Made by a program: the position numbers and the translations under genes
In this document: one piece after another, positions 1 to 64,000 of the stretch
Layout of the letters: each line of letters begins with the position of its first letter
Position numbering within the stretch: the stretch's first letter is position 1
Origin: Bacteroidales bacterium
GTDB lineage: Bacteria > Bacteroidota > Bacteroidia > Bacteroidales > JAFGXI01
Direction: 5' to 3'
NCBI GenBank assembly: GCA_016936665.1
Contig: JAFGXI010000010.1
Coordinates: 5,868 to 69,867, forward strand
Length of the DNA stretch: 64,000 bases
The notes under the pieces: model-generated
Databases searched by the model: none
Seen by the model: only the letters and a program-made list of their open reading frames with translations
Told to the model about the DNA's origin: nothing

Positions 1-2232
1 CGTTCTATCGAGCATTCTGTTGTTTTCCCATATTTGCATATCCCAAACATCGGAAATCGACTCAGCGTTTTTCTGTAAATTAATAGTACTAATTAAATTA
101 ACAAATTTGGAATATTCGTTGGAACTAATAATGACACTATCTAACGGGAGCCCATTAGTTGTTAAATGCATAGCTTTGAAGGTCAAATGCCTGTTCAATT
201 TTTGATCTTGAAGAAAATAAACCGCAATTTTACTATTCTGAGGTACTACGGCAATCCGTTCGTTTTTAAAAGCTCTTCCAGCATAATAATACAACGCTTT
301 AGGTCTCAAGAAATAATCGACCGACGACCACGATGTTACTGGCCAACTATCGTTAAACTGCCAATAAAGACTGCCCATGCAATTTGGTCTGTTTACTCGG
401 TGCGCATCGATGGCTGTTTTAATGCCATAGGCTTGAGTTAACTGACTCAAATAGATATATTCTTTCAAGTTTTTTGGTTTTGGAAAAAATTCCGACAAGT
501 ACTTATCGATTGTTTCGAATCCCCTAGCATGTTTTTGATGCCACAAAATTGAGGAGGAGCCTATCGTCAAATCTGAATCCGGAGCAAATGCTTTAATTGT
601 TTTTAAATCGGGCAAAGCTTGGAATCCGTATTCACTCATAAATCGGCCAACATTATTAGCATATGCAATAAAAGGTTCTTCTCCCCACCAAACGCCCCAG
701 TAATGAGCATCGCCTTCTAATAAATTCTCCGGATGTCCCCAGCCCCAGAGTGGTGAACTTGGGTAATACGACACATCTTTTTGAAATTGCTCGACTATAT
801 CCGGTATCTTTTCTTCGAACAAATGAGCATTGGCTTGCCATAGTTGATTAGCATCGTGTTCGGAATACTGTTTCTTCCATCCCCAATCGTGCCATGCATT
901 TGAAACTTCGTTATTGCCACACCAAAGTGCTAATGATGGGTGATTTCGTAATCGTTTAACTTGGTATTCGACTTCTTTCGAAACTCCTTTTTCGAACGCC
1001 TCGGTTGGCGGGTACATCGCGCCTGCAAACATAAAATCTTGCCAAATCATTAATCCTTTACTATCGCACAAACTATAAAATTCATCTTCAGGATAAACAC
1101 CACCACCCCAAACTCTTAACATATTCATATTAGAATTAATTGCCATATTTAATAAGCTATCCATTTTACTGCGATTTTGAAATGGATTAAAATGATCGTC
1201 AGGAATGAGATTAGCACCTTTGGCAAAGACAGGCTCTCCATTGAGTTCGAAATAAAACGTTCGACCTGTACTATCTTGGTTTTGAATCAATTGTATAGTT
1301 CTGATACCTAAATTTTGTTTTTGAGAAAACAATAAACGATTCTCCCGATATACATCCCATCGAAGCTGATATAAATTAGGCTCACCCATGCCATTACACC
1401 ACCACAATTGGGGGTTTTTCATCGTAAACTGGCCATTAAGCAAAGTATCGGAACTAATTCGATAATGCTTCGAAAACAAGGTGTCAGCAGATATTTCGTC
1501 GATAATAAATAATTGATACACAGAAACTTCTCTTTCGCATACATTTAACGATACGTTTAATTCAGCTTTATCTTGCTCTATTTTAGAAGTATAAATATAT
1601 GGGGAAAACACCTTAGCATCGTTCCAAAAATTAAAATAAAACGACTCATTAATTCCGACAGAAATAAAACGAGGTCCCCAATCCCAGCCCGATTGATAGG
1701 GCGGTTTTCTTATCCAAGCTCTTTCGTCAGGCAAGCGGTAGTTTAACGTTTTACTGGCAGAATCGATATACGACTGAATTGGAGGAAACACTATTTTCAA
1801 ATGGTTGTCTTTCAATTTTAGAATCCCAACAACAGAAGTTCGCCAATCGTGAAACATATTATTGGAAACGAACAATAGCGAATCGTTCAAATAAACATTA
1901 GCGTAAGTATCAATCTGTTCGAAGACTATTTCTTGATTTGAATAAAACGAAATAGAATCGGCATCGAATTGTGTTTCGTAAACCCATGTTTGGTCTGCTA
2001 TCCATTGCAAGCTTTTCTCATTATCAGCAAAAAAAGGGTATGGAATAAGGACATCGTTTTGTAGTAAGGTAAATAAATTTTCTAATCGACTCGTACGAAC
2101 GGTAATCGCAGTATCCGAAGCGCTAATATTCCATAATAAATCTGGTTTCCAAGTATTTATTATTGAAATATCGTCTGCATTCCTTACGCAACTCATCGCA
2201 ATAAATGCGGCAAGAATAATTATATTTCTCAT
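1..2232 (-). CDS. Glycoside hydrolase family 2 beta-mannosidase-like enzyme; N-terminal 744 codons, C-terminus runs off the left window edge
   Basis: Absent from the ORF track because there is no in-window stop. My translation from the ATG (complement of 2230-2232) gives MRNIIILAAFIAMSCVRNADD (signal/lipobox-like). In frame further on are FYSLCDSKGLMIWQDFMFAG and VKRLRNHPSLALWCGNNE, typical GH2 beta-mannosidase motifs that include the NE acid/base. Confidence 0.8.
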   Translation of the reverse strand, partial: MRNIIILAAFIAMSCVRNADDISIINTWKPDLLWNISASDTAITVRTSRLENLFTLLQNDVLIPYPFFADNEKSLQWIADQTWVYETQFDADSISFYSNQEIVFEQIDTYANVYLNDSLLFVSNNMFHDWRTSVVGILKLKDNHLKIVFPPIQSYIDSASKTLNYRLPDERAWIRKPPYQSGWDWGPRFISVGINESFYFNFWNDAKVFSPYIYTSKIEQDKAELNVSLNVCEREVSVYQLFIIDEISADTLFSKHYRISSDTLLNGQFTMKNPQLWWCNGMGEPNLYQLRWDVYRENRLLFSQKQNLGIRTIQLIQNQDSTGRTFYFELNGEPVFAKGANLIPDDHFNPFQNRSKMDSLLNMAINSNMNMLRVWGGGVYPEDEFYSLCDSKGLMIWQDFMFAGAMYPPTEAFEKGVSKEVEYQVKRLRNHPSLALWCGNNEVSNAWHDWGWKKQYSEHDANQLWQANAHLFEEKIPDIVEQFQKDVSYYPSSPLWGWGHPENLLEGDAHYWGVWWGEEPFIAYANNVGRFMSEYGFQALPDLKTIKAFAPDSDLTIGSSSILWHQKHARGFETIDKYLSEFFPKPKNLKEYIYLSQLTQAYGIKTAIDAHRVNRPNCMGSLYWQFNDSWPVTSWSSVDYFLRPKALYYYAGRAFKNERIAVVPQNSKIAVYFLQDQKLNRHLTFKAMHLTTNGLPLDSVIISSNEYSKFVNLISTINLQKNAESISDVWDMQIWENNRMLDRT

Positions 2233-2345
2233 AGTTTAATCTAAGATAATTAAAATTCAGTCATTAAATATTGAACCTGCTCAATAATATAAAAACGACA
2301 AGAAATAAATTTGTAATGGTAAGAATAACGAACCTATAATTGACA

Positions 2346-2353
2346 TACATTTG
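2346..2353 (+). promoter_or_regulatory. Candidate Bacteroidota -7 promoter box (TAcaTTTG) upstream of the SulP gene
   Basis: Matches TAnnTTTG about 64 nt upstream of ATG 2417. No well-spaced -33 TTTG was seen. Confidence 0.25.
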
Positions 2354-2416
2354 CAAAATATTTAATGGATTTAAAACGCCTCAAAACGACGTTTAAGTAG
2401 CTTAATATTTAAACAA

Positions 2417-4057
2417 ATGCAATCAATCTTTAAGCCGAAGTTTTTTAGTTTACTGAAAGCCGGCTATAGCAAAAAACAAACACAAACCGATGTTCTATCA
2501 GGAATAGTTGTTGGTATTGTTGCTTTGCCTTTAGCAATAGCTTTTGCCGTTGCTTCGGGTGTTTCTCCCGAAAAAGGAATAATTACAGCCATAATTGCCG
2601 GATTTATAATCTCACTTTTAGGAGGCAGTAGGGTTCAAATTGGAGGTCCTACTGGAGCTTTTATCATTATTGTTTATGGAATCGTTGAAAAATATGGCTT
2701 AAACGGATTGATGATTTCTACCGTGATGGCCGGAATTTTATTGATTGTTTTTGGGTTATTAAAACTTGGTAATATTCTTAAATATTTTCCTCATCCCTTA
2801 ATTGTAGGTTTTACAAGCGGTATAGCAGTCGTAATTTTTTCAACTCAAATTAAAGATGCTCTTGGATTATCCATTCAAAATGTGCCATCGGAATTTATTG
2901 AGAAATGGCAGACTTATTTTACAAATATCAATTTGTACAATGGATATGCAATAATCATCACTCTTCTTAGCATTTTTATCAGCATCTATTTTAAAAAATT
3001 AACTCAAAAGATACCAGGCTCATTTGTTGCGATTTTAGTATTAACAACATCGGTATATTTTTTGAAAATTCCGGTTAGCACCATCGAAACTTTTTTTGGA
3101 ACCATTCCAAATAATATTTCCGTTCAAATGCCCTATTTTGACTGGACTGAAATAAAAGTTTTAATTGCACCTGCGTTAACCATCGCCTTATTAGGCGGCA
3201 TTGAGTCCCTTTTATCGGCAGTTGTTTCCGATGGGATGATTAGCGGAAAACATCGTTCGAACACCGAATTAATTGCCCAAGGCATCGCTAATATTATCAC
3301 CCCATTTTTTGGTGGAATTCCGGCAACCGGAGCCATTGCACGTACAGCAACCAATGTGAAAAATGGTGGTCGCACGCCTATTGCTGGTATGGTACATGCC
3401 TTAACATTATTATTAATTATGCTCTTTTTAGCCCCATGGGCAAAGCTTATACCCATGTCGTGCTTAGCCGGAATATTAATCGTTGTTGCATATAATATGA
3501 GCGAGTGGAGATCATTTGTCTCAATTTTAAAAGGTTCATTTTTTGACATCATCATATTAATAAGCACTTTTTTGTTAACAGTTTTAGTCGATCTAACCAT
3601 TGCTATTGAAGTTGGAATTGTGCTTTCTGCAATATTATTTATGAAAAGAATGTCAGATATTGCCGACAAAAGAATAGAAACTTTTATCGATTCCGATTTA
3701 ATTGACGATTACTCCGATCTTCCTAAAGAGGTTTCTATTTACGAAATAAGTGGCCCTTTATTTTTTGCATCGGCTAAAACCTATTCAAAAATTATTGAAG
3801 ATATTGGCTTAAAAAGTAAAATCATCATTATAAGAATGAGGTACGTTTCGTTTATCGACGAGACCGGAGCGCACAATTTAAAAAACAGTATTCTAAGCTT
3901 AAAACAACAAAATGTAAAAATATTATTGTCGGGTGTGAATAAAGAGGTTTGCAAATCTTTAACCGATTATCACCTAGTTGAGTTAATTACAAAAGATCAT
4001 ATTTTCGATCAGTTCGACAAAGCTATAGAACACGCTAAATTGCACCTTAAAAAATAA
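2417..4057 (+). CDS. SulP family inorganic anion transporter with C-terminal STAS domain
   Basis: 546 aa. The N-terminus has the SulP-type region SGIVVGIVALPLAIAFAVASGVSP, followed by many hydrophobic segments. The C-terminus is STAS-like (IIIIRMRYVSFIDETGAHNLKNSILSLKQQNVKILLSGV). Confidence 0.9.
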   Translation: MQSIFKPKFFSLLKAGYSKKQTQTDVLSGIVVGIVALPLAIAFAVASGVSPEKGIITAIIAGFIISLLGGSRVQIGGPTGAFIIIVYGIVEKYGLNGLMISTVMAGILLIVFGLLKLGNILKYFPHPLIVGFTSGIAVVIFSTQIKDALGLSIQNVPSEFIEKWQTYFTNINLYNGYAIIITLLSIFISIYFKKLTQKIPGSFVAILVLTTSVYFLKIPVSTIETFFGTIPNNISVQMPYFDWTEIKVLIAPALTIALLGGIESLLSAVVSDGMISGKHRSNTELIAQGIANIITPFFGGIPATGAIARTATNVKNGGRTPIAGMVHALTLLLIMLFLAPWAKLIPMSCLAGILIVVAYNMSEWRSFVSILKGSFFDIIILISTFLLTVLVDLTIAIEVGIVLSAILFMKRMSDIADKRIETFIDSDLIDDYSDLPKEVSIYEISGPLFFASAKTYSKIIEDIGLKSKIIIIRMRYVSFIDETGAHNLKNSILSLKQQNVKILLSGVNKEVCKSLTDYHLVELITKDHIFDQFDKAIEHAKLHLKK

Positions 4058-4086
4058 AAAAGGGTAGATTACCTCACATATTTATT

Positions 4087-5055
4087 TTAAAAATGAAATC
4101 CGGCTTTCAGAAAATCAACTTTATCTTCTTCAACCCCCGAAGAACCTGTTGTCGTTAGTAAATCGCCAACCACAGCAGCACTAATACCAGTTCGTAAAGC
4201 CTCTTCTTGATACGACTTTAACAAATTTCGCCCCCCGGCAAAACGAATGTTGGCTTTTGGATTGATTAAGCGCACAATAGCTATAGAGCTTAAAACTTCC
4301 TCTTTACTCAAGGTGATACTGTTTTGTAGAGGCGTTCCTTCTATCGGGTTTAAAAAATTGATTGGAATAGATTGTACACCTAAGTCAGCCAAATCGATGG
4401 CCATGTCGATTCTATCTTCCATCGTTTCTCCCATACCAAAAATACCGCCACTACAAATTTTCATTCCAATTGATTGTGCTGTTTTGATAGTTTCAATTTT
4501 TTCATTGTAAGAATGTGTACTGCAAAGTTCCGGAAAAAACCGTCTTGATGTTTCCAAATTACAGTGGTAGTGTTCTACACCGACATTCTTAAGCTTTTCA
4601 AGTTTCGCTTTATCCAACAAGCCCATCGAGGCACAAAAACTGATTTCAGACGATGATCGAATGGTTTTGTAGGTTTCACACAGCTGGTCAAGATTTTTAT
4701 TTGATACAGCCCTCCCACTGGTCACTAAAGAATACCTTTTTACTCCGTAAGACTCATTTTTTATGGCTTGCTTAACCGCAACAGAAGATTCAACCAGTTC
4801 GTAAACATCAACCTTTGAATGATGATGTATTGATTGAGAACACCATTTACAATCTTCGGAACACGCACCGGATTTAGCATTTTCAATGGAGCATAAATCG
4901 AAATAATTCCCTAAAAAATACTTACGAACTTCGTTCGCCGCCTCATATAAAGATTCTTTATCTGAGGTTTCCACCAAAGCCAAAGCTTCTATTTTTGTAA
5001 GCTGATGGCCCTGTTTTATTTGCTCAACAATATTAAATATTTGGTCTTTATTCAT
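4087..5055 (-). CDS. bioB: Biotin synthase (radical SAM)
   Basis: Contains the CxxxCxxC radical-SAM motif (CSEDCKWCSQS) and the BioB-like motifs YHCNLETS and KICSGGIFGMGET. The ATG at 5053-5055 (MNKDQIF) is preferred over the TTG at 5088 used in the ORF track. Confidence 0.9.
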   Translation of the reverse strand: MNKDQIFNIVEQIKQGHQLTKIEALALVETSDKESLYEAANEVRKYFLGNYFDLCSIENAKSGACSEDCKWCSQSIHHHSKVDVYELVESSVAVKQAIKNESYGVKRYSLVTSGRAVSNKNLDQLCETYKTIRSSSEISFCASMGLLDKAKLEKLKNVGVEHYHCNLETSRRFFPELCSTHSYNEKIETIKTAQSIGMKICSGGIFGMGETMEDRIDMAIDLADLGVQSIPINFLNPIEGTPLQNSITLSKEEVLSSIAIVRLINPKANIRFAGGRNLLKSYQEEALRTGISAAVVGDLLTTTGSSGVEEDKVDFLKAGFHF

Positions 5056-5084
5056 TATTATATTGTATAAAAAAAGCTGATGCC

Positions 5085-5375
5085 TCAAATAGACACCAGC
5101 TTTGTGTTAATATTATAAAACTGCAAAATTGCTTTGCTTCCTTTTGAAAAATTAGGAATAAAATTTAATATCAGTAATTGATTATACTGATCTATTCGTT
5201 CGAATAAATCTTTTCTATTTAGATTATTAAGACATAATTGTATCGAGCTAAAAAAATCGTAATTTAGCTTTGCTATTTTAATTTGGTTGCCTAAACTCGA
5301 CATCACGGCAAACGCTTTTCGCGACCATTGTCTAAATACAATAACACTTAAACCGGATGCAATCTTAACTAACAT
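5085..5375 (-). CDS. Hypothetical 96-aa protein between the SDR gene and bioB
   Basis: An open frame fills an otherwise ~320-nt gap in AT-rich DNA. Its ATG overlaps the SDR stop as TAATG. I recognise no domain. Confidence 0.3.
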   Translation of the reverse strand: MLVKIASGLSVIVFRQWSRKAFAVMSSLGNQIKIAKLNYDFFSSIQLCLNNLNRKDLFERIDQYNQLLILNFIPNFSKGSKAILQFYNINTKLVSI

Positions 5376-6193
5376 TATTTTAAAGGAGAATTGGGTTCTT
5401 TTGCCAGACTTTTATAAACCATTTTATCGACAAATCGAGGAAAAAACTTATTGATTAACACTGTGGCTTTACCGATAGGAGTTAAAATTACTTGTCTTTT
5501 TCGTTTAAGTAAACCCTTAATCAAATGCTGAGCTACCTCTTCTGCAGTCATCATTTTCTCCTCTTTTCGAGGCGAATCGCCTTGTGGTGTTCCATCGGCC
5601 AATAAAGCAGTATTTCGAATATTCGACGCTGTAAATCCTGGGGCTAGCAACATTACATGTAAGCCTTTATTAATATTTTCAGTTCTAAGAACCTCTAAAA
5701 ACCCGTGCAAAGCATACTTACTAGCAGTATATCCTGCCCTCGCCGGTAAACCTTTAAAACCCGCTATTGATGACACCCCGACTACAGAGCCTTTAGACTT
5801 TAATAGATAAGGCATTGCAAATTTCGTACAGTAGACCGCTCCCCAAAAGTTAACATCCATAAGTTGCCTCATAACCGATAATTCAACGTCTTCAAATAAA
5901 GCTCTCATTGACACTCCAGCATTGTTAACTAAAACATCAATGCCTCCAAAAACATCAACTGTTCTACGAATTAGCAAGCGACAATCTTCTTCTTTAGAAA
6001 TATCTGTTTTGAGCAATAAATACTGATTTCGATATGGTTCTATAACTTTTGTGTTTATAGATTCTATTGATCTTGCCGCAAACACCACCCTTGCTCCTTC
6101 TTTTAAAAGAGCAATAGCAGAAGCTAAACCTATCCCGGATGAAGCTCCGGTAACTATTACAACTTTATTGTTCAAATTAGTCGACACAATCAT
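5375..6193 (-). CDS. SDR family oxidoreductase (short-chain dehydrogenase/reductase)
   Basis: Has the TGASSGIG Rossmann motif, NNAG, and a YxxxK catalytic motif (YTASKYAL). The ATG at 6191-6193 (MIVSTNL) is preferred over the TTG at 6220. Confidence 0.85.
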   Translation of the reverse strand: MIVSTNLNNKVVIVTGASSGIGLASAIALLKEGARVVFAARSIESINTKVIEPYRNQYLLLKTDISKEEDCRLLIRRTVDVFGGIDVLVNNAGVSMRALFEDVELSVMRQLMDVNFWGAVYCTKFAMPYLLKSKGSVVGVSSIAGFKGLPARAGYTASKYALHGFLEVLRTENINKGLHVMLLAPGFTASNIRNTALLADGTPQGDSPRKEEKMMTAEEVAQHLIKGLLKRKRQVILTPIGKATVLINKFFPRFVDKMVYKSLAKEPNSPLK

Positions 6194-6335
6194 ACCAAAC
6201 AGATATTTCTTTTGATGCAATTAGAATACAAAGGTAATATTTCATTAAAAAATGTAGTAGAAAAATTAAATTAATAAATATAATATTGATATTAAGCCGG
6301 TTACCAAATTTAGGCCAAAAAAGTTTAAAAAAAGA

Positions 6336-6366
6336 TTTGTATAAGATAAAAATGTCTTTATCTTTG
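6336..6366 (+). promoter_or_regulatory. Candidate Bacteroidota promoter for tRNA-Lys (-33 TTTG and -7 TAtcTTTG)
   Basis: TTTG lies at 6336-6339 and TAtcTTTG at 6359-6366, with 19-nt spacing. The -7 box ends 20 nt before the tRNA 5' end. Confidence 0.5.
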
Positions 6367-6385
6367 CATCGCTTTTTAAAAGGAT

Positions 6386-6461
6386 GATCGAGTAGCTCAG
6401 CCGGTAGAGCATCTGCCTTTTAAGCAGAGGGTCCCGGGTTCGAATCCCGGCTCGATCACCA
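6386..6461 (+). tRNA. tRNA-Lys (anticodon UUU), CCA encoded
   Basis: Folded by hand: acceptor GATCGAG/CTCGATC, D arm GCTC-AGCCGGTA-GAGC, anticodon arm TCTGC-CTTTTAA-GCAGA, variable loop GGGTC, T arm CCGGG-TTCGAAT-CCCGG, discriminator A, then CCA. Confidence 0.92.
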
Positions 6462-6466
6462 CTCAA

Positions 6467-6497
6467 AACCTCACTTTCTTAGTGAGGTTTTTTTTAT
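6467..6497 (+). terminator. Rho-independent terminator after tRNA-Lys
   Basis: Stem AACCTCACT/AGTGAGGTT with loop TTCTT, followed by a T-run. Confidence 0.75.
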
Positions 6498-6621
6498 TCA
6501 ATCAGCTATTATTTATATACTTTTTTGGGGATCAAGCATAAAAGTTGTGTTTAAGCAAAATTTTTCTAGCTTGTTAATAACTTCTTATACGATTTTTTAA
6601 AATATATTTTTTGCTTTGTAT

Positions 6622-6663
6622 AAAATGTATATTTTTGCATTCAAAATGTATATTTATGCACAA
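6622..6663 (+). promoter_or_regulatory. Tandem 21-nt direct repeat overlapping a TAttTTTG -7 box (6630-6637) and the argR start; candidate ArgR operator
   Basis: AAAATGTATATTTTTGCAT (6622-6640) and AAAATGTATATTTATGCA (6643-6660) match at 17 of 18 positions with a 21-nt period. The second copy contains the argR ATG at 6656. Confidence 0.35.
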
Positions 6664-7132
6664 CAAGCAAGATAGACTAAACGCAATTATTAGAATCCTT
6701 GAAGAAAATAATATTTCAAAACAAGAAGAATTATTATTAAAAATCAACACTTTAGGCTTCGATGTTACACAAGCTACATTATCAAGAGATTTAAAACTGC
6801 TCAATGCTGGGACGACTTACGATGCAACAAAAGGACACATTTATACATTACCACAAACAAAAATTAAACAAACTCCAAGCTTCAGCAATAAATTACTCGA
6901 TGCAATAATAAGTATCGAATGTACCAACACCATGGTAGTGATAAAAACACAATCCGGTTTTGCTAACAGTGTGGCTGCTCAAATTGATGCATCGGACATT
7001 CCTTCTGCCGCAGGAAGTATTGCAGGAAACGACACCATTTTCATTGCTGTTAAAAGGGACTCAACGCCTCAATCGATTATTGAGGATCTGAATAAAAATT
7101 TTAATTCGATTGCATATGTTTTGAAGCCTTGA
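6656..7132 (+). CDS. argR: Arginine repressor ArgR
   Basis: The N-terminal winged-helix region reads DRLNAIIRILEENNISKQEELLLKINTLGFDVTQATLSRDLKLL, and the C-terminus is an oligomerisation/arginine-binding type domain (GTIAGDDT-like SIAGNDTIF). The ATG at 6656 is preferred over the TTG at 6611 and gives about 158 aa. Confidence 0.85.
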   Translation: MHNKQDRLNAIIRILEENNISKQEELLLKINTLGFDVTQATLSRDLKLLNAGTTYDATKGHIYTLPQTKIKQTPSFSNKLLDAIISIECTNTMVVIKTQSGFANSVAAQIDASDIPSAAGSIAGNDTIFIAVKRDSTPQSIIEDLNKNFNSIAYVLKP

Positions 7133-7156
7133 TATTTTTCAAGGCTTTTTTTTTTG
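7124..7156 (+). terminator. Rho-independent terminator overlapping the argR stop
   Basis: Stem AAGCCTTGA (7124-7132)/TCAAGGCTT (7139-7147) followed by a run of about 10 T. Confidence 0.6.
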
Positions 7157-7166
7157 ATTTTAAACT

Positions 7167-8264
7167 ATGGAACAAGAAAAGAAAAAAGCTAAACTAATGT
7201 TAAAAGACGGCTTACATTTCGAAGGATATGCTTTCGGACATCTAAGTTCAAAATCTGGGGAGATTGTTTTCAACACAGCAATGACCGGATACCCCGAAAG
7301 TTTGACGGACCCATCGTACAAAGGACAGATTTTAGTAGCCACCTACCCTCTAATAGGAAACTACGGCATACCGGGCAACAGCGAAAAAAATAAGCTCTAC
7401 GAATATTACGAATCCGATGCCATTCAAATTTCGGGTTTGGTTATCTCTGAATACTCAGAAAAATACAGCCACTGGAATGCCGAATTGAGTTTAGATGAAT
7501 GGATGAAGAACAATAAAGTTCCCGGAATTTATGGCATAGATACTGCTGCGCTTACAAAGCATTTGCGCGAAAACGGAGCAATGTCTGCAAAAATTGTAAT
7601 TGATGAAGACATTCCGTTTTACGATCCTTCGAACGATAATTTAGTTGCTCAGGTAAGTATTTCCCAAAAAACAACATACGGCGATGGACAATACAAAGTG
7701 CTTCTTATCGATTGTGGCGTTAAAAACAATATTATACGTCATTTAATTGATAGAAATTGTACGGTAATTAGAGTTCCGTGGGATTACAATTTCGATAACG
7801 AAGAGTACGATGGCTTGTTTATTTCCAACGGGCCCGGCGACCCAACCCATTGCAAAGCAACCATCGATAATTTAAGTAAAGCTTTCGATAAAAATGATCC
7901 AATTTTTGGAATTTGCCTTGGAAATCAATTAATGTCTTTAGCAGCAGGTGCGTCAACCTACAAGTTAAAATACGGACACAGAAGCCATAATCAGCCTGTT
8001 TTGGATTTAAGAACACAAAGAGCCTATATAACCTCTCAAAATCATGGTTATGCAGTAGATAGCAAAAGTTTACCTGATGATTGGTCTGTTAATTTTGTGA
8101 ATTTAAACGATCGAACAAACGAAGGATTTTATCACAATAATAAGCCGTTTTTTTCGACACAATTTCACCCGGAAGCTTCAGGAGGTCCAACAGACACCGA
8201 ATTTCTATTCGACGAATTTATCGACCTGATTAAAAAAGCTAAACAATCTGAAAATATTAAATAA
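7167..8264 (+). CDS. carA: Carbamoyl-phosphate synthase small (glutaminase) subunit
   Basis: 365 aa. The N-terminal CPSase small-chain domain contains VFNTAMTGYPESLTDPSYKGQI. The class-I amidotransferase domain has GICLGNQ (Cys nucleophile) and FSTQFHPEA. Confidence 0.95.
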   Translation: MEQEKKKAKLMLKDGLHFEGYAFGHLSSKSGEIVFNTAMTGYPESLTDPSYKGQILVATYPLIGNYGIPGNSEKNKLYEYYESDAIQISGLVISEYSEKYSHWNAELSLDEWMKNNKVPGIYGIDTAALTKHLRENGAMSAKIVIDEDIPFYDPSNDNLVAQVSISQKTTYGDGQYKVLLIDCGVKNNIIRHLIDRNCTVIRVPWDYNFDNEEYDGLFISNGPGDPTHCKATIDNLSKAFDKNDPIFGICLGNQLMSLAAGASTYKLKYGHRSHNQPVLDLRTQRAYITSQNHGYAVDSKSLPDDWSVNFVNLNDRTNEGFYHNNKPFFSTQFHPEASGGPTDTEFLFDEFIDLIKKAKQSENIK

Positions 8265-8270
8265 TTTACA

Positions 8271-11200
8271 ATGACAATATCAGCATATAATATTTCAAAC
8301 TCGAAAATTAAAAAAGTATTGATTCTCGGCTCAGGCGCCTTAAAGATTGGAGAAGCAGGCGAGTTCGATTACTCCGGATCTCAAGCGATTAAAGCCTTAA
8401 AGGAAGAAGCAATTGAGGTTGTGCTTATCAACCCAAACATTGCCACAGTTCAGACTTCTGAGGGCTTAGCTGATAAAGTATATTTCTTACCGCTTACCAC
8501 AGAATTTGTAGAGAGAGTTATAGAAAAAGAAAAACCACAAGGTATTTTATTGGCTTTTGGTGGACAAACCGCCTTAAATTGTGGTGTCGATTTGAACGAT
8601 AAAGGTATTCTGGCAAAACACAACATAGAAGTTTTAGGCACTCCCATTTCGGCTATTAAAATGACTGAAGACCGCGATTTGTTCGTCAAACAACTCAACA
8701 GCATCGATGTAAAAACAGCCAGATCTATCGCGGTAAATTCAGAAAACGAAGCTATTGTAGCCGCTCAAACCATAGGCTACCCAATAATTGTACGAGCAGC
8801 CTATACATTAGGCGGGCAAGGCAGTGGTTTTTGCAACAACGACGAAGAGCTTATTCAATTGGCAAAAAATGCTTTTTCTTATGCGCCTCAGATATTAATT
8901 GAAGAATCGCTTAAAGGCTGGAAAGAAATTGAATACGAAGTTGTTAGAGATAGCAATGGCAATTGCATTACCGTTTGTAATATGGAAAACTTCGATCCTC
9001 TAGGTATTCATACCGGAGAAAGTATTGTGGTTGCACCATCGCAAACCCTTAATAATAGCGAATTTCATAAATTAAGATCTATCGCCATAAAAATTATTCA
9101 ATCCATAGGAATAGTTGGGGAGTGTAATGTACAATACGCACTAGACCCAAAGTCGGAAGATTACCGAGTCATTGAAGTCAATGCAAGACTTTCGCGTTCA
9201 TCAGCTTTAGCATCAAAAGCAACAGGTTATCCACTGGCTTTTGTAGCAGCAAAACTGGCTTTAGGTTATCATTTACCAGAATTAAAAAACGCTGTAACTA
9301 AAACCACACCTGCATTTTTCGAACCTGCATTAGATTATATCGTTTGTAAAATTCCTCGTTGGGATTTGGGTAAATTTAATGGTGTTAATCGTCAAATTGG
9401 TTCATCGATGAAGAGTGTTGGCGAAATAATGGCCATTGGTAAAAGTTTCGAAGAAGTGATTCAAAAAGGTTTAAGAATGATTGGGCAAGGCATGCACGGC
9501 TTTACGGCAAACAAAGCCTTTCGTGTCGATAACATTGAAAAAGCATTGAGCCAGCCTACCGACCAACGTATTTTTGTAATTGCTCAAGCTTTACAGGAAG
9601 GATGGAGCATTGGCGAGGTTCATCAATTAACAGGTATCGACCCTTGGTATCTTAACAAACTTCAACATATTTTGGATATTGAAAAGAACTTATCTAAGTT
9701 TAATAAACTTGAAGAACTAAATAAAGACATTCTAACGGAGGCTAAACAGAATGGTTTTTCCGATTTCCAAATTGCTCGAACGGTTTTAAAAAGTGGCAAT
9801 CTCGCTATTGACGATGATTTAATAAAAGTAAGAAATTACAGACAATCCATCGGCGTTAAACCCATTGTTAAACAAATAGATACGCTTGCAGGAGAGTTTC
9901 CTGCACAAACCAATTATTTGTACTTAACCTATCATGGTCGGCAACACGATGTAAGTTTTAATAATGACAAACAATCGGTCATTGTATTAGGTTCTGGGGC
10001 ATACAGAATTGGCAGCAGTGTAGAATTCGATTGGAGTAGTGTCAACGCATTACAAACGGCTCAAAAAGAAGGATATAACGCAATTATGATCAACTATAAT
10101 CCCGAAACTGTAAGTACCGATTACGATATTTGCGACCGATTATATTTCGATGAGTTAACCCTCGAACGCGTTCTCGACATTCAGGAATACGAGCAATCGA
10201 AAGGAATTATTGTTTCAGTTGGCGGTCAAATTCCAAATACGCTTGCTCCTAGGCTGAACGAACTAAATATCCCGATTTTAGGCACTTCTGCCTTATCTAT
10301 CGACCGTGCTGAAGACCGGCATAAGTTTTCGTCGATGCTAGATCAACTCAATATTGATCAACCACGTTGGAAAGAATTTACAGCCATCGAACAGATTGAA
10401 TCGTTTATCGAGGAAGTCGGTTTTCCTTTGCTAATAAGGCCATCTTACGTTCTTTCGGGAGCGGCTATGAATGTGGTTTCGAACGCCCAAGAGCTTCATC
10501 ATTTTCTAAATTTAGCTACTAAAGTTTCTAAACAACACCCTGTAGTAGTGTCTGAGTTTATTGAACAAGCGAAAGAAATAGAGTTCGACGCAGTTGCTCA
10601 AAACGGGATTATTAAACGTTATGCAATTTCTGAACACATCGAGTTTGCCGGCGTTCATTCGGGAGATGCGACATTGGTTTTCCCTCCACAAAAAGTATAT
10701 TTCGAAACCATCAGAAGGATTAAAAAAGTCGCCAAAAAAATTGCACAAGAGCTAAACATAAGTGGACCTTTCAATATTCAATTTCTAGCAAAAGACAATG
10801 CCGTAAAGGTTATTGAATGTAATTTAAGAGCTTCGAGAAGTTTTCCTTTTGTATCAAAAATATTGAAAGAAAATTTTATTGAAGTTGCTACAAAAATCAT
10901 GTTAGGCAAAACCGTTGATGATGCTCAAAAATCGATTTTCGATATTGATTATATTGGCGTAAAAGCATCGCAATTCTCGTTTTCGAGACTTAGTTTGGCC
11001 GATCCTGTATTAGGTGTGGATATGGCTTCGACCGGAGAAGTGGCCTGCTTGGGCGAAGATTATTACGAAACGGTTTTAAAAGCTATGCTTTCTGTGGGGT
11101 ATAAAGCCCCCCAAAAGGGCGTTTTAATTTCGAGTGGCGATGCTCGTTCAAAGGTTGAATTATTGCAAGCTTGCAAATTATTGATAAAAGAACAAATTCC

Positions 11201-11522
11201 AATTTTTGCTTCAAAAGGTAGTGCAAGTTACTTAAAACAACATGGTTTAGCGGTAACAGAAGTTGCTTGGCCTGACGAAGATTTACCAAATAATGTGATT
11301 GAATTGCTAAAAGAGAAAAAGGTCGATTTTGTTGTAAATATTCCAAAAAATTTGAGCGAATGTGAATTACAAAACGATTATAAAATCCGACGTACTGCCA
11401 TCGATTTGAATATTCCTCTTATAACCAACGCTAGACTGGCAAGTGCTTTCATTTTGGCAACAAGCTACAAAAAAATGAACGATTTATGTATTAAATCGTG
11501 GTCGGAGTATGGTACATCTTAA
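8271..11522 (+). CDS. carB: Carbamoyl-phosphate synthase large subunit
   Basis: 1083 aa with two ATP-grasp halves (VLILGSGALKIGEAGEFDYSGSQA and VIVLGSGAYRIGSSVEFDWS), an oligomerisation region and an MGS-like C-terminus. Confidence 0.96.
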   Translation: MTISAYNISNSKIKKVLILGSGALKIGEAGEFDYSGSQAIKALKEEAIEVVLINPNIATVQTSEGLADKVYFLPLTTEFVERVIEKEKPQGILLAFGGQTALNCGVDLNDKGILAKHNIEVLGTPISAIKMTEDRDLFVKQLNSIDVKTARSIAVNSENEAIVAAQTIGYPIIVRAAYTLGGQGSGFCNNDEELIQLAKNAFSYAPQILIEESLKGWKEIEYEVVRDSNGNCITVCNMENFDPLGIHTGESIVVAPSQTLNNSEFHKLRSIAIKIIQSIGIVGECNVQYALDPKSEDYRVIEVNARLSRSSALASKATGYPLAFVAAKLALGYHLPELKNAVTKTTPAFFEPALDYIVCKIPRWDLGKFNGVNRQIGSSMKSVGEIMAIGKSFEEVIQKGLRMIGQGMHGFTANKAFRVDNIEKALSQPTDQRIFVIAQALQEGWSIGEVHQLTGIDPWYLNKLQHILDIEKNLSKFNKLEELNKDILTEAKQNGFSDFQIARTVLKSGNLAIDDDLIKVRNYRQSIGVKPIVKQIDTLAGEFPAQTNYLYLTYHGRQHDVSFNNDKQSVIVLGSGAYRIGSSVEFDWSSVNALQTAQKEGYNAIMINYNPETVSTDYDICDRLYFDELTLERVLDIQEYEQSKGIIVSVGGQIPNTLAPRLNELNIPILGTSALSIDRAEDRHKFSSMLDQLNIDQPRWKEFTAIEQIESFIEEVGFPLLIRPSYVLSGAAMNVVSNAQELHHFLNLATKVSKQHPVVVSEFIEQAKEIEFDAVAQNGIIKRYAISEHIEFAGVHSGDATLVFPPQKVYFETIRRIKKVAKKIAQELNISGPFNIQFLAKDNAVKVIECNLRASRSFPFVSKILKENFIEVATKIMLGKTVDDAQKSIFDIDYIGVKASQFSFSRLSLADPVLGVDMASTGEVACLGEDYYETVLKAMLSVGYKAPQKGVLISSGDARSKVELLQACKLLIKEQIPIFASKGSASYLKQHGLAVTEVAWPDEDLPNNVIELLKEKKVDFVVNIPKNLSECELQNDYKIRRTAIDLNIPLITNARLASAFILATSYKKMNDLCIKSWSEYGTS

Positions 11523-12055
11523 GAAGAAAACGAGAGAATTTTTAGAAAATTTAACACGCCAATAATTACGATGATAAATAAAACTGTGAGGAAAATAGCT
11601 AAGGTTAATCGCGATTGTTTTTTCTTCTCTTTGATAACTCGCTCGCTAATAATCCACTTGATTGTGTTTTGAATTCTGATATACGAGTTCTCATTCTTTT
11701 TAATACAAACTTCAGCTCCCAACTTTTTCATTTTGTCTGAAACTGCTTGCGAAACAAAACCGGACAATATAATTACATGAACATCTTGAGAAATTTCTTT
11801 AATGTACTTAAGAATCTCTAAGCCGTCTTTAGAATTATTATCAGAAGTACTTAAGTTATAATCTAATATTACAATTTGAATCTGATTTTTTTTTACCTGA
11901 TTGCTAATGTAATAATGCAAAAAATCCTCTCCACTTCTGAAAGGCAAAACATTATACTGTGTTGTTTTTTTAAACTTATTATCGAGTATTTTCAGTAATA
12001 AAACATCATCGTCTACCAGATAGATGTTTACATCCGTTTCTTTAAAACCAAACAT
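11519..12055 (-). CDS. Stand-alone response-regulator receiver domain protein with a C-terminal transmembrane anchor
   Basis: Has a CheY-like fold signature (IYLVDDD acidic pocket, ILDYNL phospho-acceptor Asp, ILSG, KK). The C-terminal hydrophobic helix is LTLAIFLTVLFIIVIIGVLNFL, and there is no output domain. Confidence 0.7.
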   Translation of the reverse strand: MFGFKETDVNIYLVDDDVLLLKILDNKFKKTTQYNVLPFRSGEDFLHYYISNQVKKNQIQIVILDYNLSTSDNNSKDGLEILKYIKEISQDVHVIILSGFVSQAVSDKMKKLGAEVCIKKNENSYIRIQNTIKWIISERVIKEKKKQSRLTLAIFLTVLFIIVIIGVLNFLKILSFSS

Positions 12056-12063
12056 GTAACAGA

Positions 12064-13566
12064 TTAATTTTGATGTTCTTTACGAAGTAAATCATTAATT
12101 GTTTTAACCGGATTAAAAGTCTCTATGGGTATTTCTACAAATATAGTACTCCAATTGGCCATAGCTCCATTCCACAAGCCCGGATGCTCGAGCGCTAATA
12201 TATCTTTTCCTTGGTACGATTTACCGGAAATAAAAACTGCATCAGGATCGGTAAATGACTTTAAATCAATTTTTTTGCCGTTCACATCGCTCAAACTACA
12301 AACTAAATCGACAGGGTTAAAATGTGATGCATCTTTTAAAATTGAGGCTTGTTCTTCGTTTTTCAAATCGATTTGAGAACTTTCCACAATTTGCAAACTT
12401 ATTCTACCTAAATCGTCTTTTACCCAAAACGGGCCTCCACCCGGTTCTCCTTCGTTTTTAACCATTCCGCATACCCGAATTGGTCGATTTAATATTTCTT
12501 TAAAGTATTGTACTTTTTGTGCTGGCGTAAAAGCGCATAATCGCCGCCAAAAAACGCCTAAATCATGTTCTATAAAATCGCGGATTTTTAAATTAAATTT
12601 TTCGTCTTGTCCATCGTAATTTTCTAATGAAGACAAATGCTCGGCTATTTGATGTTTAATATCGATGAGTTTACCTGCAAGTATTTTTTTATAGGTACTA
12701 GTGTAACTGTAAACCGATTCGGCACACACGTTGTCTATGTTTTTCACAAAAACAATATCAGCTTCAATATCGTTTAAGTTGTCGAGTAAGGCGCCATGCC
12801 CTCCCGGACGCAGCAGAATTGTCTCATCTTCCAACACAACGGGGCTGTTATCTGCATAAACGGCAATTGTATCGGTATGGCTTTTCTGAAAGCTGATATT
12901 GTAAGTTATCTGATTGGCATTTAACTGTTCTTTCGCTTCTTCGATTGCGCTAATAAATGCATCTTTAAAATTTTCTTGTACTGTAAACTCAAGGTGAGCT
13001 TTTTCTCCCACGTAATCAATAGCTTCTTTAATATGTTCGTACACCGGAGTTACGGCTTTTGCCATGGAATTGATATGAAAACGAAGCAGTCCTTTTGGTA
13101 AATTACCATAAGACAAGCCTTTGTCGGTAACCAGATATTCTACAACTGTTTTATAATCTTTTGTTTTTAAAAGTTGATCAATTGAAAGCCCATCTTTAGC
13201 TATAACCAATTTTAAATCATTATAGAAAGCAAACTTTTTTATTCCCGAAATAAATTTTCCAACATCCGAATTTTCTTTTCCATCTTCTAAGAAAGAATAA
13301 AGAGATTTAAACATTCGTGTAGCTGCTCCCGAGGCTGGAATAAATTTAGCAATTTTATACTGTTTCTTTTGCTGATTATATACCTCAAGATAATTGCTGA
13401 TCCTTTGTTCATCTAAACGTTCAATTCCATCTACAAGTCTTGCAGGTCTTAATAAGTTTAAAAATTTAGTGCCTTTTTTAAATTGATCTAACTGATTAAA
13501 TATTGTGCTAATATCAAAACCTTTTTTTTCAAAAAATTTAATTTGCTGATCGGAGAATGTTTTCAT
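12064..13566 (-). CDS. DUF4301-type protein of about 500 aa; possible nucleotidyltransferase-like fold
   Basis: The size and overall sequence resemble the Bacteroidota DUF4301 family as I remember it. The PASGAATRMF and RPGGHGAL motifs resemble UDPGP-type pyrophosphorylase loops. Confidence 0.55.
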   Translation of the reverse strand: MKTFSDQQIKFFEKKGFDISTIFNQLDQFKKGTKFLNLLRPARLVDGIERLDEQRISNYLEVYNQQKKQYKIAKFIPASGAATRMFKSLYSFLEDGKENSDVGKFISGIKKFAFYNDLKLVIAKDGLSIDQLLKTKDYKTVVEYLVTDKGLSYGNLPKGLLRFHINSMAKAVTPVYEHIKEAIDYVGEKAHLEFTVQENFKDAFISAIEEAKEQLNANQITYNISFQKSHTDTIAVYADNSPVVLEDETILLRPGGHGALLDNLNDIEADIVFVKNIDNVCAESVYSYTSTYKKILAGKLIDIKHQIAEHLSSLENYDGQDEKFNLKIRDFIEHDLGVFWRRLCAFTPAQKVQYFKEILNRPIRVCGMVKNEGEPGGGPFWVKDDLGRISLQIVESSQIDLKNEEQASILKDASHFNPVDLVCSLSDVNGKKIDLKSFTDPDAVFISGKSYQGKDILALEHPGLWNGAMANWSTIFVEIPIETFNPVKTINDLLRKEHQN

Positions 13567-13697
13567 AATTGATTCGAATTGTTAAACAAATATATATTAA
13601 TTCCATTGTTTACAAAAGGCAGAAATGTGTTTAAGAGCTTTATCGTATCTTAAACTGCATTATTTTTTGTAATGTTTCGATTATAATAAATAAAATC

Positions 13698-13705
13698 TAC
13701 TTTTG
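13698..13705 (+). promoter_or_regulatory. Candidate -7 promoter box (TActTTTG)
   Basis: Matches TAnnTTTG 36 nt upstream of ATG 13741. Confidence 0.25.
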
Positions 13706-13740
13706 GTTTTAATTAACTATTTTTTAAAAAAATAATTACA

Positions 13741-14577
13741 ATGAATTTCAAATATCATTTCAACGCAAAAGGTGGTTTAAAGCTAGTTTTTGTGTTATTT
13801 TTTTCTCTAACTCTTTCGAACTGTACGCTTGAAAAAAGAACCTACCGTTCTGGCTATTACTTAGATGTTACGGCTCGTACATCGGCTAACGACATTAGCA
13901 ATTTAAATAAAAAAACATTTAAAAGAGCTTCAAAAAAGATTAATGCACAAAACATAGAGATTCCAACTAATTTGCTCAGCAGTAAAGACACAAACTGGGT
14001 AACTATAGAAAACACAGCTTCGTTTCCAAACACAAGCCCGCCCGATAGTTCAACAAATAGTGTCCCAGATAGTATTTCTACTTCTACTCAAGCCGAAGAC
14101 CCCTCGAATAAAATAAAACCCGATTTAATAATCTTGCAAACAGGAAATGAAATAAGAGGCAAGGTTTACGAAATTTCCGATCAATTAGTGAAGTATAAAA
14201 AAATTGAAAACATCGATGGACCAATGTATTCTCTTGCAAAAGGAACAGTCTTTATGATTCAATATTCCAATGGAACACGAGAATACATTAAACCTGTCGG
14301 CACAAACAGAGAGCAATCTACATATGATAGAAAAGAAGACAGCAATTCTCCGGTGAACAACAAACCTGCACATAAAAGTGGAGCCATGGGAGCAATATCG
14401 TTCACTTTGGGTATTTTGGGTTTATTTATATTTGGTTTGCTTGCTGGTATAGGCGCAATAATATTAGCCGTTTTAAATATCGGACAAAACAGAAAACTAA
14501 AAGGACTTGCTGTTGTTGGTTTGATTTTAGGAATATTCGACGTCCTAGCTGTTGTTTACATTTTATCGACGATGTAG
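13741..14577 (+). CDS. Hypothetical lipoprotein/membrane protein with a DUF4190-like C-terminal membrane region
   Basis: Lipobox-like LTLSNC, a Ser/Thr/Pro-rich linker, and two C-terminal glycine-rich TM helices (GAISFTLGILGLFIFGLLAGIGAIILAV, GLAVVGLILGIFDVLAVVYIL). Confidence 0.6.
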   Translation: MNFKYHFNAKGGLKLVFVLFFSLTLSNCTLEKRTYRSGYYLDVTARTSANDISNLNKKTFKRASKKINAQNIEIPTNLLSSKDTNWVTIENTASFPNTSPPDSSTNSVPDSISTSTQAEDPSNKIKPDLIILQTGNEIRGKVYEISDQLVKYKKIENIDGPMYSLAKGTVFMIQYSNGTREYIKPVGTNREQSTYDRKEDSNSPVNNKPAHKSGAMGAISFTLGILGLFIFGLLAGIGAIILAVLNIGQNRKLKGLAVVGLILGIFDVLAVVYILSTM

Positions 14578-14637
14578 TATTTATGAAAAACAAAAACAAG
14601 GTTTCATTTTTTTATATTATTTTAGATAAAAAAAAAG

Positions 14638-15171
14638 ATGAACACAAAAATACTATTAATCTCGCTTTCAATATTGTCGTTGTTAAGCGCCTGTCATAAA
14701 GATGAAACGGACACCAATACTTGTGGTTCTGACATATTTGAAACAACAATAAATTCAATACCAGACATTTCCTATTTTAGCTTGATAGATATTGATACAG
14801 CAAACAACACCTACACTATTGCATACAATGGAGATACATACAATAACATTTGTCCACAAAAAGAAGTAGAGGTAACAGTTAACACCACTGGCGACTATCT
14901 TTCCGTATCTGCTTCCATTTTTTGGTCGGAGAATAACCAAGAAGATTTGGTTCTTACTCAAGCTCATCCTATAGAAACATGGACAAGTACAACTAAAAAC
15001 TTCAGCATTGCCAATGTATATGGCGATAACGCAGGAAAGATATGGGTGAATGTTTACTTTAAAGTAGCTTACACCGACAACGAAACAGACTTAACGAGTA
15101 TTTACAATCATTTTAAAAATCATTTTTCGGGCTTATATATCAACCCTTACGCATTCGAGTACATCCCATAA
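14638..15171 (+). CDS. Hypothetical lipoprotein
   Basis: Signal peptide with lipobox LSLLSAC. I recognise no domain. Confidence 0.55.
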   Translation: MNTKILLISLSILSLLSACHKDETDTNTCGSDIFETTINSIPDISYFSLIDIDTANNTYTIAYNGDTYNNICPQKEVEVTVNTTGDYLSVSASIFWSENNQEDLVLTQAHPIETWTSTTKNFSIANVYGDNAGKIWVNVYFKVAYTDNETDLTSIYNHFKNHFSGLYINPYAFEYIP

Positions 15172-16461
15172 ATGATAAATAACGAAAAAATTGCTGTTTT
15201 TTGGTTTCGTAGAGATTTGCGTTTGGAAGACAACGTAGCACTTTATCATGCATTGACTTCAAATTTTTCAGTTCTTCCCATCTTCATCTTCGACCCAAAT
15301 ATTTTAAACGAACTAGATAGAAACGATTCGAGAGTCAGTTTTATATATCAAACTTTATTCACAATTAATTTCGATTTAAAGCAGTACAACAGCGGTTTAA
15401 AAATTTATTTCGACGAACCCCTCGATGCTTGGAAAAAAATTGTTAGTGAATTTAATGTCGCAAAAGTCTTCTACAATAGCGATTACGAGCCCTATGCAAA
15501 AGGAAGAGACACCGAAATAAATACATTTCTTGCTGCGTATGAAATTGAGGTTCAATCTTTTAAAGACCATGTTATTTTTGAAAAAAATGAAATTTTAAAA
15601 AGCGACGAAACCCCTTATACCATTTTTACGCCATACAAAAACACATGGCTTAATCGATTCTCTTCTGAGCTTCTAAAAACTAATAAATCCAGGCTCTCTG
15701 CTTTTATCAAACAACAATTTCATTTCCCGGAATTGTCTGAGATTGGTTTTGAATTATCATCAAAAAAAGTAAAACCATTTAATATTGACGAGCTAAGCAA
15801 TTACCACAACAGTAGAGATATTCCTTCAATAGAAGGCACCAGCAATTTAGGTCCTCACTTGCGATTTGGAACCATTAGCATTCGAGTATTAATTTCAAAA
15901 ATATTAGGAAACGACCTTTTTTTAAGTGAGCTTATTTGGAGAGAATTCTTTATGCAAATTCTATGGCACTTCCCGAGAGTTGTTCATAATAACTTTAAAA
16001 GGAAATACGACGGAATACAATGGCAAAACAATAAAACAGAATTTAAAAAATGGTGCAATGGCGAGACCGGTTATCCATTGGTCGATGCAGGTATGCGACA
16101 ACTAAACGAAACCGGATATATGCACAACAGAGTACGCATGGTAACGGCTAGCTTTTTATGTAAACATTTGCTTATAGATTGGCGGTGGGGCGAAGCCTAT
16201 TTTGCAAAACACCTTTTAGACTTCGATTTATCTTCAAACAACGGAAATTGGCAATGGGCAGCAGGCACAGGTTGCGATGCCGCTCCTTACTTTAGGGTTT
16301 TCAACCCTAGCGAGCAACAAAAAAAATTCGACCCGAAAGCTATTTATATCAGAAAATGGGTTAAAGAATTCGACAGCTTATGTTACCCTCAACCTATGGT
16401 CGATCATAAAGAAGCAAGAGATAGGGCCATCAGAACATACAAAGAAGGAATACTAAAATAA
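15172..16461 (+). CDS. Cryptochrome/photolyase family protein, probable deoxyribodipyrimidine photolyase
   Basis: The N-terminus reads FWFRRDLRLEDNVAL. The FAD-binding C-terminus reads NNGNWQWAAGTGCDAAPYFRVFNPSEQQKKFDP. Confidence 0.85.
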   Translation: MINNEKIAVFWFRRDLRLEDNVALYHALTSNFSVLPIFIFDPNILNELDRNDSRVSFIYQTLFTINFDLKQYNSGLKIYFDEPLDAWKKIVSEFNVAKVFYNSDYEPYAKGRDTEINTFLAAYEIEVQSFKDHVIFEKNEILKSDETPYTIFTPYKNTWLNRFSSELLKTNKSRLSAFIKQQFHFPELSEIGFELSSKKVKPFNIDELSNYHNSRDIPSIEGTSNLGPHLRFGTISIRVLISKILGNDLFLSELIWREFFMQILWHFPRVVHNNFKRKYDGIQWQNNKTEFKKWCNGETGYPLVDAGMRQLNETGYMHNRVRMVTASFLCKHLLIDWRWGEAYFAKHLLDFDLSSNNGNWQWAAGTGCDAAPYFRVFNPSEQQKKFDPKAIYIRKWVKEFDSLCYPQPMVDHKEARDRAIRTYKEGILK

Positions 16462-16599
16462 TTTTTCCAATTTTATTATAAGATGTTATCCTTTTGTAGA
16501 TAAAATCTTTTCGTAAATATTCACTTGATTTTCGGTTACACTGAAAATTATTTTTCTAATTTAGTTGTTCTTCAATGAATAACGATTAAACTCACTTAA

Positions 16600-17664
16600 A
16601 TGGCTCGTTTTGTCAAACTTAACAAAGAATCAATAGGAATATCTCCAGATGCCATCACATTTTTAGGCGATAAAAAAGTAGATACTGCTAAGTGCAGTCT
16701 TTTCTCATACAATTCTGAAGAATTAACAGAATCGCAAGAATACAACTTAAATCAGTTGTACAATAACGAAACTCAAAGCCTTGTCAATTGGATTAACATT
16801 CATGGGTTACACGATATTGAAATGATGTCGAAACTGCAACAATTCTTTAATATCGACCCATTAATTATTTCGAACATCTTAAACCCTAATACCCGCCCTA
16901 AAATACTCGAATACTCCGACAGTATGCTAATCACCCTAAAGATGATTCGCTTAGACCAGAAAACATATCGTATTTTCTCAGACAATCTAAGCTTGGTTAT
17001 TCATAAAAACTATTTAATTAGCATACAAGAGCAAAAAGCTGGAGTATTCGATGCAGTTAGAGAACGTCTTCGTCAAAACAAACCCAGAATTAGAAAAAAT
17101 GGCCCCGATTATCTTGCCTTTGCTCTTATGGACATTGTTATCGATAATTATATTTACATCATCAGCAAAATTGGCGAAAAAATCGAAGCCTTAGAAGATC
17201 AATTATACAAATCTCCTCATTCTAAAATAAACGAAGAAATCAACTTTTATAAAAGGGAAATTAATTACCTAAGAAAAATCGTACTACCTTGTAAAGAATT
17301 GATATATAATTTATTAAAGCTAGATACTGAAAAAATAAACGATCATATCGATGTGCACTGGAGAGAATTGCAAGACAACATTAATTTGGCGCACGAAACC
17401 ATCGAAAACTATAACGAGATTCTCAAAGACCAACTCAACATGTACCAAACATACATGAGTAATAAATTGAATGAAATCATGAAATTTTTGACAATTTTTT
17501 CGGTGATTTTTATTCCGCTCACTTTTATTGCCGGCATTTATGGTACAAACTTCGACTATCTGCCAGAGTTGCATTACCAATATGCTTACCCACTAATGTG
17601 GTTAGTTATGGTTTTGTTGGCACTTGGCATGCTGATTTATTTCAAGTATAAAAAATGGTTTTAA
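16600..17664 (+). CDS. corA: CorA-family divalent cation transporter with a non-canonical GTN signature
   Basis: 354 aa. A cytoplasmic funnel domain is followed by two C-terminal TM helices, with YGTNFDYLPE where CorA normally has YGMNF. Confidence 0.8.
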   Translation: MARFVKLNKESIGISPDAITFLGDKKVDTAKCSLFSYNSEELTESQEYNLNQLYNNETQSLVNWINIHGLHDIEMMSKLQQFFNIDPLIISNILNPNTRPKILEYSDSMLITLKMIRLDQKTYRIFSDNLSLVIHKNYLISIQEQKAGVFDAVRERLRQNKPRIRKNGPDYLAFALMDIVIDNYIYIISKIGEKIEALEDQLYKSPHSKINEEINFYKREINYLRKIVLPCKELIYNLLKLDTEKINDHIDVHWRELQDNINLAHETIENYNEILKDQLNMYQTYMSNKLNEIMKFLTIFSVIFIPLTFIAGIYGTNFDYLPELHYQYAYPLMWLVMVLLALGMLIYFKYKKWF

Positions 17665-17791
17665 TCAAATATTAAAACTTTAAAACAAAACATAGATAAG
17701 TAAAAAACAGACAACATCTGATGAATAGTAAAACTGCAAAACAACACTTTTTCATTATTATTTTCAGATATAGTCACAAAATTCTAATCCA

Positions 17792-20700
17792 ATGAAAAGA
17801 TGGTTCCACATTCTAGGAATGGCAGTATTATTATTTGCTTGTCAGTCTACAGATGTTACAAAAATTGAAATAGACCCGGGATTTACCGATTACGTCAATG
17901 CGTTCACATCGGGAGTAATTTCCAGTCAATCCACAATAAAAGTGGTACTGGCAGAACCCGTTGCAAATGCAAAAAAAGGTGATCCTTTGAATGCAGACAT
18001 TTTTACTTTCGAACCCTCTATCGAAGGACATGCCAAGTGGGCAGATGCTCAAACCATCGAGTTTATCCCAGAAAAAACCTTACCTTCCGGTCAATCATAT
18101 TTGGCTCAGTTCAAGCTAAAAAACATTAAAACTGTACCCGAAAACTTCGAAGTACTTAAATTCGGATTTATTGTAATACGCCAAAATATAATTGTTAAAA
18201 TAACAGGCGTAAAAACCAATAACGACAAAGATTACAGTTTACAAACCATTTTCGGAACCGTTCGCACCAACGATCCTATTGCTATCGATGCGCTAGCCAA
18301 TTGCTTCGAAGCAAAGCAGAACGGAAAAGCTGTAAAAATTGATTGGTCTCAAGCCAACAATAGTAAAAGCTATCAGTTTAGTATTCGCGATGTAGCTCGT
18401 AGCAAATCAAAATCGAACTTAACTTTAAGTTGGAATGCCGAAAAAATTGGCGCCGACATCGAAGATGAAATCGAATATGAAATTACACCATTAAACGAAT
18501 TTAAATTATTGAATATAGAAACGAACCGCGAAAACGGCTTGTACATTTCCTTGCAATTTTCCGACCCCATCGATCGTTTGCAAAACCTCGACGGCTTAGT
18601 CACTTTAAACTCAGGGAAAAGCTTAAAACTCACTATCGATGGCAACGAAATAAAAGCATATCCTTTAAGCAAATTCAGTGGCGACGAAACTATAAACATT
18701 TTTAAAGGCATTAAAAACACGCTTGGCAAAGCCTTCGAAAACAACGAACAACATTTATTAGTTTTCAACATGGCTAAACCGGCTCTAGAACTAGTTGGCG
18801 ATGGAGTAATTATACCTAGCACAGGGGCTCTAAATTTTCCTTTTAAGGCCATCAACCTTAAAGCCGTTAATCTTAGAGTGCTTCAAATCTTCGATAATAA
18901 CATCCCTCAGTTTCTGCAAGCCAATCAACTTAACGGATCGTCTGATTTAAAACGTGTTGGACGAATTATTTACGATGGTGTGGTCGATTTAGTATCCGAA
19001 GATGCTATTGATTACGGCGTTTGGAATAGTTTCAGCTTAGATTTGAATCAATACATTAAATCCGAGCCGGGCGCTATTTATCGTATTATGATGTCTTTTG
19101 AGCAATATCAGTCGCTTTATCCTTGTGCCGACTCCGGAGAAGTTGTAAAACCAATGGAGAAACGAGATATAAGTTTCGACGATGGCCGAGATTATTTCGA
19201 CGACGAAAATTGGTTCGAGGGATGGTACGAATACGAAGATCGCGATGATCCATGTACGCCTTCATACTATCAATATTGGGGAAGATCTATTAGTGCTAAT
19301 CTTATAGCCAGCAATTTTGGAATTATTTGCAAGTCGAATGGTCAACAAAACTACAATTGCATTGTTACCGACCTCAGAAACGCCAATGCCATTAGAGGGG
19401 TAGAAGTTGAAGCTTATAATTATCAAAACCAATTAATCGGAACAGGAAAAACTAACGACGATGGTGTTGCATCTATCCAAACAAAAGGTAAACCATATCT
19501 AATTATTGCACGCGACGGACAACAAAAAGGATACCTACGAGTCGATGAAGGCTCTGCCCTTTCGCTTAGTTTGTACGAAGTTAACGGACAGCAAATAAAA
19601 GACGGCATCAAAGGATTTATTTATGGTGAACGAGGTGTATGGCGACCCGGCGACACCTTATTCCTTTCTTTCATCCTAGAAGATCCTGAACAAAAAATTC
19701 CAGAAAGCTATCCTGTTGTGATTGAATTTTACAATCCTCTTGGTCAACTGTATTCAAAAAAGGTCAATACTAAAGGTATTTCAGGCGTCTACAGTTTTAA
19801 AATGCACACCCCAAGCGATGCCCCCACCGGCAACTGGAATGCTAAAATAAAAGTGGGAAATGCTGTTTTCAATAAAACTTTAAAAGTAGAAACAGTTAAG
19901 CCAAATCGATTAAAAATGAAATTCGACTTTGGCGAACTAATTCAAGCCAACAGACCGATAGAAACTGATTTAAAAGCCGATTGGCTATATGGTGCTCCGG
20001 CATCGAATTTAAAAATCGTTTCTGAAATGACAGTTGAAAAAACTAAAACATCTTTTAAAGGTTTCGAAAACTATCAGTTCGACGATTATTCAAAATCTTT
20101 TTATTTCGATGAACCTATCGAAGTCGAAAGCCAAACCAATGCAGAAGGGAAAGCCCATTTATACTTTCCGTACAGCAGACCTCAAGATGCTCCGGGTATG
20201 TTGAAACTGAAATTTAACACTAAAGTTTTCGAACAGGGAGGCGAATATAGTCAAGATTTCTACTCGGTTAAATGCTCACCATATTTAACTTATGCAGGTA
20301 TGAAAATAGACCAAGGCCAAAATTGGTTAAATGCAGTAGATACAGACAAACCATTAGCCATTGCACTAGCATCGGTCGATCAAGTGGGTAAGGGACTTAG
20401 TAAAGAGCTTAAAATAGAGTTGTATAAAATGAATTGGAACTATTGGTGGGAAAGCGATTACGAATCCGACTATTCGAGATATATTAATCGATCTTCCGCA
20501 GAACTACTACAAACCGAATACGTCAATGTGCAAAACGGGAAAACCAATTACAACTTAAAATTCGCTCAACAAGGATGGGGAAGATATTTGTTAAGAGTTG
20601 TCGATCCCAGCTCAAATCATAGTGCCGCAATTGAATTCTACGGCAGCTACTCTAGTTGGTACGACGACGCAGGGCAAAACGCCGATGCAGCCACTGCTCT

Positions 20701-23296
20701 CAGTATAGAAACAGAGAAAGAATCGTACCAAGTAGGTGAAAAGATTGGACTCAAAATACCATCCGGCGGGCAAGGTAAAATATACATTAGCATAGAAAAA
20801 GGAGATAAAATTCTAAAACAAATGTGGATCGATGCCGCAGCAGGAAACACACATATAGAGATTGATGCCACTAAAGAAATGTCGCCTAATATATATGTTA
20901 GTGCTTTTTTAATTCAACCCCACGGGCAAACCGAAAACTCTATGCCTATAAGAATGTATGGTGTTATACCGGTATCTGTAAACGACGAGAACACAAAACT
21001 ATATCCGCAAATTCGATCGGCAGATGTATGGCAACCAGAAAAGACCTTTAAAGTGAACGTCAGCGAAAAAACAGGCAAGCCTATGGCTTATACTTTAGCC
21101 GTTGTCGACGAAGGATTGCTTTCGCTTACCCGATTTAAAACGCCAAACCCTTGTCCATGGTTTTATGCTAAAGAAGCGCTAGGTGTCCGTTCTTGGGATA
21201 TGTACAAATATGTTCTTAACGCCGATATCGGTAAAATGACGCCTCTTTTGGCTATCGGTGGTGACGAAGGATTAGTTTACAAAGAAGACGCAGAGGTTAA
21301 TCGCTTTCAGTCTGTTGTAAGCTACTTAGGTCCTTTTTACTTAGATGCCAACGAAAAAGCTGAGCATCAAATTAAAGTACCAAATTACGTTGGTGAATTA
21401 AGAATTATGGTCGTGGCTGCTAAAGATAAAGCTTATGGATCGGTCGATAAATCGGTAACTGTAAAACAAAATTTAATGGTGCTATCAACCCTTCCACGCG
21501 TTTTAGGACCATCCGAGCAAGTTAAAATTCCGGTGAACGTAATCGTAATGGATGAACGTTTGAAACAAGTTACAGTGACTATAAAAACAAACGACATGCT
21601 TAAAGCAAAAAGTAGCTTGAGCCAAACTGTAAATTTTTCTAAGCCAGGCGAACAAACCATTTTCTTCGATTTCGAAACGGCAAGAAAGCTAGGTAAAGCC
21701 ACTTTCGAAGTAAACGTCAAATCGGGCAAAGAAAAAGCCAACGAAAAAGTTGAGTTGGAAGTGCGTGCACCGAACCCCGAAATAGCAAAAGCAGAATCTA
21801 AACTATTGGTCTCGAACGAAAGCTGGACGAGCGAAATAAATCCGGTTGGAATTAAAGGTAGCAATCGTTATACAATCGAGATTTCTACTTTACCGGATTT
21901 GAATTTAGACGAGAATCTAGAATATCTTATTCAATATCCTCATGGTTGCATAGAACAAACCGTGTCGTCTGTTTTTCCTCAAATATTTTTAGAAGAACTC
22001 GTTGAACTTAATCCGGCACAAAAACAAAATATTCAAAAAAACGTGACTGCTGCCATCGAAAAGCTACGACAGTTTCAACTTAGCGATGGCTCATTTTCAT
22101 ATTGGCCGGGAAGAAACTATCCTTCGCTATGGGGAACTAATTATGCCGGTCATTTTTTAATTGAAGCTAAAAATCGTTCTTACAAAGTTCCGGAAGAGAT
22201 GTTCGAAAATTGGTTAAAATATCAGAAAAAATCGGCTAATCGTTGGCAACGAAGCAGTTATAACGAGTGGGGCGAATTTGGAAGCGACTTAGAACAATCG
22301 TACCGTTTATATACCCTTGCATTGGCCGGCAATGCCGACATGAGTGCTATGAATCGCCTAAGAAAAGACCCATTATTAAGTTCGGTTGGCGCATGGCGAT
22401 TGTCGACCTCTTATGCTATTTCAGGTAAAAAAGATATTGCCGATGAACTCGCAAAAACCTCAATAGATTATTCCGATCGTTCGATGTACAGATACACCTA
22501 TGGCTCCGATTTAAGAAATATGGCCATGAATCTTGAAAGCATGGCTTATCTTGGGCAAATCGACAGAGGAATGGAATTGTTGAAAGACATCGCTGCCCGA
22601 CTTTCGAAGGGTTGGCACAGTACTCAAACTAGAGCCTATAGTTTAATAGCCATTAGTAAATTTATTAATAAAGCCAACTTTGTTGGTGAAATCTCAGCCA
22701 ACTTGAAATATTCCGGAAAATCTGTTAATATTCAAACCAAACAAAGCATTTGGAGAATTGAGATAGAAGAAGCAAACCTAGAACAATTATCGTTCGAATT
22801 GAAAAACTTAAACGCTCAAAATCTTTATGCGAAAGTCTATGCATATGGTATTCCTGTAGAATACAACCTTGCCGATGAGCAACAAAACTTAAATATGTTT
22901 ATTAAATATTACAACTTACAAGGAGAACGCCTAGATATTACTCAATTGAAACAAGGCACCGACTTTAAAGCAGTTGTAAGCGTTAGTCATCCGGGAATAA
23001 GAGATCAATACTCAAATATTGCTTTAAGTCAAATATTCCCATCGGGTTGGCAAATTGTTAACACGCGTGTTGGAGATGAAGACAGCGGTAATTCTAATTT
23101 CGATTATCAGGATATTAGAGACGATCGTGTTTACACATATTTCAACTTAAATAAATCGGAAACAAAAACGTTCGAAATATTACTAAACGCAAGTTATATT
23201 GGCAAATATTACCAACCTGCCGTAAGTTGTTCTGCCATGTACGACGAAACGATTAAAGCCATAGTTCCGGGGCAATGGGTTGAAGTTTTAAAATAA
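17792..23296 (+). CDS. Alpha-2-macroglobulin family lipoprotein (bacterial A2M, thioester type)
   Basis: 1834 aa. Lipobox LLFAC, repeated MG-like domains, and the thioester motif GCIEQT (CIEQ at 21947-21958). Confidence 0.9.
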   Translation: MKRWFHILGMAVLLFACQSTDVTKIEIDPGFTDYVNAFTSGVISSQSTIKVVLAEPVANAKKGDPLNADIFTFEPSIEGHAKWADAQTIEFIPEKTLPSGQSYLAQFKLKNIKTVPENFEVLKFGFIVIRQNIIVKITGVKTNNDKDYSLQTIFGTVRTNDPIAIDALANCFEAKQNGKAVKIDWSQANNSKSYQFSIRDVARSKSKSNLTLSWNAEKIGADIEDEIEYEITPLNEFKLLNIETNRENGLYISLQFSDPIDRLQNLDGLVTLNSGKSLKLTIDGNEIKAYPLSKFSGDETINIFKGIKNTLGKAFENNEQHLLVFNMAKPALELVGDGVIIPSTGALNFPFKAINLKAVNLRVLQIFDNNIPQFLQANQLNGSSDLKRVGRIIYDGVVDLVSEDAIDYGVWNSFSLDLNQYIKSEPGAIYRIMMSFEQYQSLYPCADSGEVVKPMEKRDISFDDGRDYFDDENWFEGWYEYEDRDDPCTPSYYQYWGRSISANLIASNFGIICKSNGQQNYNCIVTDLRNANAIRGVEVEAYNYQNQLIGTGKTNDDGVASIQTKGKPYLIIARDGQQKGYLRVDEGSALSLSLYEVNGQQIKDGIKGFIYGERGVWRPGDTLFLSFILEDPEQKIPESYPVVIEFYNPLGQLYSKKVNTKGISGVYSFKMHTPSDAPTGNWNAKIKVGNAVFNKTLKVETVKPNRLKMKFDFGELIQANRPIETDLKADWLYGAPASNLKIVSEMTVEKTKTSFKGFENYQFDDYSKSFYFDEPIEVESQTNAEGKAHLYFPYSRPQDAPGMLKLKFNTKVFEQGGEYSQDFYSVKCSPYLTYAGMKIDQGQNWLNAVDTDKPLAIALASVDQVGKGLSKELKIELYKMNWNYWWESDYESDYSRYINRSSAELLQTEYVNVQNGKTNYNLKFAQQGWGRYLLRVVDPSSNHSAAIEFYGSYSSWYDDAGQNADAATALSIETEKESYQVGEKIGLKIPSGGQGKIYISIEKGDKILKQMWIDAAAGNTHIEIDATKEMSPNIYVSAFLIQPHGQTENSMPIRMYGVIPVSVNDENTKLYPQIRSADVWQPEKTFKVNVSEKTGKPMAYTLAVVDEGLLSLTRFKTPNPCPWFYAKEALGVRSWDMYKYVLNADIGKMTPLLAIGGDEGLVYKEDAEVNRFQSVVSYLGPFYLDANEKAEHQIKVPNYVGELRIMVVAAKDKAYGSVDKSVTVKQNLMVLSTLPRVLGPSEQVKIPVNVIVMDERLKQVTVTIKTNDMLKAKSSLSQTVNFSKPGEQTIFFDFETARKLGKATFEVNVKSGKEKANEKVELEVRAPNPEIAKAESKLLVSNESWTSEINPVGIKGSNRYTIEISTLPDLNLDENLEYLIQYPHGCIEQTVSSVFPQIFLEELVELNPAQKQNIQKNVTAAIEKLRQFQLSDGSFSYWPGRNYPSLWGTNYAGHFLIEAKNRSYKVPEEMFENWLKYQKKSANRWQRSSYNEWGEFGSDLEQSYRLYTLALAGNADMSAMNRLRKDPLLSSVGAWRLSTSYAISGKKDIADELAKTSIDYSDRSMYRYTYGSDLRNMAMNLESMAYLGQIDRGMELLKDIAARLSKGWHSTQTRAYSLIAISKFINKANFVGEISANLKYSGKSVNIQTKQSIWRIEIEEANLEQLSFELKNLNAQNLYAKVYAYGIPVEYNLADEQQNLNMFIKYYNLQGERLDITQLKQGTDFKAVVSVSHPGIRDQYSNIALSQIFPSGWQIVNTRVGDEDSGNSNFDYQDIRDDRVYTYFNLNKSETKTFEILLNASYIGKYYQPAVSCSAMYDETIKAIVPGQWVEVLK

Positions 23297-23297
23297 G

Positions 23298-25601
23298 GTG
23301 AAACATCTTTTTAGAAAGATAGACACTTGGGTTTTATTGGGTCTTGTGGTAATGTTCATGTACTGGGCATTTCCTTCAAGGCTCTTCGACGAGCCGTTTT
23401 CTACTATTCTGAACGATAGGAATGGTAATTTAATTTCTGCACAAATTGCCGACGATGGTCAATGGCGATTCCCAATGGTAGAGCAAATTCCGAAAGAACT
23501 GGAAACAGCTACACTTATGTATGAAGATGAATATTTTAGATTTCATCTTGGTCTAAATCCTGTTTCTGTGTTTCGAGCAATAATTCAAAATTTTAAACAT
23601 CAAAAAATCACAAGTGGTGGTAGTACCATTAGCATGCAAGTAATTCGTCTATCCAGAAAGAAAAAGGCGAGAACTTACCTAGAAAAACTCATCGAAATGT
23701 ATTTAGCGTTTCGCATGGAATGGAGCTTCAGCAAAGATGACATTCTTAAATTATACTTATCGCATGCGCCCTATGGTGGCAATGTAGTTGGAGCAGAAAC
23801 CGCTGCTTGGCGATATTTCAATCGGCCTTTAAACCAATTGTCTTGGGCAGAGTATAGTATGCTTGCTGTATTGCCCAATGCTCCTTCGTTAATTCACATC
23901 AACAAAAACAGACCTTGGCTAAAAATTAAAAGAGATCGACTTTTAAAAAAATTACTCGAAAAAGATAAAATTGATTCGAATACATATTTATTGGCCATAG
24001 AGGAACCTATTCCCGACCGTCCATCTGCACTCCCAAATCAGACTTATCATTTATTAGAATTTGCTAAAAAAAATGGTTACGCCGAACAAAGAATACAGAC
24101 GACCATCGACATTCGATTGCAAAATCAATTGATGGCCATGGCTAATCAGTACATGGAAGCACTAGCAGGTAACCAAATAAGAAATGCATGCATATTGGTA
24201 GAAGATATTAGTCGAGGGGAAATACTTTGTTACATTGGCAATACACAAAACAAAAATAATCTAGCACCATATGTCGATTTAATTCAATCTGAAAGGAGTT
24301 CAGGTAGTATTTTAAAACCATTTCTATATGGCTTATCGTTCGAAGAAGGTTTAATTTACCCACCGACATTATTGGAAGATATCCCGATATCGTTTGGTGG
24401 ATTTACTCCTTTAAACTTTAATCAACGCTATTTGGGAGTTGTACCAGCAAAGCAAGCATTAGCTCAATCTTTAAACATACCGGCGGTTAATTTGCTTAAG
24501 AATTACGGCATTATCCCTTTTTACGATAGACTCAAATCACTAGGAATAAGTAGCTTGCATCGGCCAGTTGGCAACTACGGATTAAGTTTAATACTTGGTG
24601 GAGCGGAGGTAAAACTTTGGGATTTAGCCTCCATATATACTAAACAAGCTCAAGTATTGAATACTGCAACTAACGAAAGAGCACCGAGAGGAATACGTCT
24701 ATTTAATAAAATTTGTATAGATAGTACATTTTCCGATAGTATATCGGCTGGTGCATGGTGGTTGACCAGCCAAGCATTAACACAGGTGCAACGACCCGGT
24801 TTAGAAGAAGATTGGAAACGATTCTCATCATCAAAAAAAATTGCATGGAAAACAGGTACTAGTCAAGGTTTTCGCGATGCGTGGGCTATAGGCTATACTG
24901 CAAATTATTTGGTAGCAGTATGGGTTGGCAATGCCGAAGGCGACGGAAGACCAGGATTAACAGGCGTTTCTGCGGCCGCTCCTCTGATGTTTAAGTGCTT
25001 CCAACTATTGCCTCAAACGCATTGGTTCGAAAAACCGGAAGCTCAGTTAAAGTCTATAGAGCTCTGCTCCGAATCTGGGCGTTTACCACAAATCTATTGC
25101 CCAAAGAAAACAATAGAAGTACCTATAAACAGTCGTATGAACACGAGTTGTCAATATCACGAAAAAATATTAATTAACCCAAAAGGAGAACAAGTTTTTC
25201 GCCACTGTAGCGATGAGGCAAATAAAGATACTGTTTGGTTTAAACTCCCTCCCATTCCTGCATATTACTACAAGCAAATTAAACCGGACTTCATTAATCA
25301 TTTACCCGTTTCAAAAGCGTGCATTACCGAACATAAAAATGAGATGGCAATTATTTATCCTCAGCAAGGCGCTAAAATTCAGTTAGCCAAAGGATTCGAT
25401 GGTAAAATAAAACCGATGGTCTTAGAAGCAACGCACAATAATAATCGAGCAAAAATGTATTGGCATTTAGACGAGCACTACTTGGGAATGAGCGAGTCGC
25501 AACACAGAATAACAATACTGATAAATGCCGGGCATCATCGATTAAATCTAGTAGACGAACAAGGGCATCAAGTACAAGTAAGCTTCGATGTTTACGAATA
25601 A
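23298..25601 (+). CDS. pbpC: Penicillin-binding protein 1C (bifunctional transglycosylase/transpeptidase family)
   Basis: GT51 motifs EDEYFRFHLGLNP and GGSTISMQV, a transpeptidase SxxK region (SSGSILKP), and a KTGTS motif. The GTG start lies 2 nt after the A2M stop. Confidence 0.9.
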   Translation: MKHLFRKIDTWVLLGLVVMFMYWAFPSRLFDEPFSTILNDRNGNLISAQIADDGQWRFPMVEQIPKELETATLMYEDEYFRFHLGLNPVSVFRAIIQNFKHQKITSGGSTISMQVIRLSRKKKARTYLEKLIEMYLAFRMEWSFSKDDILKLYLSHAPYGGNVVGAETAAWRYFNRPLNQLSWAEYSMLAVLPNAPSLIHINKNRPWLKIKRDRLLKKLLEKDKIDSNTYLLAIEEPIPDRPSALPNQTYHLLEFAKKNGYAEQRIQTTIDIRLQNQLMAMANQYMEALAGNQIRNACILVEDISRGEILCYIGNTQNKNNLAPYVDLIQSERSSGSILKPFLYGLSFEEGLIYPPTLLEDIPISFGGFTPLNFNQRYLGVVPAKQALAQSLNIPAVNLLKNYGIIPFYDRLKSLGISSLHRPVGNYGLSLILGGAEVKLWDLASIYTKQAQVLNTATNERAPRGIRLFNKICIDSTFSDSISAGAWWLTSQALTQVQRPGLEEDWKRFSSSKKIAWKTGTSQGFRDAWAIGYTANYLVAVWVGNAEGDGRPGLTGVSAAAPLMFKCFQLLPQTHWFEKPEAQLKSIELCSESGRLPQIYCPKKTIEVPINSRMNTSCQYHEKILINPKGEQVFRHCSDEANKDTVWFKLPPIPAYYYKQIKPDFINHLPVSKACITEHKNEMAIIYPQQGAKIQLAKGFDGKIKPMVLEATHNNNRAKMYWHLDEHYLGMSESQHRITILINAGHHRLNLVDEQGHQVQVSFDVYE

Positions 25602-25602
25602 A

Positions 25603-26280
25603 CTAAGGTTTCTCTTTCATTCGAGCATTTTCAAAATCTATATTTTTGCCTTTTGTACCACGCCATCGCTCCATAAAAGACTCTCTTTCAGTTAGACTTG
25701 TAAAATTTTGTACAAAGGTTCCTGAAGTATCAATCTTAGGATCTCCTACATTCAAAACCTCAATTGTATCGATAATAGCAGGGATATAGTCAATATGAAT
25801 ATCGTGCTTTTCGTAAAACTTCATCATCCATTTCGACTGCCAAGGATCGGTGGCTAATGCAATCTTTTTAAAACCTTTAGACAGTGCCAAATAATACGAT
25901 AAAAAAACATTTTCTGTGGTATGCTCTGCGCGTTCTTCAGTATAAATAACCGAATCGGGAACCCCTAAAGCAAGGGCATAAGCCTTCATTATTTTACTTT
26001 CGACATACGGAGTATAAACAGCACTGCCCGAAAAAATAATGTTTTTTGTAATGTTTTGTTTGTACAAATGCGTTGCCCAAACCACTCTCAACTTAACGAT
26101 TTTATCCCATTGTACACCATCGAACGGATAACCGGGAACAATAATCGCATCGAACGGAGCTTGTTTAATCTCTTTTGCATATTGCTTTTTCGATCCTCTA
26201 TCGGCCCACTGACCAAAACAAGAGCTCATTAAAAAAACGGCAACAATACTTATAATGCTTACTTGTAATACTCTTTTCAT
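25603..26280 (-). CDS. DUF218 (YdcF/ElyC/SanA family) protein, probable lipoprotein
   Basis: DUF218 pattern: IIVPGYPFDG ... FSGSAVYTPYVESKIMKAYALALGVP ... EERAEHTTENV. The ATG at 26278-26280 gives a lipoprotein signal (MKRVLQVSIISIVAVFLMSSC) and is preferred over the TTG at 26322. Confidence 0.75.
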   Translation of the reverse strand: MKRVLQVSIISIVAVFLMSSCFGQWADRGSKKQYAKEIKQAPFDAIIVPGYPFDGVQWDKIVKLRVVWATHLYKQNITKNIIFSGSAVYTPYVESKIMKAYALALGVPDSVIYTEERAEHTTENVFLSYYLALSKGFKKIALATDPWQSKWMMKFYEKHDIHIDYIPAIIDTIEVLNVGDPKIDTSGTFVQNFTSLTERESFMERWRGTKGKNIDFENARMKEKP

Positions 26281-26462
26281 AAAAGCAATGATACTAATAA
26301 TATATTTGTCGACCATAGCCAAGTTTTAAAATTATCTCTGTTCTTGATGTTTTTTAGTATTTTAGCCAAACATAAACCTAAACAGTACAAATTTTATTTA
26401 ATCAACTGTTTAAAGCTTAGGTTTTTTAATGATTTATTCTTTCAATTTGATTTTTTAAATAC

Positions 26463-27350
26463 GTGAGTAAAACCTTTCAAACCTTTAACTATCAATCAAT
26501 CGACCGTTATCGATGGGATGCTTTGGTCGAAGCGTATGCTCATGGTTTACCCTATGCAAAAAGTTGGTATCTGGATGCCGTTTGCGAGGAATGGAGTGTA
26601 ATAGTCGACGTGGACTATACTTGTGGGCTCGCTTTTCAAATTAAAAAAAAATGGGGTTTAAAATATTCGCTACAAGCCTTTCTTACCCAACAATTGGGCT
26701 ATATTAATGCTACGGAAGAAGATATAATTAATATTGATGCAGAATTAGCCAAACAAGTCTTTTATAAATTACATTACCATAATTTTTTCAATCCGGTTAA
26801 CCTAAATAATCTTCGAGTTAACTGCATTTTAGATACCAACAAACCATACAAGGAATTATACCAAAGCTACAATCAAAACACAAAAAGAAATCTTAAAAAA
26901 GCCGAACAGAATAATCTAAAAATTATTACAAAAGAAATTTGGGATACAACTCAAACCGATTGGCTTTTAAAACAGAGTAAAATTGTATGGAACAAGCAAA
27001 GGGAACAACATTTTATAAAATTGATGGATAATGCACATAAGCATAATGCATTAATGGTTCAATCGGCTTGGAAAAACGACTCTTTATTGGCTATGGTGGT
27101 TTGGATTAAGCAAAGCGGGCGAATGCTCTATCTAATTGCAGCATCGAATAGCGAAGGCAACGAACTGAGGGCTAACTTTTTATTGGTAGATCAAACCATA
27201 AAACAAACAGAAAATCAAAACATTACCATCGATTTCGAAGGATCGAACATTGAGGGAGTCAAACGTTTTTACAAAGGGTTTGGGGCCAAAGAGCAGAACT
27301 ACAGCAGTCAATCAAAAACCTATGTATCAAACTTTTTTAGAAAATTTTAA
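26463..27350 (+). CDS. FemAB/GNAT-like acyltransferase-fold protein (tentative)
   Basis: 295 aa with a GTG start. The TKRNLKKAEQNNL and EGVKRFYKGFGA patterns resemble FemAB / acetyltransf_6 proteins. This is only a by-eye resemblance. Confidence 0.4.
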   Translation: MSKTFQTFNYQSIDRYRWDALVEAYAHGLPYAKSWYLDAVCEEWSVIVDVDYTCGLAFQIKKKWGLKYSLQAFLTQQLGYINATEEDIINIDAELAKQVFYKLHYHNFFNPVNLNNLRVNCILDTNKPYKELYQSYNQNTKRNLKKAEQNNLKIITKEIWDTTQTDWLLKQSKIVWNKQREQHFIKLMDNAHKHNALMVQSAWKNDSLLAMVVWIKQSGRMLYLIAASNSEGNELRANFLLVDQTIKQTENQNITIDFEGSNIEGVKRFYKGFGAKEQNYSSQSKTYVSNFFRKF

Positions 27351-27351
27351 A

Positions 27352-30141
27352 ATGCAAACACGAACACTAATTTTTTTAAATCTGATATTATTTATAAATC
27401 TCAACCTAAATGCTCAAAAAAGAGCACTGACAATAGAGGATACCAAATATTGGAACACAATTAACGAAGAAAGCATTTCGAACAACGGGCAATGGATCAG
27501 CTATATAGTAAAACCCAACAAAGGCGATGCAACTTTATATTTGTACAATACTGAAAATGCAAAAAAATGGTCTTTCGAACGAGGCGAAAATTCACAAATA
27601 GGATACAATAATAATCTATTGATTTTCAAAATTAAAGTTCAAGAAGATACTCTTAGGCAAAAGAAACTTGAAAAAGTAAAAAAAGAGGACTTCCCCAGCG
27701 ATAGCCTTGGTATTTATTTTTTCGACCGCGACAGCACCTTAAAAGTAGAGAAATTCGACCGATTCTTATTACCTAAAAAAAACAGTAATTGGTTAGCTTA
27801 TATGTATGAATACAAGGCTCCAAAAGATACTAGCGAAGCTTCAAAAGACAGTAGTAAAACCGAACAAGACAGCAGTAAAACAAAAAAACACGATCAAAAA
27901 GGACATCGCTTAGTTATTCTCGATACAAAAAACATGGCACAGTATATTTTCGATAATATCGATCAATGCGCTGTCTCCGAAAACGGGTTAAATTTCATTT
28001 ACACACAAAACATTACAGACTCTATCGACACAGCAAAAGTCTGGATTTTTAATACACAGAAATCCAAAGAAGAGTTGATTTTTCAACAAACCGGAAAATC
28101 GAATCAGATTAACATTAGCAACAATGGTGAAAAAATGGTGTTTCTATTTTCTCCGGACACCGGCAAAACGAAAAACTACAACTTATGGCTGTACCAATAT
28201 TCATCTAAGCAATTGCAATGTATTGCAAACTCAGGTCATTCATTTATGCCTCAAGACTTTGCCGTTAGTACAAATCAAAAACCTTACTTTTCCGATGCTG
28301 GCAACCGCTTATATTTTGGAATCGCCCCCAAAAATAAACCCGAACCTAAAGACAGTTTGACGGAGGACGAAAAAGTTATACTCGATATTTGGGCGTGGAC
28401 CGATAAGCGACTTCAACCACAACAACTCAAAGAATTAGACAAAGACTTAAAAGAAAGCTTTTTATATGCCTACGAAATAAAAACAAAACAAACTTTTGCC
28501 ATCGAAGACAGCACATGGAGAGCAAAAGTAAGTCGAAAAACCGAACCCTATTATTACCTAGCCGAATCTATTATTCCTTACCAAAAAACAACATCTTGGG
28601 AAGCCGATATTCCTTTCGATTTTAGTTTGATAGACGCAAAAACGGGCCTACGAAAAACACTAGCACTCAATGCTACTTGGGACATTAGAATATCTCCAAG
28701 CGGAATGTGGTCAATTGCCTGGGATCAGCAACTCGAAGAATGGTTACTCATCAACAATAAAACGCTATCAATAAAACATATCAGTAATAATATTGACGAT
28801 ATTTTCTATAACAACGACCACGACACTCCTTCTTTAAGATCTTCGTATGGTATAGTAGGTTGGTCAGAAAATGAAGACTTTGTGTACATCAATGCCAAAT
28901 ACGATATATGGCAATTCAGTACTAATGGCAAAACACAAGCAATATGTTTAACTAAAGGCGAAGGCAAGAAGAATAATACGGAATATCGATATCGAAGATT
29001 AGATAAAGAAGAAATCTACTTACCAAAAGAAGAATGGCTATTATACCATTTTAACGAAGAAACAATGGAAGCTGGTTTCGATCGAATGAACCCAAAAAGT
29101 TTAGAACGCACCATGCTTTTTGAAGGAAATTACACCTATTCTCAAGTTTTAAAAGCTCAAGCAGCCGACGCTCTTATTTGGACTAAAGCTAATTTCAATA
29201 CTTTCCCCGACTTAATATTCAGCAACACCAACTTTGAGTCTGCAAAAACCATTAGTCAAGCCAATCCTCAACAAAATCAATTTTGGTGGGGCAAAATAAG
29301 TTTAACAGAATGGATCGATTATAACGGCGATACGTTGAAAGGCTTATTAATCTTACCCGAAAATTTAGATGCAACAAAACAATATCCGGTTATCGTGTAC
29401 TTCTACGAAAAATATTCGCATCTTCTTAACGTGTATTGGACACCAAAGCCAAGCCATTCTACTATTAATTTTCCGTTTTATACCAGTAACGACTATATCG
29501 TTTTTGTACCAGATATTAACTACAATACCGGCACACCCGGCAGAGATGCTTACAATGCTATAATAAGTGGTGTAGCCCATATCGAGCGTTTACCTTATGT
29601 CGACAGCAAACATATGGGCTTACAAGGCCAATCGTGGGGCGGATACCAAGTTGCTTACTTAATTACACAAACCAATGCTTTTGCTTGTGCTATGGCAGGT
29701 GCTCCGGTTAGCAATATGACAAGTGCATACGGCGGAATCCGTTGGGAAAGCGGAATGAGTAGAATGTTTCAATACGAACATACGCAAAGCCGAATTGGAG
29801 GTACTTTGTGGGAACGCCGAGATAAATACATTGAAAATTCACCGGTCTTTTTTGCCGATAGAGTTAACACCCCACTTCTAATAATGCACAACGATGGCGA
29901 TGGCGCAGTGCCATGGAATCAAGGCATAGAATATTTTGTAGCGCTCCGTCGATTAAACAAACCGGTTTGGATGCTCAATTACAACGGCGATGAACACAAT
30001 TTAATGAAATGGCCAAACCGAGTTGATTTATCGATTAGGATGTTTTCTTTTTTCGAACATTATTTAAAAGGAAAAGAAGCTCCCGAATGGATGGTAAAAG
30101 GATTGCCTGCAACTTTAAAAGGCAAAACCCTCAGATATTAA
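27352..30141 (+). CDS. S9 (prolyl oligopeptidase family) serine peptidase, secreted
   Basis: The signal peptide MQTRTLIFLNLILFINLNLNAQ starts at ATG 27352. A long beta-propeller-like N-region precedes the C-terminal catalytic triad context GQSWGGY (Ser), HNDGDGAVP (Asp), GDEHNL (His). Confidence 0.85.
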   Translation: MQTRTLIFLNLILFINLNLNAQKRALTIEDTKYWNTINEESISNNGQWISYIVKPNKGDATLYLYNTENAKKWSFERGENSQIGYNNNLLIFKIKVQEDTLRQKKLEKVKKEDFPSDSLGIYFFDRDSTLKVEKFDRFLLPKKNSNWLAYMYEYKAPKDTSEASKDSSKTEQDSSKTKKHDQKGHRLVILDTKNMAQYIFDNIDQCAVSENGLNFIYTQNITDSIDTAKVWIFNTQKSKEELIFQQTGKSNQINISNNGEKMVFLFSPDTGKTKNYNLWLYQYSSKQLQCIANSGHSFMPQDFAVSTNQKPYFSDAGNRLYFGIAPKNKPEPKDSLTEDEKVILDIWAWTDKRLQPQQLKELDKDLKESFLYAYEIKTKQTFAIEDSTWRAKVSRKTEPYYYLAESIIPYQKTTSWEADIPFDFSLIDAKTGLRKTLALNATWDIRISPSGMWSIAWDQQLEEWLLINNKTLSIKHISNNIDDIFYNNDHDTPSLRSSYGIVGWSENEDFVYINAKYDIWQFSTNGKTQAICLTKGEGKKNNTEYRYRRLDKEEIYLPKEEWLLYHFNEETMEAGFDRMNPKSLERTMLFEGNYTYSQVLKAQAADALIWTKANFNTFPDLIFSNTNFESAKTISQANPQQNQFWWGKISLTEWIDYNGDTLKGLLILPENLDATKQYPVIVYFYEKYSHLLNVYWTPKPSHSTINFPFYTSNDYIVFVPDINYNTGTPGRDAYNAIISGVAHIERLPYVDSKHMGLQGQSWGGYQVAYLITQTNAFACAMAGAPVSNMTSAYGGIRWESGMSRMFQYEHTQSRIGGTLWERRDKYIENSPVFFADRVNTPLLIMHNDGDGAVPWNQGIEYFVALRRLNKPVWMLNYNGDEHNLMKWPNRVDLSIRMFSFFEHYLKGKEAPEWMVKGLPATLKGKTLRY

Positions 30142-30147
30142 AAAAAG

Positions 30148-30180
30148 AAAAGCCGAGTTTAACTCGGCTTTCTTTATTTT
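30148..30180. terminator. Bidirectional rho-independent terminator between convergent genes
   Basis: AAAAGCCGAG-TTTAA-CTCGGCTTT, flanked by an A-run upstream and T-rich sequence downstream. Confidence 0.7.
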
Positions 30181-30461
30181 TTTATAATCAGCTTACTTAA
30201 TTTTTCGAAAGCCTGGTCAGCATTTTCGGTAAGTTCTTTATAAATTTCTCTATAATATGCTCTAGTTGCCGATCTTGGTGCTTTAGTTTGTTGATTTACC
30301 TTATCGAACAATTCGTTCCTTTTTTGCAACGATCTTGAAATTAATCCCAAAACTTCGTCGTGTCTCTCATCATGACCATATTCTAAATGCAACATACAAT
30401 CGTGAACAATTGTGTAAGTTACATACTCAATATCTTTTTTAACATTACGCTTTGTTGCCAT
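30174..30461 (-). CDS. Hypothetical small protein (95 aa)
   Basis: Open frame with ATG at 30459-30461 (MATKRNVKKD). Charged, helical-looking composition and no recognised domain. Confidence 0.45.
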   Translation of the reverse strand: MATKRNVKKDIEYVTYTIVHDCMLHLEYGHDERHDEVLGLISRSLQKRNELFDKVNQQTKAPRSATRAYYREIYKELTENADQAFEKLSKLIIKK

Positions 30462-30669
30462 AACTATCAAATTAAAAATTTTGTCAAAGTTAAATGTTCT
30501 TTCTTAAATCGACCGCTTATTTTTCTTTTTTTATAACTATCCTAAATCTAGGAAAACTTTTCAAAAACAAAATGTAAATACCTAAAATAATATATTATTT
30601 GTTGAAAACCTTGTTAATAAAACTAATGATTTACAAGACGTAATCAAAGGCTATCCGTGCGTAATAAGT

Positions 30670-30677
30670 TATCTTTG
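30670..30677 (+). promoter_or_regulatory. Candidate -7 promoter box (TAtcTTTG) for gyrB
   Basis: Matches TAnnTTTG 68 nt upstream of ATG 30745. Confidence 0.3.
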
Positions 30678-30735
30678 TTTTTGCATATAAAAACACGAGA
30701 TTTAAGCTCATTTTAAGACATAGACAAAGAAATAA

Positions 30736-32691
<1,956 letters not shown>

Positions 32692-32719
32692 AAATGATTA
32701 TCTAAACAAAAAAATCCTA

Positions 32720-32760
32720 AAACAACCACTTGGCATTTGCCGGATGGTTGTTTTTTTTTA
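32720..32760 (+). terminator. Rho-independent terminator after gyrB
   Basis: Stem AACAACCA (32721-32728)/TGGTTGTT (32745-32752) with an inner GGCA..TGCC pairing, followed by a 9-T run. This also argues against the TTG start at 32737. Confidence 0.6.
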
Positions 32761-32769
32761 CCATACAAA

Positions 32770-35250
32770 ATGAGTAAAATTCTTAGCATATTTCTTTTAA
32801 TAATACCATTGGTTTTCTTCGGACAAACCCATATCGAAGGTGAAATAGTTGACAGCGAAACCAACCAGCCCTTACCCTTTGTTAATATTGTTTACAACAG
32901 CACACAACGCCTTGGTACAACCAGCGATTTGGATGGGAAATTTATTATAAATGCAAAATCAGCCATTCAAATCGTTGAGTTTAGCTTTATCGGATACCAA
33001 ACCCAATCCATTCGCATAGTTGCATCGAATCCTCACCTAAAAATCAAATTGATTCCCGAAGCATTAGAACTCCAAAGCGTCGATGTACTACCTGGAGAGA
33101 ATCCGGCTCATAGAATCATTAACAAAGCCATAGAAAACAGATCGAAGAACAACCCCGAATCGCTGTCTTCATTTAGCTATGAGACATACAGCAAGATGTT
33201 TTTTACCTTCGATATGTTCTTCTACAAAAATGGAGATACTTTAACCAGCGAGGAACTAACCTTTGGCGATACCTTAACACATGCCGATAGCAGTATTCAA
33301 GATATTAATCAGTTTAAAAACGATCAGTATTTGTTTTTAATGGAATCTATAACTGAAAAAAAATACAAAAGGCCAGGCAAAATAAGCGAAAAAGTGGTTG
33401 CTTCCCGAGTTTCAGGATTAAAAAATCCTGTTTTTGCTTTAATTGGCACCCAACTACAATCCTTCACCATTTACAAAGACTACATTAGTGTGGCCGGCAA
33501 AAACTACTTAAGCCCACTATCGATAAACAGTACACGGCAATATCTCTTTTTAATGGAGGATACATTGATAAACGAAACAGGCGATACCACTTATACCCTT
33601 TCTTACCGACCAAGAAAAAGCAAGAATTTCGATGGACTCGAAGGCGTTCTGCAAATCAACACCAAACAGTTTGCTGTCGAAAATTTTTCCACAAAGCCAG
33701 TTAGTCAAGAAGGCTACGAAGTCACCATTCGGCAGAAATATGAATGGTTGAGCGATAGCGCATGGTTTCCGACTCAGCTCGATGCCAACTTTACCTTTAA
33801 AAATTTAATTCAGCCCGAATTGCAGGAAACATTTTTAGAAAACGGAAAAACATCGAGCAGTGCCTATATCTACGGAAAAGCAAAAACCTACATCCGACAT
33901 ATCGACTTAAATCCGGAAGTAAAAAACAAGGAATTTTCTCACATCAATGTCGATTATAAAGAAGATGCAAATACAAAGGATACAGCTTTTTGGAATAAAT
34001 ATCGAATAACACCGCTAACACAAAAAGAAATTAATACCTATAAAACAATCGACAGCTTAGGCGACGAACTAAACTTAGATAAAAAAATGAGATGGCTGAC
34101 TTATTTAACCAAAGGCCAAATTCCTGTTGGGCCACTAGCCATTGAATTAAACCAATTAATGAACTACAATATTGCCGAAGGTTTTCGATTAGGCTTAGGT
34201 TTATCGACCAACGAAAAAGTAAGTAAACACGGTACAATCAATGCTTACTTTGCTTATGGTTTTGGCGACAAACAATGGAAGTACGGAAGCAAACTCAAAT
34301 TCAATCTACGCGACCAATACGATTCATATTTAGGATTTCAATACAAAAACGATATTTACGAAATTGGCTCTTTTAAATATTTAGAGGCCAATAGTATGCT
34401 CAGTCAAGACAATTTCAGAGATTATTTGATTCGCAATATTTATTACCACGAAACCGTAGAAGCCGATCTTGAACTAAGATTCTTATATTTCTTAAAAACT
34501 CGATTTTATGCGCAATATTCTAAAGTAGATTTAAGCCAAACACAATATGAACTGGACGCAAACACTTCGGAAAACAATCGTTTCGAAATTCCGGAGTACG
34601 GCCTTCAAATTCGTTATGCATATCAAGAAACCTATATCCGTACCCCCATGGGGATACAAGCATTAAAAACAAAATACCCCGTACTATTTTTAAACCTTAG
34701 TAAATCGTTGGTTTACGACAATTACACACTCGATTACACAAGAATTTGGGGGAAAATTGACAAGCGTTTTTTAATTAGAAATCTAGGAATAAGTACGATC
34801 AGCTTGCAAGCAGGGTATGTTTTTGGCGACATACCATATTTCAAACTCTTTAATGGTCGCGGAAGCTACTATCCTTTTTCAATCGTTGCATACAATAGTT
34901 TTGGAACGATGGGCGTAAGTGAATTTATCAATTCCGAATTTATTTATTTTTTTTATCGCCATAGCTTCGGAAAACTATTGTTTAAAACAGATTGGTTTCA
35001 ACCGGAAATTTCGATTGTTCAAAATATGGGTTGGGGTCGAATACAAAATCCGGAGCAGCATTTAGGACTAGGTTTTAAAAGTATGGAGCAAGGCTTTTTC
35101 GAATCCGGCTTAGTTGTCGACAATATTTTTGCTAGTAATTCCTACGGTTACGGTATAGCGGTATACTACCGTTACGGACCTTATGCGTTCAGCAAGCCCT
35201 TCGAAAATTTAGGGTTTAAATTAAGTTTAAAATTTAATCTTGCTCAGTAA
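32770..35250 (+). CDS. Carboxypeptidase-regulatory-like domain plus DUF5686-type outer-membrane protein
   Basis: Signal peptide MSKILSIFLLIIPLVFFGQ and a CarboxypepD_reg-like region (GEIVDSETNQPLPFVNIVYNS..GTTSDLDGKFII). The ~830-aa length is typical of the DUF5686 family as I recall it. Confidence 0.7.
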   Translation: MSKILSIFLLIIPLVFFGQTHIEGEIVDSETNQPLPFVNIVYNSTQRLGTTSDLDGKFIINAKSAIQIVEFSFIGYQTQSIRIVASNPHLKIKLIPEALELQSVDVLPGENPAHRIINKAIENRSKNNPESLSSFSYETYSKMFFTFDMFFYKNGDTLTSEELTFGDTLTHADSSIQDINQFKNDQYLFLMESITEKKYKRPGKISEKVVASRVSGLKNPVFALIGTQLQSFTIYKDYISVAGKNYLSPLSINSTRQYLFLMEDTLINETGDTTYTLSYRPRKSKNFDGLEGVLQINTKQFAVENFSTKPVSQEGYEVTIRQKYEWLSDSAWFPTQLDANFTFKNLIQPELQETFLENGKTSSSAYIYGKAKTYIRHIDLNPEVKNKEFSHINVDYKEDANTKDTAFWNKYRITPLTQKEINTYKTIDSLGDELNLDKKMRWLTYLTKGQIPVGPLAIELNQLMNYNIAEGFRLGLGLSTNEKVSKHGTINAYFAYGFGDKQWKYGSKLKFNLRDQYDSYLGFQYKNDIYEIGSFKYLEANSMLSQDNFRDYLIRNIYYHETVEADLELRFLYFLKTRFYAQYSKVDLSQTQYELDANTSENNRFEIPEYGLQIRYAYQETYIRTPMGIQALKTKYPVLFLNLSKSLVYDNYTLDYTRIWGKIDKRFLIRNLGISTISLQAGYVFGDIPYFKLFNGRGSYYPFSIVAYNSFGTMGVSEFINSEFIYFFYRHSFGKLLFKTDWFQPEISIVQNMGWGRIQNPEQHLGLGFKSMEQGFFESGLVVDNIFASNSYGYGIAVYYRYGPYAFSKPFENLGFKLSLKFNLAQ

Positions 35251-35262
35251 AAGAGCTTCATC

Positions 35263-35270
35263 TATCTTTG
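35263..35270 (+). promoter_or_regulatory. Candidate -7 promoter box (TAtcTTTG) for era
   Basis: Matches TAnnTTTG 24 nt upstream of ATG 35294. Confidence 0.3.
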
Positions 35271-35293
35271 CATAATATTTTCGATTGAATAAA

Positions 35294-36175
35294 ATGGCAC
35301 ACAAAGCAGGATTTGTAAATATCATTGGCAACCCCAATGTTGGTAAATCGACATTGATGAACGTTTTTGTAGGTGAAAAACTTTCTATCATCACATCTAA
35401 GTCTCAAACCACAAGGCACAGAATCTTAGGCATCGTCAACGGCGAAGATTTTCAGATTGTTTATTCCGATACGCCCGGTGTAATAAAACCGGCATATAAA
35501 CTGCAAGAAAGCATGCTTAGCTTTTCGAAGTCGGCATTATCGGATGCCGATGTTTTACTTTATGTAACTGATATCTACGAAAAGTCCGATAAAAATGCAG
35601 AATTTTTAAGCATGGTAAAGCAAGCTCAAGTACCTGTGTTATTAATTATTAACAAAATAGATCAAAGCACACCGGAACAGCTCGACGAGTTAGTAGATAT
35701 GTGGCACAACGAATTTCCGAATGCAGAAATTATTCCGACCAGCGCTATTAAATCTTTTAATACCGAAAATATTTTTAATCGCATATTGGAATTATTACCC
35801 GAAAGCGAGCCTTTTTACCCTAAAGATGCTTTAACCGATAAAACAGAGCGATTCTTCGTTCAAGAAATTATTCGCGAAAAAATACTCAAATACTACAAAA
35901 AAGAAATTCCTTACGCTACCGAAATCGAAGTCGAAGAATTTAAAGAAGATGCTAAAATGATTCGCATGCGTGCTATCATCTACGTCGAACGCGAGACACA
36001 AAAAGGCATTATTATAGGGCACAAAGGCATCGCAATCAAAAAAGTAGGCGTAGAATCGCGCAAAGATTTAGAGCAGTTTTTCGACAAACAAGTTCATATA
36101 GAATTATTTGTAAAAGTGCGTAAAGACTGGAGAAACAAAGAAGACGATTTACGTCAATTCGGATATCAAAATTAA
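35294..36175 (+). CDS. era: GTPase Era
   Basis: G1 motif GNPNVGKST, G3 motif DTPG, G4 motif NKID, and a C-terminal KH domain (VERETQKGIIIGHKGIAIKKVG). Confidence 0.95.
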   Translation: MAHKAGFVNIIGNPNVGKSTLMNVFVGEKLSIITSKSQTTRHRILGIVNGEDFQIVYSDTPGVIKPAYKLQESMLSFSKSALSDADVLLYVTDIYEKSDKNAEFLSMVKQAQVPVLLIINKIDQSTPEQLDELVDMWHNEFPNAEIIPTSAIKSFNTENIFNRILELLPESEPFYPKDALTDKTERFFVQEIIREKILKYYKKEIPYATEIEVEEFKEDAKMIRMRAIIYVERETQKGIIIGHKGIAIKKVGVESRKDLEQFFDKQVHIELFVKVRKDWRNKEDDLRQFGYQN

Positions 36176-36187
36176 AATTATACCATA

Positions 36188-37642
36188 ATGAGAATCTTAG
36201 ATCAATTAGAACCGAAAGAAATTTGGCAAATCTTCGAAGACATTTGTCAAGTTCCAAGGCCTTCTAAAAAAGAACATCAAATTATTGATTTTCTATTAAA
36301 TTGGGCTGAAGCCAACAATATAACCGCTAAACGCGATAAAGCAGGAAATGTTTTAATGAGCAAGCCTGCCACACCGGGTAAAGAACATGTAAGACCCGTA
36401 GTGATGCAAAGCCACATGGATATGGTTTGCGAAAAGAACAGCGATGTAGAATTTAATTTCGAAACCGATGCTATCGTTCCCCGCATCAATGGCGAATGGG
36501 TTAAAGCCACAGGCACTACATTGGGTGCCGACGATGGAATAGGAATGGCTGCTCAAATGGCCGTTTTATTGTCTACCGACATTACACATGGTCCTATCGA
36601 AGCTCTATTTACAGTTGATGAAGAAACTGGGCTCACCGGAGCCTTCGAGTTAGAACCTAACTTTTTCACAGCTAAAACATTAATTAATCTCGACTCCGAA
36701 GATGAAGGCGAACTGTTTATCGGTTGTGCCGGGGGAATAGACACCATGGCTACTTTCGATTTCGAAGAAGAAGCTGTTCCAGAAAATCATTCAGCATTTA
36801 AAATTGAAGTTAAAGGCTTAAACGGTGGTCATTCCGGCGACGATATTAATAAAGGTTATGGCAATGCCAATAAAATATTGACTCGCATACTATGGAATAG
36901 CGATCAGTTTGAACTACGCATTGCCGATATGCAAGGCGGAAATCTTCGAAATGCCATTGCTCGCGAAGCTTGGGCTATAGTGACTGTTCACAACAATTCA
37001 AAAGATGAGTTCAAAGCTTTATTCGAACAATACAGCTCAGATGTGAAAAACGAGCTAAAAGCCACAGAAAAGAATTTGAGTTTGACTTTAAGTGAAGTAG
37101 ATATGCCTGCTTGGGTTATCGACGAAGAAACACACTACAATTTGGTAAATGCCTTATACGCTTGCCCTCATGGCGTTATTGCCATGAGTCGCGATATGGA
37201 CAATATGGTTGAAACCTCTACAAACCTTGCCTCGGTAAAAATTTATAAAAAAGATCACGAAATAAAAGTAGCTACTAGTCAGCGGAGCTCTGTAGAATCG
37301 TCGAAACACGATATTGCGAGTATGGTCGAAAGTGTGTTTTTGTTGGCCGATGCAAAAGTGGAGCACGGCGATGGTTATCCGGGATGGGCTCCTAACACCA
37401 ACTCCGAAATCATGAAACACACCGCAAAATCTTATGAAAAGTTATTCGGTATTAAACCTATTGTGCGTTCGATCCATGCAGGATTGGAGTGTGGATTATT
37501 TCTCGAAAAATACCCCGACTTAGATATGATTTCCTTCGGACCTACGCTAAGAGCAGTTCATTCGCCCGATGAGCGTATCGAAATTAAAAGTGTAGAAAAA
37601 TTCTGGAAACATTTGAAAGATGTTTTAGAAACAATTCAATAA
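36188..37642 (+). CDS. pepD: Aminoacyl-histidine (Xaa-His) dipeptidase, M20 family
   Basis: Close by-eye match to the E. coli PepD N-terminus (PKEIWQIFEDICQVPRPS, MQSHMDMV, INGEWVKATGTTLGADDGIGMA). 484 aa. Confidence 0.9.
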   Translation: MRILDQLEPKEIWQIFEDICQVPRPSKKEHQIIDFLLNWAEANNITAKRDKAGNVLMSKPATPGKEHVRPVVMQSHMDMVCEKNSDVEFNFETDAIVPRINGEWVKATGTTLGADDGIGMAAQMAVLLSTDITHGPIEALFTVDEETGLTGAFELEPNFFTAKTLINLDSEDEGELFIGCAGGIDTMATFDFEEEAVPENHSAFKIEVKGLNGGHSGDDINKGYGNANKILTRILWNSDQFELRIADMQGGNLRNAIAREAWAIVTVHNNSKDEFKALFEQYSSDVKNELKATEKNLSLTLSEVDMPAWVIDEETHYNLVNALYACPHGVIAMSRDMDNMVETSTNLASVKIYKKDHEIKVATSQRSSVESSKHDIASMVESVFLLADAKVEHGDGYPGWAPNTNSEIMKHTAKSYEKLFGIKPIVRSIHAGLECGLFLEKYPDLDMISFGPTLRAVHSPDERIEIKSVEKFWKHLKDVLETIQ

Positions 37643-37648
37643 TAAATC

Positions 37649-37675
37649 AAGCCGAGTTTTTCTCGGCTTTTTTAT
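37649..37675 (+). terminator. Rho-independent terminator after pepD
   Basis: AAGCCGAG-TTTTT-CTCGGCTT followed by a T-run. Confidence 0.78.
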
Positions 37676-37782
37676 TGATATTCTGTGAGTTAATATAGCT
37701 TTAAAAATTATAAACTTAAAAAAATCGATTTTTTATTTCGAATGGATGTAATATTTTTATTCATGCTCGTCTACGCAGTAGA

Positions 37783-38289
37783 ATGAATAAGATAGAATAC
37801 CAAAATATTATCGATCAGTTAAAGCATAAAGTGTTTCGTTTTGCAAGAACACTGCTCAACAACAACACCGATGCCGAAGACATCACACAAGATGTAATGG
37901 AGAAATTCTGGAGACAGAAAGATCAACTAAAAGATATCAACAATATTGAATCATACGTCATTCAATCGACAAAGCATTTATGTTACGATCATCTTCGACG
38001 TAAAATGGTGATTGTGAAAAACAACGAATCTTTAATGCATACTCAGAATGTGAGTACAAATGATGACGAAAACGTCGAGAAACCTGAAGATATAAAAAAC
38101 ATTATACGTCTAGCAATTAACCAACTACCCGAAAAGCAAAAAACAATAATGCATTTACGCGATATTGAAGGTTACGATTTTGAAGAAATAGCAAGCATTA
38201 CCAATCTCGAAATCAATGCTATACGCGTTAATCTTTCGCGTGCAAGACAATCGGTTAGAGATGCCCTAATAAAAAATAAAAGCTTATGA
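37783..38289 (+). CDS. ECF-type RNA polymerase sigma-70 factor
   Basis: Region 2 reads DAEDITQDVMEKFW. Region 4 has an HTH (LPEKQKTIMHLRDIEGYDFEEIASITNLEINAIRVNLSRARQ). Confidence 0.85.
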   Translation: MNKIEYQNIIDQLKHKVFRFARTLLNNNTDAEDITQDVMEKFWRQKDQLKDINNIESYVIQSTKHLCYDHLRRKMVIVKNNESLMHTQNVSTNDDENVEKPEDIKNIIRLAINQLPEKQKTIMHLRDIEGYDFEEIASITNLEINAIRVNLSRARQSVRDALIKNKSL

Positions 38290-38747
38290 ACTCCAACAAA
38301 ATAAAAATATTATTAGAAAAATACTTCGAGGGTAATACCAATTTATCTGAAGAACAAATACTAAAAGCATATTTTAGCAAGACTGAATCTATACCTCAAG
38401 ACCTAGCCTATGCAAAGTCTTTTTTCAATTATCTTGAAGATGAAAAAAACATCCGATACGCTGAAAAGAAAAAGAAGAAGTATATTGGACTGTGGATTAG
38501 TTCGATAGCAGCTAGTCTAATATTAATTGGCCTCATCATTTTTCAGAATATAAATCCGGCACAAGAAAATACTATTGTTTATGCCTATGTAAACGGCAAA
38601 GCAATTACCAATAAAGCAGAAGCGATGGCTTATACGCGTGAAGCTATGGCAACTGTTTCTAAGAATTTAGATAAAGGTACCAAGCATCTAAATCAACTTC
38701 AACAATTCAACAAAGTAGAACAATTAATTAAAAAAGAAAGACAATGA
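38286..38747 (+). CDS. Putative single-pass membrane anti-sigma factor
   Basis: ATGA overlap with the sigma gene. A single TM helix (IGLWISSIAASLILIGLIIF) follows a short cytoplasmic N-domain. Confidence 0.5.
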   Translation: MNSNKIKILLEKYFEGNTNLSEEQILKAYFSKTESIPQDLAYAKSFFNYLEDEKNIRYAEKKKKKYIGLWISSIAASLILIGLIIFQNINPAQENTIVYAYVNGKAITNKAEAMAYTREAMATVSKNLDKGTKHLNQLQQFNKVEQLIKKERQ

Positions 38748-39262
38748 AAACAATAATTTTTATAGCAAGTTTGTTTATTATTCAGATAACAAGCGCTCAA
38801 ACTCCAGCCTCAATACTCTTCGAGAAACACAGTGGTCAAGAGGGATTTACGTCCATTTACATTACTCATTACATGTTCGATTTGTTTGCTAAAATTGCCA
38901 ACGACGAAGAGGATAAAGAATTTCATGATATCACTTCAAAATTAAAATCAATTAAGATTTTAACGGTCGACTCTGCCTTCGAAGGCAGTCATTCCAATCA
39001 GTTTTTAAAAGAAATCGATGCCTTAATAAAAGGGCAATACAACGAAATGATGATTATTAAAGATGGTAAAGAAACTGTAAAATTTTTGGTGTACGAGCGT
39101 AACGACAAAATCTCGGAATTTTTAATGTATGTTTACGGCGAAAGCGAGCCCGTACTCATTTTTATCGAAGGCGAGATTAACTTAAAAGACTTATCGAAAC
39201 TCTCTAAAACCATGGATGTAAAAGGGTTTGAACATCTCGAAGATATTGATAAAAACAAATAA
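38744..39262 (+). CDS. DUF4252-type secreted protein (copy 1)
   Basis: Signal peptide; about 170 aa. The pattern F.K....EGFTSIYIT..MF ... LKSIKIL ... YNEMMIIKDGKETVKFL ... IEGEINLKDLSKL is typical of DUF4252 proteins next to ECF sigma genes. Confidence 0.6.
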   Translation: MKTIIFIASLFIIQITSAQTPASILFEKHSGQEGFTSIYITHYMFDLFAKIANDEEDKEFHDITSKLKSIKILTVDSAFEGSHSNQFLKEIDALIKGQYNEMMIIKDGKETVKFLVYERNDKISEFLMYVYGESEPVLIFIEGEINLKDLSKLSKTMDVKGFEHLEDIDKNK

Positions 39263-39274
39263 TAAACCTGAACA

Positions 39275-39793
39275 ATGCGAAACTGGATAAATATCACTAT
39301 AATCAGCCTGTTATTGACGGGCTGTTTAGGAGCCAAGTACACCAAAGGTTATCACGATTTTTATAAAAAATATAAAGGTTCTCAGGAAGTGGTTTCCTTC
39401 AAACTTCCAAAAACTTTAATTTGGTTTTTCCTTTTAGACGAAGAGTCTAAAGAAGCCCGAAAGGCTTTAAAAAACGTCGATCATATCAACTTTTTTATTG
39501 CCGACGATAGCACAAAAACACTGCTGAAGATTCTTTACAATTATTTGCCGGAATCTGAGTATAAAGACGCGATGATTATCAAAGACGGGAACGACATAAT
39601 CACCTTTAAAGCACGAGAAAACGACAAAGGCATTACCGAAATGTTAATGTTGATAGAATCGGAAGATAGTTTTGTGGTGATGAACATAGAAGGCAAGTTC
39701 ACCTACGACGACATGAAAACTTTCACCCAATCTGTCGATGTAAAAAAAGTATCTTCAGCTGAAAGTTCTCAGGGCAAAGAGGATGATGAGTAA
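39275..39793 (+). CDS. DUF4252-type lipoprotein (copy 2, paralog of the preceding gene)
   Basis: Lipobox LLLTGC. Shares YKDAMIIKDGNDIITF and NIEGKFTYDDMKTF with the same positions in copy 1. Confidence 0.6.
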   Translation: MRNWINITIISLLLTGCLGAKYTKGYHDFYKKYKGSQEVVSFKLPKTLIWFFLLDEESKEARKALKNVDHINFFIADDSTKTLLKILYNYLPESEYKDAMIIKDGNDIITFKARENDKGITEMLMLIESEDSFVVMNIEGKFTYDDMKTFTQSVDVKKVSSAESSQGKEDDE

Positions 39794-39805
39794 ATTTATG
39801 TAGCT

Positions 39806-39851
39806 GTAGAGTCAATTCATGAATTGACTCTACTACATGGATTGACTCTAC
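39806..39851. repeat. Perfect 28-bp palindrome plus a third half-site copy between convergent genes
   Basis: GTAGAGTCAATTCATGAATTGACTCTAC (39806-39833) is its own reverse complement. ATTGACTCTAC recurs at 39841-39851. It probably acts as a bidirectional terminator hairpin. Confidence 0.7.
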
Positions 39852-39859
39852 ATAGTTTT

Positions 39860-40864
39860 TTAAGGTCTGTAACCGCTTTCGTTGAGTATAGCAATATAAT
39901 CTGTTTGATGCATCAAATCGTTCAAGCTTAGCTCAGGATGTTCTTCCATGTATTCGCTTACAATTCTCCAACCTAGCCAAACACCAATTTTAGCTGGCGA
40001 CTGATTACCAAACTGCTGTGTAAACGGTGCGTCGCTCATCATATTTTTAATTTTCATTCGATCGGTTTGGTACAGCATTTCTTGATCCAGCACCGAACTC
40101 CAAATTAGTTTTTCGTTTTTCAGTAACCAATTCCATTGTTCTTCAGAGTATGGAAAACAAGCGTTTTCGGGTAAGTTAGGAAATAAATAATTTAAGGCGT
40201 ACTGAATCATCCCTTCGTAAACCATATTAGCCGCTAAATATTCGTTTTCTTTAAATTCGAAATCGGACCACAACAATCCTCGCATCACGTCTAAAGCAAT
40301 GGTTTCTGTTACCATTTTCTGACGCATATAATTTGGCATAGCCAGTTGCTGATAAAATGCGTTGTCTTCGCCTAAAGACATATCCAATGCAACGGCAACA
40401 ACCCCACTATCGATAAACACACGCTGATTAAAACCCGATTGAAAATAAAACAATTGTGGCACTTCGTGCTTCGGAAAATAATAATGATAATGCGAAAAAG
40501 CTTCAGAAATGTCTTGACTTACTTGCTCAGTTTCAGGAAACTTGTTCTGGATTTCTAAATATACCGACCGCGAAATATCGTTAGCAATAAATGCTTTTAA
40601 ATAATCGAAAAACATTTTCTGCTGAGGTCCACCAATTCCCAAAACAGCATTCGTGTAAGTATTAAAAAACCTAGGATATAGATTTGAAACTGAGTCGACA
40701 AAAAAATCGATGTTTGAAGTATCGGCATGCATTAAAGCCCTATCGAATCGCACAGATTCCAATTGTATATTTTCTGCAATATCTATGGCTCTATGGTTGT
40801 TCTGACAAGCTGTAAAGAGCGAGATCATCAACACGAAAAAATAAACTTTAAATATGTTCGGCAT
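39860..40864 (-). CDS. gldB: GldB-like gliding-motility lipoprotein (tentative)
   Basis: Lipoprotein signal MPNIFKVYFFVLMISLFTAC from ATG 40862-40864. The overall layout and the C-terminal SPAKIGVWLGWRIVSEYMEEHP resemble GldB as I remember it. Confidence 0.55.
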   Translation of the reverse strand: MPNIFKVYFFVLMISLFTACQNNHRAIDIAENIQLESVRFDRALMHADTSNIDFFVDSVSNLYPRFFNTYTNAVLGIGGPQQKMFFDYLKAFIANDISRSVYLEIQNKFPETEQVSQDISEAFSHYHYYFPKHEVPQLFYFQSGFNQRVFIDSGVVAVALDMSLGEDNAFYQQLAMPNYMRQKMVTETIALDVMRGLLWSDFEFKENEYLAANMVYEGMIQYALNYLFPNLPENACFPYSEEQWNWLLKNEKLIWSSVLDQEMLYQTDRMKIKNMMSDAPFTQQFGNQSPAKIGVWLGWRIVSEYMEEHPELSLNDLMHQTDYIAILNESGYRP

Positions 40865-40947
40865 CGTAATTAATATTTTATTATTTTTGATACGTTTGTA
40901 AAAGTAACGAATAATCGATATTTCAGAACAAATTAACATTTCTTAAT

Positions 40948-41652
40948 ATGAAAAAATTAATATTAGTTGCAATTGCTATCGCATCGTTTACCATTAGTCA
41001 AGCCCAGAAAGTTGGTGGAGGTTTAGAAGCTGGTTTTAATTATAGCTGGTTAGGCACCGATAGTAAAAAAGCTTCGGTTGAGAAAGGTAATATCGGCTTT
41101 ACCTTTGGTGCATTTTTAGATTTAAATATGAGCGATAATTTTACCTTCACTACGGGACTAAACATGGTTCAATACGGTGGAAATATTAAATATGTCGATG
41201 CTATTAACCTAACATGGGACGACGCTAAATACACCGTTGCCCCCGATGGCATTGTGAAGTATAAAATTAATTATTTAGAGTTCCCAATCTCTCTGAAAGG
41301 GAAAACGCAAGAGATTGGATATATAACTTATTTTGGTCGTTTAGGTGCAAATCCGGCGATTGCCATAAAAACAAGAGCAGAAGTAGAAGGAATAGTTGTT
41401 GATGAAAGTCTAGTTGTTCAAACCGACCTTACAGATCTTAACATTAAAGAAAACATCAACTTTTTTAACGTCGGATGGCACGTAGGTGGAGGAATTGAAT
41501 ATTCTTTAGGTGGTTCTACAGCTGTAATTGCTGAAGTAATGTATTCTCAAAACTTTTTGAATATTGTTAAAGATAACGTTACAGGAATTAGTGGTAATAA
41601 TGTAGGCATCAATTCTAGTATGATTATCTTAAAAGCCGGTATTAAGTTTTAA
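40948..41652 (+). CDS. Outer-membrane beta-barrel (porin/PorT-like) protein
   Basis: Signal peptide ending in AQA, alternating hydrophobic beta-strand pattern, and a terminal aromatic (GIKF). Confidence 0.65.
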   Translation: MKKLILVAIAIASFTISQAQKVGGGLEAGFNYSWLGTDSKKASVEKGNIGFTFGAFLDLNMSDNFTFTTGLNMVQYGGNIKYVDAINLTWDDAKYTVAPDGIVKYKINYLEFPISLKGKTQEIGYITYFGRLGANPAIAIKTRAEVEGIVVDESLVVQTDLTDLNIKENINFFNVGWHVGGGIEYSLGGSTAVIAEVMYSQNFLNIVKDNVTGISGNNVGINSSMIILKAGIKF

Positions 41653-41730
41653 AACAACATAAAAATTAAATAGAATCCCAAAGCCTACAACTTTGGGATT
41701 TTTTATTTTTGAAAGTTAAAAAACAAGAAT

Positions 41731-43377
41731 ATGAAAATTGCATTGGCACAGTTGAATTATAAAGTTGGTGATTTCGATGGCAACACACAAAAGATGCTTG
41801 ATTATGTTCAAAAAGCAAAACAAGAAAATGCCGATTTAGTAGTGTTTTCCGAGCTGTCTGTTTGCGGATATCCCCCACTCGACTTTCTGGAAAATCGCGA
41901 TTTTATCCAAAGAACCGAAAAGAGTATTCGGGCCATTGCGAAAGTTTGCCAAGGCATCACAGCAATTGTTGGAGCGCCTGTGCTTAATCCCAATGCTAAA
42001 GGAAAAAAATTATTCAATTCAGCCTTGGTTTTAAGAAATGGTAAAATCGAAAATAAAGTCAATAAAACCCTACTGCCTACTTACGATATATTCGATGAAT
42101 ATCGTTATTTCGAACCCAACACCGAATTTAAAAGCATCGAAATAGACGGTTATAAAATTGCCTTAACCATTTGTGAAGACTTATGGGACGATCAGCCTGT
42201 TGAGAATTCATTTGCACAATCTAAATTATACACCGTTTCTCCATTGCAAAGGCTAAACGATCAATTCGATTTAATCATCAACATTGCGGCTTCGCCTTTT
42301 TCAACATTACAATCCGACACTCGAAAGCAAGTACTAATAAACAATGCAAAACGATACCAAAAGCCTTTGGTTTATGTAAATCAAACGGCGGCTAATACCG
42401 AACTTATTTTCGATGGTCAATCGATGTTTATCGATGCCAAAGGAACAGTGCTTTATCAGCTTAAACAATTTGAAGAAGATTTTGTGGTAATCGATACAAA
42501 AACCGAACAACAAGCTCAATTACCATGTTCTTTTACAGAAATTGAAAGTGTTTACCAAGCTATCAAATTAGGCTTGTCCGATTATTTCAAGAAAATGGGT
42601 TTTAGTAAAGCTGTGCTTGGCTTATCCGGAGGGATAGACTCCGCAGTTGTGGCAACCATTGCAGTTCAAGTTCTAGGAAAAAAAAATGTAGTTGGCCTGC
42701 TCATGCCTTCCAAATTCTCATCAGACCACTCGATTACCGATGCCGTTGATTTAGCAAAAAACTTAGGTATCGAACATCATATTATATCAATTAAAGAGGC
42801 TGTTTCGGCATTCGACTCAACTCTTATGCCTGTTTTTGATGGCACAGAGTTTGGCATTGCCGAAGAAAATATTCAAGCCAGAATTAGGGGCACTTTGCTC
42901 ATGGCTTATTCCAATAAATTTGGACATATCTTGTTAAACACATCCAACAAAAGTGAAGCGGCGGTTGGTTACAGTACTTTGTATGGCGACATGAACGGTG
43001 GGCTCTCAATTTTGGGCGATGTTTACAAAACTAAAGTTTTTGAGCTGGCGAATTGGCTTAACAGAGATCATGAGATAATTCCTCGCAATACAATCGTAAA
43101 ACCACCTTCGGCAGAATTGCGCCCCGACCAAAAAGACTCCGACAGTCTTCCGGATTACGATATTTTGGATCAGATATTAGTTCGATACATTGAAAAAAAA
43201 GAAAGCATCCAAAATATTATTGATGCAGGATTCGAAGAAACCACAGTTAAAAGAACCGTTCTAATGGTCAACCGTAACGAATATAAGCGATTCCAATCGC
43301 CCCCAATTTTAAGAATTACAGGAAAAGCTTTTGGTATGGGTAGAAGAATGCCTTTGGTAGCGAAATACGATTTTTAA
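41731..43377 (+). CDS. nadE: Glutamine-dependent NAD+ synthetase
   Basis: 548 aa. An N-terminal CN-hydrolase domain (KIALAQLN, FSELSVCGYPP, ICEDLW) is followed by a NAD synthetase domain with the SGGIDS PP-loop. Confidence 0.93.
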   Translation: MKIALAQLNYKVGDFDGNTQKMLDYVQKAKQENADLVVFSELSVCGYPPLDFLENRDFIQRTEKSIRAIAKVCQGITAIVGAPVLNPNAKGKKLFNSALVLRNGKIENKVNKTLLPTYDIFDEYRYFEPNTEFKSIEIDGYKIALTICEDLWDDQPVENSFAQSKLYTVSPLQRLNDQFDLIINIAASPFSTLQSDTRKQVLINNAKRYQKPLVYVNQTAANTELIFDGQSMFIDAKGTVLYQLKQFEEDFVVIDTKTEQQAQLPCSFTEIESVYQAIKLGLSDYFKKMGFSKAVLGLSGGIDSAVVATIAVQVLGKKNVVGLLMPSKFSSDHSITDAVDLAKNLGIEHHIISIKEAVSAFDSTLMPVFDGTEFGIAEENIQARIRGTLLMAYSNKFGHILLNTSNKSEAAVGYSTLYGDMNGGLSILGDVYKTKVFELANWLNRDHEIIPRNTIVKPPSAELRPDQKDSDSLPDYDILDQILVRYIEKKESIQNIIDAGFEETTVKRTVLMVNRNEYKRFQSPPILRITGKAFGMGRRMPLVAKYDF

Positions 43378-43412
43378 AAAAAGAGGAAGCAAACAAAATC
43401 TTCCTCTTTAAT
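43376..43412. terminator. Bidirectional terminator between nadE and the HMA gene
   Basis: AGAGGAAG (43382-43389)/CTTCCTCT (43400-43407), flanked by an A-run and a T-rich tail. Confidence 0.7.
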
Positions 43413-43422
43413 TGATCGATAA

Positions 43423-43749
43423 TCATTCCTGCGGTTTCTCTACTTTAGGTTCATCTGTAACTATTTCAGCCTCATAACCTAAATCCTTAAGGGCCTTTTT
43501 AAGTTTCTCGTCTGAATTTTTATCTGTTCGATAAGTTATTCTTACTTTTTGTTCATCTAAATCGGTCGTAACTGCTTTTACGCCTTTCTCAAAAGCCATA
43601 TTGTGCTCTATCTTTTCTTGGCACGACTGACAGTGCATATTACAGGTAAAAGTTACCGTTTTGAACGTCTTTTCTATTTTTTCATCCTGTCCAAATAAAC
43701 TCCCAATTAAGCCTAATGAGAGCATTAAAATTATTATTATCTGTTTCAT
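43423..43749 (-). CDS. Secreted heavy-metal-associated (HMA) domain protein
   Basis: Signal peptide, then an HMA fold with the M-H-C-x-x-C metal site (TFTCNMHCQSCQEKIE). Confidence 0.8.
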   Translation of the reverse strand: MKQIIIILMLSLGLIGSLFGQDEKIEKTFKTVTFTCNMHCQSCQEKIEHNMAFEKGVKAVTTDLDEQKVRITYRTDKNSDEKLKKALKDLGYEAEIVTDEPKVEKPQE

Positions 43750-43750
43750 T

Positions 43751-44152
43751 TTATTTATTGTTTATATTTAATTGTTGATCGAATAACATAACGTGCGTAG
43801 ACCACCACTCGTACAAAAAGTCGATAATTTTTAACATTTGATGATAATTGCCTCTTTCAAATTCTGAGTTAAACACTGCAACTTCATAGATAAATCTCTG
43901 ATGATCGATCTTGTGCTCTTTAAAATTTAAATTTGGAATATCCTTTGCCAACTCTTCTTCCATCTTAAAATGATTTAAGCTATAATCTGTGAGCTCTGAT
44001 AGTAACTCCGAAAACTTCGAAAAACTACCTTTTTCATTGTAAACTTCAACCAATTGATTATATGTACATAAAAGCTTCTGATGGTCTCTATCTACATTTT
44101 TTATGTTGACATTGAATATTGGATCCCATTGTAATATTTGCCTTCTTTCCAT
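43751..44152 (-). CDS. Hemerythrin-like metal-binding protein (bacteriohemerythrin family)
   Basis: WDPIFNVNIKNVDRDHQKLL, HFKMEEE, HKIDHQRF and WWSTHVMLFDQQL match the His/Glu/Asp di-iron ligand pattern. Confidence 0.8.
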   Translation of the reverse strand: MERRQILQWDPIFNVNIKNVDRDHQKLLCTYNQLVEVYNEKGSFSKFSELLSELTDYSLNHFKMEEELAKDIPNLNFKEHKIDHQRFIYEVAVFNSEFERGNYHQMLKIIDFLYEWWSTHVMLFDQQLNINNK

Positions 44153-44161
44153 GATTTTTTT

Positions 44162-46345
44162 TTAATTTCTAATTGAATAACGTAAACCTATATATATTTT
44201 TCTTCCGTGGATAGGTCCCCACACTTGGGAAGCATCAAATGTGTTTGAATAAGGTTGATCCGGAGCAATGATTGGGTTTTCTTGTACATAATCGAACAGA
44301 TTTTCTGCACCCAAATATACACTCCACTTTCTAAAAAATTTTGTAATTTGAATGTTGGTAAGTGAATACACAGGGAAACGTTCATTTATGCCATCTCTGT
44401 AACCCGGCAAACGACCATCGCCATTGATTTGCATATTAATATCGAACTGCCATTTTTTTAAATTTGTGGCATAAGACAAAGCAACTAAGCCTTTAAATCG
44501 ATTCACCAAAGGCACTTCCAATAAATCGCCTCGATAACTTGTTTTAACATCGTTATATCGATAAGCAATTGTAGCATCGAGTCTTTTTATTATTTCGGCC
44601 TGCCATTCTATCTGAAACGCATTGGAGTAAGATGCTCCATCGAGGTTATAAACTTCAATTCGATTCAATTGCTCACGATCTACAACCAATTGATTTTGAA
44701 AATCTGTTCTAAAGAAATCGACAATAAAAGTCCATTCTTTTTCGAAAACATGCAGCTTTTTAACATAGCTCAAGCCATAGTTAATAGCACGTTCCATTCG
44801 AAAATCGTCAGCGATAGACATTCTTGCTCCATTAGCCAACAAATAAGGTTGCTCTACTAAAACATTTGCCGTTCTATATCCCATCCCCGCCGAAGCACGC
44901 AATGTGTTATGTTCATTAATTTGATATCGCAAATGCCAACGAGGCGTAGCAAAGAAACCATATCTATTGTGGTAATTCGCTCTTAAACCTAGCATCATAG
45001 TCAACCAATTGGATTTAAGATAAGTATATTCGAAATACGCTCCCGGAACATATTCTGTTCGTGTTGCAGACGAGTCGTTAAACCATTCTTGAACCTGATC
45101 GAATCGGTAATCTAAACCTGTTGAGAACTGATGGTTAGCATTATTAATGATACCCTCGTACAATAAAGCCCCAAATGCACTTTTTTCTTCAGCATTGTAC
45201 GCTTGTAGCCCATAAAACGATTCGTGCATATGATAACTTGCATTCGATAAGAAAGCCACAGAAAACAGAGGTTTCGAAGGAAAAACATAACCACCTTTGG
45301 CAAATACTTCTGCCCTGTTGGTATGTATCCCAATGCCATAAGGAGAAGTTATATTTATCGCTTGAGCTTTTTCAAAATCTACCTGACCTCCTATCCTATC
45401 TTCTTCTATAACAGAAGCTCCAAATTGAAAAATATAATCATCCGACTTATATTTCCAGCGATTAAAGATTTGCAATCTGTTAATCAACGGTTGATCTAAA
45501 AAAGAATCATGATTACGATCGTGTTTCATTTGGTTTTGATGCCAATGCACAGCCAATAAAGCGCTCCATTTTTTAGATAATTTTTTCGCTACCACAGCAT
45601 TTGCTTCATAGCCAAAAGCATCGTTGGCCACTAAGTTCAGCAATAAAGGATCGGCTTTATCAGGCTTTTTATATTCAGCATTAATCTGACCAGAAATTGA
45701 TTGAAATCCATTTTTAACGGACGATGCCCCTTTCGAAACCTGAATGCTTTCCATCCAAGGGCCGGGTATGTAAGTCAAACCAAAAGAGGATGCTAAACCT
45801 GACATCGATGGAATATTTTCGGTTTGTATTTGAACATATTTTCCGTCCAAACCTAGCATTTTAATTTGTTTAGATCCTGTCAACGCATCGGCATACGAAA
45901 CATCCACAGAAGCATTAGTTTCGAAACTTTCCGATAAATTGCAGCATGCCGCTCTGTGAAATGCTTCGCCACTAATATTTTGACTCAAATTTGGACTCAT
46001 TCTTTCAATGGTCGAAGCCGATTGACGCTCGCTTACAAGTACTTCTTTCATCAATTCTGATTCTTTAAGATTGACGTCCAATTTTGAAGATGCACTTACA
46101 GCAATGGAGTCGGTTTTATAGCCAACGTATGAAAACACTAATATTTGGCTCTCATTTATCCTTTCAATTTGATATTCTCCTTTTGCATCGCTGGTCGTTC
46201 CTATGCTTGTTCCCGACCAATAAATATTTACACCAACTAAGGGGTGTTGATGTTCGCCATGTTGCTCATAAACTTTACCGGAAATAGATTGTGCTTTTGT
46301 AAAATTAACGAACATCGAAGCAAACAAAATAATATATATCTTCAT
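44162..46345 (-). CDS. TonB-dependent receptor with N-terminal carboxypeptidase-regulatory-like domain
   Basis: Signal peptide MKIYIILFASMFVNFTKAQ from ATG 46343-46345. The CarboxypepD_reg segment (GKVYEQ...GVNIYWSGTSIGTTSDAKGEYQI) is followed by a plug and a long beta-barrel. Confidence 0.88.
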   Translation of the reverse strand: MKIYIILFASMFVNFTKAQSISGKVYEQHGEHQHPLVGVNIYWSGTSIGTTSDAKGEYQIERINESQILVFSYVGYKTDSIAVSASSKLDVNLKESELMKEVLVSERQSASTIERMSPNLSQNISGEAFHRAACCNLSESFETNASVDVSYADALTGSKQIKMLGLDGKYVQIQTENIPSMSGLASSFGLTYIPGPWMESIQVSKGASSVKNGFQSISGQINAEYKKPDKADPLLLNLVANDAFGYEANAVVAKKLSKKWSALLAVHWHQNQMKHDRNHDSFLDQPLINRLQIFNRWKYKSDDYIFQFGASVIEEDRIGGQVDFEKAQAINITSPYGIGIHTNRAEVFAKGGYVFPSKPLFSVAFLSNASYHMHESFYGLQAYNAEEKSAFGALLYEGIINNANHQFSTGLDYRFDQVQEWFNDSSATRTEYVPGAYFEYTYLKSNWLTMMLGLRANYHNRYGFFATPRWHLRYQINEHNTLRASAGMGYRTANVLVEQPYLLANGARMSIADDFRMERAINYGLSYVKKLHVFEKEWTFIVDFFRTDFQNQLVVDREQLNRIEVYNLDGASYSNAFQIEWQAEIIKRLDATIAYRYNDVKTSYRGDLLEVPLVNRFKGLVALSYATNLKKWQFDINMQINGDGRLPGYRDGINERFPVYSLTNIQITKFFRKWSVYLGAENLFDYVQENPIIAPDQPYSNTFDASQVWGPIHGRKIYIGLRYSIRN

Positions 46346-46504
46346 TTTATTATTTTTAAATAATGTCGAAAAAAAAGATGTGCTCATTTCTTTGAGTATT
46401 ATAAAATCATCCGACATTAATCGATTCGACAATTATCAAAATTTGCTTTGTTAATAAACCCAATAGAATATAAAGACAAAACAAAAACTTGATAGCTGAT
46501 AACT

Positions 46505-46540
46505 AAAAAAGGGGAATAAACAACCAAGTCTAGGTTGTTT
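46505..46540 (-). terminator. Weak hairpin/possible attenuator between the Cys/His-rich gene and the TonB-dependent receptor gene
   Basis: AAACAACC (46518-46525)/GGTTGTTT (46533-46540). On the minus strand the stem is followed, after 7 nt, by TTTTTT. Confidence 0.3.
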
Positions 46541-46559
46541 AAATGACTTAATGAGGAGG

Positions 46560-47039
46560 TTAACAAATTAGCGTGCAAAATAACAAACCAAAAGGTCGCT
46601 TTTGCACAGCCTGTTCTATTTTAGGATGGTTTAAAAATAACTTTGAGTTTTTAACATCTATATATTCAATAGTGAGTAAAGAATTAAGTTTTAAAGGAAA
46701 TAAAACCCAAATTATTTGATTTTCTGTCTCATTATCAAAAGAAAATACAGGAGACTGAAAATACTCAGCATAGCATTGACAGTGATTGTTGCGTTGGTGC
46801 TCAACAGATGTTAAATCGCAAACATGATGTTTTACTTCGTTTAAATGACATGTGCTATGTTCTTGGCAACACGAATTTTGATGGTCTATGTCTCCAATCT
46901 CGCACATTCCTTCATAACAGGCATTGCACTCATGATGCTCCACAACAAAACCATGAATATTGAATAAAATAGCTAATAGAACAATCATTGCAACTGTTTT
47001 TCTATAAACTGTTCTAATATGTATAAGCTTTGAACTCAC
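46560..47039 (-). CDS. Cys/His-rich small membrane-anchored protein (putative metal-binding)
   Basis: An N-terminal hydrophobic helix is followed by a dense Cys/His block (HHECNACYEGMCEIGDIDHQNSCCQEHSTCHLNEVKHHVCDLTSVEHQRNNHCQCY). The start is uncertain: GTG at 47039 or ATG at 46988. Confidence 0.55.
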   Translation of the reverse strand: MSSKLIHIRTVYRKTVAMIVLLAILFNIHGFVVEHHECNACYEGMCEIGDIDHQNSCCQEHSTCHLNEVKHHVCDLTSVEHQRNNHCQCYAEYFQSPVFSFDNETENQIIWVLFPLKLNSLLTIEYIDVKNSKLFLNHPKIEQAVQKRPFGLLFCTLIC

Positions 47040-47148
47040 GAATTATTTAGATGCAATCTTAATTAAAAGGTTTAAAATTTTGGCATTTTTTAGCTCATTA
47101 TTTTTATATATTTTTAAAGTCAATTATTAACACAAACACTTTACTACG

Positions 47149-48771
47149 ATGAAAATCACCACTTTAACCTTTGCTTTAGCTTTAATGTTACTCACTGCTA
47201 AAGCGCAAACTGTGTACAATCAGTTTAAAGATGGCGTTGTTTATTTCAAAATTGAAAATGCAGCACATCTAAATTTACCTACTTATCATTACACTGTTCC
47301 CGATTTGAAGCTTTTCGAGAATTTTCCACAGTTAAAAAACATTATCGAAAACTGTCAAGTTAAACATTTGTATAAACCCTTTAAAACACAAAACGAAAGT
47401 GTGCAAAACATCTACAAAATTGAATTCTCAGATTTTGAAAAAGTAGACTATATTGTGAATACTCTAAAAACAATGAAAGATGTTGAGTTTGCAGAAAAAT
47501 CTCAACTTTTAAAATTATTTTCTACACCAAATGATCCATCGATATCAAATCAATGGTTTTTGACCAATATTCAAGCATACGAAGCGTGGGATTTAGCACA
47601 AGGCAATGCCAATGTGAAAAATGCAATTGTTGACGATGCCAGCAGGATAACTCATGAAGATTTAGCGGCCAATGTTTGGCATAACCCTAACGAAATTCCA
47701 GACAATGGAATCGATGACGATAATAATGGTTTTATTGACGATGTTAATGGTTGGGATGCTGCCGATACCGATAACGACCCTCTACCTCCTTCAGATTTAG
47801 GGTGGTTGGGAGAGCAAGCCTACACACATGGTACGCATTGTGCCGGTTTAGCGGCAGGTGTAACTAACAATGGTATTGGCATTGCATCGGTTAGCTACAA
47901 CGTTTCTTATATTCCTATTAAAACTGTTTCGGACGACTCGTTTTTTCCAATCGGTATTGAAGCTCCTGCAGAAGGTGTCGATTATGCAATAGCTGCCGGA
48001 GCCGATATTATCAGCATGTCGTTTGGAGGCGAAGACATCGCATCTTTTGGAACATTATCAACACTTATTGATGCTGCTGATGATTTAGGAAAAATTTGCG
48101 TTGCCGCTGCGGGTAATAATGGCGATGGTAGCGATCCTTTCAGCACCGAAAATGCAATTAATTATCCTGCAGGTCTCGAAAATGTTTTAGCTGTTGCCGC
48201 TTCCGATTCGGATGATAAAAAAACCTCATTTTCTCAGTTTGGCGATTGGATCGACATCATGTCTCCTGGAGCCTCAATGTACAGTACCTTAGCTCATAGT
48301 ACCCCATACGATAACATGGATGGCACTTCAATGGCTTGCCCCTTAACAGCCGGAGCTCTAGGCTTAATGAAATCGTATAAACCACAGGCCACAAAACAGC
48401 AATTGGTCGATTGTTTATTAAATGGGGCAGATAATGTTGACACCGAAAACACAGAGTATATTGGCAACATTGGGCACGGCCGATTAAACATTTATAATTC
48501 CTTAGTTTGTTTAGACCAAACAGTTGGGGTGCAAATTTTAAATAATCCAGATCAATTTAGAATATTTCCTAATCCGGCAAATGCTTCACTAACTGTTTCT
48601 TTAAATAAAAAAGCTGAAGTGGTTAAAATTTTAAACATTACAGGTCAAGTCGTTTATCAAACTAAAGTGAGTGGGTTAAATTTGAAACAGATTAACTTGA
48701 GTGCTTTTAAACAAGGTATTTACTTTGTTCAAATTGATAATGAGTGGACTAGAAAATTAATTATCGAATAA
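47149..48771 (+). CDS. S8 subtilisin-family serine peptidase with T9SS C-terminal sorting domain
   Basis: Signal peptide and catalytic motifs (D in IVDDAS, HGTHCAG, GTSMACP). The C-terminal ~80 aa are of the Por/T9SS type (FRIFPNPANASLTVSL ... GIYFVQIDNEWTRKLIIE). Confidence 0.9.
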   Translation: MKITTLTFALALMLLTAKAQTVYNQFKDGVVYFKIENAAHLNLPTYHYTVPDLKLFENFPQLKNIIENCQVKHLYKPFKTQNESVQNIYKIEFSDFEKVDYIVNTLKTMKDVEFAEKSQLLKLFSTPNDPSISNQWFLTNIQAYEAWDLAQGNANVKNAIVDDASRITHEDLAANVWHNPNEIPDNGIDDDNNGFIDDVNGWDAADTDNDPLPPSDLGWLGEQAYTHGTHCAGLAAGVTNNGIGIASVSYNVSYIPIKTVSDDSFFPIGIEAPAEGVDYAIAAGADIISMSFGGEDIASFGTLSTLIDAADDLGKICVAAAGNNGDGSDPFSTENAINYPAGLENVLAVAASDSDDKKTSFSQFGDWIDIMSPGASMYSTLAHSTPYDNMDGTSMACPLTAGALGLMKSYKPQATKQQLVDCLLNGADNVDTENTEYIGNIGHGRLNIYNSLVCLDQTVGVQILNNPDQFRIFPNPANASLTVSLNKKAEVVKILNITGQVVYQTKVSGLNLKQINLSAFKQGIYFVQIDNEWTRKLIIE

Positions 48772-48799
48772 AATATTTAATGTTCTGTTAAAAAATACT

Positions 48800-48835
48800 A
48801 GGAGCTATTCATTTTAGAATCAGCTCCTTTTTTTA
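48800..48835 (+). terminator. Rho-independent terminator after the S8 peptidase gene
   Basis: AGGAGCT (48800-48806)/AGCTCCT (48822-48828) with inner ATTC/GAAT pairing, followed by a T-run. Confidence 0.65.
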
Positions 48836-48883
48836 TCATCTTAAAAAATAAAAATGTAGTTTTGTTAATCAATCAATTCATTT

Positions 48884-49864
48884 ATGCAAAGCAGAATTAC
48901 AATTATCATACTTGGCGTTTTAGCTTTATTCTCATGTAAAAAAGAGAACGAAGACTATCCTCTTCCAAATAATAATTATCCTAACATTGCTGTCGATAGT
49001 TTAAATTATTCTTTTTGGTCGGAAGCAGGCCTCCCTTATTACGAAGGCTATTTCAATAGCGCTAATCAGGTTAAAAACTTTAATCTCAAACTTTATAAAA
49101 ATAAGCAATACCGCATTTTTTCATCTCAACAATTCGACGATACTACTTACGTTCGTCTAGCCCTTAAAAATGAAGATGGCAATACGATAACTCTATCGCA
49201 GGTTATAAACCATCAGTCCATTTTATATTTTAATAGTCCGTCTGATAAAACATACTTACTCAGCACGCAACTCGATGGAGATTATCATTTAAGTACCGAC
49301 TTTAAACTCTTTTTTGAAGAAAGACAATATAATACCTTGCTGTATAAACAATTCAATTGGAGTTATTACGGCAATTTTAAAGTCGAAGCAGATAGTTTGC
49401 ATTTTATACCTTCGGGAAGTTTTATGCAACGATGGTTACAAGTCGATTCATCAATAGAAAACAGTAAAAATATTAGCGTTGAGATATCTTCTGATAATGA
49501 ATTTACAAGCGAATTTGGATTTACATTTTCTGCATACAGAAACTCAGCTAATGGAGGGTATTCCGACGATAATATCGTACATGGCACACAAGTTTATTTT
49601 AAAAATGATAAGTTCTATGTTTACTATATTTCCGATAATGGCACATCGCTTTTATACAAAGGAAATTTAGGGAGTTGGTCTGCAATGCCTAATCGGCTGG
49701 TTTTAAATATTGAAACAGATTCTTCAGATTACTTACATAAACTCATCTACCTAAACAACATGTTGATTACTGAGGTGAACAATGTCGATTATAACGATTT
49801 TTATTTCGTATTTTCTGATCGAACTGAAGAAAGAATTTCAATTTCAGATCTTACAATAGAATAA
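48884..49864 (+). CDS. Hypothetical lipoprotein
   Basis: Lipobox LALFSC. 326 aa, with no recognised domain. Confidence 0.55.
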   Translation: MQSRITIIILGVLALFSCKKENEDYPLPNNNYPNIAVDSLNYSFWSEAGLPYYEGYFNSANQVKNFNLKLYKNKQYRIFSSQQFDDTTYVRLALKNEDGNTITLSQVINHQSILYFNSPSDKTYLLSTQLDGDYHLSTDFKLFFEERQYNTLLYKQFNWSYYGNFKVEADSLHFIPSGSFMQRWLQVDSSIENSKNISVEISSDNEFTSEFGFTFSAYRNSANGGYSDDNIVHGTQVYFKNDKFYVYYISDNGTSLLYKGNLGSWSAMPNRLVLNIETDSSDYLHKLIYLNNMLITEVNNVDYNDFYFVFSDRTEERISISDLTIE

Positions 49865-49900
49865 AAAAGCCTTCTGCAATTTGCAAAAGGCCAATCTTTT
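49865..49900. terminator. Imperfect bidirectional hairpin between convergent genes
   Basis: GCCTTcTGCA-ATT-TGCAaAAGGC, flanked by an A-run and a T-run. Confidence 0.5.
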
Positions 49901-49913
49901 AATTATTTATTTT

Positions 49914-50900
49914 TTACTTTCCGCTATCGGAAAAATATTTCATAAACTGAGCTCGCTCTAACATCATTGGATTTTTAATGTTTTTCTGATTCAATTTGCC
50001 TCTATATTCTTCAATTGAGGCATACTTTTTTTCATCCATCCATTGCTCTAATGCATGAACTGTTTCGGTAATATGAGAAGCTCCTTTTTCATAAATAGCA
50101 GAAACCATTTGTGTAGTAGTTGCCCCTACCAATAAATTACTAATCACTTCTTTAGCAGAGTGAACACCTGTGCTAGCCGATAAATCACAAGTAACTTTAC
50201 CGCTTAAAATGCTCATCCAGCGTAAAGTATTAGCGTTATCTTCTGCCTTTGAAAAGATTGGTGCAGCAACAATTTTTTCATGTTCGATATCTACAGCCGG
50301 GCTGTAAAATTTATTAAATAAAGTGATGCCTTTAATTCCCGTTTTTGACAATTCTAACATAAAATTGGCTAAACCAGAAAAATAACTGCTTAATTTAATT
50401 GCAACAGGAATTTTCACCACATTTAAAAGCTCTTTTACAATTCTTAAATAATTCTCCTCTAATGTTCTACCGTCTTTATCAAAGTCGGCAGGCATAACAA
50501 AAAGATTAACTTCTAGTGCATCGGCACCAGCTTGTTCTACATTTTTTGCAAAAGAAACCCATTCTGCATTGTCGAAACAATTAATACTAGCAATTACAGG
50601 AATGCTTACCGAGGATTTGGTATTTTTTATTAGCTGAATGTATTGATCTACAGAGTGCTTTTTCAAATAAAAACCTAAGTAATTTTCGATATGATCGAAG
50701 GTCCCTGACATGTTATTAACGCGCTCTGCATCAATATCCATCAAAATTTGCTCTTCAAATAAAGACTTTAAAATGATAGCTCCCGCACCGGCATCAGCCC
50801 ATTCTTTGTTTTTATCGGCATGATTAGTTAACTCCGAACTACCAACAATAATGGGATTTTTAAGCGTTAATCCTAAATATTTTGTTGTTAAATTAGCCAT
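49914..50900 (-). CDS. Dihydroorotate dehydrogenase-like FMN (TIM-barrel) protein lacking the canonical catalytic Cys/Ser loop; last gene of the Mrp-MBX-like operon
   Basis: DHOD class-1-like N-terminus (LGLTLKNPIIVGSSELT, IPVIASIN, GADALEVN). Where DHOD/DPD have N-L-S-C-P-N/H this protein reads NLFVMPAD. It has no C-terminal ferredoxin domain. Confidence 0.78.
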   Translation of the reverse strand: MANLTTKYLGLTLKNPIIVGSSELTNHADKNKEWADAGAGAIILKSLFEEQILMDIDAERVNNMSGTFDHIENYLGFYLKKHSVDQYIQLIKNTKSSVSIPVIASINCFDNAEWVSFAKNVEQAGADALEVNLFVMPADFDKDGRTLEENYLRIVKELLNVVKIPVAIKLSSYFSGLANFMLELSKTGIKGITLFNKFYSPAVDIEHEKIVAAPIFSKAEDNANTLRWMSILSGKVTCDLSASTGVHSAKEVISNLLVGATTTQMVSAIYEKGASHITETVHALEQWMDEKKYASIEEYRGKLNQKNIKNPMMLERAQFMKYFSDSGK

Positions 50901-50968
50901 TTTATATGTTTTTTAAGATTAAAAAAAGTTTGGCTAAGTTAAACTAGCTCAGCCAAACAATATAAAAA

Positions 50969-52774
50969 TTAACGTCCTTGATTTAAGAATTTATCAATAC
51001 CCATAGCTGCTCTGTGTCCGTTAGCAATACCATGAATTACGTCTGGTCCTTCAATAATATCGCCCCCTACAAATAACCAAGGTAAACCTTTAGCTTGGAA
51101 GTCTGCATCTACAACAATTCGACCTCTGTTATTAAATTCTATTTTAGATTTAATTTCTTCTGTTAAATAAGACAAGTCCATTCCTTGACCTATTGATTCG
51201 ATAACCATATCGCCTTCGAAAACGCGTTCTTCAGCTTGATCAAATTTTGGATTAAACATGCCTTTCTCATCGAATATCGATAGACATTTCCAAACTTTAA
51301 GCCCTTTAACTTTACCATCTTCGATGATGATTTCCTGAGGGCCGTATCCCGGAATTATAGAACAACCTTCTTCTCTTGCTTCAACAATTTCTTCTCTATC
51401 GGCAGGCATGTGCTCTTCGTCTTCTAGCGAAGTTGTAATCACATTAACTTTACCGAACTGTTGCATTTGAAGACGAGCCATAGAGCGAGTAATGTCCATT
51501 GCCACATTACCACCACCAATTACAACCACTCTTTCTTTTACAGGCACTGGTTTTTCGAGTACGATATCACGAAGTAAATCGACCGATTGGTAAACATTTT
51601 CGTTATCTGAACCGGGAATACGGGTCGAACGACCTAAATGTAAACCTGTGCCAGAGAATACTGCATCGTAATCTTTTTCTAACTGTTCCAGCGTGATGTC
51701 TGTTCCTATATTAACATTGTATTTAAATTCAACACCCAAGGCGGCGATATAATCCACATCTTTATCGATTTGGTCGTATGGTAAACGATATTCAGGAATA
51801 CCGTAACGCATCATACCCCCGGCTTTTGGTAATTTTTCGAAAATAGTACAAGAATACCCCAACAAGGCTAAATAATGTGCAGCTGATAATCCCGATGGAC
51901 CAGAACCAATGATAGCTATTTTTTTACCATTTTTAGCTAAATCGCCAGTACCTAGAATATCTTTATATTTATCGGTATCAGCCGGAATCTGATCGGCAAT
52001 ATAACGTTTTAACCAGCGGATCGATAATGCATCTCCAGTATGACCAACCGAACAAACATCTTCACATTTGTGCGTACAAATACGTCCACAAATTTCTGGA
52101 AGTGGATTAGTTTCGTATAACACACGCATACCTTCTTCCATATCGTCGTTACGAACTGCTTTAATGTATTCTGGAATACCCATATGCGCAGGACATGTTG
52201 CCGTACAAATACCGCAAGACACACATCTATCGGCCTCTTGCTGTGCCTGTTCTTTTGAATACCCTTTTACAAATTCTATAAATGAATCGCTACGCTCATC
52301 GGCATGTAATTCGCCCATATGAACGCGTTCTTTTCCGTAGAAGTTGTAATTTGGAACTGGCTTTCTCCAACCATCTTCTTTTTCGTACCAATCTTTAGGA
52401 TCAACTCCCGGAATAAATCTGAAGTTATCGGCATCGGTATCTACCCAAGTATATTCATTGGTTAATCGAAGCGAATCGGTTGTACAAATATCAACACAAA
52501 GCGCACACCAGCAACAACGACCATAATCAATCTTTGGTCTTAAGCCGCTGTCGCCACTTTTCGTGTCGATACCATCTACAGGTACCAAATCGATGGCTTG
52601 ATTTTCGCAAATTGCTTCACAAGTTCCACAACCAATACAAACATTGATGTCGTTATCGTGAAACCCCCTATATCTTGGTGCCGCTTCTCTTCCAATAGGG
52701 TTTTTAATGGTAACAGGATCTTTTAATACACCAGACCAAGCTGTAAACGGCGTAAATATATCTTTAATATTCAT
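50969..52774 (-). CDS. Fusion protein: NuoI/MbxN-like 2x[4Fe-4S] ferredoxin domain plus GltD/SudA/NfnB-like NAD(P)H-FAD oxidoreductase
   Basis: The N-terminal ~125 aa carry RYRGFH..CIGCGTCEAIC and CCWCALCVDIC (NuoI type). Next come the GltD-type Fe-S motifs CVSCGICTATCP and ICGRICTHKCEDVC. The FAD dinucleotide fold is KIAIIGSGPSGLSAA and the NAD(P)H fold is RVVVIGGGNVAMD. The C-terminus reads GGDIIEGPDVIHGIANGHRAA. Confidence 0.82.
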   Translation of the reverse strand: MNIKDIFTPFTAWSGVLKDPVTIKNPIGREAAPRYRGFHDNDINVCIGCGTCEAICENQAIDLVPVDGIDTKSGDSGLRPKIDYGRCCWCALCVDICTTDSLRLTNEYTWVDTDADNFRFIPGVDPKDWYEKEDGWRKPVPNYNFYGKERVHMGELHADERSDSFIEFVKGYSKEQAQQEADRCVSCGICTATCPAHMGIPEYIKAVRNDDMEEGMRVLYETNPLPEICGRICTHKCEDVCSVGHTGDALSIRWLKRYIADQIPADTDKYKDILGTGDLAKNGKKIAIIGSGPSGLSAAHYLALLGYSCTIFEKLPKAGGMMRYGIPEYRLPYDQIDKDVDYIAALGVEFKYNVNIGTDITLEQLEKDYDAVFSGTGLHLGRSTRIPGSDNENVYQSVDLLRDIVLEKPVPVKERVVVIGGGNVAMDITRSMARLQMQQFGKVNVITTSLEDEEHMPADREEIVEAREEGCSIIPGYGPQEIIIEDGKVKGLKVWKCLSIFDEKGMFNPKFDQAEERVFEGDMVIESIGQGMDLSYLTEEIKSKIEFNNRGRIVVDADFQAKGLPWLFVGGDIIEGPDVIHGIANGHRAAMGIDKFLNQGR

Positions 52775-52801
52775 CTTCTTAAATTTATTATTTATGAATT
52801 A

Positions 52802-53158
52802 TTATTTATTATTGTTCAAGACCATTGTTTTTCTGGATGCTATAAAAATGGATGTTAATGCCTTTGCTTCAGTTATTAATTCCTTAAGCAATTCTGGTTT
52901 AACTAATGCTTCATCTTTTATAAACTCTAACCAAAAAATACTTTCATCGGCCTCTTTAACGATATTTAATTTTGAAATAAAACTTTTCCCTGATTGTGCG
53001 ACACAAGCAACGCTATAAATATCTGCTACTGACGTTGAACATCTTATTATTTGACCACTGATATGTTTTCCTAAAGTATTTGTCGGCAAAGACAAACCCA
53101 ATTTAACACATCGGTGTGCAAATTCTTTTGTTCTCTCTATCAGTTCTTCTTTATTCAT
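52802..53158 (-). CDS. Four-helix-bundle protein (formerly 23S rRNA intervening-sequence protein family) inserted inside the operon
   Basis: 118 aa. The family pattern is ERTKEFAHRCVKL ... GKHISGQIIRCSTSVA ... SFISKLNIVKEADESIFWLEFI ... EAKALTSIFIASRKT. Confidence 0.8.
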   Translation of the reverse strand: MNKEELIERTKEFAHRCVKLGLSLPTNTLGKHISGQIIRCSTSVADIYSVACVAQSGKSFISKLNIVKEADESIFWLEFIKDEALVKPELLKELITEAKALTSIFIASRKTMVLNNNK

Positions 53159-53189
53159 TAATAAATATTCAATAATAAATAATCAATAC

Positions 53190-54386
53190 TTAGCGTTCGA
53201 TTTCCGGAGGACAAGTTTGTAATGAAACCATTAAGGCATGTATATCAGCAATATTAGTATTGACCAATAAATCTTCTAACAATGCTACTCCATGCGTATA
53301 GCTTGGCCCTCTTAAATTAACTCTTCGAGGTTTATCAGAACCATCTGTAACGTAGTACATTCCGTACTCTCCACGGCCACTCTCTATTCTAACATAAGTT
53401 TCGCCTTTAGGGATACGCCAGTTCAAAACGTTAGGCATTTGCGCTCTGATATCGCCTTTTTCCGGCATTTTAGCCATAATCTGACGAATAAGATCTACCG
53501 TTTGAATGAGTTCTTGCCAGCGTACAAAAGTACGTGCATATATATCGCCCTCCTCAGCTGTAGGAGGATCGAAATCTAATTGATCGTAAAATAAATATGG
53601 ATTATCTTTTCGCACATCTCGTTTTACACCAGAAGCTCGAGCGGTTGTTCCAACCACACCATATTTATCAACCATTTCCTTAGTTACAATGCCTTGGCCA
53701 ATCGAACGTTTTTTGAAAATAGCATTATCAAACATCAATTTTTTAATTCTAACAATAAAATCATCGATGTCTTTTAAATTATCTTCCATACGTGCTTTAA
53801 AACCTTCTGGTAATAAACCTCTAACACCGCCAGGAATAATATACATATGATACACACGAGCACCCGTTAATTCCTCGAAACGATCTAAAATAAGGTCTCT
53901 TAAATAAACACCCCATTGCACACCAATACCTAAAGAATAAGTCCCCGCTTGACCAGGTACTCCTCTAAGTAAACCTTGGAGACGCGCCATCTCTAAAGAT
54001 AACATTCTTAACCATTTAGCCATATCTGGTATTTGTTTATCATAACCAGAAAGCTCTTCGGTACAAGCTGCAATTAAATATTCGTTGGTGTCGGGCTCGG
54101 CCACACACATACGAATACTTGTAGGGAAGCCTTGAACGAACAAACGACGCTCAATTAATTTTTCGAAACCTCTATGTAAGTAACCCACATGCGTTTTACC
54201 TTCAACAATCTCATCACCATTTAGCGTTAGTTCCATTGCCATATTACCGGTAACTCCGGGGTGATTAGGCCCTAACCATAATTTTGTGTATTGGTGTGAT
54301 GACAAATCTATATTTAAACTGCCATCCTCATTGACAGAAGGATATTTACTTCTATCAGGTTTGAATCCAAAAAAATTATTCAACAT
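53190..54386 (-). CDS. NuoD / group-4 hydrogenase large-subunit homolog of MbxL/MbsL type (no complete NiFe site)
   Basis: LGPNHPG..., GYLHRGFEKLIE and the length match the Complex1_49kDa fold. The NiFe CxxC positions read RMCVAE and QTCPPEIER-stop. Confidence 0.85.
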   Translation of the reverse strand: MLNNFFGFKPDRSKYPSVNEDGSLNIDLSSHQYTKLWLGPNHPGVTGNMAMELTLNGDEIVEGKTHVGYLHRGFEKLIERRLFVQGFPTSIRMCVAEPDTNEYLIAACTEELSGYDKQIPDMAKWLRMLSLEMARLQGLLRGVPGQAGTYSLGIGVQWGVYLRDLILDRFEELTGARVYHMYIIPGGVRGLLPEGFKARMEDNLKDIDDFIVRIKKLMFDNAIFKKRSIGQGIVTKEMVDKYGVVGTTARASGVKRDVRKDNPYLFYDQLDFDPPTAEEGDIYARTFVRWQELIQTVDLIRQIMAKMPEKGDIRAQMPNVLNWRIPKGETYVRIESGRGEYGMYYVTDGSDKPRRVNLRGPSYTHGVALLEDLLVNTNIADIHALMVSLQTCPPEIER

Positions 54387-54948
54387 TTTTATTCTTTTTA
54401 GCAGTTACAGGTTGATTAGGATATAATTTCTCTCTCATATAAGTTGCAGGGTCGTTTGTTGTACGGCCACCACGTGGGAAGTATGTTTTTTCTGCATACT
54501 CATGAGTATCGAAATCTCGTAGCATATGAGGCTTATCTGTCCATCCTTCGAGTACGAAATTCTCTTCGACTCTCGGACTGCCCGGAAATTGGATTCCAAA
54601 GGCTTCTCTAATCTCACGTTGGTAAGTCCAAACCTGCTTCCAAAGATGATGTGCAGAAGTCATAGTAGGATTTTCTCTTTCGATCATCACTCGAAGTGCC
54701 ACATCACATCTTTGTTGAGGGTTATTAAGGATGTACGTTAATTGGAATTTGTTGTCTTCAATCCAATCGGCGCAGCTCATCATTACAAAATGAGCAAATC
54801 CTTCGTAGTCTCTCATGTAAGTAATGGCTTCGATAACCAATTCCTTACTTATGGTTGCAAACACCATGTTATCGCGCTGATAAATGATATCTTGCAAAGC
54901 ATATTTTGTATTTAATTTTTCAACTAATTCTTTCATCTTTACATCCAT
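54376..54948 (-). CDS. NuoC / MbxK-like 30-kDa subunit
   Basis: 190 aa, located between the NuoB-like and NuoD-like genes. Complex1_30kDa-like core (HLWKQVWTYQREIREAFGIQFPGSP). Its stop overlaps the NuoD-like start by 11 nt. Confidence 0.78.
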   Translation of the reverse strand: MDVKMKELVEKLNTKYALQDIIYQRDNMVFATISKELVIEAITYMRDYEGFAHFVMMSCADWIEDNKFQLTYILNNPQQRCDVALRVMIERENPTMTSAHHLWKQVWTYQREIREAFGIQFPGSPRVEENFVLEGWTDKPHMLRDFDTHEYAEKTYFPRGGRTTNDPATYMREKLYPNQPVTAKKNKNVE

Positions 54949-54951
54949 TAT

Positions 54952-55674
54952 TTACCAGTTATAATCAGGCATATTCCAATCTTTGATAATCTTTTTTTGA
55001 TTTGCCTTATACTCATCAAAGTTTCTAGCATACTCATTTGCTTTTTCTGCTTTTCCTTCTTTGATAAGCTCTTTTAATTTTCCGAAACCTGCTAATAGTG
55101 CTTCAGGACGTGGCATACAACCTGCAATGTAAACATCGACAGGAATGTATTTGTCTAATCGATTAATCGTGCTATAACTATCGTAATACATTCCGCCGTT
55201 AATGGTACAGCTACCAAGCGCTATCACATATTTAGGAGAAGGCATTTGCTCGTAACTACGAATCACCCTTTTCAAGGTTTTTACCGATAAGTATCCTGAA
55301 ATAATGAAAGCATTCGATTGACGAGGCGTAGGACGCATTTGAACGCCAAAGCGAAACATATCATAACGAGGAGTCACCAAAGGAGGAATTTCAATACTTC
55401 CACATCCTGTTCCAAAACCTAATACCCAGATACTCTCTGATCTTGCCCAGTTTAAAAATTTCTCAACAATGGCATTTTTTGGCTTTTCTTCTTTTGGACG
55501 CTCACCACTAAAATAGTCGTAAAGCGGGTTAATTTTTATGATAGAACCATCGGGTGCTACCACTTCTCTAACTTCATCTTCAGGTCTAACAAATGTTTTT
55601 TCGCTATTCTTTGCATTTTGCTCAGAACGCTCTAACATTTCTTGTACCTTGCTATTTATATTTAGTTCAGACAT
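54952..55674 (-). CDS. NuoB / MbxJ-like Fe-S subunit with only three cysteines
   Basis: Oxidored_q6 pattern: GFGTGCGSIE, RPTPRQSNAFIISG, LGSCTINGGMYY, PVDVYIAGCMPRPEAL. It has a ~70-aa N-terminal extension. Confidence 0.85.
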   Translation of the reverse strand: MSELNINSKVQEMLERSEQNAKNSEKTFVRPEDEVREVVAPDGSIIKINPLYDYFSGERPKEEKPKNAIVEKFLNWARSESIWVLGFGTGCGSIEIPPLVTPRYDMFRFGVQMRPTPRQSNAFIISGYLSVKTLKRVIRSYEQMPSPKYVIALGSCTINGGMYYDSYSTINRLDKYIPVDVYIAGCMPRPEALLAGFGKLKELIKEGKAEKANEYARNFDEYKANQKKIIKDWNMPDYNW

Positions 55675-55692
55675 TTTATAATCTTCTTAAAA

Positions 55693-56601
55693 TTAGAAAC
55701 TGTACATTAAAATGGCAATGAAACCTAATAGTAGCGGAATCTTGAAAAACCAAGCTACCGATTGTTCTATTCTGAAACGAGGGAAAACCATACCTACGAA
55801 CACAGCATAGAAATATATTAGGAAACTTTTAATGATTAATTCAAACCAATTCGTAGCACCACCAAAAACCAAATTCATAAATAAAATGGTTTCCATTACG
55901 CCAAGAATATTTCCGCTAGTCATTAATACACCTAGATATGTTCCATGGTACTCTGTAGGAGGTCCAATTGGAATTTCGTTTGGTGCTTTTACTAAGTTAA
56001 AAGGAGAATATCCGAAAGCTCCTAATGCAGATAACATAATTGCGGCAGAGGCTACAGGATTAGTAAAAAATGACCAATGAAGAAAACCGCCTTGTTGAGC
56101 AGCAACGATTTCTGAAATTGATAAGGTTTGGTACTGAATAGCTAAAGCAATAATACCCATAGTCATTGGCAATTCAACAGCTGCGTGTTGTGCCAAACCT
56201 CTGGAAATACCGATAGCCGAGTGAGGTTGTCCGCCTTCACCGGCACCTAAAGCCATACCTAACATTCCAAATAATTGAAAGTATAAGATGAGAACCAAAT
56301 CCCCTTCAAATGAGAAGTTCATCCAAGCTTCTTTTCCGAATAAAATTGGCATAAATAAAAATAAACCAACAGCACCGGAAAAACGGAAAACTGGTCCTAA
56401 ATAGAACATTACACCATGTGTTAAAGTTGTTCGAACAGCAATATTTTTAATTAAATCGATCCATGGCTGACGAAAAGGAACGCCGTGACGTCCGGCCATG
56501 CGAGCTCCAATTTTTCTGAAAGTAACTCGCATTAACATTCCCCAGTTTAACACAATCATTAAACCGAGAAATGTATAAGCTATTTTTACGTATATATTCA
56601 T
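55693..56601 (-). CDS. NuoH / MbxM-like membrane subunit
   Basis: A polytopic membrane protein with the NuoH-type N-terminal loop RKIGARMAGRHGVPFRQPWIDLIKNI. The ATG at 56599-56601 is preferred over the TTG at 56616. Confidence 0.8.
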   Translation of the reverse strand: MNIYVKIAYTFLGLMIVLNWGMLMRVTFRKIGARMAGRHGVPFRQPWIDLIKNIAVRTTLTHGVMFYLGPVFRFSGAVGLFLFMPILFGKEAWMNFSFEGDLVLILYFQLFGMLGMALGAGEGGQPHSAIGISRGLAQHAAVELPMTMGIIALAIQYQTLSISEIVAAQQGGFLHWSFFTNPVASAAIMLSALGAFGYSPFNLVKAPNEIPIGPPTEYHGTYLGVLMTSGNILGVMETILFMNLVFGGATNWFELIIKSFLIYFYAVFVGMVFPRFRIEQSVAWFFKIPLLLGFIAILMYSF

Positions 56602-56605
56602 GTTA

Positions 56606-59600
56606 TTATCCTCCAATAATTACAAGGTAAGTGACTAATACAAACAAAACGAGGTGAAGCATATATGCTTGTCCATTTCCGCTGTAGATACGACGGGTAA
56701 AGCCTGCTGTATCGTGTAGCATTTCTGTGACTTTATCCCAGAATTTTTCGACTAATGGTATCGTAGCTGGCCAAACAGCCTTGTAGAAACCGGCAAACAC
56801 ATTCCATGCAATGTGCGTTGTTTCTGGTCTATCGGGTCTTTCACCAGAAAATACAATATCAAATTGTTTAAGTTTATGAGCCTTTCTAGTAGAAATAGCT
56901 AGGAATGCAAAAGCAATTGCAAATACACCAACAACAGTAATAAAGACTTTGGTACCACTCCAGTAACCCAACGCTGTACTTGCACTACCAGCAACCCAAT
57001 TCACTTGTCCATTAGGGAAGTATGGTGCTAATATCTCTCCAAGAGGTTGTAATACCCACTCAGGCTTAACAGAGAATACCATGATTCCCATAATTAAAAT
57101 ATAAATCGGAATTGCAAACCAAATAGAAATATCTTTAACATTTCGATGATTATCTTTTAACTGCCCCAAGAAGATGGTGTGAATTAATCGCCACAAGTAC
57201 AAGAAGGCAATACCTCCGGCAAAGAAAACGATTATCCCTTGGAAGTACCATCCTTTATCTAAAACAGCGTTATAGAATAACCACTTACCTGCAAAACCAG
57301 ATAATGGTGGCACTCCAGAAAGTGCAATAATACCAATTAGTACTGCAATAAATGCAAATGGCATTCTTGAGATTAGTCCTCCCATTTTATACATATCGTG
57401 AGTGCCCACTCTTAGTACAACTGCTCCAATCGTTAAGAAGAGGATTGCTTTGTACATAAAGTGATTAATAGAATAGGTAAAAGCTGTTAACCAACCTAAA
57501 TGTGTCATAATGGCTAAAGCAAACACTATATATCCTAACTGACCGATAGAAGAGTATGCTAACAAACGTTTTGCATCTTCTTGGAAAACAGCCATTAAGT
57601 TACCAACTAAAGCGGTAATAGCACCTACCCAACCTAAAGTATAAGCTAAGCCCGAGAATTGATTATCGGCAGCCCCCATACCAATTAATGCGAGGACTAA
57701 ACCAAATACACCGGCTTTAAGTAAGATCGCAGAAACCATCGGAGAAACATCAGATTCAGCTTCGCCGTGAGCACCAGGCAACCAAATATGCAAGCCTACA
57801 GAAGCTGTTTTAGTTAAGAAGCCAGCGATTAATAAACCATAAGCCCACTGTGGTAAATAAGTAATATGATTAATAATATCTAAGTCGGAACTTATTTGAC
57901 TTACTTGAGCCATTCCGAAAGCTGCTAATAATGCATAAGCTCCTCCAATTGAAAACAACATGTAGCTCAAACCATGTGGCATAGAGCGTTTACCTCGAAT
58001 AATTAAGAAATACGAACCGGCTGTCATTAATTCCCAACCATAAAAGAACTCCAAAGTTGTGTTAGCTTCGATAATTCCAGTAAGACCGGCATACATTAAA
58101 ATAGCTACTGGATAAAAACCGGAACGAGTTCCCTTATATGCGTAACCAGCAATTAATGCTAAAATTCCACCAACCATGAATATCACTTCGAAGATCAACC
58201 TCAAATTATCTAAACTTGGATAGACTGTGTAGAAATAATATGCCATTCCGGCAATAGCTAAAGTGTTCTTTATAAAAATTGGTAAGAAATCTAAAGCTAA
58301 TAACACGGCAACAAATAAGAATGGAATAAAATTAATTCCTGAACCAATTTCAGAAAGTTGAGCTGTGTAATAACCTATGCCATATAAACTTAAAGCAGCG
58401 ATCCAAACAGGAATAATTTTTGACCATTCAATTTTAACCGGTTCGATATGGTCGTTTTCGGCTTTAATAGCGTAGCCTAACCAACGGAATAAATAAACAG
58501 CTTCCATCATTGAACCAAACAAAATGGCAACAACCCATGCTATATTACCAGTTGCTGTTAAGTCCATTACCAAAGTCCATTTTGCGAAGAAAGATGGAAA
58601 TGGAGGAAATCCGATTAAAGCAAAAACAAAAGTTCCCATCAAGAATAAGAAAAATGGATGCTTACGAACAACCGACCAACCTTTTAATCCTTTCGATTTA
58701 ATAATTCCAGATAGCCAAAACAATCCGGCTTTTGCCAAATAATGAGAGATTAAAATTCCAAACGCAATGTAAATGGTATTTTCTCCTAAAATATCTTTAA
58801 ATCCAATAATTAGGGTTAATAAACCAAGCTGACCTATTGATGAGTACCCAAGCATACGACGTGTATTTTCTTGTTTGATACCTAAAAGGTTGCTTCCTAC
58901 AAAAGTTATTGCTCCAAGTAAGGAGATATAATAATTCCACTCAGGACCGGCAATTGCCATCAATTTATATAAAACATATAATGAAGCTGATGCTGATGCT
59001 CCAGAGATTACCGCCGATAAACCGGCATCGGAACCTTCGTAAACATCAAGCCCCCAACCATTAGCAGGAAAAGGCTTTAACTCCAAGATAACAGCCATCA
59101 TTATTAAGAAGATCGCTATTGAACCGCCTTTTACTAAATGTAAGTTTGATGTAATTAAGTCATCGATATTTAATGAGCCCACAAAGTAATACGCAAAAAT
59201 AACTCCGATAAGTAAGAAGCTAGAAATAACACTGGTTGCTAATATATATTTGAATCCGGCACCCATCGAGCGAGTACCACTTTCCAATAAAATTAAACCA
59301 GCAATTGAGATACTCGCTATTTCCATGAAAACAAATAGGTTGAAAATATCACGAGTCATAATCATAACGTTCAAGCCCATCAATAGAATTAGATATACTA
59401 CTTGAGCATTTGATCCTCTCTCCTTCAGACTGTTAAACATATAAATTCCGCCGACTAAGCCTATCGCATTGACCATTAAAGAGAAGAATGCCTCAAATGG
59501 ACCCATTAATAAGTTAATCGACAAAGGAGGCTGAAAACCTGCTGTAAATATATATTCGGGCAATTGATTACCAGAGTAAAAACCGGCAAACCACTGGAAC

Positions 59601-59731
59601 GAAATAAAAGTCATAAACGCAATGGCTGTTAGCACTAATCCTCCGGTAAAATTTCTACCCAATTTATTCAATACACCAATGGCGAATCCTACGCCTAGAG
59701 CTGTGGCTACAATGTAAATAGGTGTTACCAT
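56606..59731 (-). CDS. Double antiporter-like subunit: two NuoL/M/N-MrpD (Proton_antipo_M) modules fused in one 1041-aa protein (MbxH-MbxH' equivalent)
   Basis: There are two separate Proton_antipo_M-like cores. The first lies around NLFVFMEIASISIAGLIL...YILATSVISSFLL. The second lies around WLPGAHGEAESDVSPMVSAILLKAGVFGL...LAYSSIGQLGYI, and LGYSSIGQLGLL also occurs in the first half. Confidence 0.85.
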   Translation of the reverse strand: MVTPIYIVATALGVGFAIGVLNKLGRNFTGGLVLTAIAFMTFISFQWFAGFYSGNQLPEYIFTAGFQPPLSINLLMGPFEAFFSLMVNAIGLVGGIYMFNSLKERGSNAQVVYLILLMGLNVMIMTRDIFNLFVFMEIASISIAGLILLESGTRSMGAGFKYILATSVISSFLLIGVIFAYYFVGSLNIDDLITSNLHLVKGGSIAIFLIMMAVILELKPFPANGWGLDVYEGSDAGLSAVISGASASASLYVLYKLMAIAGPEWNYYISLLGAITFVGSNLLGIKQENTRRMLGYSSIGQLGLLTLIIGFKDILGENTIYIAFGILISHYLAKAGLFWLSGIIKSKGLKGWSVVRKHPFFLFLMGTFVFALIGFPPFPSFFAKWTLVMDLTATGNIAWVVAILFGSMMEAVYLFRWLGYAIKAENDHIEPVKIEWSKIIPVWIAALSLYGIGYYTAQLSEIGSGINFIPFLFVAVLLALDFLPIFIKNTLAIAGMAYYFYTVYPSLDNLRLIFEVIFMVGGILALIAGYAYKGTRSGFYPVAILMYAGLTGIIEANTTLEFFYGWELMTAGSYFLIIRGKRSMPHGLSYMLFSIGGAYALLAAFGMAQVSQISSDLDIINHITYLPQWAYGLLIAGFLTKTASVGLHIWLPGAHGEAESDVSPMVSAILLKAGVFGLVLALIGMGAADNQFSGLAYTLGWVGAITALVGNLMAVFQEDAKRLLAYSSIGQLGYIVFALAIMTHLGWLTAFTYSINHFMYKAILFLTIGAVVLRVGTHDMYKMGGLISRMPFAFIAVLIGIIALSGVPPLSGFAGKWLFYNAVLDKGWYFQGIIVFFAGGIAFLYLWRLIHTIFLGQLKDNHRNVKDISIWFAIPIYILIMGIMVFSVKPEWVLQPLGEILAPYFPNGQVNWVAGSASTALGYWSGTKVFITVVGVFAIAFAFLAISTRKAHKLKQFDIVFSGERPDRPETTHIAWNVFAGFYKAVWPATIPLVEKFWDKVTEMLHDTAGFTRRIYSGNGQAYMLHLVLFVLVTYLVIIGG

Positions 59732-60105
59732 TTTAGATCGTTAAATTTGTTGATTTCTAATGATTTCTTAGCTTTATAAAGCTTCATAGCATAAGCCAAC
59801 ATTAATGCTGTAATACCAAAACCGATAACAATGGCTGTTAAAACCAAAGCTTGAGGAACTGGATCTACAATTTTATCTGCTACATTATAATTTCCTTCAG
59901 TAGCAATGGTTGCATCAATAATTGGTGCTGTTTTTCCTTTAACATAGCCTAAACTCACAATTAATAGATTAATACCTGTATTCAAGATTGAAAAACCGAT
60001 AATAATTTTAATAATATTTTTTTGAGTCAAGACTCCCCAAAAGCCTACAATAATTAGCAAAAAGCCAATTATCAAGCCGATATTTCCCAGATTTATAAAT
60101 TCCAT
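59725..60105 (-). CDS. MrpC/MnhC / NuoK-like small membrane subunit (MbxG equivalent)
   Basis: 126 aa with three TM helices and an MnhC-like tail (VDPVPQALVLTAIVIGFGITALMLA). Confidence 0.8.
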   Translation of the reverse strand: MEFINLGNIGLIIGFLLIIVGFWGVLTQKNIIKIIIGFSILNTGINLLIVSLGYVKGKTAPIIDATIATEGNYNVADKIVDPVPQALVLTAIVIGFGITALMLAYAMKLYKAKKSLEINKFNDLKW

Positions 60106-60106
60106 T

Positions 60107-60808
60107 TTATAACTCTTTTTGTGATTTTTGATACTTGTTGAGGATATTAGAAATCTCTGCTCCTACTTTTAACCCAACAAAACTGTATATAATAGGTATA
60201 GCACCTGCACTAAATAATTCGCCAAACTTACCCAAGCCAATAATTTTATTGTCGAGGAAACCTCCGGCTAATAAAATACCTAATATCCCAATTATTACAA
60301 ATGAAACCCCTGAAATACTCTCTACCCAGTGAATTACATTGTAATTTAATTTGATGTTTGGATTGGCTAATATCATTAAAGCAACACCCGTTGCGATAAT
60401 CGCTCCACCTTGGAAGCCTCCTCCAGGAGTTAAGTGACCATTTATGAACACATAAATTCCAAACAAGAAAATTACAGGAATAAGAATCTTTGATGCCGTT
60501 TCCAACAACTCAGAGGTATCTCTATGTTCGATGGTTTTTTCAAAATCCTCATCTTTAAGTTTTAAGAAGAATGCGATAATAGATGCTGTAAGGAATAAAA
60601 TAGTTACCTCACCAAGCGTATCGAAGCCCCTGTATGTTACAACTACAGCAGTAACTAAATTAGCGGCACCAACCTCTTCTGCACCTTTAGTTGCGAAATG
60701 CTCAGAAATTCCCGATAAAGAATCTCTAAGTTCGTATCCGTCGTACAAGCCGTAAAATAAATAGGCCATTACGAGCAATACTAAGGTCATTAATGTATTT
60801 TTAAGCAT
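60107..60808 (-). CDS. MnhB-domain membrane subunit (MbhE/MbhF-MrpB equivalent)
   Basis: Contains NLVTAVVVTYRGFDTLGEVTILF and GHLTPGGGFQGGAIIATG, both signatures of the MnhB family. Confidence 0.8.
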   Translation of the reverse strand: MLKNTLMTLVLLVMAYLFYGLYDGYELRDSLSGISEHFATKGAEEVGAANLVTAVVVTYRGFDTLGEVTILFLTASIIAFFLKLKDEDFEKTIEHRDTSELLETASKILIPVIFLFGIYVFINGHLTPGGGFQGGAIIATGVALMILANPNIKLNYNVIHWVESISGVSFVIIGILGILLAGGFLDNKIIGLGKFGELFSAGAIPIIYSFVGLKVGAEISNILNKYQKSQKEL

Positions 60809-61058
60809 TGGATCTTTTTATTTTGTTAAGTACATAAAAGAAAATCAAAGTCGACAATCCGCTACCAATAGAGGCTTCTGTCATAGCAACATCGGGAGCC
60901 GACATTAAAATGTACAAGACCGATGCAAATAATGACACAACTCCGGCAGCAATAACCGCAACCGAAAGTTTCTTATTCAGCATTGCTACAAAAGACAAAG
61001 CAAGACTTACAATGCCAAGTACAATTGCAATGATTATATAGAGTAACTCGCTATTCAT
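60801..61058 (-). CDS. MbhD-like small membrane subunit
   Basis: 85 aa with three TM helices and the APDVAMTEASIGSGLST motif typical of the MbhD / MrpA C-terminal region. Confidence 0.72.
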   Translation of the reverse strand: MNSELLYIIIAIVLGIVSLALSFVAMLNKKLSVAVIAAGVVSLFASVLYILMSAPDVAMTEASIGSGLSTLIFFYVLNKIKRSNA

Positions 61059-61425
61059 TTTCTGGTTCTTTTACTATGTTATTATTAATATCCTCTTTAA
61101 GCTTATCAGTTTTAGTAAGCTTAGTAAGCGGAACCTTCATAAAGTAAGCCGCACGCATTAAAACGTGAGATGATACGGGGTTTGTTAAAAGAATAAAGAT
61201 GATTAACACCAAAACTCTACCAACCCAGTTTCCATCGCCCCAATTTTCGTACTGATATAGTCCTACGCCAATAAACGAGACAATAGCGCCCAGCGTAGAG
61301 GCTTTCGTTCCGGTTTGTACACGATTATATACATCCGGCATCCTGAGCAATCCTATTGCTGAAACCAACAAGGAAAAAGCTCCCATGAGCAACATTACTG
61401 CTCCTAACCATTTAATCCATTCCAT
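61051..61425 (-). CDS. MrpG/MnhG subunit
   Basis: GLLRMPDVYNRVQTGTKASTLG is the MnhG signature region. Confidence 0.85.
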   Translation of the reverse strand: MEWIKWLGAVMLLMGAFSLLVSAIGLLRMPDVYNRVQTGTKASTLGAIVSFIGVGLYQYENWGDGNWVGRVLVLIIFILLTNPVSSHVLMRAAYFMKVPLTKLTKTDKLKEDINNNIVKEPENE

Positions 61426-61427
61426 AT

Positions 61428-61694
61428 CTACAAACCTTTTTGAATGTATTTAGCAACTACAATCACTCCTATAAAGCTTAATAAGCCATATACTATAGCC
61501 ACATCAAAGTAAATCATTCGATTACTAAGCGCAGCAACAATGCTTATAATCACTAAAGTGGTGATTGTTAACGAATCGAAAGCCACAACTCTATCAACGA
61601 TAGATGGTCCCTTCGAAAAACGAATCATAGCTAATAGCAAAGCGATAGTCATCATTGCTACAGCAACAAATACTAGAGTATCCGGACTAATCAT
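61428..61694 (-). CDS. MrpF/MnhF subunit
   Basis: MrpF pattern: LAMIRFSKGPSIVDRVVAFDSL. The ATG at 61692-61694 is preferred and overlaps the MrpE stop by 8 nt. Confidence 0.8.
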   Translation of the reverse strand: MISPDTLVFVAVAMMTIALLLAMIRFSKGPSIVDRVVAFDSLTITTLVIISIVAALSNRMIYFDVAIVYGLLSFIGVIVVAKYIQKGL

Positions 61695-62175
61695 AAAGCA
61701 CCTCCAAATATTTTTCAAATTTACTAACTAATTCTTTGGTTGCAGTTTCCACATCGGTGTGCTCAACATTAATCCAGTGAATGTAGAACGTGTCGCCTTC
61801 TACCTGCAATGTAAATGTGCCTGGCGTCAATGTGATTGAGTCTGCTAAAATTAATCGAGCCATTTTAGACTTTAATCGTGTTTTCACCTTAACAATACCC
61901 GGATTAATAGGTAAACTAGGACTCAACACACGTTTAGTGACATCGATGTTGGCTTTAATTAACTCAATTAAAAAAACACCTAAATACAAAAATGTGTATA
62001 AAAATGCCTTTGGCGTTAAGTTGATGCTTGTGAACAACTCACACTTAGAGCAAAAAATGAAGCTTAAGGCTATGGATAAACCGGAGCCAATCAATAGATT
62101 GATCGGGTCTAAAGTCCAATTAAGTAGCAGCCAAGCTATCATCAATACGACAAATGAAACGAACAAATTTTTCAT
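61687..62175 (-). CDS. MrpE/MnhE subunit; first gene of the operon
   Basis: Two N-terminal TM helices and the MnhE signature ARLILADSITLTPGTFTL. Confidence 0.85.
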   Translation of the reverse strand: MKNLFVSFVVLMIAWLLLNWTLDPINLLIGSGLSIALSFIFCSKCELFTSINLTPKAFLYTFLYLGVFLIELIKANIDVTKRVLSPSLPINPGIVKVKTRLKSKMARLILADSITLTPGTFTLQVEGDTFYIHWINVEHTDVETATKELVSKFEKYLEVLYD

Positions 62176-62204
62176 TGTTTAAGATTTATTAAAATTTCCC
62201 AAAA

Positions 62205-62212
62205 CAAAAGTA
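62205..62212 (-). promoter_or_regulatory. Candidate -7 promoter box (TActTTTG on the minus strand) for the Mrp-MBX-like operon
   Basis: The plus strand reads CAAAAGTA at 62205-62212, 30 nt upstream of the MrpE ATG (62175). Confidence 0.3.
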
Positions 62213-62466
62213 TACTCAATCGCACAGCTAATAAGCACTTCCAATTTATTTAAAAACAGTTTAAATAACTCCATAACATATCTAATTATCTATATTTCAA
62301 TAACCTAAGATGTATGTATGTTTTATAACACTATTAAATAACATATTAGACCATGTTTTTTGATACAAATCTTAATCTCTCATTTTCAGTATGTTAAAAA
62401 ACATATGTATATATCTATGTATTTGTATTTCAATTTATATGCATTGTGAAAAGTGTAAATAATATC

Positions 62467-62474
62467 TACATTTG
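62467..62474 (+). promoter_or_regulatory. Candidate -7 promoter box (TAcaTTTG) for the nqr operon
   Basis: Matches TAnnTTTG 18 nt upstream of nqrA ATG 62492. A partial -33 (ATTG) lies at 62443-62446. Confidence 0.3.
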
Positions 62475-62491
62475 CTCAAAATTTTGTTATT

Positions 62492-63841
62492 ATGAATAAC
62501 ATAAAGATTAATCGAGGTTTAAACATTAAGCTAAAAGGCATAGCTGAGAAGACCACCAGCGAAGCCGGAACTTCAGCTTTATTTGCAATTAAACCACCGG
62601 ATTTCGAAGGGTTAATACCTAAACTTGTTGTTAAAGTTGGACATGAAGTTAAAGCGGGCTCAGTTCTATTTTACGACAAGTACAAGACCGAAATTAAATT
62701 CACATCTCCGGTAAGTGGTAAAGTTGCAATGATTGAGCGTGGAGAACGAAGAAGAATCTTGGCTGTTGTTGTAGAATCCGACAACAAGCAAGAGTACGAA
62801 GCCTTTAAACAAGGCGATCCGAGCAACATGTCTAGAGAAGACATTGTTGAGAACCTACTTAACTCAGGCGTATGGCCTTTAATAAAGCAAAGACCATATG
62901 GTATTATTGCTAAACCTGACGTTACACCTAAAGCAATCTTCATTTCTGCTTACGACTCTGCTCCTTTGGGCGTAGATTACAACTACGTTTTGAAAAATGA
63001 AAGCGAAATGTTTCAAAAAGGGATTGACGTCCTAAAACAATTAACTTCAGGCAAAGTACATCTTGGTGTTAACGGACAAGAAGCGATTATCGACACTTTT
63101 AAAAATTGTAAAAATGTTGAGCTAACAGCCTATTCCGGAAGCCACCCTTCGGGTTTAGTTGGTACACATATTAATCGATTATGCCCTATAAACAAAGGTG
63201 AACATGTATGGCAAATCAACCCTCAAGACGTACTAATTATTGGGCGCTTATTTGCAGAAGGTCGTTTCGATGCCAAAAGAACGATTGCTCTTGCAGGTTC
63301 TGAAGTCGAAAAACCACAATACTATACAAGTATGCTTGGTGCATCCATCGATTCAATCGTATCTAAAGCCATAAAAGGGGAAAACGTTCGAATTATTTCC
63401 GGAAATGTTTTAACTGGAACAAAAGTTTGTAAAAAAGGTTATGTGGGTTTTTACGATGCATTAATCAGTGTTATCCCAGAGGGAAATCACCATCAATTCT
63501 TTGGGTGGTTAACTCCAAATTTCCACAAATTTTCGATGTCTAAAACTTATTTTTCTTGGTTAATGCCTAGCAAAACGTATGCTTTAGATACAAACTTTAA
63601 TGGTGGTCATCGTGCATTTGTCGTAAGTGGACAGTACGAAAAAGTGGTACCACTGGATATCTATCCTGTCGAGTTACTTAAAGCTTGTTTGGTCGAAGAC
63701 ATCGATAAAATGGAGCAATTAGGTATTTACGAAGTCATTGAAGAAGATTTTGCATTGTGCGATTATGTTTGTACTTCTAAACAAGAAACACAAGACATCC
63801 TTCGAAAAGGTTTACAATTAATGATCAAGGAGGTTGGATAG
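62492..63841 (+). CDS. nqrA: Na+-translocating NADH-quinone reductase subunit A
   Basis: 449 aa. The NqrA N-terminus reads IKINRGLNIKLKGIAEK, and the family pattern continues throughout (GSHPSGLVGTHI, NGGHRAFVVSGQYEKV). Confidence 0.93.
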   Translation: MNNIKINRGLNIKLKGIAEKTTSEAGTSALFAIKPPDFEGLIPKLVVKVGHEVKAGSVLFYDKYKTEIKFTSPVSGKVAMIERGERRRILAVVVESDNKQEYEAFKQGDPSNMSREDIVENLLNSGVWPLIKQRPYGIIAKPDVTPKAIFISAYDSAPLGVDYNYVLKNESEMFQKGIDVLKQLTSGKVHLGVNGQEAIIDTFKNCKNVELTAYSGSHPSGLVGTHINRLCPINKGEHVWQINPQDVLIIGRLFAEGRFDAKRTIALAGSEVEKPQYYTSMLGASIDSIVSKAIKGENVRIISGNVLTGTKVCKKGYVGFYDALISVIPEGNHHQFFGWLTPNFHKFSMSKTYFSWLMPSKTYALDTNFNGGHRAFVVSGQYEKVVPLDIYPVELLKACLVEDIDKMEQLGIYEVIEEDFALCDYVCTSKQETQDILRKGLQLMIKEVG

Positions 63842-63842
63842 T

Positions 63843-64000
63843 ATGAAAGCAATTAGAAAAATATTAGATAACATCAAGCCTCACGTTCAGAAAGGAGGTA
63901 AACTACATAAGTTTCATTCGTTTTACGATGCTGTAGAAACCCTATTTTTTGTCCCAGACCATGTGACAACAAAAGGAGCTCACATTCGCGATGCAATCGA
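63843..64000 (+). CDS. nqrB: Na+-translocating NADH-quinone reductase subunit B, N-terminal fragment (continues beyond the window)
   Basis: My translation is MKAIRKILDNIKPHVQKGGKLHKFHSFYDAVETLFFVPDHVTTKGAHIRDAI. The ATG lies 2 nt after the nqrA stop. It is absent from the ORF track because it lacks an in-window stop. Confidence 0.85.
   Translation, partial: MKAIRKILDNIKPHVQKGGKLHKFHSFYDAVETLFFVPDHVTTKGAHIRDAI

Follow-up and report, generated by a model that had tools for sequence, protein, structure and literature searches.

Mbx-like operons that carry a gltD-type flavoprotein in place of NuoI were reported in Thermotoga and proteobacteria by Degli Esposti in 2015 (PMC4758237), and in T. maritima mbxA is upregulated 4.4-fold with S0 (PMC9431562). 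MBS is marked by a proximal cluster that has only three Cys ligands, in a shortened loop (PMC7684303, PMC8165549). The gltD-type mbx-like operon is therefore already known from genome surveys; what is added here is an undescribed gene for an FMN protein resembling dihydroorotate dehydrogenase (DHOD-like). The initial annotation of the locus did not recognise its composition from any characterised complex and none was found in the searchable literature, but the gene set itself is known (PMC4758237, the Thermosipho operon and the 80 loci described below).

The stretch of DNA analysed (the window; 64,000 nucleotides of a Bacteroidales contig) contains 14 co-directional ORFs on the minus strand, running from 62175 to 49914. 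The 13 genes originally claimed are the functional ones, and the additional ORF is a four-helix-bundle insert that the same annotation had mentioned. GldB, a T9SS sorting tail and the best-matching relatives, which belong to the Bacteroidales, bear out a Bacteroidota host. According to the ORF coordinates, and listed from the MrpE end of the operon to the DHOD-like end, neighbouring genes overlap by 8, 8, 7, 11 and 11 nt or are separated by 2, 1, 18, 3, 31, 27 and 68 nt. A terminator-like hairpin with an 11-bp stem (5 GC pairs), followed by a T-run (TTTTTATT tail), lies on the minus strand 22 nt past the DHOD-like stop codon (49868..49892). On the same strand a promoter-like TACTTTTG (62205..62212), 30 nt before the first ATG, fits the Bacteroidota -7 consensus TAnnTTTG; this promoter call is weak, as the consensus is not enriched across the whole window (78 found and 92 expected). 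Neither the sequences flanking the insert nor the 68-nt gap contain a TAnnTTTG element. The 14-gene run is consistent with a single transcript.

Every Pfam assignment predicted for the operon products was confirmed, with all matches exceeding the curated cut-offs, and the motifs LILADSITLTPGT, YRGFDTLGE and GHLTPGGGFQGG are present in the translations. The Mrp side begins with an MbsA/MrpE-like subunit (61687..62175; 162 aa; MNHE 1.5e-38), the gene for which opens every collinear locus. It is followed by an MbsB/MrpF-like subunit (61428..61718; MrpF_PhaF 1e-15), listed as 96 aa from a TTG start that gives a 32-nt overlap with the MrpE gene. The true start is probably the ATG at 61694, which reduces the overlap to 8 nt and gives a protein of 88 aa; the Tenuifilum homologue has 86 aa. 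Next are the MbsC/MrpG-like (61051..61425; 124 aa; PhaG_MnhG_YufB 2e-26), MbsD/MbhD-like (60801..61058; 85 aa; MbhD 7e-18), MbsE or MnhB+MbhE-like (60107..60808; 233 aa; MnhB 6e-24, MbhE 2e-8) and MbsG/MrpC/NuoK-like (59725..60105; 126 aa; Oxidored_q2 2e-25) subunits.

The double antiporter-like subunit is a fused MbsH-MbsH' of 1041 aa (56606..59731), in which Proton_antipo_M matches two stretches (9e-81). Residues 7-260 match 6u8y_H (1.5e-45) and residues 479-1034 match 6u8y_X, which is MbsH' (2.9e-56). The residues matching E128 and K248 of MbsH' are kept, as are the Lys of TM7 and TM12, and the H' half conserves the pump Glu of TM5 and the pump Lys of TM7, TM8 and TM12; the fused form of ~1040 aa was found in 59 relatives. 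The peripheral arm is anchored by an MbsM/NuoH-like subunit (55693..56616; 307 aa; NADHdh 1e-40), whose best solved match is 6u8y_M (1.1e-34), with NDH, MBH and complex I at 1e-13 or weaker. It keeps the residues matching MbsM E203 and E211.

In the peripheral arm, the MbsJ/NuoB-like protein (54952..55674; 240 aa; Oxidored_q6 3e-22) has an N-terminal extension of ~69 aa and a three-Cys proximal [4Fe-4S] site. Its motif FGTGCGSIE aligns without gaps to FCTGCGGIE of MbsJ, and the single motif Cys, together with the equivalents of C93 and C123, is present in all 69 NuoB-like sequences that were compared, the window's own and those of 68 relatives. The best solved match is 6u8y_J (4e-63), the next being 1.6e-40. 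An MbsK/NuoC-like subunit (54376..54948; 190 aa; Complex1_30kDa 1.3e-20) is followed by an MbsL/NuoD-like one (53190..54386; 398 aa; Complex1_49kDa 7e-65), which matches 6u8y_L at 1.3e-84, complex I at ~1e-54 and MBH at 9e-32. When aligned to MbsL, C94 and C392 of the NuoD-like protein correspond to C85 and C385, the vestigial NiFe cysteines, and the remaining two NiFe cysteines are absent. The His and Tyr quinone ligands of complex I are also absent, T46 and V95 occupying their positions.

A covalent link between the NuoI-like domain and an NAD(P)H flavoprotein, as first proposed, is confirmed, both being part of one 601-aa ORF (50969..52774; Fer4_7, Fer4_20 9e-30, Pyr_redox_2 2e-22). The N-terminal domain (residues ~9-145) resembles MbsN, the subunit on which ferredoxin docks, and has two [4Fe-4S] clusters (6u8y_N, 3.8e-21). 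The C-terminal domain (residues ~148-599) is of the NfnB/GltD type, with two [4Fe-4S] clusters, FAD and an NAD(P)H site predicted; it matches 5jca_L (NfnI) at 4.5e-74 and also 4ylf_B and 8oh5_C. A single family, NCBIfam NF010590/PRK13984, covers the full length of the fusion (878 bits). In an alignment of 13 sequences, down to 37% identity, 16 Cys in four cluster motifs are invariant, as are the FAD/NAD motifs GxGxxG and GGGxxAxD. In place of the YRR that marks the NAD site of NfnB, GltD and Stn, the window protein has TTSLEDEE, and the TSLE sequence suggests a preference for NADH. That the flavoprotein is the electron input side is a reasonable guess.

P. furiosus MBS (6U8Y) is the best solved match for L, J, M, H, H' and N. 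For L, J and M it leads the other solved structures by 20-30 orders of magnitude, and for the H and H' halves by less. The type first assigned, MBX/MBS and not mbh, hyc, ech or nuo, is thus upheld for all core subunits tested, and sequence comparison indicates that the operon encodes a bacterial complex-I-like, Mrp-containing pump of the MBS/MBX family. The position of the NuoH-like gene before the NuoB/C/D/I-like genes, also pointed out originally, is shared with the mbx locus of Thermosipho, where the same fusion protein occurs (55% identical over its full length) and a gene for a Rex-type regulator is divergent from the operon. Rex is an NADH/NAD+ sensor. Degli Esposti reports the gltD-type operon for Thermotoga; the fusion itself was confirmed here in the Thermosipho protein. 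In the best 80 species-representative genomes, from about ten phyla, all complete loci share a collinear core of 12 genes. These comparisons establish the gene set, gene order, domain architecture, cofactor-binding motifs, family placement and conservation of the locus. The closest relative (L003), like most loci, lacks the four-helix-bundle insert (52802..53158; 118 aa; 23S_rRNA_IVP 1.6e-8, TIGR02436 6.7e-15). Genes of its family occupy the same junction in 8 other loci, where they are 27-72% identical to the query family member; the insert probably lies outside the complex.

The last gene (49914..50900; 328 aa) encodes a DHOD-like FMN TIM-barrel (DHO_dh 9e-13), assigned to NCBIfam NF005741, 'dihydroorotate dehydrogenase-like protein', with 387 bits (cut-off 303). 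Its AF2 model (pLDDT 84.9) most resembles DHODA and domain IV of dihydropyrimidine dehydrogenase (TM ~0.7, 18-20% identity). The FMN-binding Lys and Asn are invariant among the DHOD-like sequences compared, whereas Cys130 and Asn132, the catalytic residues of DHODA, are replaced by Val and Pro, and neither Cys nor Ser occurs in the catalytic loop of any of 41 sequences (the window protein and 40 relatives). A search for a characterised close relative found none. The gene lies directly 3' of the fusion gene in 38 of ~71 informative loci, with a gap of 8-50 nt in most of the 38, and relatives down to 55% identity remain in the MBS-like operon. In some other loci CBS-pair or ferritin-like genes alternate with it. 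The protein could be a separate enzyme that is merely co-transcribed, in keeping with the lack of the gene at about half of the loci, which also means that it is not needed for core function. Although the original composition included it, the gene lies outside the conserved core, alternates with others and codes for a protein that misses the DHOD catalytic residue; it is a lineage-restricted accessory, mainly of Bacteroidota. Most likely it is an FMN-carrying accessory subunit or partner docking on the flavoprotein tip. The fusion and the DHOD-like protein together have the predicted cofactor set of dihydropyrimidine dehydrogenase (four [4Fe-4S], FAD and FMN).

The best explanation overall, to which we give somewhat better than even chances, is an ion-translocating NADH:sulfane-sulfur oxidoreductase with an accessory DHOD-like protein. 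Family placement, the MBS signature, the conserved chain and pump residues and the collinear core speak for it, and the S0 response of T. maritima mbxA and the Rex-type regulator gene beside the Thermosipho operon are hints in the same direction. FAD of the fused domain would oxidise NAD(P)H, and electrons would pass through the Fer4_20 domain, with its two [4Fe-4S] clusters, and the MbsN-like domain, with two more, to the proximal three-Cys cluster in the NuoB-like subunit, situated in a chamber with the NuoD-like and NuoH-like subunits. There sulfane sulfur (polysulfide or a related S-S compound) would be reduced, as in P. furiosus MBS, and the reaction would power both the fused MbsH-H', which would translocate H+, and the Mrp module, which would exchange Na+ and H+. 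We infer the acceptor, which way electrons flow, which ions are moved, the NADH preference and the physical association of the DHOD-like protein; the acceptor rests on homology, as no biochemical characterisation of a bacterial fused-type complex was found in the searchable literature.

Several observations count against this oxidoreductase. In the NuoH-like protein E193 and D196 of the five-residue MbsM 'charged axis' are replaced, and no acidic residue is aligned with E104. The equivalent of MbsL C385 is Tyr in ~31 of 79 sequences, so that the MbsL cysteines are not family-wide in bacteria; in P. furiosus MBS itself they are dispensable. No sulfur-handling genes (for example NSR, rhodanese or Psr) were found in the window. 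Some carriers among the 80 genomes are aerobic Rhodobacterales or Lysobacterales, in which sulfur reduction is less obvious. Electron transfer between NAD(P)H and polysulfide gives only a small driving force for two antiporter-like pumps and an Mrp module. In favour of the proposed function, transfer from NADH (-320 mV) to S0/H2S (~-270 mV) yields ~-10 kJ per 2 e-. MBH conserves energy with a drop near this, 12 kJ per 2 e- (PMC8165549). If the proposed function is correct, fermenting or anaerobically respiring Bacteroidota would pass electrons from NADH to sulfur, gaining a little energy and using no ferredoxin intermediate.

The ORF listing of the window contains 14 consecutive ORFs on the minus strand between positions 62175 and 49914. 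The initial annotation had described a 13-gene operon; 13 functional genes were confirmed, while the ORF count is 14 because it includes an ORF for a four-helix-bundle protein (the insert; 52802-53158, minus strand, 118 aa). Each of the Pfam families named in that annotation is matched by the operon products above curated cut-offs and the quoted peptide motifs are present in the translations. As calculated from the ORF coordinates, the genes overlap by 7–11 nt at five junctions and are separated by 1–18 nt at four; the overlap of MrpE and MrpF is 32 nt if translation begins at the listed TTG, but 8 nt if it begins at the ATG at 61694. The insert is flanked by gaps of 31 and 27 nt, and the largest gap of the operon (68 nt) lies ahead of the last gene (49914-50900, minus strand), which encodes a 328-residue dihydroorotate dehydrogenase-like (DHOD-like) protein.

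A strong terminator-like hairpin followed by a T-run (49892 to 49868, minus strand) is located 22 nt past the last stop codon. The element TAnnTTTG, which is the Bacteroidota -7 promoter consensus, was identified 30 nt 5' of the first operon ATG; since the motif is not enriched across the whole window, this is weak evidence of a promoter. The motif scan found no such element on either side of the insert or within the 68-nt gap, and this gap contains no terminator. A sigma-70 promoter scan returned 43 sites (50 expected), and the Rfam scan of the window identified only a tRNA at 6386-6458, with no riboswitch or leader ahead of the operon.

The gene nqrA (62492-63841, plus strand; NQRA_N, NQRA_2nd and NQRA_SLBB domains) is divergent and starts 316 nt upstream of the operon, such that one intergenic control region is common to this gene of the Na+-translocating NADH:quinone reductase and the MBS-like operon. 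The rest of the window consists of housekeeping Bacteroidota genes (GldB, a T9SS-tailed subtilase, TonB-dependent receptors, SulP, CarAB, GyrB, Era, NadE and photolyase), and no sulfur-handling genes were found among the window ORFs scanned (most of those of at least 140 aa). A hemerythrin-domain gene and a heavy-metal-associated (HMA) domain gene (43423-44152, minus strand) lie beside a TonB-dependent receptor gene (44162-46432). ORFs without a Pfam match are located at 48884-49864 (plus strand, 326 aa), 46560-47039 (minus strand, 159 aa), 38286-38747 (plus strand, 153 aa) and 13741-14577 (plus strand, 278 aa), the first of which runs convergently into the operon terminator.

The membrane complex was assigned to a family on the basis of score gaps to the sequences of solved structures. 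Among these, the closest homologue of the NuoD-like protein is MbsL (1.3e-84) of the Pyrococcus furiosus MBS (formerly MBX) complex, PDB 6U8Y, followed by complex I (~1e-54), the membrane-bound hydrogenase MBH (9e-32) and formate hydrogenlyase (2e-17). The NuoB-like protein is closest to MbsJ (4e-63; next 1.6e-40) and the NuoH-like protein to MbsM (1.1e-34; next 1e-13 or weaker). The N- and C-terminal halves of the 1041-aa antiporter-like protein best match MbsH (1.5e-45) and MbsH' (2.9e-56), respectively, and residues 9-145 of the 601-aa flavoprotein best match MbsN (6u8y_N, 3.8e-21). The 6U8Y chains are thus the top matches for all subunits compared, with wide margins for L, J and M and smaller margins for the H and H' halves. 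Pfam matches in operon order account for the subunit set A, B, C, D, E, G, H, H', M, J, K, L and N, in which the NuoH-like subunit (M) precedes J-K-L-N, and the gene order is that of the mbx locus of Thermosipho.

A hallmark of MBS is that the proximal [4Fe-4S] cluster of MbsJ is held by three Cys only (C28, C93 and C123), in a loop three residues shorter than that of MBH, while MbsL retains two of the four NiFe cysteines, C85 and C385 (PMC7684303, PMC8165549). The NuoB-like sequence FGTGCGSIE aligns without gaps to FCTGCGGIE of MbsJ, with the non-ligand C25 replaced by Gly, and at the sequence level its cluster motifs hold only three Cys, including the equivalents of C93 and C123. The single-Cys GxGCG motif and the two other cluster Cys are invariant in all 69 NuoB-like sequences compared (the window protein and 68 relatives). 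In the NuoD-like protein, C94 and C392 align to MbsL C85 and C385. The vestigial Cys of the L subunit are variable in the relatives (C/A/S at the first position, C/Y at the second), which fits the dispensability of C85 and C385 in MBS mutants. Alignment to the yeast 49-kDa subunit NUCM revealed that the quinone ligands of complex I are replaced, the His of the beta1-beta2 loop by Thr46 and the Tyr next to cluster N2 by Val95; the tandem Cys-Cys of NuoB is also absent, the motif of the window protein having a single Cys. The pump residues of the H' half are kept (Glu in TM5 and Lys in TM7, TM8 and TM12). Of the five 'charged axis' residues, the NuoH-like protein retains the counterparts of MbsM E203 and E211, has Ser and Asn in place of E193 and D196, respectively, and has Leu aligned to E104. 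The NuoB-like protein (54952-55674, minus strand) carries a hydrophilic N-terminal extension (residues 1-69) that is absent from MbsJ, and this subunit differs in length from one relative to the next (Tenuifilum, 213 aa; loci L083 and L084, 235 aa; Thermosipho, 180 aa).

A hydrogenase of the MBH, Ech or Hyc type was rejected: the NuoD-like motifs RMCVAEPD and QTCPPEIER hold one Cys each, which leaves two of the usual four NiFe cysteines, and MBH is matched only weakly (9e-32). Canonical complex I was also rejected, as the quinone ligands and tandem Cys are missing and no NuoA/J/E/F/G genes are present in the operon or among the window ORFs scanned; these ORFs also include no hydrogenase-maturation or ferredoxin genes, in line with the initial annotation. 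Judged by sequence, the MBS-type scores, the three-Cys site, the L-subunit cysteines and the lack of quinone ligands identify the complex as an MBS/MBX-type enzyme, neither a hydrogenase nor canonical complex I. The same identification had been made at the outset and proved correct, with the 6U8Y chains closest and the MBS signatures present.

The 601-aa protein (50969-52774, minus strand) joins an MbsN-like domain to an NfnB/GltD-type flavoprotein. There is consequently no free MbsN subunit, the site of ferredoxin docking in MBS, as the corresponding domain forms the N-terminus of the flavoprotein. The C-terminal domain is closest to the NfnI large subunit (5JCA, 4.5e-74), Thermotoga NfnB (4YLF) and the Stn transhydrogenase (8OH5), with the glutamate synthase small subunit and dihydropyrimidine dehydrogenase (DPD) more distant. 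Pfam domains Fer4_20 (9e-30) and Pyr_redox_2 (2e-22) were detected, and a full-length NCBIfam model exists for exactly this architecture (NF010590/PRK13984, 'putative oxidoreductase'), against which the protein scores 878 bits, just below the 946-bit cut-off. In a 13-member full-length alignment extending to 37% identity, the 16 Cys of four cluster motifs, the FAD-binding GxGxxG and the NAD(P)H-binding GGGxxAxD are invariant; the invariant residues include C184/187/190/194, C229/233/237/241, G290/G292 and G420-D427. No NfnA/PyrK-like [2Fe-2S] FAD partner was found in the operon or in 85 related loci.

In the solved NADPH-using relatives (9bov, 8oh5, 4ylf and 2vdc), the second beta-strand of the NAD(P)H domain is followed by 'YRR', where the window protein has TTSLEDEE and a short insert. 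Since an acidic residue at this position usually accompanies NADH use, we infer that the window enzyme probably prefers NADH. The fusion family contains two types of nucleotide site (alignment A1, residues ~430-460): 'T[SC]LE' with a short insert is found in the window protein, Thermosipho and most relatives, and 'YRR' in a minority (the related proteins P0123, P0127, P0129 and P0138).

A scan of one genome per GTDB species revealed at least 580 confirmed relatives, some of which may be unfused because both search patterns fall in the NuoI-like domain. Of the best 80, most are full-length fusion genes, with a few truncated at contig ends; their identities range from 55 to 82%, and their hosts belong to Bacteroidota, Chlorobiota-labelled MAGs, Spirochaetota, Cloacimonadota, Neomarinimicrobiota, Fermentibacteria, Delongbacteria, Aminicenantes and delta-, alpha- and gammaproteobacteria. 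In a search over 1.8 billion representative proteins, full-length fused proteins fell into about a dozen clusters at 50% identity, one of them that of Thermosipho melanesiensis. When the loci of the best 80 of the at least 580 relatives were searched with 14 window proteins (tblastn), the 12-gene core, from MrpE to the NuoD-like subunit plus the fusion, was found in identical order in every sufficiently long locus, and an H-H' fusion of ~1040 aa is the rule outside the Thermotogota. The Thermosipho melanesiensis fusion is 55% identical to the window protein over its full length; the Thermosipho locus (L085) follows the 13-gene mbx layout, encodes H and H' separately and ends in a ferritin/rubrerythrin-like gene.

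The operon is real and ancient. The initial annotation had not recognised its composition from any characterised complex; it is instead a widespread bacterial form, noted in 2015, whose 12-gene core is collinear in every sufficiently long locus among the best 80 of the at least 580 relatives. Bacterial 'mbx-like' operons with a gltD-type subunit were described in Thermotogota and proteobacteria (Degli Esposti 2015, PMC4758237), mbxA of T. maritima is up-regulated 4.4-fold upon addition of S0 (PMC9431562), and in the Riftia symbiont expression of a putative Mrp-Mbx complex accompanies that of the rTCA cycle. In the searchable literature we found no purification or assay of any bacterial member, no paper treating the Bacteroidota form of the operon and none linking Mbx with dihydroorotate dehydrogenase or a DHOD-like partner. 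What appears to be new is the Bacteroidota variant, which combines a tightly linked, non-catalytic-looking DHOD-like FMN protein with an NADH-type nucleotide site. Two of the operons have a regulator gene in divergent orientation, which is of Rex architecture in Thermosipho (Put_DNA-bind_N and CoA_binding; L085 475-1104, minus strand) and of the Crp/Fnr type in Tenuifilum (L001 265-954, minus strand). These divergent genes hint at redox or NADH control; no literature on Rex regulation of Thermotogota mbx was found.

The insert belongs to the 23S_rRNA_IVP/TIGR02436 family. Genes of the same family, 27–72% identical to the member used as query, are present at the junction between the NuoD-like and fusion genes in eight other loci, and one locus has two copies, the second between NuoB and NuoC. 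The positions of the family genes are L011 9282-9620, L039 5559-5909, L028 9607-9891, L052 9450-9812, L053 9566-9901, L055 87-422, L059 9437-9769, L083 814-1185 and 3694-4065, and L060 408-770. A role as a subunit of the complex was rejected, as the insert is missing from most loci, including the closest relative (L003, 82% identity), and it is treated as a recurrent passenger. The shared junction, combined with the low identity of the inserts, could reflect a hot spot of repeated insertion or an old insert that has been lost many times.

Among the best 80 of the at least 580 relatives, the DHOD-like gene directly follows the fusion gene in 38 of ~71 informative loci, mostly after a gap of 8–50 nt. 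Judged by their record titles, all of these carriers but one, a 'Chlorobi' MAG, are Bacteroidota, and the gene is absent from the spirochaetes, Cloacimonadota, Marinimicrobia and Proteobacteria in the same set. Conversely, every DHOD-like relative sampled, down to 55% identity, sits directly after a fusion gene. A 411-aa relative (P0322) was rejected as an informative fusion, as its extension looks like a mis-called start.

The DHOD-like protein has a Pfam match to DHO_dh (9e-13) and its NCBIfam assignment is NF005741, 'dihydroorotate dehydrogenase-like protein' (387 bits against a cut-off of 303), neither PyrD nor PreA. The AF2 model (pLDDT 84.9) superposes on the class-1 enzyme DHODA and on domain IV of DPD with a TM of ~0.7 at an identity of 18–20% (Foldseek). 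The FMN-binding Lys and Asn (K45, K169 and N196) are invariant. The DHODA loop NLSC130PN132 (counterpart in DPD, C671), however, reads NLFVMP in the window protein, and none of 41 sequences (the window protein and 40 relatives) has Cys or Ser in this catalytic loop. The protein has only two Cys and no ferredoxin domain, and a true DHOD or PreA was rejected for the last gene on account of the missing catalytic Cys/Ser and ferredoxin domain. With the catalytic residue missing and the FMN residues retained, the product is predicted to be an FMN protein that is neither a dihydroorotate nor a dihydropyrimidine dehydrogenase.

Other genes occur at the same downstream slot or after the DHOD-like gene in the related loci, namely that for a CBS-pair protein of ~155 aa (23 loci, including L006, L011, L016, L017, L021 and L026) and that for a ferritin/rubrerythrin-like protein of ~150 aa (15 loci, including L038, L056, L057, L061, L062, L080, L082 and L085). 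In the 764-aa protein P0121 the flavoprotein continues at its C-terminus into a ferritin/rubrerythrin-like domain, an argument for the ferritin-like protein being a physical partner in those lineages.

The operon shares with P. furiosus MBS (6U8Y) the 13 subunit types in the order A-B-C-D-E-G-H-H'-M-J-K-L-N, the three-Cys proximal cluster, two vestigial NiFe cysteines in L, a full Mrp module and two antiporter-like pumps. It differs in that H and H' are fused into one 1041-aa protein, the NuoB-like subunit has Gly for MbsJ C25 and an N-terminal extension of ~69 aa, a DHOD-like gene is added, the host is a mesophilic bacterium and MbsN is fused to an NfnB/GltD-type flavoprotein; this last fusion makes NAD(P)H, rather than free ferredoxin, the likely partner. 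The NuoI-GltD fusion, gene order and three-Cys NuoB motif are shared with the mbx-like operons of Thermotogota and proteobacteria, to which family the window operon belongs. The Thermosipho mbx locus, by contrast, has two genes for H and H', a ferritin/rubrerythrin-like instead of a DHOD-like gene in last place and a Rex-like regulator gene upstream.

The C-terminal 450 residues of the fusion correspond to those of NfnAB, NfnI and Stn (4YLF, 5JCA and 8OH5; E ~1e-70 to 1e-79) in having Fer4_20 with two [4Fe-4S] clusters, FAD and NAD(P)H domains. Unlike these enzymes, the window system lacks an NfnA/PyrK-like partner and the 'YRR' motif, and its cluster chain runs into a membrane complex rather than ending at ferredoxin. 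In DPD and PreT-PreA a GltD-like module is likewise paired with a DHOD-like FMN barrel, and the inventory is the same (four [4Fe-4S], FAD and FMN); the window DHOD-like protein, however, superposes on DPD domain IV (TM ~0.7) with only 18–20% identity and lacks the C-terminal ferredoxin domain and the catalytic Cys, and the 8Fe ferredoxin domain, NuoI-like in this case, precedes the GltD-like module. Complex I (NDH-1) has homologous NuoB, C, D, H, I, K and antiporter-like subunits and couples pyridine-nucleotide oxidation to ion pumping, as the window complex probably does. The latter differs in having no NuoA, J, E, F or G, no quinone ligands and no tandem-Cys N2 site, in that its NADH-oxidising module is of the GltD/NfnB type and not NuoEFG, and in its full Mrp module.

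The best-supported reading is that the operon product would be an ion-translocating NAD(P)H (probably NADH):sulfane-sulfur oxidoreductase. Electrons would travel from FAD along the four clusters that the fusion protein carries and reach the three-Cys cluster; S-S bond cleavage there, as in MBS, would power the H-H' pumps together with the Mrp Na+/H+ module. From NADH to sulfur the standard driving force is ~50 mV, or ~-10 kJ per 2 e-. The energy yield of MBH is 12 kJ per 2 e- (PMC8165549), so the driving force is small but similar to the MBH figure. An acceptor in the chamber other than sulfane sulfur, such as menaquinone, an organic disulfide or persulfide, thiosulfate or a peroxide-related compound, would make the complex an alternative respiratory NADH dehydrogenase. 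Thr46 and Val95 at the quinone-ligand positions, as in MbsL, and the absence of the NuoB tandem Cys-Cys do not fit such an acceptor, nor does the invariant three-Cys catalytic cluster, which is tied to S-S cleavage, even though Bacteroidota have menaquinone, the operon adjoins nqr and the window ORFs scanned include no sulfur genes. The conserved complex is also present in Thermotogota, Cloacimonadota and spirochaetes, which to our knowledge are largely without quinones; menaquinone is disfavoured by this distribution and by the missing ligands. The ferritin/rubrerythrin-like partners found elsewhere hint at an oxygen or peroxide link, and MBS also reduces an organic trisulfide (PMC7684303); overall, an acceptor of this kind is unlikely. 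Operation in the opposite direction, in which a Na+/H+ gradient or a low-potential donor drives NAD(P)+ reduction at the flavoprotein, is quite improbable. In that case the complex would be an ion-motive NAD(P)+ reductase, working either as the ferredoxin:NAD(P)+ oxidoreductase that was originally suggested for Mbx or by reverse electron flow driven by sulfide or polysulfide. The gltD-type subunit was taken as the site of NAD(P)+ reduction by Degli Esposti (2015), the Riftia symbiont that expresses the putative Mrp-Mbx complex together with the rTCA cycle is a sulfur oxidiser, proteobacterial carriers are known (L080-L082) and the small gap between the NAD(P)H and sulfur potentials would make the reaction easily reversible. 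The carriers, however, are mostly heterotrophic fermenters, no free MbsN-type docking surface for ferredoxin exists because the flavoprotein occupies the distal end, and a path from ferredoxin to NAD+ within the peripheral tip would skip the coupling chamber; the ferredoxin:NADP+ idea for Mbx has itself been superseded by polysulfide reduction by MBS (PMC7684303).

Docking of the DHOD-like protein on the flavoprotein tip is proposed because the two proteins together hold the cofactor set of DPD and PreTA (four [4Fe-4S], FAD and FMN), and an accessory role as a subunit or partner of the complex is the most likely one for this protein. It is possible, if doubtful, that it is instead an independent soluble enzyme that shares the transcript and is neither a subunit nor an electron partner. 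Its gene is missing from about half of the loci and, bar one 'Chlorobi' MAG, from those outside the Bacteroidota (best 80 of at least 580), it follows the largest gap of the operon and its product has no Fe-S domain for wiring. This gap of 68 nt nevertheless has no TAnnTTTG element or terminator, every relative sampled to 55% identity directly follows a fusion gene, and GltD-like and DHOD-like modules physically cooperate in DPD and PreTA; a housekeeping role is unlikely, given that the residues for DHOD chemistry are missing. The similarity of the flavoprotein domain to the bifurcating NfnB and Stn subunits raises the further possibility that its FAD bifurcates, with one electron passing down the low-potential clusters to the pump and the other to a high-potential partner, which in Bacteroidota would be the FMN of the DHOD-like protein. 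This would solve the problem of the small driving force by delivering a ferredoxin-like driving force into the pump, and the DHOD-like protein would fill the slot of NfnA (PyrK-like) in Nfn. Bifurcation is very unlikely, however, as the operon encodes no NfnA-like [2Fe-2S] protein, a DHOD-like partner is missing from about half of the lineages, which carry just CBS or ferritin-like genes, the same fold works without bifurcation in GltD and DPD, and no candidate for a high-potential acceptor was found. Equally unlikely is a peripheral-arm tip that forms a three-site DPD-/Nfn-like module, in which the FAD would split the NAD(P)H electron pair between the pump clusters and a substrate-reducing DHOD-like FMN; were this the case, flavin-based electron bifurcation would be wired straight into a membrane ion pump without a ferredoxin intermediate.

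If the operon product does function as an NADH:sulfane-sulfur oxidoreductase, abundant mesophilic anaerobes would own an energy-conserving NADH-to-sulfur respiratory enzyme; until now, work on this type has been confined to the ferredoxin-dependent enzyme of hyperthermophilic archaea. Among the carriers, which live in sediments, digesters and sulfidic waters, are Bacteroidales, Marinilabiliales, Cloacimonadota, Marinimicrobia and spirochaetes, and the budgeting of NADH re-oxidation and sulfide production in these environments would change. The complex-I-like chassis has gained a pyridine-nucleotide dehydrogenase module of the GltD/NfnB type independently of the NuoEFG of true complex I. For NF005741, a named but uncharacterised family, the tight linkage to an MBS-like complex provides the first testable functional context. 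Cultured carriers exist, such as Prolixibacter denitrificans DSM 27267 (whose locus L013 carries the full set of 13 genes, the DHOD-like one among them), Tenuifilum, Draconibacterium and Thermosipho, and they make the question directly approachable; the operon points to an NADH-linked sulfur respiration in common anaerobes that can be tested and may be important.

What the first reader, a model, noticed from the sequence alone, without database searches (positions are those of the whole stretch)
49914..50900. DHOD-like FMN protein without the catalytic Cys/Ser loop, paired with a GltD-like protein as in dihydropyrimidine dehydrogenase
Seen in the sequence: the 328-aa protein has a class-1 DHOD-like TIM-barrel sequence. 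Where DHOD 1A/1B and DPD/PreA have the active-site loop N-L-S-C-P-N/H, it reads E-V-N-L-F-V-M-P-A-D. It has no C-terminal 2x[4Fe-4S] domain.

Established knowledge: a GltD-like protein plus a DHOD-like protein (PreT/PreA, or mammalian DPD as a fusion) forms NAD(P)H-dependent dihydropyrimidine dehydrogenase. In that enzyme the loop Cys is the catalytic acid.

Inference: the two terminal genes together look like a rearranged DPD-type module. The ferredoxin domain has moved to the N-terminus of the GltD-like subunit, where it doubles as the NuoI-like subunit. Its substrate chemistry probably differs from that of dihydroorotate or dihydrouracil.
Basis: partly seen in the sequence, partly recalled or inferred. 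Interest (0 to 1): 0.55.

Follow-up and report, generated by a model that had tools for sequence, protein, structure and literature searches.

The report
Cys-less DHOD-like flavoprotein ending MBS-like operon
The gene encodes an FMN-barrel protein that looks like a pyrimidine enzyme but lacks its catalytic residue; it belongs to a large, named but untested family, and here it ends an operon for a sulfur-reductase-like membrane ion pump fed by an NAD(P)H flavoprotein.

Summary
Window 49914-50900 (minus strand) encodes a 328-aa DHOD-fold protein. Its active-site loop reads E-V-N-L-F-V-M-P-A-D where DHOD and DPD have N-L-S-C-P-N/H, and it has no Fe-S domain.

It is not the cell's DHOD. The genome has a genuine quinone-dependent PyrD elsewhere.

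The protein is an ordinary member of NCBIfam NF005741, "DHOD-like protein", which I take to be clade X2 of Barba et al. 2013. None of 59 diverse members has a Cys at the catalytic position. The FMN-binding Lys, Asn and Gly residues are kept.

The DPD-like pairing is partly supported:
- All six type-A clusters found in this bacterial family place the gene right after the NuoI-GltD fusion.
- So do 45 of 60 related metagenomic operons.
- The sister clade of the Cys-less family is physically fused to GltD-like reductases, but it keeps the catalytic Cys.

Other findings limit the reading:
- The family also pairs with FNR-like genes, and pairs or fuses with PFOR.
- 15 of 60 operons end with a CBS or rubrerythrin-like gene, or with neither, in place of it.
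- Thermotoga maritima has the fusion but no such protein.
- A terminator-like hairpin separates the gene from the operon.

This scan has flagged the same family several times before, next to PFOR in other genomes. Its substrate is still unknown.

The parts
49914..50900 (-). DHOD-like FMN TIM-barrel protein, 328 aa, member of NF005741. The catalytic Cys is replaced (F134-V135).
   Evidence: NF005741 scores 386.8 bits against a cut-off of 303. AF2 model has pLDDT 94.4. Foldseek matches DPD and DHODA at TM about 0.7, E 1e-16.
49868..49892 (-). Terminator-like hairpin plus T-run, 22 nt after the DHOD-like stop codon. Likely end of the transcription unit.
   Evidence: Consensus scan. The next ORF (48884-49864) is convergent.
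50921..50957 (-). 10-bp hairpin with a 9-nt loop followed by C+T7, inside the 68-nt spacer between the fusion gene and the DHOD-like gene. Possible internal attenuator or terminator.
   Evidence: The spacer folds at -16.1 kcal/mol, z = -3.3. All five type-A spacers from same-family genomes (78-128 nt, different sequences) also fold into a hairpin, several followed by a T-run; the 44-nt spacer of a type-B cluster (L074) does not.
50969..52774 (-). NuoI/MbsN-like 2x[4Fe-4S] domain fused to a GltD/NfnB-like protein (Fer4_20 + FAD/NAD(P)H), 601 aa. Proposed electron partner.
   Evidence: Pfam and NCBIfam results. Residues 9-145 match PDB 6u8y_N at E 3.8e-21; residues 148-599 match NfnB 5jca_L at E 4.5e-74.
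52802..53158 (-). Four-helix-bundle (TIGR02436) gene inserted in the operon. Not part of the redox machinery.
   Evidence: It was not detected in the orthologous clusters, whose NuoD-to-fusion gaps are too short to hold it.
53190..56616 (-). NuoD-, NuoC-, NuoB- and NuoH-like subunits of the MBS/Mbx-like module.
   Evidence: Pfam Complex1_49kDa, Complex1_30kDa, Oxidored_q6 and NADHdh.
56606..62175 (-). Fused double MrpD/NuoN-like antiporter subunit (1041 aa) and small Mrp-type membrane subunits.
   Evidence: ORF list. Proton_antipo_M matches twice. The best NCBIfam models are the Thermococcales Mbx-type PRK08668 and PRK08377.

Best explanation
The protein is an FMN-binding accessory redox subunit or partner of the NuoI-GltD flavoprotein that caps this MBS/Mbx-like ion-pumping complex. 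It is not a pyrimidine enzyme.

Shown: it has the DHOD/DPD barrel. It keeps the residues that hold FMN (K45, N132, K169, N196, G245, G259-A260, S267). It lacks the catalytic Ser-Cys and two of the four pyrimidine-binding Asn. It is syntenic with the fusion gene.

Inferred: it docks on the Fe-S chain of the fusion protein, as PreA docks on PreT and as PyrD docks on PyrK. The wiring would then be NAD(P)H - FAD - [4Fe-4S] clusters - FMN, as in DPD, with the same Fe-S chain also leading through the NuoB-like cluster into the membrane module. The FMN site would be a second two-electron site that reduces (or oxidises) a still unknown, non-pyrimidine substrate X.

The family's other partners are FNR-like reductases and PFOR, by adjacency and by fusion. 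These are all electron-input modules. That fits a common 'output reductase' role fed from NAD(P)H or pyruvate.
For: - Family and fold.
- Residue mapping to DHODA, DHODB and DPD.
- Synteny: all six type-A clusters in same-family genomes have the gene directly after the fusion, as does a 46%-identical cluster of another Bacteroidota family (L074). So do 43 of 60 metagenomic loci with room downstream (within 600 nt), plus 2 more a little further on.
- Mbx-linked copies fall in at least three separate clades of the family tree, which implies repeated recruitment.
- Rosetta-stone fusions: about ten protein clusters (at 90% identity) of roughly 860-aa DHOD-like + GltD-like fusion proteins form the sister group of the Cys-less family. 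Full-length PFOR is fused to a Cys-less NF005741 domain scoring 419-470 bits.
- FNR-like + DHOD-like two-gene units occur in 9 loci.
- Precedent for a DHOD barrel taking electrons from a partner's Fe-S cluster: DHODB PyrD-PyrK (PDB 1ep1-3, established knowledge).
- A separate real pyrD exists (NF003652, 493 bits).
Against: - No physical or biochemical evidence exists. Complex modelling was not possible with these tools.
- 15 of 60 related operons lack the gene. 13 of those end with a CBS-pair or rubrerythrin-like gene.
- The type-B clusters of three sister genomes end at the fusion gene.
- T. maritima has the fusion (NF010590 above cut-off) but no NF005741 protein. The protein is therefore dispensable for the core complex.
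- The gene is set off by a 68-nt spacer with a terminator-like hairpin, and the five same-family type-A clusters have one too. This could mean separate or reduced expression.
- The GltD-fused sister clade keeps the catalytic Cys, so it is not direct evidence for the Cys-less proteins.
- Most family members in this order have no GltD-like neighbour.
Confidence: 0.5

Rival explanations
1. The protein is a pure electron-transfer adaptor with no small-molecule substrate. Its FMN acts like a built-in flavodoxin. It would relay single electrons between low-potential Fe-S chains (NuoI-type here, PFOR elsewhere) and another redox protein such as ferredoxin, flavodoxin, rubrerythrin-type acceptors or PFOR itself.
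For: - The catalytic acid is lost in all 59 family representatives examined.
- An aromatic residue (F/Y134) replaces the loop Ser in 43 of 59 family members and 46 of 47 Mbx-linked copies. It could stack on the flavin.
- The pyrimidine-binding Asn67 loop is replaced by two long helices.
- In PFOR-fused members even the K45 equivalent is replaced by P, H, Y, S, R or A.
- Rubrerythrin-like genes occupy the same operon position in some DHOD-like-free operons.
Against: - Stand-alone FNR-like + DHOD-like pairs and solitary copies need some terminal acceptor.
- N132 and N196, which contact the pyrimidine in DHOD and DPD, are nearly invariant or invariant.
- No coordinates were available, so pocket occlusion was not tested.
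Confidence: 0.2
2. The protein is an independent soluble enzyme that merely neighbours the operon. It would be transcribed on its own or after partial termination, and it would work with another reductase or directly with a metabolite, without binding the complex.
For: - A terminator-like hairpin lies in the spacer here, and the five same-family type-A clusters each have a hairpin in theirs.
- The other junctions of the operon overlap or are tight.
- Most family members in this order have unrelated neighbours: a YggS-like gene upstream in 11 loci, or nothing recurrent.
- In this genome the second copy plus its FNR-like gene lies next to the type-B cluster, but in three sister genomes the two are unlinked.
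Against: - The position directly after the fusion gene on the same strand persists down to about 42-46% protein identity, and it is found for copies from different clades of the family.
- No promoter-like site was detected in the spacer by the sigma-70 scan, which is not suited to Bacteroidota.
Confidence: 0.17
3. The protein is a genuine dihydroorotate or dihydropyrimidine dehydrogenase subunit that uses a different catalytic residue.
For: - DHOD fold with FMN residues kept, and a PreT-like neighbour.
- C108 is invariant in the 47 Mbx-linked copies.
Against: - All PyrD and PreA equivalog models fall far below cut-off: 89.7 against 269, and 84.6 against 335.
- Ser-Cys and two substrate Asn are missing across the family.
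- C108 aligns with a Cys of DPD (I-M-C) and is G or A in 21 of 59 family members. From memory, that DPD Cys is not catalytic.
- The genome has its own class-2 PyrD.
Confidence: 0.03

Closest known systems
NCBIfam NF005741 / PRK07565 'dihydroorotate dehydrogenase-like protein'. From memory this is CDD cd04739 DHOD_like. I take it to be clade X2 of Barba et al. 2013 (PMC4016543).
   Same: The protein scores above the family cut-off. It has the same Cys-less loop and the family motifs S-L-F-E-E-Q and F-N-R/K. Barba et al. already guessed a PreT-like partner.
   Different: Published and earlier-scan contexts put the family next to PFOR. Here it follows a NuoI-GltD fusion in an MBS/Mbx-like operon, and the genome's own PFOR (C17) has no such neighbour. 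The Mbx-linked clade is a separate, well-supported branch (99% local support, FastTree) with K45, C108 and F134 nearly invariant.
Dihydropyrimidine dehydrogenase: PreT/PreA in E. coli and the fused DPD of mammals (PDB 1h7w).
   Same: A GltD-like NAD(P)H/FAD/2x[4Fe-4S] component is combined with a DHOD-fold FMN component and a 2x[4Fe-4S] ferredoxin-type domain. K574, N668, K709 and N736 have equivalents. DPD chains are among the top structural matches.
   Different: There is no Cys671 and no S670. There is no own C-terminal ferredoxin domain. The ferredoxin-type domain belongs to the MbsN/NuoI family and sits on the GltD-like protein. PreA model NF006183 scores 84.6 against a cut-off of 335. 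A real PreT/PreA-like pair looks different (L078).
Class 1B DHOD, PyrD-PyrK (PDB 1ep1).
   Same: It is the best profile match among solved structures (E 9.8e-27). It is a precedent for a DHOD barrel whose FMN exchanges electrons with a partner subunit's Fe-S cluster. The paralogue in this genome is paired with an FNR-superfamily protein, as PyrD is with PyrK.
   Different: The catalytic Cys and the N-x-x-G-L-x-N substrate loop are absent. The FNR-like partner hits only Pfam NAD_binding_1 and resembles Fpr-type ferredoxin-NADP+ reductase; no 2Fe-2S domain was detected.
MBS (formerly Mbx) membrane-bound sulfane reductase of Pyrococcus furiosus (PDB 6u8y), and bacterial 'mbx-like' operons with a gltD-related subunit (Degli Esposti 2015, PMC4758237).
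   Same: Mrp-type plus NuoH/B/C/D/I-type genes are present, and the N-terminal domain of the fusion matches MbsN best. The GltD-type replacement of NuoI and the rubrerythrin end gene were both described in that paper and are seen here in related operons.
   Different: From memory, no DHOD-like subunit is part of MBS. The passage of that paper I read describes the gltD-related flavoprotein and a rubrerythrin end gene but no DHOD-like gene. T. maritima lacks it.

Membership tests
NF005741 DHOD-like protein | Whole-protein HMM score above the curated cut-off (303 bits) | tested here: met
   386.8 bits over residues 1-325.
NF005741 DHOD-like protein | Family-typical conserved residues (S46, F48, E49, E50, N107, N132, K169, F195-N196-R/K197, G245, G259, R316) and a Cys-less loop | tested here: met
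   All are present except R197, which is K (K in 4 of 59 members), and K254, which is S.
Class 1 DHOD (PyrD 1A/1B) | Catalytic Cys in N-L-S-C-P-N | tested here: not met
   The query has F134-V135 at the Ser-Cys positions. 0 of 59 family members have Cys there.
Class 1 DHOD (PyrD 1A/1B) | Equivalog HMM score above cut-off | tested here: not met
   NF005574 scores 89.7 against 269. TIGR01037 scores 86.7 against 270. NF002702 scores 52.7 against 301.
Class 1 DHOD (PyrD 1A/1B) | FMN-binding Lys pair and phosphate-binding Gly motifs | tested here: met
   K45, K169, G245 and G259-A260 align with K43, K164 and the G-rich motifs of DHODA, and with K574 and K709 of DPD. This rests on alignment only; no cofactor was modelled.
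Class 1 DHOD (PyrD 1A/1B) | It is the organism's DHOD | tested here: not met
   A class-2 quinone-dependent PyrD lies at G000:C32:245899-246774 and scores 493 bits on NF003652, cut-off 267.
DPD / PreA | Catalytic Cys671 equivalent and a C-terminal 2x[4Fe-4S] domain | tested here: not met
   V135 aligns with C671. The protein has two Cys in all and ends after one extra helix. NF006183 scores 84.6 against 335.
DPD / PreA | Adjacent PreT/GltD-like partner gene | tested here: met
   The upstream gene carries Fer4_20 + Pyr_redox_2. The synteny is conserved.
Clade X2 of Barba et al. 2013 | Close neighbour of a PFOR gene | tested here: not met
   The own PFOR at C17:1423-4923 has no NF005741 neighbour; the only two copies lie at C21 and C18. 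Other branches of the family do neighbour or fuse to PFOR. I did not test the identity of X2 with NF005741 on the authors' own sequences.
Subunit of the MBS/Mbx-type complex | Present wherever the complex is present | tested here: not met
   It is absent downstream in 15 of 60 related loci and in the type-B clusters of G004, G005 and G007. T. maritima has the NF010590 fusion but no NF005741 protein.
Subunit of the MBS/Mbx-type complex | Physical association with the complex | not testable with these tools

The most novel reading that the evidence does not exclude
The Cys-less DHOD-like barrel would be the catalytic output subunit of a so far undescribed respiratory enzyme. An MBS-type ion pump would carry a peripheral arm that is a DPD-like NAD(P)H:X oxidoreductase (NuoI-GltD + FMN barrel). 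Ion translocation would then be coupled to electron flow between NAD(P)H, a membrane-side acceptor and a soluble substrate X bound at the FMN, possibly by bifurcation at the NfnB-like FAD. More broadly, NF005741 would be a universal plug-in FMN reductase module that serves PFOR, FNR-like and GltD-like electron donors in many phyla. It would act on one common, unidentified metabolite or on an oxidant such as O2 or peroxide.
Probability: 0.25. Interest if true: 0.75.

Novelty: new member of a known kind. Interest (0 to 1): 0.42.

Why it matters
NF005741 is a very large family with no tested function.
- At least 619 clusters at 50% identity match at E <= 1e-30.
- 79 of 201 sampled genomes of this phylum carry it.
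- Synechococcus elongatus and Bacteroides thetaiotaomicron carry it too.

It sits beside the central low-potential redox enzymes of anaerobes: PFOR, GltD/Nfn-like flavoproteins and, as shown here, MBS-like ion pumps.

Knowing that it is not DHOD prevents wrong pathway calls. JGI labels many members 'dihydroorotate dehydrogenase (fumarate)'.

The Mbx-linked copies, the FNR-paired copies and the natural fusions give a concrete set of two-protein systems in which the unknown substrate could be found.

For this window alone the result is modest. It is a typical family member in a context I did not find described in the papers searched.

Tried and rejected
- My single genome-contig scan used one protein and returned only one weak, irrelevant locus. 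As a result I got no organism names and no loci from other phyla (Thermotogota, Desulfobacterota).
- The look-up of sequencing runs listed no RNA holder. Co-transcription could not be examined and read laying was not used.
- Paper searches for 'dihydroorotate dehydrogenase-like' + Mbx, 'Mbx-like', TM1216-TM1218, sll0744 and nifJ + DHOD found no functional study.
- Rejected: the gene as the only pyrD.
- Rejected: a compensating Cys or Ser elsewhere in the loop. Positions 143-144 are often S or T in the family but are D-G here.
- Rejected: C108 as a substitute catalytic residue. It aligns with a Cys of DPD and is G or A in 21 of 59 members.
- Rejected: my first count of '8 of 8 clusters with the gene'. 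The type-B cluster of this genome sits next to a DHOD-like + FNR-like pair that is unlinked from the type-B cluster in three sister genomes.
- I did not fold a natural fusion, because a domain-permuted protein cannot be compared with DPD by sequence-ordered structure alignment.
Full report
**1. What is there.**
Window 49914-50900 holds a 328-codon ORF on the minus strand. It is the last gene of a co-directional minus-strand series:
- small Mrp-type subunits (62175-59725);
- a fused double MrpD-like subunit (59731-56606);
- NuoH-, NuoB-, NuoC- and NuoD-like genes (56616-53190);
- an inserted four-helix-bundle gene (53158-52802);
- a 601-aa fusion of a NuoI/MbsN-like 2x[4Fe-4S] domain with a GltD/NfnB-like flavoprotein (52774-50969).

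A convergent ORF and a terminator-like hairpin (49892-49868) follow the gene.

**2.
- Pfam finds only a weak DHO_dh match (48.5 bits).
- The curated PyrD 1A/1B, archaeal PyrD, class-2 PyrD and PreA models all score far below their cut-offs.
- NF005741 'dihydroorotate dehydrogenase-like protein' scores 386.8 bits against a cut-off of 303.
- Alignments to L. lactis DHODA, DHODB and pig DPD put E130-V-N-L-F-V-M-P-A-D139 on E-L-N-L/I-S-C-P-N/H. F134 replaces the Ser and V135 replaces the catalytic Cys (Cys130 in DHODA, Cys671 in DPD).
- There are two Cys in the whole protein and no ferredoxin domain.
- An AlphaFold2 model built on 59 diverse homologues is confident (pLDDT 94.4, pTM 0.92). It is a DHOD/DPD-type barrel (Foldseek E about 1e-16, TM about 0.7 to DPD and DHODA).
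- In the model, the stretch between strands 2 and 3 forms two long helices (residues 49-63 and 69-97). In DHODs this stretch carries the N-x-x-G-L-x-N substrate loop.
- One extra C-terminal helix (311-325) carries the nearly invariant R316.

**3. Which catalytic and cofactor residues remain.**
I used 59 representatives at 31-46% identity to the query, drawn from a search of 1.84 billion cluster representatives. That search gave 619 clusters at E <= 1e-30.

| Query position | Equivalent in DHODA / DPD | Conservation in 59 representatives |
|---|---|---|
| K169 | K164 / K709 | invariant |
| N196 | N193 / N736 | invariant |
| G245, G259 | G-rich FMN phosphate motifs | invariant |
| N132 | N127 / N668 | 57 of 59 |
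| K45 | K43 / K574 | 38 of 59, and 46 of 47 operon-linked copies |
| 134 | the Ser before the catalytic Cys | Y or F in 43 of 59 |
| 135 | C130 / C671 | never Cys |

No other loop position has a conserved Cys or Ser. The FMN site is therefore kept. The proton-transfer residue and half of the pyrimidine-binding Asn network are gone, and this is true of the whole family. The family has its own conserved polar residues of unknown role: S46, E49, E50, N107, W114, R/K197, D202, D204, K254 and R316.

**4. It is not the cell's DHOD.**
The genome is 2.97 Mb and 99.9% complete. It encodes a quinone-dependent class-2 PyrD (NF003652, 493 bits) on another contig. It also encodes a second NF005741 paralogue (415 bits). 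That copy sits between an FNR-like gene (266 aa, Fpr-like; no Fe-S domain detected) and a second Mrp/Nuo-like cluster with its own NuoI-GltD fusion, which I call type B.

**5. How constant is the pairing with the GltD-like fusion?**
- In 41 genomes of the same order, 34 carry NF005741 genes, often two to five per genome.
- I fetched 62 of these loci.
- The five same-family genomes examined that carry an orthologue (59-71% identity) show exactly the window's arrangement: double MrpD, NuoH, B, C, D, NuoI-GltD, DHOD-like.
- A cluster from another family of the phylum (DHOD-like 46% identical) shows the same end.
- A metagenome scan with the NuoI-like part of the fusion returned 80 loci (the best of 547) at 64-86% identity.
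- Of the 60 loci with enough downstream sequence, 43 have the DHOD-like gene within 600 nt and 2 have it a little further on.
- 15 lack it. 13 of those have a CBS-pair gene or a rubrerythrin/ferritin-like gene in its place.
- The rubrerythrin ending of 'mbx-like' operons with a gltD-related subunit was already described by Degli Esposti 2015 (PMC4758237).
- The type-B cluster ends at the fusion gene in three sister genomes. Their DHOD-like + FNR-like pair lies on another contig. The adjacency in this genome is therefore recent or accidental.
- Only 3 of 301 sampled genomes of the phylum have such a fusion at all.
- T. maritima has the fusion, and the NF010590 model scores above its cut-off there. 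It has no NF005741 protein.
- Conclusion: the gene is a frequent, repeatedly recruited but dispensable companion of this type of complex.

**6. The family has other partners.**
- In the same order I found nine FNR-like + DHOD-like pairs.
- One clade sits next to genes of about 1180 aa, the size of PFOR; I did not annotate them.
- One clade sits behind a YggS-like gene (11 loci).
- There are also solitary copies.
- A search for longer proteins found two kinds of natural fusion.
  - (a) Full-length PFOR (TIGR02176, up to 1785 bits) carries a C-terminal NF005741 domain (419-470 bits). That domain has the same Cys-less loop.
  - (b) Proteins of about 860 aa combine an N-terminal DHOD-like domain with a GltD-like reductase. 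This domain has the family motif K-S-L-F-E-E/D but keeps N-x-S-C-P-H.
- In a FastTree tree rooted on PyrD 1B and PreA-like sequences, the GltD-fused, Cys-retaining group is the sister of all Cys-less members (supports 97-99). The Cys-less members split into a PFOR-linked branch and a branch holding the Mbx-linked and FNR-linked copies.
- The Mbx-linked copies lie in at least three places in the family tree.

**7. Literature and earlier notes.**
Barba et al. 2013 (PMC4016543) described a clade X2 of the DHODase/DHPDase superfamily. It lies next to PFOR in 69 species, with a preT-like gene beside it in 13 of them. They guessed that X2 pairs with a PreT paralogue.

Earlier follow-ups in this scan found the PFOR + DHOD-like pair in many phyla. 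I confirmed this only through the fusions and the neighbours above.

In Synechocystis the nifJ-sll0743-sll0744 unit is induced under dark microoxic conditions (PMC11368403).

I found no paper that tests the protein's function, and none that mentions it in an Mbx-like operon.

**8. Most likely mechanism.**
Shown: an FMN-type barrel without the DHOD/DPD acid, syntenic with an NAD(P)H/FAD/Fe-S protein.

Inferred: it binds that protein and exchanges electrons with its Fe-S chain, as PreA does with PreT and PyrD with PyrK. This gives a DPD-like path NAD(P)H - FAD - [4Fe-4S]n - FMN on top of the MBS-like membrane module.

All three kinds of partner (GltD-like, FNR-like, PFOR) are electron-input enzymes. 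The simplest common role is therefore an FMN 'output' site for an unknown acceptor X. I give this 0.5.

Rivals:
- an FMN relay with no small-molecule substrate (0.2);
- an independent enzyme that only neighbours the operon (0.17);
- a true DHOD or DPD (0.03).

The remainder is left for an inactive structural protein or something not considered.

A 68-nt spacer with a strong hairpin and a T-run precedes the gene. The five same-family type-A clusters have equivalent hairpins with unrelated sequences. This points to attenuated or separate expression. It is the main sequence-level argument for the 'independent enzyme' rival.

**9. Verdict.**

What this work adds:
- the link to MBS/Mbx-like operons, with counts;
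- the Cys-retaining GltD-fused sister clade;
- the evidence that the protein is dispensable.

The unsolved question, what this very common flavoprotein reduces, stays open and is worth an experiment. This window is not a special case of it.

Noticed in passing
window 50921-50957 (minus strand); spacers in L034-L038: A terminator-like hairpin plus T-run lies between the NuoI-GltD gene and the DHOD-like gene. The five type-A spacers from same-family genomes (78-128 nt) have unrelated sequences but each folds into a hairpin, several with a T-run. All other junctions in the operon are tight.
   Followed up: partly
L006 8495-17978 (G000:C18): The same genome carries a second, type-B Mrp/NuoHBCD/NuoI-GltD cluster (separate MrpD genes; fusion 39-50% identical). 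It is directly followed by a second DHOD-like gene and an Fpr-like FNR gene. In sister genomes G004, G005 and G007 the cluster and the pair are on different contigs.
   Followed up: yes
proteins P0281-P0284, P0287, P0288, P0290, P0291, P0293, P0299: Proteins of about 860 aa (metagenomic; one labelled Candidatus Brocadiia) have an N-terminal DHOD-like barrel that keeps N-x-S-C-P-H, fused to a GltD-like reductase with a C-terminal extension. The domain order is the reverse of DPD. They may be domain-permuted DPD-like enzymes.
   Followed up: partly
proteins P0271-P0280, P0285, P0286, P0289: Full-length or partial PFOR (NifJ) carries a C-terminal Cys-less NF005741 domain. In these the K45 equivalent is P, H, Y, S, R or A.
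   Followed up: partly
L101 6250-6714, L162 11844-12326, L143 11788-12249, L149 6894-7403 and similar: In related operons without a DHOD-like gene, the position after the fusion gene is taken by a CBS-pair protein of about 155 aa (7 loci in the similarity cluster, one of them behind a DHOD-like gene) or by a rubrerythrin/ferritin-like protein (6 loci).
   Followed up: partly
L015 10432-11112 and 10 other loci of the order: A YggS-like PLP protein gene lies directly upstream, on the same strand, of solitary DHOD-like genes in 11 loci. In L015 it sits with DUF1015, 2-hydroxyacid dehydrogenase and class-V aminotransferase genes, and homologues of some of these recur at a few other loci.
   Followed up: no
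G000:C17:1423-4923 (L164): The genome's PFOR (1875.8 bits on TIGR02176) has no DHOD-like neighbour, unlike PFOR genes in some relatives.
   Followed up: partly
L089 11980-13383: In one metagenomic operon, two ORFs of 233 and 225 aa with no Pfam match lie between the fusion gene and the DHOD-like gene.
   Followed up: no

Follow-up and report, generated by a model that had tools for sequence, protein, structure and literature searches.

The N subunit of bacterial mbx-like operons in Thermotoga and proteobacteria is known to be GltD-related (Degli Esposti 2015, PMC4758237), and the architecture in which an MbxN/NuoI-like domain is fused to a GltD-like module is already on record, both in that work and as NCBIfam PRK13984. 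The fusion gene found in the window (the whole 64-kb stretch of DNA that was analysed) is an ordinary, correctly assembled member of this known family. Bacterial MbxN–GltD fusions are reportedly also mentioned by Schut et al. in FEMS Microbiol Rev in 2013. A search of the literature on Mbx in conjunction with Bacteroidota, Ignavibacteria, Sedimenticola or a DHOD-like partner found nothing specific.

The fusion gene and its domains

The fusion is encoded by an unbroken reading frame from ATG to stop, with the following parts:

50969–52774, minus strand: fusion gene, 601 aa, comprising an MbxN/NuoI-like domain, a linker and a GltD/NfnB-like NAD(P)H-FAD-2x[4Fe-4S] module (ORF, Pfam, NCBIfam, PDB)
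52400–52774, minus strand: N-terminal NuoI/MbsN-like part (6u8y_N 3.8e-21; TIGR01971 1.2e-21; 8 Cys invariant)
52289–52399, minus strand: conserved linker between the two modules, residues 126–162 (invariant residues; independent contigs)
51986–52288, minus strand: Fer4_20, the GltD-type N-terminal domain, residues 163–263, with CVSCGICTATCP and CGRICTHKCEDVC for two [4Fe-4S] clusters (PF14691 8.6e-30; 8 Cys invariant)
51032–51922, minus strand: FAD and NAD(P)H dinucleotide-binding domains, residues 285–581 (PF07992 1.6e-22; alignment to 4ylf_B)

The preliminary description had proposed a single fused frame bearing, in order, a NuoI-like domain, GltD-type clusters, an FAD fold and a second dinucleotide fold, the N-terminus being NuoI/MbxN-like and the remainder GltD/NfnB-like; Pfam, NCBIfam and PDB matches agree on both counts. 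Among Pfam domains, Fer4_7 covers residues 46–100 (2e-8), Fer4_20 residues 163–263 (8.6e-30) and Pyr_redox_2 residues 285–581 (1.6e-22). At the motif level, RYRGFH (residues 34–39) lies ahead of CIGCGTCEAIC (46–56) and CCWCALCVDIC (87–97), which hold the NuoI-type cluster cysteines C46/49/52/56 and C87/90/93/97; the GltD-type motifs CVSCGICTATCP (184–195) and CGRICTHKCEDVC (229–241) come after them, followed by the dinucleotide-fold motifs IAIIGSGPSGLSAA (286–299) and VVVIGGGNVAMD (416–427). The best PDB match of residues 9–145 is P. furiosus MbsN (6u8y_N residues 23–160, 3.8e-21), and residues 148–599 match NfnI-L (5jca_L, 4.5e-74) and NfnB (4ylf_B, 2.2e-73). Since NuoI models matched the N-terminus at 1e-21 to 1e-24 (TIGR01971 NuoI, 1.2e-21) with scores under their curated cutoffs, this domain is NuoI-like and not a NuoI equivalog. 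Over nearly the full length, residues 2–599 aligned with positions 7–608 of the 611 in NF010590/PRK13984 (‘putative oxidoreductase’) at 878.1 bits against a cutoff of 946, and the AegA model matched residues 45–598. An AlphaFold2 model from a 34-sequence alignment (70–87% identity) had a mean pLDDT of 64.8, with values <50 for residues 1–170, so that cluster-to-cluster geometry between the modules is not readable from it. Two small plus-strand ORFs that overlap the gene (52068–52322 and 52707–53018) were taken as noise.

An assembly or frameshift artefact was ruled out on the basis of a second assembler, same-length homologues, invariant linker residues and invariant cysteines. In the second assembly the frame continues across the linker with no frameshift, and the junction (nt 52205–52402) is identical; Logan contigs of the source run cover 49900–52526 with 0 differences and 0 gaps. 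‘Joints’ in the read contigs turned out to be short fragments of related organisms (90–95% identity), not rearrangements. More than 120 independent full-length homologues of 597–603 aa share 70–87% identity, and the fusion is encoded in at least 594 species genomes from over 10 phyla. Across residues 127–153 of the linker, invariant positions (for example, K, W, G, K-P, Y, Y, R and M) were observed among 34 homologues, and all 16 cluster cysteines are invariant in 16 sequences with identity down to 38%. The domain matches are much stronger than chance would give, and the fusion of an MbxN-like subunit to an NAD(P)H flavoprotein is genuine. Among the read sets, its sequence was present only in the source freshwater metagenome run; none was found in the metatranscriptome of the same study, which hence offers no transcript evidence.

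Operon structure and distribution

The fusion occupies the N position of an operon that is collinear with mbsABCDEGHH'MJKLN (subunit list from PMC7684303), and no other NuoI-like gene is found in this operon. The remaining genes, from the first to the last, are:

61687–62175, 61428–61718 and 61051–61425 (within 59725–62175), minus strand: MnhE, MrpF and MnhG of the Mrp module (Pfam MNHE, MrpF_PhaF, PhaG_MnhG_YufB)
60801–61058, 60107–60808 and 59725–60105 (within 59725–62175), minus strand: MbhD-like, MbhE/MnhB and NuoK/MrpC-like genes of the Mrp module (Pfam MbhD, MnhB plus MbhE, Oxidored_q2)
56606–59731, minus strand: fused MbsH and MbsH', two MrpD/NuoN-like antiporter modules, 1041 aa (PF00361 in two stretches, 9.1e-81; NCBIfam halves 5–462 and 460–1036)
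55693–56616, minus strand: MbsM/NuoH-like membrane anchor, 307 aa (PF00146 1.1e-40)
54952–55674, minus strand: MbsJ/NuoB-like subunit, 240 aa, with an MBS-type 3-Cys motif for the proximal [4Fe-4S] cluster (6u8y_J 4e-63; ligands from PMC7684303)
54376–54948, minus strand: MbsK/NuoC-like subunit, 190 aa (PF00329 1.3e-20)
53190–54386, minus strand: MbsL/NuoD-like subunit, 398 aa, MbsL C85 and C385 kept, Nqo4 H38 replaced by T and Y87 by V (6u8y_L 1.3e-84; alignment to 2fug_4)
52802–53158, minus strand: four-helix-bundle protein of the 23S rRNA IVS protein family, between the mbxL-like and fusion genes (TIGR02436 6.7e-15, PF05635)
49914–50900, minus strand: DHOD-like FMN protein, 328 aa, NCBIfam PRK07565 (‘dihydroorotate dehydrogenase-like protein’), last operon gene (NF005741, 386.8 bits; cutoff 303)
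49868–49892, minus strand: intrinsic-terminator-like hairpin and T-run right after the DHOD-like stop codon (11-bp stem with 5 GC pairs, then TTTTTATT)

The hairpin is the probable end of the operon. The IVS-family gene stands between the mbxL-like gene and the fusion in only one of 80 related loci, and its product is probably outside the complex. Na+-NQR, a quinone-linked respiratory enzyme, begins next door in the source genome.

The fusion had been expected to keep company with Mrp/Nuo-like genes in related genomes, and such genes accompany it in 79 of the 80 related loci, the 80th ending at a contig edge. In all 79 loci with upstream DNA, the string MrpE-F-G-B-B-C-DD-NuoH-B-C-D lies on the same strand directly before the fusion; they range from Bacteroidota to Gammaproteobacteria, Halanaerobiales, Spirochaetes and Kosmotogaceae (a member of the last shares 49% identity with the fusion). 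Cultivated carriers include Prolixibacter denitrificans, Thiothrix caldifontis, Halanaerobium saccharolyticum and Thermotoga maritima. Many hosts are sulfur-cycling (Thiothrix, Sedimenticola, Thiodiazotropha, Halanaerobium, Kosmotogaceae), and there are also aerobes or microaerophiles without known sulfur reduction (Tropicimonas, Sinisalibacter, Gallionella, Leptospira-like MAGs). Of the 66 loci whose downstream DNA is long enough to judge, 24 have the DHOD-like gene after the fusion, and nearly all of these 24 carry a Bacteroidota or Bacteroidales label; in the others, the fusion is followed by a rubrerythrin-like gene or a CBS pair. In a Treponema and a Leptospira locus, the DHOD-like gene is found before mrpE.

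These patterns bear on whether the fusion and the DHOD-like protein might form a soluble enzyme of the DPD/PreTA kind, unrelated to the neighbouring membrane complex. The domain set is that of a permuted DPD (8Fe ferredoxin domain, GltD-like and DHOD-like parts), and AegA and YgfT are ferredoxin–GltD fusions that can be soluble. Such an enzyme is nevertheless hardly credible here, as the likeness of the N-terminal domain is to NuoI/MbsN in particular and extends to the RYRGFH segment ahead of the clusters, the operon would be left with no N subunit, and the Mbx synteny is complete over more than 10 phyla, in most of which the DHOD-like gene is missing.

Electron entry, acceptor and competing readings

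We consider it moderately likely that the fusion is an MbxN subunit with a GltD/NfnB-like NAD(P)H module, feeding a 13-gene Mrp-Mbx/MBS-type pump whose likeliest substrate is sulfane sulfur. That the fusion hard-wires NAD(P)H into the Fe-S chain, as the preliminary description had it, is still the best explanation. The physical assembly, electron path, nucleotide preference, acceptor and direction of flow described below are those that we infer. Hydride from NAD(P)H would be passed to the FAD of the GltD-like module, from which single electrons would travel first through the GltD-type pair of [4Fe-4S] clusters and next through the NuoI-type pair, ending at the proximal 3-Cys cluster in the NuoB-like subunit. 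This cluster would sit at a chamber built with the NuoD-like and NuoH-like subunits, where the chemistry would drive (or, in reverse, be driven by) ion translocation via the double pump of fused MrpD-like units, together with the Mrp module. The flavoprotein module would thus stand in place of the free ferredoxin of archaeal MBH and MBS, and the DHOD-like FMN protein would be a lineage-specific accessory subunit outside the core mechanism.

As for the nucleotide, Y310, R311 and R312 of NfnB bind the 2'-phosphate of NADPH, and DsrL variants without YRR use NADH (PMC7596348). The YRR motif of the bifurcating Nfn FAD was not found in the fusion, where the site reads TTSLE (residues 447–451, nt 51422–51436), with T447, T448 and E451 facing Y310, R311 and R312; some family members, a minority, retain YRR. 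With TT..E in place of YRR, NADH is likelier than NADPH in this protein and is probably the preferred nucleotide.

The acceptor was approached through the cluster loop and the chamber residues. The NuoB-like subunit (motif segments GFGTGCGSIE, GSCTINGG and AGCMPRP) aligns ungapped to MbsJ through the loop, with C28, C93 and C123 kept and Gly at the position of C25, a non-ligand in MbsJ, where the proximal cluster is assigned three Cys ligands (PMC7684303). Over 72 loci, the equivalents of C28, C93 and C123 are invariant, and the variable cysteines are exactly J-C25, L-C85 and L-C385, which were dispensable in MBS by mutation (PMC7684303). The proximal [4Fe-4S] cluster is accordingly predicted, by alignment, to be held by three Cys in a shortened MBS-type loop. 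In the NuoD-like subunit, the quinone ligands H38 and Y87 of Nqo4 are Thr and Val, and they are absent from MBS too. This subunit matches MbsL at 1.3e-84, any complex I subunit at about 1e-54 and MbhL at 8.7e-32; judged by such similarities, the complex resembles P. furiosus MBS/MBX more than complex I. A true [NiFe] hydrogenase of the MBH type was rejected, as two of the four NiFe cysteines are missing (C85 and C385 are left) and the MbhL match is distant.

The same residues weigh on an NAD(P)H:quinone oxidoreductase, in which the GltD module would replace NuoEFG and menaquinone would be reduced in the NuoB/D/H chamber. Both head-group ligands are missing, the NuoB-like loop is of the short 3-Cys MBS type and not the tandem-Cys N2 motif, and the NuoD-like subunit is much nearer to MbsL than to any quinone-reducing homologue, all of which makes quinone reduction unlikely, even though the MBS chamber matches that of complex I in size and openness (PMC7684303). 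In its favour, many hosts respire with quinones, several are aerobes, and Na+-NQR adjoins the operon in the source genome. It would also be far easier energetically, with NADH at −320 mV and menaquinone at −74 mV. Polysulfide has a potential of about −260 to −270 mV, and electron transfer to it from NADH would yield about 10–12 kJ per 2 e−. MBH conserves energy on a similar 12 kJ per 2 e− (PMC8165549).

Our preferred acceptor is sulfane sulfur (polysulfide), the substrate of P. furiosus MBS; it is suggested by the likeness of the active site to that of this one archaeal enzyme. In addition, T. maritima mbx is induced 4.4-fold by S0 (PMC9431562), and the many sulfur-cycling hosts speak for it too. 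Two counterpoints apply: the energy from NAD(P)H to polysulfide is small for two MrpD-like pumps plus an Mrp module, and for the aerobic or microaerophilic hosts, a quinone, some other acceptor or operation in reverse would be no worse a fit.

The classical MBX annotation, ferredoxin:NAD(P)+ oxidoreductase, would have ferredoxin feed the NuoI-type clusters and the GltD FAD serve as the exit. It was proposed for GltD-bearing mbx-like operons (PMC4758237) and has been taken as given for the Mbx of Mesotoga; GltD-like modules can work in both directions, as in DsrL (PMC7596348), and electron transfer from ferredoxin to NAD+ is exergonic. However, this path skips the NuoB/D/H chamber, the place of ion coupling in all characterised relatives (PMC7684303, PMC8165549), and so leaves the conserved catalytic-type 3-Cys cluster without a role. 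Moreover, P. furiosus MBX was re-assigned to sulfane reduction (PMC9431562, PMC7684303), and the GltD module would probably occupy the ferredoxin-docking surface of MbsN near the distal cluster. We therefore regard this annotation as quite improbable.

The preliminary description had further envisaged two exits from the GltD flavin, one of them towards the DHOD-like FMN protein, and hence bifurcation or confurcation. The two-exit claim is not supported by the distribution: the DHOD-like gene is missing after the fusion in 42 of 66 loci and thus cannot be core to the mechanism. Bifurcation through this protein is left unsupported by its being lineage-specific, devoid of an Fe-S cluster and unaccompanied by an NfnA-like partner. 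DHO_dh is its sole significant Pfam domain, and as it contains just two cysteines in total it carries no Fe-S cluster. In an alignment with L. lactis DHODA that is weak (E 1e-7), C130 corresponds to V and N132 to P, so the catalytic Cys130 of class-1 DHODs is apparently missing. The protein passes the ‘DHOD-like’ NCBIfam model only, not those of PyrD or PreA, and did not match a DHOD subunit of the DPD/PreTA type, with a catalytic Cys and C-terminal 2x[4Fe-4S]. A true dihydroorotate or dihydropyrimidine dehydrogenase is unlikely, on the Cys-to-Val replacement and the failed PyrD and PreA models.

Several observations speak for a device whose GltD FAD would send electrons both to the NuoI-type clusters and to the DHOD-like FMN protein: bifurcating enzymes (NfnB and NfnI-L) are among the closest solved relatives of the C-terminal part; the DHOD-like gene is probably co-transcribed, with the terminator-like hairpin only downstream of it; the linkage of this gene to the operon recurs in two phyla at different positions; and the two proteins together make up the DPD/PreTA domain set. 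Yet non-bifurcating members show just as much homology to NfnB, and neither the operon nor its flanks within the window encode an NfnA/PyrK-like [2Fe-2S] flavoprotein, the [2Fe-2S]/FAD partner that gives true Nfn bifurcation its second electron path. In the non-bifurcating GltS and DPD, electrons reach the second flavin (FMN) through a [4Fe-4S] chain, not directly from FAD (PMC8097209). Such splitting is therefore very improbable. A related idea, confined to Bacteroidota and some Spirochaetes, is that the DHOD-like protein docks on the N-GltD subunit, a DPD-like branched Fe-S/flavin network coupling the redox chemistry of a soluble substrate, or con/bifurcation, to the MBS-type pump. We rate this as a long shot; if true, it would give the complex I superfamily an input/output module of a new kind.

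Should the NAD(P)H-fed MBS-type pump be confirmed, it would represent a widespread bacterial means by which an ancient ion-translocating machine that does without quinone is tied directly to the NAD(P)H pool, an alternative ‘N-module’ solution in complex I evolution and a possible way to conserve energy when sulfur is reduced with NADH. Sulfur oxidisers could use it in the opposite direction, making NAD(P)H at the expense of the ion gradient.

Comparison with known systems

Compared with PRK13984 and mbx-like operons, the fusion shows the same full-length architecture and the same place after a NuoD-like gene; scoring just under the equivalog cutoff, it is a diverged branch. The operon ends with the DHOD-like gene in the Bacteroidota branch and with rubrerythrin in Thermotoga and proteobacterial operons (PMC4758237).

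P. furiosus MBS shares the collinear 13-gene layout and supplies the best PDB match for J, L and N (4e-63, 1.3e-84 and 3.8e-21); the 3-Cys loop is of equal length, C85 and C385 of the L subunit are kept, and the quinone ligands are absent from both. The differences are that MbsH and MbsH' form one gene here, J-C25 is Gly and the host is a mesophilic bacterium. Moreover, MbsN is free-standing, with 208 residues, and ferredoxin-fed, whereas its counterpart in the fusion carries an NAD(P)H-FAD module of ~450 residues.

With complex I, the operon shares homologous NuoB, C, D, H, I and K, antiporter-like subunits and NAD(P)H as the likely donor. Unlike complex I, it has a GltD-type FAD module instead of NuoEFG, a full Mrp module, a TGCG loop in place of the tandem-Cys (CC) N2 motif, and no H38/Y87.

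Residues 148–599 align end to end with NfnB, NfnI-L (SudA), GltD and PreT (E about 1e-73), and the alignment takes in the two cluster motifs and the two dinucleotide folds. In contrast to these proteins, the fusion lacks an NfnA/SudB, GltB or PreA-type Fe-S partner, has TT..E for YRR and bears the extra NuoI-like domain. Its design, a GltD-like module combined with an 8Fe ferredoxin domain that connects to a partner enzyme, is that of DsrL and AegA/YgfT. In DsrL, however, the extra ferredoxin domain is C-terminal and the partner is DsrAB, and AegA has a generic ferredoxin as its N-terminal domain; in the fusion this domain is a NuoI/MbsN homologue of a membrane complex.

A single ORF linking a ferredoxin domain to an NAD(P)H-FAD module

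The fusion gene is one ATG-to-stop ORF of 601 codons (50969-52774). All the motifs quoted in the preliminary description were found in it, on the minus strand, which had not been stated there. Residue positions of motifs and domains in the encoded protein are as follows:

34-39, RYRGFH
46-56, CIGCGTCEAIC
46-100, dicluster ferredoxin domain (Pfam)
87-97, CCWCALCVDIC
163-263, Fer4_20, dihydropyrimidine-dehydrogenase-type (Pfam, 8.6e-30)
184-195, CVSCGICTATCP
229-241, CGRICTHKCEDVC
285-581, Pyr_redox_2 (Pfam, 1.6e-22)
286-299, IAIIGSGPSGLSAA
416-427, VVVIGGGNVAMD

Among solved structures, residues 148-599 resemble NfnI-L, NfnB and related GltD-like chains (~1e-73), the NfnI-L/NfnB alignment running end to end and covering the two cluster motifs plus the two dinucleotide folds; for the N-terminal part, the NuoI/TYKY chains of complex I were matched at only ~1e-9, behind the top match.

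The fusion is real. In the sole public run that contains this sequence (a freshwater metagenome), contigs from an independent assembler covered 49900-52526, and thus the domain junction (nt 52205-52402), with 0 differences and 0 gaps, and a second independent contig carried on from 52497. Furthermore, over 120 distinct protein clusters (named sources being Bacteroidales, Marinilabiliales, Tenuifilum and Williamwhitmania) are 70-87% identical to the fusion, all with 597-603 residues and identical Pfam content; in 34 of these homologues the linker between the modules was found to be rich in invariant residues. When 1.84 billion cluster representatives were searched, about 12 further clusters (at 50% identity) proved to match from end to end, at identities as low as 38-43%, and none of the 16 cluster cysteines varies in these more distant clusters. 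An assembly artefact is effectively excluded by the second assembler's contigs together with the full-length homologues.

The operon and its counterparts in other genomes

The 13 genes for the complex lie close together in one operon on the minus strand (62175 to 49914), into which one unrelated gene is inserted; the fusion is the twelfth of the 13. In transcriptional order, the operon consists of:

minus strand, Mrp part: MnhE, MrpF, MnhG, MbhD-like, MbhE/MnhB and NuoK/MrpC-like genes
56606-59731, minus strand, pump gene: 1041-residue ORF with two MrpD/NuoN-like antiporter modules
minus strand, NuoH-like, NuoB-like, NuoC-like and NuoD-like genes
52802-53158, minus strand, small four-helix-bundle gene (118 aa; TIGR02436 / 23S rRNA intervening-sequence protein family; 31% GC), between the NuoD-like and fusion genes
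50969-52774, minus strand, fusion gene
49914-50900, minus strand, DHOD-like gene (328-aa FMN protein)

A good terminator-like hairpin was found only 3′ of the last of these genes. The gene order is the same as that of mbsABCDEGHH'MJKLN, which encodes the sulfane-sulfur-reducing membrane complex (MBS) of P. furiosus (PMC7684303), with the fusion occupying the place of mbsN; no second NuoI-like gene is present in the operon. MbsH and MbsH' of P. furiosus correspond to the single 1041-residue ORF of the window. The four-helix-bundle gene recurs at the identical site in just one (L004) of the 80 best related loci, with 72% identity, whereas the NuoD-like neighbours of the two loci are merely 60% identical; it has the look of an occasional insertion, possibly a mobile one.

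Upstream of the operon, nqrA starts divergently (62492-63841, plus strand), and the two NADH-linked ion pumps may therefore have a regulatory region in common. GldB and a type-9-secretion sorting domain encoded near the operon, along with the names of the homologues, point to an uncultivated Bacteroidota host with a GC content of 36%. A T9SS-sorted subtilase (47149-48771), and genes for an HMA-domain and a hemerythrin-domain protein adjoining a TonB-dependent receptor (43423-44152 and 44162-46432, minus strand), are unrelated to the fusion.

When one genome was scanned for each GTDB species, relatives of the fusion were confirmed in at least 594 species genomes, among 600 candidate matches listed. 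Carriers in culture include Prolixibacter denitrificans DSM 27267, Draconibacterium, Tenuifilum, Thermotoga maritima, Thiothrix caldifontis and Halanaerobium saccharolyticum. The hosts of the 80 best loci are Bacteroidota, Chlorobiota-labelled MAGs, Spirochaetes (including Treponema- and Leptospira-labelled MAGs), Cloacimonadota, Neomarinimicrobiota, Fermentibacteraceae, Aminicenantes, Halanaerobiales, Anaerolineales, Bipolaricaulota, Kosmotogaceae and Alpha-, Beta- and Gammaproteobacteria (Tropicimonas, Thiothrix, Sedimenticola, Thiodiazotropha, Thiosymbion and Gallionella). When the 14 operon proteins of the window were compared with these 80 loci by tblastn, the fusion was directly 3′ of the Mrp/NuoH/B/C/D-like genes in 79, in identical order and strand, while the remaining locus (L039) ends at a contig edge. 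Co-occurrence with Mrp/Nuo-like genes, the lack of which would have counted against the reading in the preliminary description, thus extends to all 79 loci with upstream DNA. That the fusion belongs to a soluble, DPD-like enzyme with no connection to the membrane complex is scarcely credible.

The accessory gene 3′ of the fusion varies by lineage among the 80 best loci (for example, L043 11797-12291 and L014 11789-12259). Of the 66 loci whose downstream DNA extends for 1.1 kb or more, 24 have a DHOD-like gene there, virtually all of them carrying a Bacteroidota/Bacteroidales label; a rubrerythrin-like gene takes this place in 31 loci (Proteobacteria, Kosmotogaceae, Cloacimonadota and others) and a CBS-pair gene in 13. 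In one cluster of fusion homologues (P0121) the rubrerythrin-like part is fused to the C-terminus, and in two loci (L069 and L070; Treponema and Leptospira) a DHOD-like gene instead lies just upstream of mrpE (L069 12-626).

Active site and nucleotide preference

The NuoD-like protein matched MbsL at 1.3e-84, compared with ~1e-54 for complex I 49-kDa subunits and 8.7e-32 for MbhL, and the NuoB-like protein matched MbsJ (4e-63). In MBS, the proximal cluster has only MbsJ C28, C93 and C123 as ligands, its loop is three residues shorter than that of MBH, and its free iron is where sulfane sulfur is proposed to react (PMC7684303). The NuoB-like protein of the window aligns with MbsJ ungapped through the cluster loop and keeps the three ligand cysteines, with Gly at the C25 position, while its NuoD-like partner keeps C85 and C385. 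Across 72-75 related loci among the best 80, all three ligand cysteines are invariant, C85 and C385 are variable, and the C25 position is mostly Gly (Cys only in the Halanaerobiales/Spirochaete/Cloacimonadota/Anaerolineales/Bipolaricaulota/Kosmotogaceae type). The alignments thus indicate that, throughout the fusion-bearing loci, residues needed by MBS are conserved and those dispensable in MBS drift. Two active-site flavours were seen in Bacteroidota: 'IRMCVAEPD ... QTCPPEIER', in which two vestigial NiFe cysteines are kept (the window type; 54952-55674 and 53190-54386), and 'CRxAVPEPD ... HTYPPEIER', which has neither; NuoD-like proteins of Proteobacteria keep the first only.

In complex I, the quinone head group has Nqo4 H38 and Y87 as ligands; the NuoD-like protein has Thr and Val in their place, and their equivalents are also missing from MBS (PMC7684303). 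Because of the conserved MBS-type cluster and the missing quinone ligands, the complex is assigned by its sequence as MBS/MBX-like, and as neither complex I nor a hydrogenase. An NAD(P)H:quinone oxidoreductase would have attractive energetics and would fit aerobic hosts, but it is unlikely given the absent ligands and the MBS-type cluster loop.

In NfnB, Y310, R311 and R312 bind the 2′-phosphate of NADPH, and DsrL variants without YRR are NADH users (PMC7596348). At these positions the fusion has T447, T448 and E451, with a two-residue insertion relative to NfnB, and is therefore predicted to prefer NADH. The T-x-L-E pattern is found in the majority of homologues, whereas YRR is kept in a minority (L074, L075, L080 and clusters P0123, P0127, P0129 and P0138) that is without the ~7-residue insertion before the motif; the homologues thus appear to fall into two groups, one probably using NADH and the other NADPH.

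Proposed electron path and comparison with known systems

The earlier proposal that NAD(P)H is wired into the Fe-S chain is sound, although not new. Parts list, gene order, conservation and obligatory co-occurrence were observed, whereas assembly, electron path, donor, acceptor and direction are what we infer. The best-supported reading is that the fusion serves as the N subunit and brings its own pyridine-nucleotide dehydrogenase to the complex. Electrons would pass from NAD(P)H to its FAD, then via the two GltD-type and the two NuoI-type clusters to the three-Cys proximal cluster. There, at the J/L/M chamber, reaction of the substrate would be coupled to ion movement through the Mrp module and the double MrpD-like pump.

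As the active site resembles that of MBS, sulfane sulfur is the most likely acceptor. The potential of polysulfide is about −260 to −270 mV, and with this background value its reduction by NADH (−320 mV) is calculated to yield ~10-12 kJ per electron pair. On so small a yield, energy could conceivably be conserved, though only just, and the reaction is expected to run easily in both directions, the reverse one being well suited to the numerous sulfur-oxidising hosts. The yield is comparable to the 12 kJ per 2 e− on which MBH works (PMC8165549). Induction of T. maritima mbx by S0 (PMC9431562) and the bias of hosts towards sulfur cycling (best loci of at least 594) are consistent with a sulfur link, though no proof of it.

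MBX was formerly annotated as a ferredoxin:NAD(P)+ oxidoreductase, which Degli Esposti adopted for GltD-bearing mbx-like operons (PMC4758237); this function would bypass the coupling site and leave no role for the conserved catalytic-type cluster, and is distinctly improbable here. Electron bifurcation by the GltD FAD with the DHOD-like FMN protein, as suggested in the preliminary description, fares worse and is very unlikely: the DHOD-like gene is absent in most lineages, its product lacks Fe-S clusters and, apparently, a catalytic cysteine, the window encodes no NfnA-like protein for a second path, and the FMN partner in GltS and DPD is fed via the cluster chain, not from FAD. The fusion and the DHOD-like protein do between them contain the domains of DPD/PreTA, in permuted order, and two phyla have a DHOD-like gene linked to the operon; in these lineages, a branched Fe-S path leading to an accessory FMN site therefore has a slim chance.

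The fusion architecture is already catalogued: the curated NCBIfam model NF010590/PRK13984 ('putative oxidoreductase'), a full-length model for exactly this architecture, matched residues 2-599 (878 bits versus a cutoff of 946). What the window contributes is a member from Bacteroidota in which the H and H' pump genes are fused, a four-helix-bundle gene is inserted and the operon ends with a DHOD-like gene. The interest lies with the family and not with this instance. DsrL and AegA/YgfT follow the same design principle, in which an additional 8Fe ferredoxin domain serves the GltD-like module as adaptor to a partner.
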